Origin: Glycera tridactyla
Taxonomy: Eukaryota
DNA length: 64,000 nucleotides
Direction of reading: 5' to 3'
NCBI GenBank assembly: GCA_965644265.1
Contig: OZ286461.1
Coordinates: 121,706,001-121,770,000, forward strand
Shown here: in pieces, positions 1 to 64,000 of the stretch
Position numbering within the stretch: position 1 is the first letter of the stretch
Layout: each line of letters starts with the position of its first letter
Program-made: the position numbers and the translations under genes
Notes under the pieces: generated by a model
What the model was told of the DNA's origin: nothing
The model's database searches: none
What the model saw: the letters and a program-made list of their open reading frames with translations, nothing else

Positions 1-206
1 GGCCCAATTTCTTGCATATCAGGAGTGATGCTACCCTCCAAATTCAGAGATTTTCCTCTCATTTCACTACAAATATTAGCACTGCTACTCTTTAAAATCG
101 GGTGGCATCTCTGTGTATTGTCATTACCCTTGAAGATTGGTTTAAATTTCTGTCATCGGTGCGGCCTTTCAATTCTCCTTGTCATCTCTGAGTGAATATG
201 TATGAT

Positions 207-278
207 GTAGTTCGTGATGAAATTCATTACCGCCCCAGTCTGAGTGGACATGACTGATCGGTCCTTTCTGATGACTAC
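207..278 (+). ncRNA. SNORD31: C/D box snoRNA U31/SNORD31 (snR67-like), copy 1
   Basis: C box GTGATGA 214-220, guide TACCGCCCCAGT then D' CTGA 240-243, C' ATGACTGA, D CTGA 268-271, terminal stem GTAGTT/GACTAC. The guide is antisense to the conserved LSU rRNA GACUGGGGCGGUA (human Gm4166/yeast Gm2619 site, recalled from established knowledge). Confidence 0.9.
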
Positions 279-315
279 CTCTGAGTTGAAACCAGGTGTT
301 CAATCGTTGGAAATA

Positions 316-458
316 CAGTCAAACCTGCTCTAAAGACCACCTGAGCTGCGACCGTGGTAGTATTTTCAACAGTGAATGACGTCTCTATAAGGACCTCCTG
401 CCCATAAAGACCGCTGTTTGATGCAACCGAAGGCGGTCTTTATAGACAGGTTCGAGTG
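316..458. mobile_element. Tc1/pogo-type MITE (CAGTCRAACC family)
   Basis: TA-CAGTCAAACCTGCTC...CAGGTTCGAGTG ends and internal AAAGACC/GGTCTTT repeats shared with many copies in the window; it sits between U31 copies 1 and 2. Confidence 0.8.
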
Positions 459-733
459 TGCAGCCATCATCATTACTCTTATAACCAGATCATGTCACAA
501 TGGCGTCTCACTGTATCGAGGGATCCAGATCATGTCACAATGGCTAGTCTCACTGTATCAAGGGAAGCCAACCATTCTAATTTCGCAGGCAGTCTAATTT
601 CATGCACCGGAATTCCACCTCTTCCATCTGATCATTGTATTGTCATCGTTACCCTGAAAAATAGACATGAATTTCGCTCTCCGATGTTTGCTATCCTTCC
701 AATCTCCTCTTAAGTGGATATCATATGTATGGT

Positions 734-805
734 GTAGTTTGTAATGAAATTCATTACCGCCCCAGTCTGAGTAAATATGACTGATCGGTCCTTTCTGATG
801 ACTAC
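734..805 (+). ncRNA. SNORD31: C/D box snoRNA U31/SNORD31, copy 2
   Basis: Same guide TACCGCCCCAGT-CTGA (D' 767-770), C box variant GTAATGA 741-747, D CTGA 795-798, stem GTAGTT/GACTAC. Confidence 0.85.
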
Positions 806-919
806 CTTTGATGTGAAACCACTGATCGCTTTCCTGTACAAGGCCCTCGTGACTATTTTGAAAAGAATAGTCCGGCTGGTGAATATCATTAATTTGGTGT
901 GCTTTGTTTGTTACTTCAG

Positions 920-1042
920 GTGGACGAGGGGGTGGATTTGGTGGAGGTCGCGGTGGTGGCGGATTTGGTGGAGGTCGCGGTGGTGGCTTCGGACGTGGAG
1001 GTCGCGGCGGTGGCGGTTTTGGTGGACGTGGAGGTGGTCGTG
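920..1042 (+). CDS. NCL: Nucleolin-like gene 1, RGG/GAR exon (phase 1-1)
   Basis: ttacttcag|GTGGACGAGGG...CGTG|gtgagt; 123 nt encoding GGRGGGFGGGRGGGGFGGGRGGGFGRGGRGGGGFGGRGGGR. Confidence 0.88.
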
Positions 1043-1187
1043 GTGAGTACACTTATCTCAGATTCTGGTTGACTGGATATCACAGAAACTTTAGGTGCTG
1101 GTTGCTTCAGTTCTCAGAGATTTCACTGAAATTTTCAGATTAGTAGGCATGAAAAAAAGTCCAGTTCCCAGTCGTCTTTTTTTGTTG

Positions 1188-1320
1188 TGCATTGTGGTAT
1201 CTCCCTGCTGAGCTTGACATGCTCTTCAGTGGTCGTTTTAACCAATGCAAGATTGATCAGAGAACGCATCGTTGGTCTGTCACGTGTGTGATAAGTCCTG
1301 GTTTATCCTCTCTGACATTT
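1188..1320 (+). ncRNA. SNORA8: H/ACA snoRNA ACA8/SNORA8, copy 1 (H box degenerate)
   Basis: Two hairpins; pockets GGTATCT/TCGTTTT and GCATCGTT/TGGTT; ACA at 1315-1317 three nt from the end; H-box position reads AGATTG. Confidence 0.75.
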
Positions 1321-1792
1321 TTCAATGCAAGTTCAATCTGATCAGATTCACTCAGAAACCTCAGTCAGATCTACAATTCTGCCAATTGTTCCAGTGACTT
1401 CAATCTGTCTCGAATGTACTCTCATAAATCTATCTAGGCGAGTCTGATGTAATTGTAGCCACTGACTTATGTGAGGGTGTGTGACATCCATACAGGGGCA
1501 TTCCGACTGATGCCAAGCACATGAGCTGAACAAGTGGAGGACAGTCGTGCATCAATGTGCCAAATTCAGCAAAATGATATTATTTCATATTAGGTGGGCT
1601 TATATTCCAAGACATTTCCTCTCCCTAGATTTCCGGGCTAGATTCATTCAATTCGCAAAGTTCCTGGGCAGATAAGAGGGTTTTTTTTATTGTATGGTCA
1701 CTGATTTATTCAGTGACAGTAGTTTGCTTGTAAGTGAGTGAGCCTATCACAACTTTGATCAAATCAAAGTTATTGTCGTCAATATTGTGCAA

Positions 1793-1927
1793 TGCATTGT
1801 GGTATCTCCCTGCTGGGTTTGTCTGTGCCCTTCAGTGGTCGTTTTATCCAATGCCAGAATAAATTCAGGACTGCATCGTTGGACATCCACCTGTGTGACA
1901 TGTCCTGGTTTTACCCCTGAAACATCA
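1793..1927 (+). ncRNA. SNORA8: H/ACA snoRNA ACA8/SNORA8, copy 2
   Basis: Hairpin GCATTG..CAATGC, H box AGAATA 1856-1861, hairpin TTCAGG..CCTGAA, ACA 1922-1924. The pockets pair with 18S GAAGACGA-UC-AGAUACC and ACCA-UA-AACGAUGC (human psi1056/psi1081 region). Confidence 0.88.
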
Positions 1928-2362
1928 AATCGGAAGCACAATCTTACGGCGTGTAGTGAAATGTCCAAGTGTGATGATCACATCAGAATTTGATCATCCC
2001 CGCAATTCCATATGATCAATTTTACCTCTTCCCTAAAAGAACATGCTTTGTCATCGTGGTGATGAATATGGTGAATTTTAGTTTTAACTTTTTCTGAGGT
2101 GACAAAGATGTCCCACTTTAGTGACCTCATGAACCTAGGTGGAAGTATAGATTTGATTCTCCCTGTCAAGTCAAGCAAATTGAAGTAGTGCAGTAAAACG
2201 TTCAATGGGAAATCATTTGGTGGGCCCTTTTCCCTTTTCGATGATGTATAGTGTCGCAATGAGGAGAGTCACCTGTTTGTGAGACCACTGGAGTTTCTTG
2301 TGGCTGGCAACATTTCATCAGTGATCCATCAAATACCAGACCCGAATGTAGTCCTGTAGGGT

Positions 2363-2436
2363 GTGTGCAATGATGATCAAACAGATGACGAGTCTGAAAA
2401 TGCTGAAGACAAATCGAGGCATTTGTCTGAGCACAT
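2363..2436 (+). ncRNA. SNORD15: C/D box snoRNA U15/SNORD15-like, compact double guide
   Basis: Stem GTGTGC/GCACAT, C box ATGATGA 2370-2376, AGATGACGAG-T-CTGA (D' 2394-2397) and CGAGGCATTTG-T-CTGA (D 2427-2430), both antisense to LSU CAAAUGCCUCGUCAUCU. Confidence 0.88.
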
Positions 2437-2687
2437 CTTATCGCCATCATTTCATCTGTACTTTCTGTACTTTCCCTAGATTCACTCAATTTAAAGTCCC
2501 TTGGCAGATAATTGTTACTTGAGAGTATCGTATGATCTACTAGGAGGCAGTGGTTGGATCTCGTCAATATGATGATCACTCCATGTTCGCTACTATTTGG
2601 GCATTTACTTCCTCAGCTCGAGAAAATTAGACATTTCTTGATTAAGTTAACCATGATAGGCTCACATAAAGTTTCAATATTGTGCGA

Positions 2688-2822
2688 TGCATTGTGGTAT
2701 CTCCCTGTTGGGCTTGTCTGTGCCCTTCAGCGGTCGTTTTATCCAATGCTAGATTAAATTCAGGACTGCATCGTTGGGCATTCACCTGTGTGATTTGTCC
2801 TGGTTTTACCCCTGAAACATCA
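2688..2822 (+). ncRNA. SNORA8: H/ACA snoRNA ACA8/SNORA8, copy 3
   Basis: Same architecture as copy 2; H box AGATTA 2751-2756, ACA 2817-2819. Confidence 0.88.
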
Positions 2823-3160
2823 ATTGGTAGCAAAAGCTTACTGCATATATTAGAATGTCCAAGAGTGATAATCTGGTCGAGAATTGATAGCATGGCTAGA
2901 TTTGAAGAAAATTCAGTGATCAATCGTACAAGCTTATTCACTAAGAGAAAGTGCTTTGCTGGCGTTGCGGTCGATTTCCATCATCGTAATTGTTATGGCA
3001 AATTTGAGTTTTCCCTTCAAAATTTTCTATCACTGAAATTTTGTGATTTCATGAAACTATGTTGGAAGTCTGATTTGATTCTCCATATTTAGATATGCTA
3101 ATTGGGAATCAGTAATCAAACTCACCAAATTTCAAATTTTGTCCAATTGTATTCATACAT

Positions 3161-3233
3161 GGTAGTTGATGATGAGATTCATTACCGCCCCAGTCTGATT
3201 TCTATGACTGATTGGTCGCTTCTGAACACTGCC
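3161..3233 (+). ncRNA. SNORD31: C/D box snoRNA U31/SNORD31, copy 3
   Basis: C box ATGATGA 3169-3175, guide TACCGCCCCAGT, D' CTGA 3195-3198, D CTGA 3222-3225, stem GGTAGT/ACTGCC. Confidence 0.87.
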
Positions 3234-3399
3234 ATTATGATATGAATGGTGCACATGGTCAATATCTAGTTTAAACATGCTGCTTGACCGTTTTGGCGAA
3301 ATCTGCAGGATTGTCAATCATGCCTGGAATACTGCAGCTTATTGAGGTATGAAATAACTGAGCATGATGGATGACTTATGTTGAAATTGTTTGTTGTAG

Positions 3400-3494
3400 G
3401 TGGAGGACGTGGTGGTGGTTTCACACCCAATCAGAAGAGAGGAATTCAGGAGTTCAAGGGTTCCAAGAAAAGTTTCAATGACGATAGCGACTGA
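3400..3494 (+). CDS. NCL: Nucleolin-like gene 1, terminal coding exon
   Basis: ttgtttgttgtag|GT GGA GGA CGT...GAC TGA, in phase with the previous exon; GGGRGGGFTPNQKRGIQEFKGSKKSFNDDSD* resembles the nucleolin/Nsr1 C-terminal F-x-G-x-K-x-x-F-D motif. Confidence 0.85.
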
Positions 3495-4110
3495 GCGAAG
3501 CCTGACCTGCATGAATAATGACATTCGCTGATCAGAACTGTGTCATGGACTGTGCCCTGGTTGGCAAAAAAACAGTTACTGATCATGTGGAATGCCGTAG
3601 GCAGCATTTTGATTAACATCAGAAAACAATACCACTGAACCGTGAGGAATGTCTGGATAGCATGGCTGACATGTCAAGTGTAATCATGATTAAGAAGGCC
3701 TCTCATGTTGTCGTGCAGATTCATCAGGATCCGGAGCCATCGTCCACACCATTACCCTTTTTTTATCAAGCGCATAAGCTCAGGATCGCCTGCTCATCAG
3801 TGAGCCTGTGAAGTGTGCTGCCCTGCGCGCAAGGAATAAGGATTGCTAACTATCCTTGGTTTGCTTATCTCACGCAAAACACTGCATAAATTTATCATGC
3901 ATGTGGAAGCTAAAGTTTCACTTGTATTGGCACATCCATTCACAATGGGTGAGGTCGTCAATGATTGTTTTCAACAGGTCATAGTGAATATGAAAGTTAT
4001 TATTGTTGAAGAATTATGATCTCTGAAGGATATAGTTGGTTGTATCATCCATTCATCAATCTACATGATGTTGCAAGTAGAAATAACCAATCCAGGTCCT
4101 GTCATTGATC

Positions 4111-4302
4111 AATTTCATGGTCATTATTTGTTTGGACAGTGCTATGCTCCTGCTCATACTGGATCGGAAAACTGCTGTTAAGAAAGCATTCATTACAGAT
4201 GTGACTAATTTCATGGTCATTATTTGTTTGGACAGTGCTATGCTCCTGCTCATACTGGATCGAAAAACTGCTCTTAAGAAAGCATTCATAACAGATGTGA
4301 CA
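4111..4302. repeat. 96-bp direct tandem duplication (2 copies)
   Basis: AATTTCATGGTCATTATTTG... starts at 4111 and again at 4207, near-identical. Confidence 0.9.
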
Positions 4303-4594
4303 GTGACTTGCTTGCCCTCATGCCAGCTGTGTTGGTGCTGACCAGTAAGCCAGAGGCTGTAGATCTCGCAGGCAATGCAAGGATTATTCCCTTGCTTGTA
4401 GCTCCTATGGTCAATTTACTCTGGGATTCTTATGCGGCTATCGGTTTAAGCTGAGTTAGCAATATGAAATGGTTTCAGCGCTACCACAGCTCTCAGGTGT
4501 GGGGTGAACATAGTCAATGTTGCTGGCGACATCCCCAACATCCCAAAAGTTGAAGTTGCTGACTGCTCTGCAGGTCAGAGTTTCAGTGAATATA

Positions 4595-5172
4595 CTGTAG
4601 TCTCGCGCGTGTACGCGCAGTGAGCGAAATCGTGACATCCATGGGAAAACCGGGGTGCGCGTACGTCCGAAGATGCGCGTATCGTAGTTTCGTGCAAACG
4701 CGCACCTTGTCGAAACTCTGTTTTTGCTTTATTCTTCGCCCTACCACGTGGAACGAAGCACTTACCAACACCCGGCCGCCATTTTTCTTGATGATGTAAA
4801 TATTAACTTTATTTCTCCCATGATGCTTTGCGCCTGCGAACCATAGTCCCGACAGAACTGTCTGCGATCGAATATTTGTATGACACAAATAGAGAACGAG
4901 GTTGGGGTTGGAGGGAACAGGGTACGCATGATTAATATTTTTCAACATCTCCCATCATGCAATGCGCGGAGGAGACGGATACAAGATGGCGATTCGTTGA
5001 CAATGATAAGTAAAAAGATCGATTTCTCGTTCATTCTTTCGGGTTTCACACATTTCAACCGTGATTTTTCGAGGGTGTGCGTATGCGCGAGGACATGCGC
5101 GTATTCCGACATTTTGACGAAACGGGGGATGCGCGTTTGTCCGAACCTGCGCGTACACGCGCGAGACTACAG
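4595..5172. mobile_element. CpG-rich non-autonomous DNA transposon with TA TSD
   Basis: Perfect TIR CTGTAGTCTCGCGCGTGTACGCGCAG / CTGCGCGTACACGCGCGAGACTACAG flanked by TA on both sides; retained CpGs suggest a young copy. Confidence 0.88.
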
Positions 5173-5793
5173 TAGCATGTATGTCATATGAAGAGCTACA
5201 TGCTACCTACCCTATATTTGTTCATCCTAGTGAACTGAATTCGCTAACTGTTCATGTCTAACCTGCACAGATATGAACAGCTATTCATAATCTGTGACCT
5301 GTTTATTTTGGTTGCTTAGGTTTGCAAGGGATCAGTTTTTATACAAAGTATATTGCTATTTTCTCTTGTGTTGAAAGAACACAGTTAAGGGAATTACTTT
5401 CCCTTCTCTGCCATGTTGTCGTCGTCTCTTCTCTGCCTCATTATCGTCGTCATCATCATTGATATTTTCATTTGAATTGTTGGATTTGCTTTCATTCGAT
5501 TGCAACTCCATTTGTGAAGAATGTTGTTTGAATTGTTAAGATTGTTGGAAGTGAAATAGCTTACATGAACTCATATGTAAATTGATCGAATGGCAGCAAT
5601 TGAGTGAGTGTAATAAAGTGTGATACAAAGTAGTCAATATCTTTGTTTTTCTTCCTACACCAAGATGGTCAGATGTGTGTGGCGGTTGGAAAGCTGGGTG
5701 ATGGCTGCAGGGAAGGGCACATCTATCTCTCATGGACCATTAGTTGGCAGTTCAAGTTTCCAGTCCACAAAATGTTCGCATGGATGGATGTTA

Positions 5794-6133
5794 CAGGGTT
5801 CCCGCAGGTCCTTATAAAGTCTTATATGGGCAACAGACAAAATTAAGGTCTTACAAAGGTCTTATTTTGGGCATTTATAGTTGCAGAGATGCCAACTGCT
5901 ACGATTTTGGAGTGGCAGCTACTCTTTTTAGACAAAAATTCTTGCATTTTACTGGTAGTGCTCCTATGAAAAATCAGGATTTTTCTTATTATTCCATTGC
6001 AAATACTGGCACTGCTACTCTTTGAAATTGGCACTGCTACTATTTTTGGCCATCAGAGGTTGGCATCTATGTAGTTGCGAGGTCTTACAAAGGTCTTATT
6101 TTCCAAGCTCAGCAGTCATTTGAGGGTGTCCAA

Positions 6134-6171
<38 letters not shown>

Positions 6172-6449
6172 AGTACCGATTGCTGTTGAAATACCAGTTG
6201 CCCAAGTGGAAATCTTATGTCTATTAGAGGGTACTACATCAGAAAACTTCAAAATGACCAAGTGCTTGTTCAGTGACAAGTGGCTAGAGAATGACAGCTA
6301 TAACAAGTGAATTACACCAGACATGAATTGCAGACTTTTATTATTCTCTTCTGAGCGAGTCTGTAGGTCTTATTTTGAGCGAAGGGTGGGTCTTACAAAT
6401 GTCTTATAAAGGTCTTATATTGGATTGGATCGAAGGTGCAGGAACCCTG
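5794..6449. mobile_element. hAT-like MITE with CAGGG ends and 5-bp TSD, containing a nested MITE
   Basis: CAGGGTTCC...GGAACCCTG, TSD TGTTA on both sides; subterminal AGGTCTTA repeats; inner element 5884-6071 (CAGAGATGCCAAC...GTTGGCATCTATG) flanked by TAGTTG. Confidence 0.75.
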
Positions 6450-8761
6450 TGTTAGCCAGCCTATCACATGCCTGTTGGCACCAGAAGACCCATGTGAACA
6501 ATTGATCCAGTCATCACCTGATTTCAGTGGTGTCCATCCCAAGGTAGCACTGATGAATGACTAGGGATATCACCAGTGTACTTTCTCTTCTAGTCTTATT
6601 GAATATCCCAGACCAGTACCTCCTGCATAGACTAGAAATGTTCAGATGATCATCACCATTGGAACTGCTCTCGGAATATCAGCACTAAGTTATGTGTAGA
6701 ATATATAATTTTGCTATTTATGCACAATGTTCTGGAGACCACAAAAATCCTGATACCACTCCTCTGCTGACCAGTGGCGCACGCTCCAGGTGATGCAAGA
6801 TTGCACAAAGACCACCGAGAAGTGTAGATTACTTCAAAGATCTGGAGATATCCCCTCATAGTTGGTGGCCCAAGTGAATTACCTGAATCCTGTGGATTGA
6901 CTCCTACCCCCCCCCCCCCACGCCTGTACAAGAGTATTTTTTCCCCAATGGGTGAGACAGATATAATACTGTCAGTCTGCCATATTGTGAGCCCAATCGC
7001 AGCAAAGCTTCTTAATCAAATTTATGAAATTTGGTAGGCATTCCCCTTGAGAGGGTCCAATTAATTGAGAAGCTTTTGGTCCATATGACATGATTTTCAA
7101 GGTCATTAGGTATTGCGGCTTTTCATTTGTTATGTTAGATTCTTTGGATATTGACAGTGCTCCTTTGTCCCTCCAATGACTCCAGCAATTATTTTTCACT
7201 CTTGAACACAAGCATACACCCCATCGAGGGTTCGCACAGGCCCTGAAGACGCCTCAAATTTCACCTTTCACCTCTGGCCCTAGACACGCCCTGAATTTGG
7301 TTAGAAGATCCCTACAATGATCTCCATCGGGAGAAACGAGCCACTATAAGTGATTCTCAAGGTTCCATCACCAAATGGTTCCCTCTGATAATTTCCTGCA
7401 GGGGCATAGCCCCCGTGTATGATGTATCATAGTCAGCATAGGGCATTGCTTCACTGGGTGCTTGCTGTAATCAGGCTTGAGTGTCAGCTTCCGGCCAGTA
7501 ACGGATCAACAGGGGGTGGGGCGCATTTCACTTTGTTTGGCGTGGGCCCCTTTTCAAAGGAATTAGAGGGCCAGAATGCCCGCTGCAGAGATGCCAACTG
7601 CTACGATTTTGGAGTAGCAACTATTTTTAAGCCAAAATTCTCTTTTTATATTTGCTGCTACTCTGAAAAATCAGGATTTTTCTTATTCCATTGCAAATAC
7701 TGGCACTGCTACTCTGTGATTGGCAGTGCTACAATTTTTGTTCATCAGAGGTTGGCATCTATGCCCCTACATCAGCAAGAGGGTCGCACTTGTACATGTT
7801 GCATGCACCCATTTTAAGAGATTTCTTGGGAGAAATGCCCCCATTTCTAAAATTAATGGGGCAAATCGCCCCGATTCAGGAAATCTTTGATCGATATACC
7901 ACTGGATACACCAGGAATGTGGTAATTCCGCACCCTGTGTTCAGTGTCTGTGAGAGTGATGCCTGCAGGGAACAACATCCAGCTTCATAGACCATAATAA
8001 CAAGGCATATACGTGATCATCTGCAGTGTATAACCCTAACCCCCCCCCCCCCCCCTCCCCACCACCGAGACCAGTGAATCAAGAGGGAGGACCAGTGAAT
8101 TCAGGCCAGTTCACTGGTCCTGCTGACTAGTCAATTATAAGTGCCCCATCCAGTGAATTGGATGCCTTCACAAAATCTGGAGGTGTCCCAGTTTGAAATT
8201 GCACCTTGAGTGTCTGTGAATTTCATATCATTTCACCTTCCATTGGGGACCCAGAATGAGGAGTCTTGGAAGATCCCACCCATGCTCATTGCATGGGCAT
8301 CACAATATAGCCCAGATGGTGCTGACGTGACGTTAAACCAGAATCAACCAACCAACCTGGAGGTGTCCAAGGAGTCTCCCAAACCACCTCTATCAAGACA
8401 ATGACAGTCACATTCCGAATCATATAAAAGAGTTGAGATGACCCTGTGTAGTGATGGGGATGTGGTCAGCAGAGACACATGCTGCCGAAGTAGCATTCAT
8501 TATCAGCAGTCGCAATTTTCAGCCAATTTAAAGATCTGAATGAAATATGGGGGAACAAGAACCTCATCAATTTAACTGATCCTCTGGACAGGTGAATGAG
8601 AATCGTTGAGTTCATACACTGATCTGGGTTGCTACATGCAATTGGTCAGTCAATTGTCATAAAAGCAGGTGATGCTGGTGAAGTCTATACCGTCGAACCT
8701 CTCTATAAAGACCGCCTTCAATCACATAAAAAGTGGTCTTTATAGGGAGGTGGTCTTTATA

Positions 8762-9764
8762 CAGGGTTCATACGCGTCCTGGAATCCTGGAAAAGTTATG
8801 GAAAATTGCCAAAGAGAATTCCAGGACTGGAAAAGTTATGGAAAATGAATTTTGCCAGGAATGTCCTGGAAATGTCCTGGAATTTTGAGAATTTGCTGAA
8901 ATATTGTATCTTTCATGATAAAAAGAATGACAAAAACATGGCATCGCCAATGTGTGGCGATCACGAATTTGAAATTCAATACTCAGTGATGAAAGTCTTC
9001 CGGAGATTCCCGGAATTCCGGAGATGACTTAATATCACTGTTGTTCTCCGGAAGTCAGTAGTCACACTTGGTAGTTCATCCACCCTAGCTCTGTTTATGT
9101 AATGGTCAGTCCGTTTATGTTAGTGGCAGGAAAGGAGAGCTAATATTGCCTCCAAAATTTACTGGTAAATCCTATATTCATTCCCCTATTTAATACCACC
9201 CACAACAGGCCAAATGAAAATGTAGTGCAGGGCAGTTCAATTGAAAAGTTGATGTAGACCCTGAAACGTATATTTCTGTTTTCACTGCTGTCATATTTCT
9301 AAATTATGTCTCCCCCCTGATGGGGGAGACATATAGAATTCGTATTGTCCGTCTGTCCGTCTGTCCGTCTGTCCGTCTGTCTGTCCGTCTGTCTGTCACG
9401 AAACCTTGTGAGCACGATTGCAGCAAAACTACTCATCCGAATTGGATGAAATTTGGAGGGTATATCCCTTGGGATAGTCCAATGAACTGATTAGATTTTG
9501 GTCCATGTGACATAATTTTCAAGATCACCAGAGGCCCAAATTTCACCAAGATTTCACCAAAGAGGTACCAACCTTAATTAAACTCAGTCTCTATTGTGAC
9601 CTTCCCGAAATTAACTACTTCTGTTGCCTCTCCATTAATGGTTATGTAAGATTCTTCCGGTCATACAATGCTCCTTGGTCATGCTTCAATGACTCCTGGT
9701 TGATTTCAATTCCCCTCTCTCCTCAAACAAAAGCCCAAACTTAATTAACTTCCCTGTTCGTGTG

Positions 9765-9823
<59 letters not shown>

Positions 9824-11586
9824 ACACATGTGTGTGCGCCTTGTTGCTACCTGTGAATATCCAATGGCTATTATACTTGGCATATTGGTATATAATTGCT
9901 GTTAGCAATTTGACAGTCATACCCCCCCCCCCCCGGTGTTGGTTCACAGGGTGGGGGGGGGGGGGGGGGGGGGGGTGAGGACGGGGGTGTATGTGTGTGT
10001 GTGCATGTACATGCTTCATGTTGCCAAGTGTGAATACCCCATGGCTACCATACATGTGTGTGTGCCTTGTTGCTACCTGTGAATATCCAATGGCTATTAT
10101 ACTCGGCATATTGGTATATAATTGCTGTTAGCAATTTGACAGTCATAACCCCCGGTGTTGGTTCACTGGGGGGGGGGGGGGGGGTGTATGTGTGTGTGCA
10201 TGTACATGCTCCATGTTGCCAAGTTTGAATACCCCATGGCTACCATACTTGTGATATTGGTATCCAATTGCTGTTAGCAATTTGAGAGTTATGAATACCC
10301 CCCTGTTGGTTGGGTGGGTGAAAGAGATGATGGTTTCCGGATAACTTCATGAATTTCAGGGCTAGCTGTCTCAAACTTTGTGTGCCTCCTTTCCTAGACT
10401 ATGGATTTACATCTTGAATTTCAAGGTCACTGAGTCCAAAATGGTTTCTTCATGAGTTTCGGGGGTAGCCTTCTCAAACTCTCATAGATTATGGCAACAC
10501 ACCCATCGATTTCTCAGTGGCCAGCTTCAATTTCAAGGTCACTTAATGGAAAAAAAAGGTCAAAAGAGTCTCTGGACAATCACTTCATAAATTACAGGGG
10601 CGGCTTTGACAAACTTGGTGTACAGACATTCCCAGGCTATGGGAAGATTTTGGGGTTGCCATCTCAGTGTGCATCTACAGGCTAGTGGTGATACACTGGT
10701 ATGGTGCCAACAGGTCAAAGGTCAAGGTCACAGGAGCTATTTTCAGAATTTGAGAATATGGACAAATCTCACTTGGTGAATTAATCTAGTTTCCTGGGTC
10801 ACTGATCAAGACCTGATCAAAAGCTTCCCTTGTCCCTTGTCCCAAGATTCCACTCAAACCCCTGACCCAAATTCAACTGAACTTCTCTGATGCCTAGGCA
10901 TATTCTTGAGGACAAATCCTACACAAAGAGAGCCCCCCCCCCCCCCCCCCCCCGTACCCCAGTACACCTCATACCCCAGGACACATTTTCATACTCATGA
11001 CTAGGTATACTACATCATTGGTCACTCAAAGGATAGTTGTCAACCAATAATGTCTAGCTTTTCAGTGAGCATGCTCACTTGAAGATGAATAAGCAAGCAG
11101 GTGGACCCAGGCATGTATGCGGGTAGTGAATAATTACAAAGTCTGGGGGAGACATATTGAGTGAGGAGGTGCCTCACTAAAATTCTAGTTTCTGTTTGTA
11201 TTAATAGTTTAATAGTGCAGGGAATAGATAATGATAGTATATACCATAATATTCTTTTTGTCACAAGCGATCCCTGTGAAAGTTCGTGAATCCTCCAAAA
11301 TGGGTTTACGCGCTTTTCAGGAAATTTGGTCATGGGTCACTTTCATCACTGAATACTGAATAAAAACCCAATCAGACCATCTGAAAGATCTCACTCTACT
11401 AGTCATTCTGGTGTGTATGTTGTGAAAATGGAACAATATTAGCGAAGATATGACACAAAATGAGTCAATGACTGCTCATTTTAGATTTTCATACTCATTT
11501 GCATGTCCTGGAATAATTGCTTGGTGACCTGGAAATGTCCTGGAAAAGTTATGGAATAAAATTCTGCCAAGCGTGTATGGACCCTG
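8762..11586. mobile_element. hAT-like non-autonomous element (5-bp TSD) inserted into a Tc1/pogo MITE
   Basis: CAGGGTTCATACGC...GCGTGTATGGACCCTG, TSD TTATA; the host MITE halves are at 8690-8761 and 11587-11679. Confidence 0.78.
9305..10800 (-). mobile_element. Helentron/HINE-like elements (reverse orientation) with microsatellites
   Basis: Terminal hairpin TGTCTCCCCC-ctgat-GGGGGAGACA followed by (TCCG/TCTG)n, (GT)n and poly-G tracts, and a reverse copy of the GTGACCTTGACCTTTGACC core at about 10710-10745. Confidence 0.55.
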
Positions 11587-11808
11587 TTATAGAAAGGTCA
11601 TTTACTGTTGAAAATACTACCATGGCCGCAGATCAGGGTGGTCTTTATAGAGAGGTGATTTTTAGAGCAGGTTCGACTGTATATATATATATATATATAT
11701 ATATTTGTGCACTCCCTGACCTTCTCTTTGTCCGTGCAGGACTGCATGGAATTAACCTGTGGGACGTCTGAAATAGTTGTTTTGAATATTGGCAAATTCT
11801 GGTTTCAG

Positions 11809-11972
11809 ATTTGGCTACATCGAATTTCCTGATGCAAAAACAGCCGAGAAAGCATTCACATCAATGAAGGGAAAAGAAATTCTTGGAAGACAGGTGCAAC
11901 TTGATTATGCATCTGAGCTACAAAAGGCTCCTTCTGGTGATTTTCGTCAAGGGAATTGGCTCTCTGGTAAAG
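11809..11972 (+). CDS. Nucleolin-like module 2: RRM C-terminal half exon (phase 2-1)
   Basis: tggtttcag|A TTT GGC TAC ATC GAA TTT...AAA G|gtatgt; FGYIEFPDAKTAEKAFTSMKGKEILGRQVQLDYA = RNP1, helix 2 and beta 4 of an RRM. Confidence 0.85.
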
Positions 11973-12196
11973 GTATGTCATTGCCATGATATTTCAGATT
12001 CTATGGGTGGGATCATTCCCAGGGATGTGTTTTTACTCACAAACAGAAGGCCAAGCAAAGAGCATTCTCTGCTGATTATTTAGGCTTTTAGATCATGAAA
12101 ATTGGACCAGTATTAATGGAGATAGAGCACAATGTTTGTATGGAGTTGCAGTAGCCTTCAATCACCAGTTGTTTGAGTTTTTTGGGGAGGTTAACA

Positions 12197-12778
12197 CATT
12201 CATTTGAGCCTGTGCCTTTTTTCAAGGGTATCGGGGACTATGATGCCCGAAATTAGCAGATGGGTTGCACTTCCTTCATATTCGTGATGAAATGCCTTCT
12301 TTACTCTAACTTAGTAGGGGCTATTTCCCCCACTTCTTGATAATCCACGATGCAACCCATTTATTTGAGCCTGTGCCTTTTTTCAAGGGTATCGGGGACT
12401 ATGATGCCCGAAATTAGCAGATGGGTTGCACTTCCTTCATATTCGTGATGAAATGCCTTCTTTACTCTAACTTAGTAGGGGCTATTTCCCCCACTTCTGA
12501 TAATCCACGATGCAACCCAAACTCAAACATAGCTTTGTAAATTGGCATTGGTTTGTAATGAAACTCACATTTATTTGAGCCTGTGCCTTTTTTCAAGGGT
12601 ATCGGGGACTATGATGCCCGAAATTAGCAGATGGGTTGCACTTCCTTCATATTCGTGATGAAATGCCTTCTTTACTCCAACTTAGTAGGGGCTATTTCCC
12701 CCACTTCTGATAATCCACGATGCAACCCAAACTCAAACATAGCTTTGTAAATTGGCATTGGTTTGTAATGAAACTCAC
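12197..12778. repeat. About 210-bp tandem triplication (first copy 161 bp) in an intron
   Basis: CATTTATTTGAGCCTGTGCC... at about 12197, 12358 and 12568, almost identical; internal inverted repeat GGGTTGCA/TGCAACCC. Confidence 0.9.
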
Positions 12779-12970
12779 TGATCGACTGTTCACATTCCCA
12801 GTTAGTCCATCAAAACCAAATCAGATGCGAAATGGTGAGTTGAGCAGTTGAAAACATTTCAGTCACATTTGGATTAGACAGCCTATAGTTATTGATTTCT
12901 GTCAATCTCCAGCAGTCAGGCATTGCCTCATCAGATGATTGTCACTGTAAGTGAATGATTTTTGTTGCAG

Positions 12971-13003
12971 CCCCTGGAGGAGAGGGTGGTTTCAGAGGCA
13001 AAG
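12971..13003 (+). CDS. Nucleolin-like module 2: 33-nt RGG-type microexon A
   Basis: ttttgttgcag|CCCCTGGAGGAGAGGGTGGTTTCAGAGGCAAAG|gtaagt; phase 1-1; APGGEGGFRGKG. Confidence 0.78.
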
Positions 13004-13220
13004 GTAAGTTCAGTACAGCTGCTCCATTTCGTCTCCACTCATGTCCAACTCAAAGATTTCACAAATGCCTCGAATTCTGGAAATCCTGGACGCAACCCTG
13101 CGTTTATAAACAGCATTGTAAATCGGCATTGGATTGAAATGAAACTCACGGACAGACTGTTCACATTTCTGGTGACTAGAAATGTGAACAAGATAGAGTT
13201 TACCGTTTTTTTCACCCATG

Positions 13221-13445
13221 CAAGGTTGAATCCAGAGGGGGGCATGGGGGCATTTCACACATTTTTCCAGTGTGGGCCCCTTTTTGAGACAATCATGGGC
13301 CATGATACCCACTAAATCAACAAAAGGTTTGCACTATGCCATGTTAAGTGAACCCATTTTGGGACATCATGTGTAGAAAGGCCCCCATTTCTCAAATTTA
13401 AGGGGCCCAATGCCCCCATTACAGAAAATCCTGGATGCAACCCTG
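13221..13445. mobile_element. hAT-like MITE with 6-bp TSD
   Basis: CAAGGTTGAATCCAG...CTGGATGCAACCCTG flanked by CCCATG on both sides; a related copy lies at about 14291-14486. Confidence 0.7.
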
Positions 13446-13809
13446 CCCATGTTGATTTCACACCAACGATAGGACTGGCAGCAGCCATATCTGTTGCCCC
13501 TCACACAAAACTTGTTCAATAATGTCGGCAGTTTTGCTGCATAGATACAATAAAATGACAGAAAATCGTCCTGAGAAGCACATAGACTGAAATCAGGTGT
13601 GATGATTGCTGGTAGATCTATACAATCCAAATCAGACGCAAAAGTGGTGACTTGGGCATCTGAAAACATTTCATTCACATTCGGCAGATTTGAAAGATGA
13701 TAGTTATTGATTTCTGGCAATGTGTAGCAGTCAGGCATTGCCCCATCAGATGTCTGTGAGAAATGCTTTGGTATCTAAATTTACAACATTGTCACTGTTT
13801 TTGTTGCAG

Positions 13810-13842
13810 GCCGTGGTGGAAAGGGTGGATTCAGAGGCAGAG
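13810..13842 (+). CDS. Nucleolin-like module 2: 33-nt RGG microexon B
   Basis: tttttgttgcag|GCCGTGGTGGAAAGGGTGGATTCAGAGGCAGAG|gtaggt; phase 1-1; GRGGKGGFRGRG. Confidence 0.8.
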
Positions 13843-14702
13843 GTAGGTTCATCACAGCTGCTTTATTCTCTTTTTCATAATAATCTCAGTATAACCAGGG
13901 ATGTGATTGTTCCACGGATCCATGGATTTCCGGGTTTTGGATCACAAATGCAACAATCCATAGGGCAGGAATAAGCATTTTATGCTGATTATTGTGAATT
14001 TTAGATCATGAAAATCAGACCAGAATGAGTGGAGATAGAGCACAGGGTTTATATGCAGTCATGGTAGCCATTAGTTTCCAGTTGTGGAAGTTTCTTGGTC
14101 CACGTAATCTCCGGTCAGCTTTATTCAGGGTTTTTGGTTGTGAGCCAATCACATCCCTGTATAACTGAGCAGCATATAGCACATGAAAAGTGACGCCAAG
14201 CTTTATAATTTTCGAGAAATAGTCACTTGATTTGGCCAGTTTCCCAAAACTTGCCTTGACCTAATTTAAAGATCATGGAATTTGCAGATTTGAGGGTTGA
14301 ATCCAGAGGAGGGCATGGCAGCATTTCACTGATTCTAGCCAATGTTGGCACCTTTTCAAGGCAAAAGGGGGTCACAATGCCCCCGAAATCAACAAGGAGG
14401 CTTCACTTTTGGGTATTGAGTGAACCTATTGTGGAAACTTTTGTGAAGAAATGCCCTCAATTTTGCAAATCCTGGATGCAACACTGGGACTTTGTTTGCC
14501 ATATTACAGCATGGGTGAACCCGATGCAGCATGATGAATCTAGTTCAGTTGCTCCATAGAAACATGTTGGAAAAAAATCTCAGAGCATCTTTGATTTTCT
14601 TTCAACTTTCAATAATACTCAATTTGTTCCTCATGTTTATCACATTCATCTACATGCCGTTAAACATCAATCAATCAATCATATTTATCTTGTTTGTTGT
14701 AG

Positions 14703-14743
14703 GAAGAGGTCGCGGAGGATTTTCCAAATTTGGAAGGAAGTAG
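14703..14743 (+). CDS. Nucleolin-like module 2: terminal coding exon
   Basis: ttgtttgttgtag|GA AGA GGT CGC GGA GGA TTT TCC AAA TTT GGA AGG AAG TAG; the acceptor TTGTTTGTTGTAG is identical to that of the gene 1 terminal exon. Confidence 0.75.
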
Positions 14744-16683
14744 TGTACTCACTGAAGGCTTTGGGTCTGTCGTGGTCGTACAGTGTTTTTATGTTGGTCT
14801 GGCACTCAGCATTGCTAATAACACTGCCGTTAGTATTTCAAGCAAAAGCTGTGATAATTTGAGTCGTGCAACTCCGCAGGCTACCAGCTATCTGGTTACA
14901 GTTCGCTTCACAACTGTATGATGTCAGTAACATGTCTGTGAACTACCCAGGTCACATGCACTTGTTCAGCGATCCCGATTAAGTCTGCGCTGTGTATAAA
15001 ATAGGAAGTATTGTATCAGGCTCGTGTTTCAACATTCTGGCCAGATACGCAGTTAAAAATGCCATCAATGGACTCACTAATTCCATAGTGAGGTTGCTGG
15101 ACTGTCAGCTACTTCCACTTGATAACCTTTTTTACCTGTAATATTGTGTTCAAGGTTTGTGATTGATGCTTGTAGGGGACAGAGCATCTAGCATCTATAA
15201 ATCTGGAGCGTGTATACATCCTTCAGGATGATGCCGTTGAATTCTAACTAACCAACCAATCCCCTAACAGAACATTCCTACTGATAGGCAGCAGTCTGCA
15301 TCCTTGTGGAGTAGAGAATTTCAAATATTGCCCTTTTTATATCGAGAGAATAGCTATATTTTCATAGATAATGGGCTTGAGTGTTCAGGTTCACCAACCA
15401 CATATGATATGTGGCCAAGTGATTTGCCCACCCAAAACTGACTGCACTAGGTTGTAAGATACTGTGGCATATTTGAGAATCTACCATATCACATCAGTAG
15501 TAAAACAGTCTTTCATGATATGTGGGTGGTTGAAAGCATTCAGAGGAAAATATTTCCACAATTGTCAACAGTGACATCATTGTTAGTTGATATGTTTTAG
15601 CCTCTGGACATTTCATTAGGTCTTATTAATCATTGTGTGGAATTTTGGTGGTATGATGTTACTTTGTTTAGGATTTGTTGTTTGAAAAAGCATTGTATTC
15701 TTTGCTGATGATGCATATTGAGTCTCATGATCGTTGAGTGTTGAGCTGTCAGAAACATAGTCACAGTGAATCGCCCAGAGATGCTTTGCAAGGTCTCTTG
15801 AGGGTGCCCAGAGGAAACGGTTCAGTCATGTGCATGTAGGGTTGCAGGAAGAAGGCAGAGTATGTGTAGTCCTAGCGGTTTGAGGTAGTTGTGTGAGAGA
15901 TAAGGATTGAATAAGAACAATACCAACATCATTGTTCATGGCGGACACAATTTAATGATCCAGAAAATGTCTGGCTCCGGTTAATGGAAGGTGACCTTGG
16001 GTCTTTGGATTTTATTGATATCACAGGATAACATGGTTTTCCAGGGCAAATGTAGCACGCCAGGCACAAGACAGAACCGGGGATATTCAGCTGATTATTT
16101 TTGTGTTGGACTCTTGAAATCAGTTCGAGATTGATGGAGATGGAGCACAAAATATGCAGGCAATTCATGTCTCATTCCTTTTGCCATGGAGCATTAAGTT
16201 GAAGATTTTTTTGGATTCTGGAAAGACCTGTTCCACAAAGTTCTACATTGGCTATCTTCAGAAAATTCAGGAAGGTATTATGGGACATTTTTCTTTGGGT
16301 ATTGTTCTGATCTTTCATTCATTTGTTTGTTTCAATACATGTGTAATGCATATGAGAATGTTGATATGTTATTGTCTGAGAAGTTGAGGGAATATGGCTG
16401 TCACCATGTCAAGGTCACAGTTCATGGGCTGTATCTGCACAAATGCGATTGTCATGATTGGAATAAAATGGTCAAATAATTGTCTGAAGTCCTTATTTTT
16501 GATCTTGGGCTATCCTCGTCATCTTCAATCCACACTTATACTAAGAGAGAGTTTTCTGTATTTCCAAAAGCACCAGATTTCAAACTTTAGACCTGATTTC
16601 AGAAAATGTTGTGGGGGTGGGGGGCGGGGGGGGGGGAGGCTGGGGTGATGAATGCCATAAATTTTATTTACAATGACCTGATA

Positions 16684-17023
16684 CAGTAAAACCTCTTTTG
16701 TGAGACCGCACTCTTTTGAGAGACTGCCCTTCATCGCTTCTTTCCTATTTGACAGTCAAATATACAGTCGAACCTGTCTATAAAGACCGCCTTCAGTTGC
16801 ATCGAAAAGCGGTCTTTATGGGCAGGTGGTCTTCATAGAGAGTTCATTTACTGTCAAAAATCCTATCATGGTCGCACCTCAGGGCAGTCTTTATAGGCAG
16901 GTGGTCTTTATAGAGAGGTGGTCTCAAGAGCAGGTTCGACTGTACCTCCAATCAGATACCACCTGTCTTGAGAGACCGCTTGTGCATGGCATTTTGGGCG
17001 GTCTGACAAAAGAGGTTTTACTG
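16684..17023. mobile_element. Nested Tc1/pogo MITEs (inner copy 16765-16942)
   Basis: Outer CAGTAAAACCTC...GAGGTTTTACTG and inner CAGTCGAACCTG...CAGGTTCGACTG, both flanked by TA. Confidence 0.85.
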
Positions 17024-18934
17024 TATTCAACACTGCTCCTACATGTAAAAAATAGTCACTGTTTGACATGCCTCGATGGAGCCCAATAAAGTTTTTTCAG
17101 TCTCAGTCTCATGATTGAGAGTGAACAACAAACAAATAGGCATTAAGCAGAATATAATATTTCAGCAATTGTAGTCATCAACAAATACATGAAGTGGTTC
17201 AGTGATTGGGACAACCAGCATAACTGATACAGTGGAATCTGCGACAAGAATGACAACTTTGTGAATTGGACAATTTTTCACCTATTGGGGACAGAGATGA
17301 CAATTGACATTCAGAGGCATTTCCTCAGCGGTTATCGGACCACCAATGTGGGTGAATGGCTTTGATTGCATTTGAATGCCAGTGAGTGTGATTGTTGGCA
17401 GTTCCACTATGGAGATTTCGAACTGTTTAAAATTGTCGCCGTCGAATGCCTAGTCAGTATTTTCTTTTATGATCAAGTGAGAGTGAGTGCTTGAATGCCA
17501 GTGAATCTTGGCGAATGCCAATGAATGTGCAGCAACCATGACTATGAGAATGCTAATGACTGCCACAGTATGCAATGAAACCATCCTGATGTCAGAAATT
17601 GCTGGTGAATGATGTAAAATGTCACACAATCATGTGCATCAACTATAGATTGAAAGACTTATGAATAGCTCAACAGGAAGGCCTGCAGGCGAATGTCAAT
17701 GAATGCTGTAGATTGTCATCTCAGTGTGAAAGCGGCTAAATGGGTTTTCTTCCAGTTGATCAAGACCAAACAGTATTCGGAGACCAATTTCAGCAAATTA
17801 AGGTGCTAAATGGAAAAAAGGAGTTTACGAAAAAGTGGTTTCATCGCAGTTTTCACTGTCTTAAGAGTACATGATAACTCAGTAGAGTTATACAGTTGAA
17901 CCTGCTCTAAAGACCACCACTATAGAGGCCACCCTGCGCTGTGACCATGGTAGTATTTTCAACAGTAAGTTGATGTCCACAGCTGATTAGAGAGTGGTGA
18001 CAAATAAAGCAGCCTCACCGGAGACTTGACAGTAATGCCATGTGCTAAGATCATTTTTTATGAACACCAGCAGATCATGGAGGTACATGTATGAATAATC
18101 CCAGCCATGCCCATGGCATGGGCGTCACAATATAGCATGTACGACATTAATCCACAACCAACCAACCAGTTCAATCATGTCTGGGCAATGGCAAACATAA
18201 ACACTCAAAGTAAGCTCTTAACAGGTGACTTTCCACAAAACTGAGTGGCGCTACTATTCATATTAGATCATTTACACTGAGAAGGGACATCTAGTGTATA
18301 ATGACAAGCAATGGTGATGCCATTCTTTAGTGAATAATTCAAATTTCTCCCCAGATTACCCTCAAAAGGGACCCACCCTTAACATAGTATATGAACTGCC
18401 CCATGTCCCTCTCTGAATACAAGCCAGCATTAATACAATGTAAGTACATGTGCATGTCTATTACATTACTGACTGGAGCATCATGTACAGTATATGACTG
18501 AACATAAAACCACAACAGGGATAAGTTGCAAAAAACGCTCTTATATGGCACTAATAGAAAAGATCATAACAACAAGCAACAAGAAAACAACAGCAAAACC
18601 TGCAGGAAGCCAGGTAAATTTGGTCAAATATCCAATCATAGACAGAGTCAAACAGCAACAGTTAAATGGCTCGCATATGCAGTTTTGCATACGCACAGTG
18701 ACCTCAGAAAAATTCTTTTCACTGCTACTGCAGATAATAACAACCAGGTAATGTCATGAAAATAATCAATTGTTTCCGCCAGAGCTACTGCCAAATACAA
18801 GGGATCCAGTAAGTGACATGACTGACAAATATGAGCAGGTTGATGAAAACGATTTCCATCAAATGCATGGGGACAAGAAGCTACATACACTATATCAGAT
18901 TAAAGTTGTATTTTGATTTGGGCATTTGATTGTA

Positions 18935-19903
18935 CAGTGAAACCTGCTCGAGCGTAAACCTGTGCTAGGCGAAATCCTGTCTTAAGCGCATACCCCAAGG
19001 TCCGCCCGAACGTTTTTTCACTATAATTGACCTGTATTAAGCGAAAACCTGTCTAACGCGAACAACGGAACGCCATTTTCGGTCCCGCGGGGCCCACCAA
19101 CCTGTATTAAGCGAGAAGCGAAGTTGACATTCCGCAGGAAATCAGCAATGATCTCGCCCACGAATCCGAGAAAGAACCGACACAGGTATCTGTCGCGATC
19201 CCTGATTGGCCAAATCGCCGAAATCGCGGCGGAATCGACCAATCAGCGACCTGCTTTCATGGGGCTCTCGTTGCGAGATGTAAACAATGTGCGCAGAAGG
19301 CGATTTCTGACCATCTGCGCAGGTTTCGGAACCACGAGGAAGCCGATCTTACGAATGAATTTATCACGTTTGCTCGTATTTTCTACGGAAAATTCGACTT
19401 GTATACAAATGTTTCCTTGGCCTAGGTGACATTCGTGTACGGACGTGTGGTTTTTCGAGGTCTTCGCGCCCTGGCTTCACATGGTGCGATGACTGCGTTC
19501 ACGGTTTTTCGCAGCTCCCCCCGGCTCTGACAATGTGAGCAAGTCTACATTCGCGCAAAAAGCGAAGTTCACGGTGTTCTCCCCCATCTCCCCCGCCTCC
19601 CCCCGTCTCCATAATGTGAGCAAGTCTAGATTCGCGCGAAAAGCGAAGTTGACATCAGCTCACCCGTGATACGAACCTCGGTTTTCGCAGCTCCCCCCGT
19701 CTCTCTGACAATGTGAGCAGTTCTACAGGTTTTTGTGGATTTTTTGTGATTTTTTGTGTATTTTTTTGTGATTTTCGTGGATTTTTTGTGTATTTTTTGT
19801 GATTTGGGTCAACCAGTAGTGAAATCCTGCGCTAAGCAAAATCCTGTCTTAAGTGAAAAAAAAATTTGGTCCCGTGACTTTTCACTTAAGACAGGTTTTA
19901 CTG
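18935..19903. mobile_element. About 970-bp CpG-rich pogo/Tigger-like non-autonomous element
   Basis: TA-CAGTGAAACCTG...CAGGTTTTACTG-TA; internal tandem repeats at about 19500-19720. Confidence 0.85.
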
Positions 19904-21639
19904 TATATTATATGATTGTACTGTACCATGTGAAAATAAAAGTATTTGAATTTGAATTTGAATTTGAATTTGATTGCTAAGCTTCACTTCAGCAATAATC
20001 AGAAGGGGATCAGTAGAGTGTGTCCCGTCAATCAGCTGCTAATTATCAATGAAAATACAGCATCGGCCATCCCTCATGTAGAGGGCACGTATTGGCCACA
20101 GTCCCATCTTTTGCCATCATTATTAGCATGTGTACATATATTAATTTAATAATCACTTGAATAAAGTAAACACCACTTATCTAAGATATTGATACGGAGA
20201 ATCAGCTTAATTAAAAGTGTAGATATACAGGAACAGATACAAGAAATGTTGGTTATTGATAGTGATGATTATGGTATACGTGGTTACATAGCAGGTCTGC
20301 TTCTCAACACACGTCCTTCTAACTGATACTGATGAACCTGCACTGAGCATGCACAGTACTGAGCAAGAGCTATCCTTGACCAACCATGCTGGATTTGTCC
20401 AGCTAGATCATTTTCAATTTAGTTTGCTGGTTTGGAGCAGCTACTTTTGCCGCTTCTTTGGCTGTCTGCCTAGGACAGATTTAAGCGTAGTTGGCTAAAT
20501 ACCTGACTCAATGATGGCAACTTGCTGAAACGAGTCACTTAGCTGAAACATTTGTAAGTCAGAGGCAGTATGAAGCAATATCATCATGATGGGAAGGTCC
20601 ATCAAACATCTCGAAAATACAAAACAATTCAGGCATTCAATGGGAAGATAAGTCTTGGATAAAATTGGGATATGGCTCTGTGCTGCAGGCACAAAGCACA
20701 AATTATTGTAAAACTGGTTTGGATTCGACAGTTCATAACTCAGATGGGTATTTTTCAATCCTAATGCATTTCCTTTCTCAAGAACAGTGCTTTTCTTAGA
20801 ATGAAAGCTTTGCTATCCGGCTTGAATATTAGTTTTCATCCAGTTACACAATTAGATAGTCCATCAATAGCTTCATCCAGATTACTGTCAGGTGCATAGA
20901 GGTGTGTATGAACTGTCTGCTACCCCCACTTGACCTGTCTGGTTCCCCATCATCTCGTGCCCATGATCATGAAAACAAGATGATGGGGAACCAGAAAAGA
21001 CATCAAGCGAAAGTAGATGACTGTTCAGACACACATCTACACATGAAGAACTGATGAACTTTGATGTCCTAACAGACTATGTAATTGGCTGGAGGCCTAC
21101 ACCGATATGTTTTTCAAAACAAATTATAGTGCCTGAAACAAGAAGAATGGATCAGATTCCAGAGTCGATTGTGAATAGCAAACTTGCTTTACAGTGGTGT
21201 GTGCCCCATGCTTACAGTACAAAGCCATCACATTTCCTGGTAAGCCCAGTCGCGGCTCTAGTAACTGTGAAATAGTGTGCCTGATATCAGAGACTGCGCC
21301 AGCAGTGCTAGAGAAGTACAGAGGTACAGAAACTGCTAGCTAGACTCGACCCCAGCAAAGCAGGACTGGTTGATAGACCCTGCAGAATGCTCAAGGAGCT
21401 GAATGAAGAACTCGTCTGACTCTATAAACTATTTACCCAGTTGTTGAACCAGGCTATTGGAGAGAAGCAGGAGTAACCCCAACCTTCAAAACATAGCATT
21501 CACTGAAGGCACCCCTCACCTCACCTCAACTCAAATGCCCCTAATATAGGCAGCACACAAAGATGGTTCAACTAATGCAGTGGAACTCAATTTTGATATA
21601 AGGGTTGGATCCATCAATTGATGCTTGTTGGAAGTCTGC

Positions 21640-23240
21640 ATAACTGGCTGCCATTCATTAGCAAGGCCTCAGGACAGTCAACTCCTCTAGAAAAATCAAT
21701 TCACGTCCCCAAAATTAATAGGCCTACTTGAAATAAAAACCATGCATGGCCTGCATTCATTACGGTGTGCTGCAAAATACATCTATGTCAAATTGTGTAT
21801 GGCGAGATACATCTGCCATTTTTAAGAAATTCATTTTTGTCCCTAAAATTCATCAGGATTGTCAGAATAATCCAGCCATGGCCGTCATCCATCAGGAAAT
21901 ACTATAAAAAAGCCCACGTCAAATTATGGTGTTGTATGGCTATGACAGCCACCACCTTTAGAAAAATCCATTTTTGGAAACTGATTTTGCCTCAATTCAT
22001 TCATGCATGTTGGCAGACACTCATTGGGGAATCCTATGGATTGTAAGTTGACAGCCACCATCTTTAGGAAGATACTTTTCTGAAAACTGATTTTTTTCAC
22101 TGAAACCAATCAGGCTTGTCAGAAGATCCCATCCATGGCAGGCATACTTTCGGGGATGCTGTGAAAGGATTCTGTGTGAATATTGGTGTGACTCAGAACA
22201 GCCATCATCCTCAGAAAAATCCATATCTGCAGAACCTGAAAAATCAGAACGCTCAGCAACTCAACATGACTTAAGGTGGAATCGGATGCCGATGCTGGGG
22301 CAACCACAACGAAGTTAAAGTGAGATGAAAAAGCATCACACATGAACCCAAGAGCTAACGCCAGGTGTCATCAACTTATGTTTGTTGCAAAATAATGTGA
22401 CCAAATGCATTAGACAACACCTTGACGTTTCAAGCTCCAATCAATATGGGTTCCGCTCTTATGACTCCATGCAAATGGTGCTCTACCTCCACCAATTATC
22501 CTCTGATTTTCATCATCTAAACTTAAATAATCAGCATAAAATGCTCCCTCTTATCATATCCATGGAATGATGCATTTGTGATCAAAAACACAGAAATCCA
22601 TGGATCCGCAGAACAATCACATTCCTATGTACAGGGAACAATGCGTGATCGTGGATGGCTAATCTTCATCAAAAGTTACTGTTGACCTCACCGTAAAACA
22701 AGGAATGTTTTTAGGCCTGTTTCAATTCCTCATCTCCATTAATGACCTGCCTCTGAGAGTGTCAACCCAGGTATGCCCATTCGCAGACGATTTCCTACTG
22801 AAGCAGACCATCAGGACAATGAAAGATCCATATGTCCTGCAGAAAGTCTTGGATGATGTAGAGAAGTGGGCACAAGACTCGGGCATGAGATTTGATGTTA
22901 CCAAATGTGACATACTTCACCTCACAAGATCAGAATGCCCACTTACCAAGATGTACACACTATGTGTACACCCTCTACAAGAGGTAAATGATACAAAATT
23001 GTAAAGAATGGTCAACAGCGAAGTTGTGGTGCCTACGACTGAAATCCTAATTTCAGCGGACACACAAACAGACATCACAATTCAGTACAAGCATCTAATG
23101 ATTCCAGCAGCCTTCAAGAAATTCTACAGACCAGGCACCTGCAGCCCTGGGAAGCCGTGGCGGAGCCATCAGCACAATACTCCTTAAGACCGTTCTGCTG
23201 ATTATCACACAAGGCACAACAAGCGTTTCATCCAGAGTAC
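21640..23240 (+). mobile_element. Decayed non-LTR retrotransposon (CR1/L2-type RT); boundaries approximate
   Basis: Broken RT motifs SSNQYGFR, QGMFLGLFQFLISINDLP, FADD, DDVEKWAQDSGMRFDVTKC; frameshifts and stops. Confidence 0.8.
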
Positions 23241-23621
23241 AATGCTATATAGTTGGATATGATAGATAACATATGCTCGGATATAATGTACCCAGTATTA
23301 TCAATATAGATCCCACCATCAACCTCCCAAAGAATAAACACACAACAGCTGATGCACAGTAGCCAGTAGCTGACAAAAGAACACAGATGCATTTTTAAAA
23401 CTTTACGTAGGTTTTCGTACCAAATTGCACTTATCTGGATTTGACTTAATATACCATCAACCAGGAAACATCCTGCAAGATCATCTTCTGTTTCCCAAAT
23501 TTCTTCATAATGCATGAAAATTGGAACTTTATTAATATCTTATTCTGCTTGAAAAGCTACTGGCAGGTACATCTCACTGAGACATGAATCTTGGAAGGGA
23601 TCATTTCATTGATACACATTA

Positions 23622-26600
23622 TAGTCTGGTAGAATTAGCTCATTTTGAGGGTGAACCGGGAAAAAAATATTATAAAGCTGAAACTTTCAGCACTTACTGA
23701 GAACTTCATGCCTGATAATATATTAAAAATCCCCTGGAATCCCCTCGCGGGAAAAAAAGATATGAGCTGAATTGTTAGATTAGGTCAAGTGCCGAGAGAC
23801 AAATATTCCAGTTTGGGAATTTCATGCACAGAATCATTTTGAAGGACTCAGAAGGACTCATTCTGAATTATTCTGGTTGATAAATTATTACTATTGATGC
23901 TTCAGCAATAATCATCACTCCAAGTTTGGGTTTGTGCTAAAGATCGGGTATATTTAACCAAATATCGGTGAAAATTCACTTTCAATTCGAAAGTAGCTCC
24001 GAGTTCAATGGTTCCTCATTCACAGGATATGGTAGTTAGAGCTACCAAAACTGGCCAAGATCTTCCTTATTAAGTCCTCTAAATGGAACATTCTTCAAAT
24101 TGATAAAAGAATAGACTATGTGCAATATATGGGATTCTCAATGGCCTGATGTCACCCCTACCCCCATAATAGCCATTCTGGCGCATTTCATGAAAATGTC
24201 CTATCCCAAAAGTTTTTTGGCATGATATGTAATTATTTGTTAACATGCATTGATATTCAACTCCAGGAGATTGATTGGCAGCAGGATTGTGAGATTTGAA
24301 GTTGGTTTAATCATTTGTCACTTATTCTGAGCAAATTTCAACCAGGTCAGTTGCTATAATCTCGTGAGCCATGAAATTGTAATGACAATGCATGCCACAA
24401 CATTCAACGGTATACAACCAATCCTTGAGATTTAAAGGAATTCTGTAGTATTTTTTGTTAGTGAGGTTTGTAAGATAACAATATACTTATTCTCAAAATC
24501 TTGGTGAAATGTGAAAACATCAATAGTACCCGAAACCTGGAATGACGTGAATATTCCATACTCATCAGCTTCATTGATTTTAGCTTTCGAAAGGACATTT
24601 CGACAGTAAAGAACTTTCTCTTTTGTTTCAGTTGAATAGTAAGCTGCACACTTTACATAGTATAGAGAATTGGCTACAGAGAAAGAACAAGGCCACAGAG
24701 GGGCAATATACCCCGCACACGGGAGCATAGTGGGTAACCCATATCGCACACTGGAGCACAGTGGGTAACCCATATCGGAAAAGGTCATTGAGATGTTTGG
24801 TTGGCTATGTAATAAGTCACTGGATCACTGTGTAGAATAAGAAAATCTAATACATATGTAGTAGCACCTAAAACATTCACCTTGACCTATGACTTAGGGT
24901 CACATGCATTGTAAGGGAGATGTTGTAACATTGCTTGATCATCCCAGATCAGTTTGATCTTCATCCAACAATGCTAGCCTGAGTTATTGTGGGATGCGGA
25001 AATTTAAAAATAGCTCCTATGGCCTTGACCTTTGACGCAGGGTCACATGCATCAAATGGGAGATATCTCACCATTGGGTCTTTACGTTGTGAAACTTCGG
25101 TGCATATCGATCAATGCAAGCTTGAGCTGGAGTGTGAAATGAGAAAATTTATGAATAGTTCCTGTGACCTTGACCTTTGACCTAGGATCAAATGCATCGT
25201 GAAGGAGGTGGCCTACCATTAGGTCATTACTTTGTGTAAGATTGGTGCATATCCATCGGAGCTCTCTTGAGTTAGAGTGCAAATGGGAGAATATATAAAA
25301 AGCTCCTGTGACCTTGACCTTTGACCTGGGGTCACATGCATCGAAAGGGAGGTGGCCTACCATTAGGTCATTACTTTGTGTAGGATTGGTGCATATCCAT
25401 CAGAGCTGGCTTGAGTTAGAGTGTAAAATGGGAAAATCTATAAATAGCTCCTGTGACCTTGACCTTTGACCTGGGGTCACATGCATCGAAAGGGAGGTGG
25501 CCTGCCATAGGTCATTACTTTGTGAAAGTTTGGTGCATATCCATCAAAGCTCGCTTGAGTTAGAGAGTAAAATGGGGAAATCTATAAATAGCTCCTGTGA
25601 CCTTGACCGTTGACCTGGGGTCACATGCATCGGAAGGGAGGTGGCCTACCATTAGGTCATTACTTTGCGTAAGTTTGGTGCATATCCATCGAAGCTCGCT
25701 TGAGTTAGAGTGTGAAATGGGAAAATCTATAAATAGCTCCTGTGACCTTGACCTTTGACCTGGGGTCACATGCATCGAAAGGGAGGTAGCCTACCATGAG
25801 GTCATTACTTTGTGTAAGTTTGGTGCATATCCATCAAAGCTCGCTTGAGTAAGAGTGTAAAATGGGAAAAACTATAAATAGCTCCTGTGACCTTGACCTT
25901 TAAGCTGGGGTCACATGCATCGAAAGGGAGGTGGCCTACCATCAGGTCATTACTTTGTGTGAGTTTGGTGCATATCCATCAAAGCTCGCTTGAGTTAGAG
26001 TGTAAAATGAGAAATCTATAAATAGCTCCTGTGACCTTGACCTTTGACCTAGGGTCACACGCATCAAAAGAAATGTGGCCCACCATCAGGTTATTACTCT
26101 GCGTGAGTTTGGTGCATATCTATTGAGGGTAACTTGAGTTAGAGTGTAAAATAAGAAAATTTATAAATAGCTCCTGTGACCTTGACCTTTGACCTGGGGT
26201 CACATGCATCGAAAGGGAGGTGGCCTACCATTAAGTCATTACTTTGTGTAAGTTTGGTGCATATCCATCGAAGCTCGCTTGAGTTAGAGTGTAAAATGGG
26301 AAAATCTATAAATAGCTCCTGTGACCTTGACCTTCGACCTGGGGGCACATGCATCGAAAGGGAGGTGGCCTACCATCAGGTCATTACTTTGTGTTAGTTT
26401 GGTGCATATCCATTGAGGCTAACTTGAGTTAGAGTGTAAAATGGGAAAATCTATAAATAGCTCCTGTGACCTTGACCTTTGACCTAGGGTCACACGCATC
26501 GAAAGGGAGGTGGCCCAACATTGGGTCATCACTTTGTGTAAGTTTGGTGCATATCCATTTAGGCTAACTTGAGTTAGAGTGTAAAATAAGAAAATCTATA

Positions 26601-29600
26601 AATAGCTCCTGTGACCTTGACCTTTGACCTTTGGGTACGAAAATCAAATTCTCGAATACGATTTTTTCATAGATCACAGTTATGAAGTTTTATGAAAATT
26701 GGACCAGCCAATCCAAAGTTATTGCATGAAATGTGAGCGGACGGACGGACGGACGTACGTACGTACGTACGTACGTACGTACGTACGTATGTACGTACGT
26801 ACGTACGTACGGACGCCGGAGGTGAAACTATAATACACCGCTTTTTTCAAAAGCGGGGTATGAAAACAAGAGCTCCATTCAGGGCAGATGTGTGTGTGTG
26901 TGATTTGTTTCGACGAATTTGACATGCAATGTGAGAAGGGTGGCAAAATACTAATGACACAGAAAGGCCTAGAAACATTAATTGAATACAGGGATTTGTG
27001 GAGGAATAAAAGCCTGAAATCAAATCTTGAATATTGTATCTGCAATCCGCCTCAGACAAGTGTTGATTTCCATATGAATTGCAGGAAGAGATACACTGAC
27101 CAGACAACAGCCAGATCCATTAGAAGATGAGGAGGTATCTGGCCCAGCTGCATCCAAACAATTTAAGCTATGTTCAGAAGAAGATGATTTTGAATTGGGT
27201 CGTGACTGTTTCCTTTGTGCAGATGATGTGAAAGAAAATGATCATTCAGATCACACCAAGATCAAACATTCATCTTACATAGAATTCTGACACTCTTCTA
27301 ATAACATGCAGTCAGAGGAATGATACTTAGGACTCTGAAGTGAAAAGTAAACTACTGCACTACAAGTCTTTGACTTGCCCATAGCTGATGCTGTATATTT
27401 TACCAAATATTATACTAAATTTCAATCAGGCTGGGATAGGAAGTAGTGCAGATCACAAGAGCCATGTGGACGTCCTATTGACAATAGAAAGACATATACA
27501 TTCTATCTCTTTTGTGACTGACTTGAGAGTGGGATGGGGAGCTGTATACATCTAATGAGCTTTCTACACAGACAGTTGAACTTGCAGGCATCAGTACAGA
27601 GGTCTATGCAGTCAAAACTTCGAAGAAAAAAACTGATGAAAAAAATAAAGAGAACATATTTTTCCCATTGAATATGGGAAGGAAAGATGTCATCTGCATC
27701 TGTGATATGGCCAGGTACCTTATATCAGATCTGATACCTTGAGTCCAGAAAAGTACACAAGTACAGAAGAACAGGTTCATGGCATCGTACCAGCTGGGGC
27801 AGACATAATCAGGTCACAAACCCTACACAAGGCCTATGATAAGAGCTCATATGCATCTACAGAAGAAATGGGGAACCCTGATCTCGCTGATGAGTGGTTT
27901 CCACAGTCCCGCAACTGTTACTCATTGATCTAGTGAACAAACGCTCACTTTCTTGTGAGTGCATTGTCTCTTCAAACTCGTGTGAGAAATCATTCCTTCA
28001 TCTGCCCCAGTTATTGATAATGGCCATGTTGTTGAGCAGTTTGAGAGTGGCAGTGACATTCAGCCTTCAGAGAATAATCTGGTTCCTTTTCTATTCAGCC
28101 TTCAGAGAATAATCTGGTTCCTTTTCTAGTCCAGGAGCAGACATGTCTGTTGATTCAAAAGATTACATGAAGATCAATGAGGATGACATACCTGGCATTT
28201 TTCATCAGAATATCAGAATGATATATCGCAAAACACTTTCAGTAATGGTCATTGACTGACATTCGATGATGTGACATAACTTTGTGAACTGTTCTCCCAT
28301 GCTGGGTTTGACCATGGTAGGAAATTGCTGTGATCTGAGCTGGGCGCACTCCTTCTGCATCAGCAGGAGTGGGGTGACAAATGCGCAGTTGTTCCCGTGA
28401 ATCATTTTGGGGTGTGTACATGTTACATGTAGTAGCCACAACAATCATGTTCAATCGTGAGACCAAGTACTGTGTGGATTCATATCCAAAAGTATGAAAA
28501 ATTTCGGATCTCTAACAAATTCCTCACAAATCGGACCTTAGGGCCTCAGACAGTACTGTGCGCCAGACGTGGTCATGCCAACCTAGTACTGGCTTTTGTG
28601 ATTAATCATCAAGTTCAAACAAGCAACTGAACAAAGTATGATCCCTAATTAGATATCCAAGAATGTGACATTATTGAAGTTTGAGAGAGTATTAGGGGGA
28701 TATAAGGATAAACTCTGCTGAATCTGGGACTTCAGACTGTGGGTGCAGTCCATGTCATACATCAGAACCATAAAGATAATCATTAGAGCTGAGTGAATGG
28801 GAGACTGGCACCTGCATCTCATGATGAATTTGTTTGCTGCCTCTGGCCATAGGAAGTATGCTAAGAGTTCTAGATTGTACCTACAAATGATGCTTGACCT
28901 GCCACATATTCATCCATGGTTGTGCATGATGTTCATTCACCATGGGTATCACACAGTCATTAGATCCAGTTATGCCAGTTGTCCTTTAGAGTGAACTGGT
29001 TAATGAAGTTATCAAGTCCTAATAAAATCATTGAAAAGCTGTGGAGTTGGACTCATGGGAGGGGTATGAGCAAAAGGGACCATCAAACATGGATTCTTAG
29101 CATGCATGACTGTGCAGCTGTTGACCAGTCCATGACAATCTTAAACAGGACAGAAGCATGTTACAAATGACTAGCAGACTGAGCTTGGAACTTCATGGGG
29201 TCAGCAGGATTTCCACGATCTAGTGAAGATCACTGATTGGTTTGACACATACAAGCCATTTGACGTTTGATGAAATATTGGAACAGTATGTTGATTATTT
29301 GCTTGCTAAATATGGTTATTGTTCCGTGATTGTTTTTGATGGTTATCTCAATGGTCGAACAACAAAAGATCATGAATGACTGCGCCATTCAACCAAATCC
29401 TCTGCCAACATAAATTTTGAGCCATTCATAAAACTAGTTGTCAATTGGTAGACATTTTCTCGAATGAACATGACAAGAGTCCTTCCATCTAATTCTTGAA
29501 ATCCTACTTGGTGGATGCTGTTTTGAGAGTGAAGCGGGCAGATGAGGATGCAGATACTTTGATTTGCTTCTGAACAAGAGGTAGTGACTGTGATTTGTGA

Positions 29601-31289
29601 TGACACTGACATTCTAGTTTTGCTAGTGCACCATTTTGAGTTTGAAAAGTCAGATATATACATGCATTCAGATTCCAAATGAGGGCAAAATGCGGGACTG
29701 AAGTCATACTCTATTCAAGATATGCAAATGAGTTTTGGTCCTGATGTTATTCCTTATTTCCTCTCTATTCATGCATGGAGTGGATGTTACACATCTTCTG
29801 TTTTCAATGAGGGGAATACATAAGATATTAGGGTCAAATCATATGAAGGAATTACTCAACTGTTGGTTTACAGACAGCAACAGCAAAAGTTATTGGAGAA
29901 TGACAATGTTCTCCTTGTTATATGGGGGAGTACTGATGGGTGCTTTAATCACCTCAGGTATGCTTTCTACATGAAAATGGCCTCCAGTGTGTATCATCAT
30001 GTGGAGAATGAAATGGGGTTTCACGTCAAAATGAGCAGCCAGCAATTGATTATGGAAGTGATAAATATGATTATGTTAACAATGAGAGATTTAGAAGAGC
30101 TAATGCATGACATGTGTTAAGGTAATGTGAGTAGATGACTAATCATTCATCGACTGCTCAACATTTCGACTGGTTTGGGAGAATTGTGTAAAAGAAATTG
30201 CAATTGTAATGATTTGTGATGAAGTACCAAATGTGAATGTAGTTTGTGTTTTTGCAATGATGAGGATTATTTGAAACAGAATGTCCACAAGAATCATGTT
30301 TATGAATATCTATGATGAAACTAACAGCATCCAGACATATCGAGTGCAAAATGTTAGCATTGTTCTGATACATCTTTCTAATCTTTAAAGAAAGTAATGA
30401 TTTTGAGAACAGTTTACATCCGTAGAATTTTTTCTGTGTGATGTATTATTATCATTTCCATATATTTTATTAGTACTGCAGCTGTTTGAACTATTGCATG
30501 ACTGTCAGTCTATTCTACAATAGAAGTGTCACCTTAAACATAATATTGCCTGGATTGGAGGCTTCAAAATCGAGAAATATTTGGTTGGATATTTAAGAAT
30601 TATATTATTGTGAATCACTCAATGAATCATATATAATGATGATTCCAATTCAATCTCATACTCAAAGACTATAATATGCATAAATATGAACTTTCTGTCA
30701 TGCTGATATTTGAAGATATTGGTCATTGGATCCGATGCTACAAAATACCCAATATGGGGGTAGGGGTAACTTTGGCGAGCTATTAGCCCCCTGGGCATCA
30801 TGCAGTGTAATCACATACAAATATGAGAATTGTTCTTGATACAAGACATGATGAGGAATGATTTGACCAAGATTGGTAACTCTACTTACAAAATTGTGTG
30901 AATGAGGAGCTTTCAAACTTTGACCGGCATTTGAAATAAAAGGGAATTTTGCCGAAATGGGGCCAATTAAGGCCATTTTATACAGCTAACTGCTATTCGG
31001 AGTGACGAATCATGCTGAAATATCGATAGCAACAATTGTATGATCAGAATAAACAAATGTATATGATGTATGAGTACTTTGGACTGATTTAATCCATAAA
31101 ATGATGAAATTGTCATATTCAGTAATTGACGCTCAACTCAGAAAAATGTACAAGCTCATAAAATTTTTTCCCGCGAGGGGATTCCAGGGGATTTTGAGTA
31201 TATTGTTGGGCATGACATTCTGAATGGATGCTGAAATTTTCAGCTTTATAATATTTTTTTCCCGGTTCAACCCTAATTCTACCAGACTA
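23622..31289 (+). mobile_element. Decayed Academ (AcademX-type) DNA transposon
   Basis: Ends TAGTCTGGTAGAATTAG / CTAATTCTACCAGACTA, 3-bp TSD TTA, long imperfect TIRs (about 600-700 bp). Broken ORF about 26880-30300 with HMNCRKRYT, DCFLC, DLPIADAVY, GDWHLHL..FAASGHRKYAKS, DEDADT, DDTDILVLL, HAWSGC (XPG/FEN1-like) and a Cys-rich tail. Confidence 0.78.
24686..26864 (+). mobile_element. Helentron/HINE-like element with about 12 x 145-bp core repeats, nested in Academ
   Basis: Starts AACAAGGCC, tandem GTGACCTTGACCTTTGACC units spaced 144-145 bp, (GGAC)n/(GTAC)n microsatellite, 3' hairpin CCGCTTTT..AAAAGCGG. Confidence 0.75.
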
Positions 31290-31408
31290 TTATTATTCAT
31301 ATAATCATGACTGGATATATATGTTAGTGCAAGCACTAATGCAATTGAGTGCATTCAACAACCATGGTCACATAGACTGGTTGCACATAAGTGAACACAC
31401 TGCTCTGA

Positions 31409-34400
31409 TTACCAGTTGAAAGCTTTTTGGATTGTGATGAAAAGATTCCCAATATGATGACCTTGAAGGTCCTGGGTCCTCAACCAATCCATGCCTTTCC
31501 TCTCGATCAGCTCCCATTCAACCCGAGTCTGGGCTAAAAATTTTCGTAGGTAGCTGATAACCAGGGCGGTTCCCCATATGGATTTGTCCTACAACAAACG
31601 AGCAATTATTGAAGAGATTCTGTTTAGCCAGTGATTCATAATTCATCAAAGTTTGCTGATGCAGGGTTGCCTCAAGGAGGGAAGAATCACATATTGTGTT
31701 GAGTGTAGGTGTCAAATGCCCCCTAAATAAGCAAGAGGCTTATCCATCCTCCATATTAAGTGAACCGATACTGGAAGAAATTTTATACAATGCCCTCTTT
31801 TCTCAAGCTTTAGGGGTAATATTCAATTCAATTCAAAATAACTTAATTCAGCCGTATCCATGTACATACAGATATTAGCACTAAGAAGAATAAAGTATCT
31901 TTTTTGAACTGAATTGAATATCTCCCAATTTTGGAAATCCTGGATACAACTTCAAGCTAATGCATCTTTTTCAAATCAACAAACAAAAGTTAGCCCCTGG
32001 CTGACTGGCTGATAGCTAGCACTGGTGAAGGATGATGGATCCCCCTCAAGTGAGTAAATGTAACAGAATATTAGATATCATCAACTCTAAGATAGAGTGG
32101 CATCTCATTCTTCCACGTCATACAGCATCAATGACAGGAGTGAGAAAATATGTCTTTGGGCCTGAACATCTCTAAATGATAATTGAATTGAAAGAATAAC
32201 ACAACACTGCTTCAACATTTCTTGTAGTTTCCTTTGAAGTGATGCGATTGTCTTCAAATCTTTTCAATACAGTGGAACCTTCTTTGAGAGACCTTCCTAA
32301 ATGCTGACAAAAACTGGTCTGATTGAATGTATATCTAACTAAGTCAATCGTCTGACTGGAAATGCACTAACTGCTAGGGGTGACTGTATCATTGTTTCAG
32401 TGTATACCATGTTAAAGACGATCTGAAATAAAGAATCATACATACATACAATAGATAAATATTTTGAAGGAGACGGTCTTCAAAGACAGGCAGTCTCTCA
32501 TTAGGGAATCCCTCATAGCATGTTTTATTGTACAAACAAAAACCCAGTTGAACCACAAATCAACAAGTTGGCAAGTTACCAAACTGAAAAGCCAGAGTAA
32601 ATCTTGCCAAAGAAATGGGAGTCATACAGATCCATGTTACACTATGGCCAAACATCATGAGTCATTATTCTGAAACTGTTTTCCAAAAGTAGATTCAATC
32701 ATCTCACCTTGAATGGAGCTGGGTGGAAAAGCTCTTCCAGAGGTTTGCCCAAAACAGTGGCCAGGTCATCATCAAGGAACCAGCTGCCATTGAACTTCTG
32801 TAATTTCACCAACGCACTCAGTGATCCTGGCAGACTTCCATCTGAAATGACATAGGAAGTACAGTCAAACCTGTCCTAAATGAAACCACTGAATTTCGAC
32901 CTAGGGTCACATGTATCAGAATTAGTGAGTAGGGAGGTCTAAAGGAATCCAAATATTACTATATGAATAAAGATTATGGAAAGAAAGAGAACAGTATAAC
33001 CAACCAACTTTATAGGTGGGGTGAGGAGGGGTAGCGGAGAACATTATAATTGGGGCAAGGGGGTGGAGAGCCAAAATCCAGGCATAGAACTTTTGCAATA
33101 AACAGAATGAATTTCTCAATAAAAGACGATAACTGTAAGCTTGATTACCTTTTTTGATTGCCGGTCTTGCTGAGCTTGCTGCTGTTGCAATGGGTGGCTT
33201 ATAGGCACGTGCAGGAGGTGGCTAAAATACAGAGGAAATATTTGAATGTACATCTCCACTTATGCTAAATGAATAAAAAGGAGCTATCACAGACAATGTA
33301 TCCCCTGTCATGGGTGCTACAATATGTACTGCATTTAATAATTAGTTCTGGCATGCTATGAATGAAAAGCCAGAAAATCAATTCTGGCAGGGTAACATTG
33401 ATTAGTAGAATTGATACAAAATTTAATTGATTACATCTATTACTGAGTAAACTCTCTCAAAACTACGTAAGAGAGAGTATTGGACCGAAGAATAAGAAAT
33501 TAAACCTACTGCATCAACTACGTCATCTCCATCACAATCCTGAAACCAAAAAGTTTGTCACAAATATAATAGTGACTCGGATAGTTCATACTTGAACCAT
33601 GAAAACTATTTCTGAACTAATGAAACACTGCTATGCTCAGAGGATGACTGCCAAAGTCTACCTCAAATGTTGGCGCCTTTGCTCAGTTTACTTGATCATC
33701 AACAATGAAACAATATCGAACTGCTAAGGGCTATTCCATATAACAGTGTGTGTGTGTGTGTGGGGGGGGGGACGACGAATTATTTGGCACCACTATCCGC
33801 GGATTCGAGAATTTCCACATCCCTCCCACCAACAAAGACTGAATGCAGGCAAGTTAAAACACCCCCAAAAATCTGGATACCAATCTGAATTTTTAATGCA
33901 GAGGGCCGATATCTAACCCTGATTTTCATCCAGCACCCCTACCCATGATTAATGTTTGGTAGCCCCCACCCACACCTCCCAGATTTGGTCCCACTGCTTT
34001 CATACTTTCAAACTGAATAGCCCCAACAAGTTTATCCCCACATTATGCTAAGCCATGCAAATAGTATGATATTCACCAAGCTAATGCTGATACATTTATC
34101 CACAGAGGTGGGCCAGAATGAAAGTCAATTTGAAATTCAGGATAGGGAAAAGCAAAAGTTTAGAATTAAGGGCCCTAATATTATCAAAAAGTGGTCTCCA
34201 AAAAGAGTTGAGCTCTTGTTGCTTTCACTGTTCTATGATATTTATGAGTAAATTGCAATTGGCAGTTCAGCAATATGGATATTTTACTAACCGCCACGGC
34301 ACGCCCCTTCCTTCTACTTGATGGCTGAAAATAAAATGCAGAATGCAGACAATTCAGAAATAGCTTGCAGTGGTACAGACTCAAAATTTTATTGAAATAC

Positions 34401-37400
34401 AGTCAGTGATCAATATATGTTGCCAAAACACACATTTATTGAGAGGACTTGCATTTTCATCTGAGAGGACTTGCAGTCTTATCTGTCATTTTTGGTGGAG
34501 AAGATTTTGTAGTACATTCTTACTCAAATATGAGAATGGTCCGCAAAAAAAACAAATTCTTTCTGGTGAGAGTGGAAGAATTCACCTCGTTAATAATTAG
34601 AGAATGAGCAGAACAGGCGGTACCGTGGGATGGAACATGTGAAAATCATGTGCATGCATTTAATTTGATGTTCAGTATATTCACGGGGTGAATCATAGAT
34701 TGATGAAAAGAGTATGGAGCCAATATCAAGGAGTAGCAGTGCCAGTATTTGCTACAGAATACTAAAAAAATATCTTGATTTCACTGAGTAGCATCACCCA
34801 TGAAATGAATATTGGTTTCTATTAAATCTTTATAACAGATTACTCACCCCATCATCAGCTTCTCCAGCGGAATCCTGAAAAAAAGGGGAAAAATTCAATG
34901 TCATGTAGGATGCTGAGACACTCCCAAACAAGACATCGAGGAGTGAAGTGCATGGATAAACTTTACTTGTTTAGATACTCGAATAAAGTCAAAGCTGCCC
35001 ACCATGACAACCCATGGTCGCACACAAAATTGGTTGTTGCTAAGAGCTGGATGGTTGATTCCAGTTTAAAAGCATTGGTCAACCTAAGGCCATTATAATT
35101 ATACCAGTTCATGAGAACTTTATACCAGTGGATGAGAACTTTATTGGGTTGCCATGGTAACCAACAAGGTGAAGAGGGGTGAATGGTCTCAGCAGGTGGC
35201 CACTATCATCTGGCCTGAAACTTGCTTGGAGTTTGCCCAGTTCATTCTGGAGCATTAGGAGCATAACCCCCTTCTATTCAGAATTCAGCCCCCCCCCCTC
35301 CGAATTCAGAATTCGCCCCTCCCCCACTATTTGGAATGTGGGGGGTCAACATCAACCCCCCGAATTCCCATTTTCCGGAAACCCCCCATCCCCCTGAATT
35401 CCACTTTTCCGGAACCCTGCTACCCCTGAATTCCAAACTAGCTTCCACTCCGCCCCTCCCCCTACTTTTAAATGGTCCTTATCCATGAATCCCGGTACAG
35501 ACTCCAGATAAGAAAAGTAAATTAATATGATCTCTAGATAGAGTAATTTGATCAGGTCACCTTTTATTGAGCGGTGTTACCCCATTGCCAAATAAACTAG
35601 AGTTGAGGGGTCCATAGGACATCGATGCCCCTGCTGACACCTTGACCTCGACACATTATCTTCAGATGATGACCGTTTCTACCAATTTATTTATAAATCC
35701 AATCATGGAAGACAAAGTCATGAGCTGGACAAGAATCAACCAATCAGAGCCACCACTCGGAGGAAATCACTCAAGTGTACCTGCATCAACATTTAGGAGC
35801 CCATCCACATCTGAGTATGGTTCCTATTCTGATGAACATCATAGACATCCTGGGCACTTAATCAAGTGTTTGAGTACAATATATAAAAAACACAAACTCA
35901 CCCCATCAAAAGCTACTTTGGTGGTTATCTGAAAATAAAATAGCAAATGTAGATGACCTGGATAATCAGCTCACTACTGAACCTCATACCTGCCTGCCCT
36001 AGAACATACAGTAGAACCTGTATTCAGCAACCACCCTCGGGAAACTAAAAAGTGGTTGCTGAATACCGGTGGTTGTTTAATACAGGTGAATTATAGAGAA
36101 AAATACCCTACCGGGAAATCAAAAAGTGGCTGCTTAAGAGAGGTGGTTGCTGATTACAGTGGTTGCTTGATACAGGTTTCACTGTATGACTAACTATTAA
36201 ACTGATCATGGTGATTTCATTCTGGTCTCAAAAGTGACCTTCGGACAAGTTTCAGAAGTACTCCTGCACCAGCACAGGACATGAGGCCCCCTTCATGTGC
36301 TCTAACTTGACTTTCAGCAAGTTTGGCTCATGGCTGGTGTCTATGCAGTGCACAAATGAACAGAAGAACAGAAACAAACATCAACAAATTGATATAAACT
36401 GAGATTGATTGAGTATGGGTTGATGTCTCTTCGACCCAGGCAGGATTACTCGAGACTTAAATTGAGGACCCAGGAGGAGGAGTCATGAATGATCCCACCC
36501 ATGTCCACTGCATGGGCATTGCAATATAGCCCAGATGGTGCTTACATGACATAAAACAACCAATCACCCAACCATCCTAAAGGTAATCTGAATATCAGGA
36601 AAAGGTAACGTACAGTGGTGATGGGAGGAACTCTGGGTGGCTCATCTTTGGCTGGCCCATCAATTTCCATATTCTCCTGAAAGAAAAATCAAGTGAAGAG
36701 TGAATGTGAATCCTGATGCCCCCCCCCCCCAAAAAAAAAAAAAAAATCAACATGCTAAACTAAATCTTCTGCCTGTAGGCAGCCGATCACATGCCAAAAG
36801 CCAGAATAAATGTGTTATTACACACCTACACATCAAGATGCTTCGGTGAAAGTTTATTTAGTGTAGATTGAGATAGTGGTTCCATGGGCAGCCCATCACT
36901 TTCCAATGCTCAGAATAAATGTGCCAGTGCCAAATATGGAAATCTTTATTGCCCCTTGTACAAACAACATGCATTGAAAGACATTTAACACCTCATAAGC
37001 AATCTTTCTTTTGACGGAGTACAAGGTTCCACAGTTACTCACCACTGTCAACACGGTGCCAGGCTCACTCTTGGAATCATCAGGCTAGAAATTCAAAAGT
37101 GAAGAAAACACATCTTACTACTCCTGCCGTATGCATAAAATCAACCTCAACCTATCTTAACCTTGGTTCTGAGGCTATATGGGATGACGTTTTTATAGCC
37201 TTCCCTTCATCATGATTCCAAGTGAATGGAGTGGAGGTAAACCAATTCAGAATACAGTAAAACCTGTCTTGAGAGACCCCTCTTTTGGGAGACCACCCTC
37301 TAATGGGAGACCACTTTCCATTGGATCTTCTCTATTCGGCATAGTCAAATATACCTCCAATGAGAGACCACCTGTCTTGAGAGCGGGTGAGGCAGGATGC

Positions 37401-64000: not shown

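What the first reader, a model, noticed from the sequence alone, without database searches (positions are those of the whole stretch)
11809..14743. Second nucleolin-like C-terminal module: alternative 3' end or divergent paralog
Seen: an intact spliceable RRM half-exon, two RGG microexons and a terminal exon lie 8 kb after the stop of gene 1, with the same terminal acceptor TTGTTTGTTGTAG. It has far fewer RGG repeats and ends FSKFGRK* instead of EFKGSKKSFNDDSD*. I found no convincing promoter or N-terminal exons between 3.5 and 11.8 kb, and none of the snoRNAs in its introns. Inference: a duplicated 3' cassette could be spliced from the shared phase-2 RNP1 donor of gene 1 to give a low-RGG nucleolin isoform with altered condensate behaviour and no U31/ACA8/U15 production from these introns.
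Basis: partly seen in the sequence, partly recalled or inferred. Interest (0 to 1): 0.72.

Follow-up and report, generated by a model that had tools for sequence, protein, structure and literature searches.

The report
Expressed second nucleolin 3' exon set
Eight kilobases after a nucleolin gene lies an old copy of its last three exons that is transcribed and correctly spliced, and it most likely gives the gene a second ending with a different half RNA-binding domain and a much shorter glycine/arginine tail, though the upstream exon it joins was not seen.

Summary
Four exons lie on the + strand:
- exon A, 11809-11972, the C-terminal half of an RRM, starting inside RNP1
- two 33-nt RGG microexons, 12971-13003 and 13810-13842
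- a terminal exon, 14703-14743, ending FSKFGRK*

All have AG/GT borders and compatible phases. The terminal exon shares a 14-nt acceptor with gene 1's terminal exon.

New here: contigs from two studies (runs behaving as RNA) carry exon A joined to the terminal exon, with exactly the 66 nt expected from both microexons. The 3' UTR runs to at least 16300. This rules out a silent dead duplicate.

No RRM N-terminal half exon exists anywhere in the window. This rests on tblastn with 348 proteins and a dedicated HMM whose positive controls scored 1e-16 to 2e-24. No snoRNA lies in the module's introns.

One contig extends exactly 30 nt (k-1) beyond exon A into sequence that is not the intron. That is the signature of an upstream exon with two continuations. 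Exon A is under purifying selection against a related exon (dN/dS about 0.2).

Best reading (about 0.6): an alternative 3' end of gene 1. The 5' junction itself was not seen.

The parts
920..1042 (+). Gene 1 (canonical nucleolin) GAR exon, phase 1 to 1, 41 codons of RGG/FGG repeats
   Evidence: Translation. It aligns to residues 483-526 of the full-length relative P0274.
3400..3494 (+). Gene 1 terminal coding exon with the canonical nucleolin C-terminus (GIQEFKGSKKSFNDDSD*), stop TGA at 3492-3494
   Evidence: Translation. It is 62-63% identical to the ends of P0185 and P0274. Acceptor motif.
11809..11972 (+). Exon A: C-terminal half of an RRM. It starts in phase 2 inside RNP1 (x|FGYIEF) and ends in phase 1 after ...QGNWLSGK
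   Evidence: Pfam RRM_1 positions 41-69 of 70. tblastn E 8e-23 to P0006. Contigs cover 11808-11970 at 99-100% identity in runs X1 and X14. dN/dS about 0.21 against the L001 exon.
12197..12777 (.). 210-nt unit in about three tandem copies inside intron 1 of the module. It is intronic filler, not coding.
   Evidence: family D1.
12971..13003 (+). RGG microexon 1 (A-PGGEGGFRGK-), 33 nt, phase 1 to 1
   Evidence: Its inclusion in RNA is inferred from the exact 66-nt segment between the aligned pieces of contig records 3 and 11.
13810..13842 (+). RGG microexon 2 (G-RGGKGGFRGR-), 33 nt, phase 1 to 1. It is a tandem duplicate of microexon 1 together with its flanks.
   Evidence: Duplicate families D13, D14 and D18. 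Same 66-nt arithmetic.
14703..14743 (+). Terminal coding exon of the module (G-RGRGGFSKFGRK*), stop TAG at 14741-14743
   Evidence: Acceptor identical to gene 1's over 14 nt. Contigs cover 14701-15130.
14744..16300 (+). 3' UTR of the module. It is transcribed at least to the end of the stretch laid; its true end was not determined.
   Evidence: Contigs X1 record 7 (15101-16300), X14 record 13 (15101-16138) and X5 record 22 (15378-15745, polyA library). Candidate AATAAA/ATTAAA signals lie at 16462, 17085, 18003 and 18899.

Best explanation
Module 2 is an old tandem duplicate of the last three exons of the nucleolin gene: RRM C-half, GAR exon and terminal exon. Its GAR exon shrank to 33 nt and was then duplicated again.

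The module is transcribed and spliced A-m1-m2-terminal. Most likely it serves as an alternative 3' end of gene 1. In that model, transcripts that pass gene 1's own last exons and polyA site splice from the phase-2 donor inside RNP1 of the last RRM, upstream of the window, to the acceptor at 11809.

The predicted product keeps nucleolin's N-terminal part and the first half of the last RRM. Three things change:
- The RNP1 strand, helix 2 and strand 4 are replaced (FGYIEF type instead of the clade's canonical FGFVEF type).
- The GAR tail shortens to about 35 residues with two RGG and seven RG, against at least 48 residues in gene 1.
- The conserved C-terminal GI(Q/K)EF.G.KK.F.D motif is lost.

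Shown: the exons, their splicing to each other, their transcription, the protein-level constraint, and the absence of 5' exons and snoRNAs. Inferred: the identity of the upstream donor and any functional consequence.
For: 1. Spliced transcripts. X1 record 3 (659 nt) and X14 record 11 (688 nt) each align to 11808-11970 and to 14701-15130. The 66 nt between the two pieces equals 2 + 33 + 33 - 2, which is what both microexons predict. Unique intron bins have depth 0-3, against 12-23 on exons and UTR. The runs therefore behave as RNA, in two studies. A third, polyA, run holds the UTR.

2. No N-terminal RRM half in the window. tblastn with 348 RRM and nucleolin proteins hits only exon A and gene 1's two exons. 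Residues 1-430 of the clade's full-length nucleolin P0274 find nothing. An HMM of last-RRM N-halves scores its controls at 2e-24, 1e-16 and 2e-16, while the best window hit is E 0.2 and the best in 1-11808 is E 4. In relatives this exon lies only 120-260 nt upstream of the canonical C-half exon.

3. Contig ends. The X14 contig carries exactly 30 nt (k-1) 5' of 11809 that are not the intron. The same 30-nt overlap is seen between contigs at 15101-15130. This is what a de Bruijn branch at the first base after a donor looks like, so the upstream exon has a second continuation. The module's own three internal junctions caused no such break.

4. Phase. The canonical intron splits RNP1 as GG|G in L002. 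Exon A supplies the third base of a Gly codon.

5. Constraint. Exon A against the L001 exon gives dN 0.29 and dS 1.38. pN is below pS both before and after the first in-exon Met, and the flanking introns are only 22-30% identical.

6. Duplicate origin. The exon order and phases are the same, and the 14-nt terminal acceptor is identical.
Against: - The junction to the upstream exon was not read, and the 30 letters were not displayed.
- Gene 1's RNP1 donor and its own C-half exon lie outside the window, so identity of the shared exon could not be checked.
- The k-1 break would also arise from a donor inside gene 1's 3' UTR, or from abundant pre-mRNA.
- The X1 contig stops 1 nt before exon A, which implies a second upstream neighbour there. 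That neighbour may be unspliced RNA or another exon.
- The intron would be longer than 11.8 kb and would have to skip a functional polyA site.
- A relative's 7.4-kb contig shows no second module within 6.4 kb after its nucleolin stop.
- No database protein or transcript with this joined architecture was found.
Confidence: 0.6

Rival explanations
1. Non-productive read-through. The module is a decaying partial duplicate. It is transcribed only because gene 1 transcripts run past their polyA site. It is spliced from a donor downstream of gene 1's stop codon, so the module sits in a 3' UTR and makes no protein.
For: - A donor inside gene 1's abundant 3' UTR would also give the exact k-1 contig break.
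- Gene 1 has no canonical AATAAA or ATTAAA until 5612.
- Exon and intron of the microexon duplication have diverged equally, 82% against 83-84%.
Against: - The reading frame is open through four exons with matching phases.
- dN/dS is about 0.2 for exon A, including the part before its first Met.
- Splice sites are intact, and the acceptor phase matches the RNP1 intron.
Confidence: 0.15
2. Separate paralogous gene. Module 2 is the 3' part of a second nucleolin-like gene whose 5' exons, with their own RRM N-half, lie outside the window. Gene 1's 3' end would then sit inside its long intron, or the assembly order would be wrong.
For: - The FGYIEF-type exon forms its own clade with exons from two other species (97/97 support). 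This fits an old, independently evolving copy.
- The 5' partner is outside the window in any case.
Against: - It needs interleaved or nested genes on the same strand.
- A lowly expressed private upstream exon should not produce the k-1 branch, given that the module's own junctions do not.
- The listed best 120 hits of each of two profile searches contained no full-length protein with an FGYIEF-type last RRM from this clade.
Confidence: 0.15
3. Independent short transcript. A promoter in 3.5-11.8 kb drives a non-coding first exon spliced to 11809. Translation then starts at the Met inside exon A and gives a protein of about 75 residues with an RGG tail.
For: - An in-frame ATG lies at 11864-11866.
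- Only 10400-16300 was laid with reads, so an exon in 3.5-10.4 kb is not excluded.
Against: - Codons 1-18 of exon A, upstream of that Met, also show pN 0.30 below pS 0.71.
- The RNP1 residues are intact.
- No unique, near-identical contig piece of exon-like depth is listed in 10400-11808 (table 8).
Confidence: 0.07
4. Dead partial duplicate that is never part of an RNA.
For: None after this work.
Against: Spliced contigs in two studies, and UTR contigs in three.
Confidence: 0.02

Closest known systems
Alternative last exons that arise by tandem exon duplication (mutually exclusive 3' cassettes). Stated from general knowledge of alternative splicing, not from a paper read here.
   Same: - The duplicated exon set lies downstream of the original.
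- Order, phases and even the acceptor motif are the same.
- It has its own stop and 3' UTR, and it is spliced in RNA.
   Different: - The cassette has three to four exons rather than one.
- It starts in the middle of a folded domain, inside RNP1.
- It lies beyond the first cassette's polyA region.
- Sharing of the upstream donor is not demonstrated.
Canonical invertebrate nucleolin, for example P0274 (JGI metatranscriptome, named nucleolin), P0185 and Mytilus or Haliotis nucleolin-like proteins
   Same: - Exon A is 57% identical to residues 431-486 of P0274 and carries the clade motif DxASEL..AP.GDFRQG.W.
- A glycine/arginine tail follows it.
   Different: - RNP1 is FGYIEF, not FGFVEF.
- The tail is about 35 residues rather than 50-70.
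- The conserved end GI.EF.G.KK.F.D(SD) is absent.
- There are no intronic snoRNAs.
Nucleolin gene as a snoRNA host (vertebrate NCL introns host snoRNAs, from general knowledge; gene 1 of this window, note s1-329814)
   Same: Gene 1's last two introns carry SNORD31 copies and other C/D snoRNAs.
   Different: Module 2's three introns give no Rfam match even at E<=1.

Membership tests
RRM domain (Pfam PF00076), C-terminal half | RNP1 octamer [RK]-G-[FY]-[GA]-[FY]-[ILV]-x-[FY] and a match to the second half of the RRM_1 profile | tested here: met
   x-G-F-G-Y-I-E-F, with the Gly codon completed by the first base of exon A. RRM_1 positions 41-69 of 70 match with E 1.6e-4 and 21.9 bits, against a cut-off of 20.7.
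RRM domain (Pfam PF00076), whole domain | An RNP2-bearing N-terminal half in the same transcript | tested here: inconclusive
   No such exon lies in the window. RNA shows 30 nt of an unidentified upstream exon.
Nucleolin | C-terminal glycine/arginine-rich (GAR/RGG) tail after the last RRM | tested here: met
   The tail pieces are PGGEGGFRGK, RGGKGGFRGR and RGRGGFSKFGRK. It is short, with two RGG and seven RG.
Nucleolin | Conserved invertebrate C-terminal motif GI(K/Q)(E/D)F.G.KK(T/S)F.D | tested here: not met
   The module ends GGFSKFGRK*. The motif is present in gene 1 and in P0185, P0274, P0247, P0205, P0275 and P0276.
Nucleolin | Acidic N-terminal region plus the preceding RRMs on the same polypeptide | not testable with these tools
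   These exons would lie upstream of the window. No transcript or protein of this species was found in the databases.
Alternative last-exon cassette from tandem duplication | Homology of the downstream exon set to the upstream one | tested here: met
   Exon order and phases are the same. The 14-nt acceptor is identical, and the terminal-acceptor region is 73% identical over 45 nt. Gene 1's own C-half exon could not be compared.
Alternative last-exon cassette from tandem duplication | The downstream set is transcribed and spliced | tested here: met
   Contig records 3 and 11.
Alternative last-exon cassette from tandem duplication | Both ends are spliced from the same upstream donor | tested here: inconclusive
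   The contig ends exactly k-1 = 30 nt upstream of the junction, which indicates a donor with two continuations. The letters were not seen.
snoRNA host introns | Rfam-recognisable snoRNA in the introns | tested here: not met
   No match at E<=1 in 10500-16500, against four gathering-level matches in gene 1's introns.

The most novel reading that the evidence does not exclude
In a group of marine invertebrates the nucleolin gene carries a conserved second 3' cassette that is chosen by splicing inside the RNP1 motif of the last RRM.

One gene would then make two nucleolins. They would differ in the RNA-contacting half of that RRM, in RGG tail length and in the conserved C-terminal motif. Only the canonical form would be processed through the snoRNA-bearing introns.

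The FGYIEF-type exons P0006 and P0118 would be orthologues of this cassette in other species.
Probability: 0.45. Interest if true: 0.6.

Novelty: new member of a known kind. Interest (0 to 1): 0.45.

Why it matters
If the shared donor is confirmed, this is a natural experiment on nucleolin. The N-terminal and first RRMs stay the same, while half of the last RRM, the length of the methylatable RGG tail and a conserved end motif are swapped.

That would let one test what the tail and the last RRM contribute to nucleolar localisation, rRNA binding and phase behaviour in an animal that makes both forms.

It would also be an unusual case of alternative splicing that exchanges half of a folded domain, through a multi-exon terminal cassette that lies beyond the first polyA region.

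If the link is not confirmed, it remains an ordinary expressed remnant or a paralogue.

Tried and rejected
Searches for this species' own transcript or protein, all without result:
- The search for homologous proteins with the 67-aa open frame around exon A: no candidate.
- Two profile searches (A1, A4): only other species' nucleolins among the best 120.
- The metagenome scan with exon A alone found nothing.
- The same scan with the alignment A3 found only generic RRM proteins at 45% identity or less over the RRM part of exon A.

Attempts to reach the DNA upstream of the window through mechanical ORF calls: three ORFs of the window are not on record.

Contigs of the related exons:
- They are mostly under 2 kb.
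- The one long contig (L088, 7.4 kb) shows a compact canonical 3' end and no second module. A weak FGHVEFP hit there is chance.

Other checks that led nowhere:
- A look for decayed snoRNAs in the module's introns: none.
- ORFs of the 3.5-11.8 kb spacer: no Pfam domain.
- Literature search for a nucleolin alternative 3' cassette: nothing relevant. The assembly accession of P0118 is not in the library.

The N runs at 54029-54192 and 63707-63973 were left alone.
Full report
**What is in the sequence**

The window opens inside the last part of a nucleolin-type gene (gene 1).
- An intron with two SNORD31 copies occupies 1-919.
- A GAR exon follows at 920-1042.
- A second intron carries further C/D snoRNAs.
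- The terminal exon is at 3400-3494 and ends GIQEFKGSKKSFNDDSD*.

This end is the canonical one. It aligns to the last residues of full-length invertebrate nucleolins such as P0185 and P0274.

From 11809 a second set of exons lies on the same strand.
- Exon A, 11809-11972. Its first base completes a Gly codon, then it reads FGYIEF...QGNWLSGK.
- Microexon 1, 12971-13003, PGGEGGFRGK.
- Microexon 2, 13810-13842, RGGKGGFRGR.
- Terminal exon, 14703-14743, RGRGGFSKFGRK*.

All have AG acceptors and GT donors. The introns after exon A are all phase 1, as are gene 1's GAR introns.

Exon A is a true RRM C-terminal half. It matches RRM_1 positions 41-69 of 70 above the gathering score. It hits homologous exons at up to E 8e-23.

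The 14-nt acceptor TTGTTTGTTGTAGG is exact at both terminal exons, where 0.06 matches are expected by chance. The two microexons are a tandem duplication of about 840 bp that includes intron, 82-84% identical. Apart from the terminal acceptor region, no DNA similarity to gene 1's introns remains, so the duplication is old.

**Is it expressed?**

Yes. I laid contigs of four public runs on 10400-16300.

In X1 (organism A, study P1) a 659-nt contig aligns to 11808-11970 and to 14701-15130. In X14 (organism B, study P5) a 688-nt contig does the same. In both, 66 contig letters lie between the two pieces.

The predicted splice product gives 2 nt (11971-11972) plus 33 plus 33, minus 2 nt of alignment overlap. 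That is 66, so both microexons are included. The microexon letters themselves were not displayed, so this is arithmetic.

Unique intron bins have depth 0-3, while exon and UTR contigs have 12-23. The runs therefore behave as RNA rather than genomic DNA.

Contigs continue colinearly from 15101 to at least 16300, so the 3' UTR exceeds 1.5 kb. A polyA metatranscriptome (X5) holds 15378-15745 without a mismatch.

**What joins 11809?**

No exon in the window can supply the missing first half of the RRM.
- tblastn with 348 RRM and nucleolin proteins, at permissive settings, hits only exon A, the GAR exon and the two terminal exons.
- P0274, a 549-aa nucleolin of the same clade, maps its residues 431-486, 483-526 and 526-549 onto exon A, the gene 1 GAR exon and the gene 1 terminal exon. 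Its residues 1-430 map nowhere.
- An HMM built from 203 last-RRM N-halves finds the control exons in L002, L003 and L004 at 2e-24 to 1e-16. In the window its best hit is E 0.2, at 63.3 kb. Upstream of exon A its best hit is E 4.
- The spacer's ORFs have no Pfam domain.

In relatives the N-half exon lies only 120-260 nt before the canonical C-half exon.

The RNA nevertheless shows an upstream exon. The X14 contig runs 30 nt past the first base of exon A, and the alignment stops at the intron border, so those letters are not the intron.

Thirty is k-1 for Logan's 31-mers. The same 30-nt overlap joins neighbouring contigs at 15101-15130. A contig that ends exactly k-1 before a junction is what a de Bruijn graph gives when the preceding exon has two different continuations.

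The module's three internal junctions did not break the contigs. Faint pre-mRNA of a lowly expressed private gene is therefore an unlikely cause. An exon shared with an abundant transcript fits better. Gene 1's canonical isoform is the obvious candidate.

This is inference.

The X1 contig stops one base before exon A. This points to a second upstream neighbour there that also ends in G, possibly unspliced RNA.

**Is it under selection, and is it older than this species?**

Five related exons came from metagenome or draft-genome contigs: P0006, P0012, P0029, P0036 and P0118. All begin at the same phase-2 position in RNP1.

In a tree of last-RRM C-halves, exon A groups with P0006 and P0118 at 97/97 support. 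The canonical FGFVEF-type exons stand apart: P0012, P0274, P0029 and P0036.

Exon A and P0006 also share the donor right after W-L-x-x-K-G.

Against the P0006 exon (L001):
- dN is 0.29 and dS is 1.38, a ratio of about 0.21.
- pN is below pS both before and after the first in-exon Met.
- The flanking introns are at random identity.

The exon has therefore been kept as coding sequence read from upstream.

One caveat applies. Gene 1's own C-half exon is outside the window. I cannot tell whether P0006 and P0118 are orthologues of the second cassette or simply the canonical exons of closer relatives. A relative's 7.4-kb contig has no second module within 6.4 kb after its nucleolin stop, so the module is not universal in the clade.

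**Mechanism proposed**

The last three exons were duplicated in tandem. The distal copy lost its snoRNAs, or never had them, and shortened its GAR.

The distal copy is now used when the RNP1 donor pairs with 11809 instead of the proximal C-half exon.

The product would carry a hybrid last RRM, a tail of about 35 residues and no canonical end motif.

I put 0.6 on this reading. The rivals are:
- non-productive read-through splicing, 0.15
- a separate interleaved paralogue, 0.15
- an independent short transcript, 0.07
- a silent duplicate, about 0.02

**Comparison and novelty**

The kind is known: alternative last exons born by tandem exon duplication. I found no described case for nucleolin, and none among the database proteins seen.

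It fails the nucleolin C-terminal motif test and the snoRNA-host test. It passes the RRM-half and GAR tests.

I file it as a new member of a known kind, of moderate interest, with the decisive junction still to be read.

**Limits**

Exons were searched singly by reference.
- Contig depths cannot rank expression.
It concerns other coordinates.

Noticed in passing
window 12197-12777: A 210-nt unit stands in about three tandem copies inside the first intron of the module. Two of the copies are 100% identical.
   Followed up: no
window 10597-10793, 11582-11778, 11976-12172, 14931-15127: Interspersed repeats reach summed contig depths of roughly 4,000 to 23,000 in runs X1 and X14. The one at 11587-11650 also occurs inverted in gene 1's intron at 328-390, 87.5% identical. 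They are probably SINE-like elements.
   Followed up: partly
window 3495-5612: Gene 1 has no AATAAA or ATTAAA between its stop codon and 5612. Its polyA site is therefore either non-canonical or about 2 kb downstream. This bears on how easily transcription could read through towards the module.
   Followed up: no
L088 98-990: A relative's nucleolin 3' end is very compact: N-half 98-241, C-half 363-554, GAR about 667-800, terminal exon about 930-990, with introns of about 100 nt. It has the same three-exon layout as gene 1. No second module follows in 6.4 kb, and a minus-strand gene call further downstream (5463-5927) has a weak EF_assoc_1 match.
   Followed up: partly
L085 222-419: The database's gene call for P0118 reads an in-frame TGA as W (atg tct att tga agg). 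The real exon starts at the AG just before YGYIEF. It ends ...TFNGK with donor gtaaga and has no GAR, so it is a third variant of the FGYIEF-type exon.
   Followed up: partly
window 47300-49400: Tandem repeats bear long open frames on both strands. A unit of about 340 nt encodes ...[37 protein letters not shown]... on the minus strand. Their nature was not examined.
   Followed up: no
window 9780-10300: (GT)n and G-run microsatellites are embedded in a 105-nt repeat with three copies, in the spacer between gene 1 and the module.
   Followed up: no
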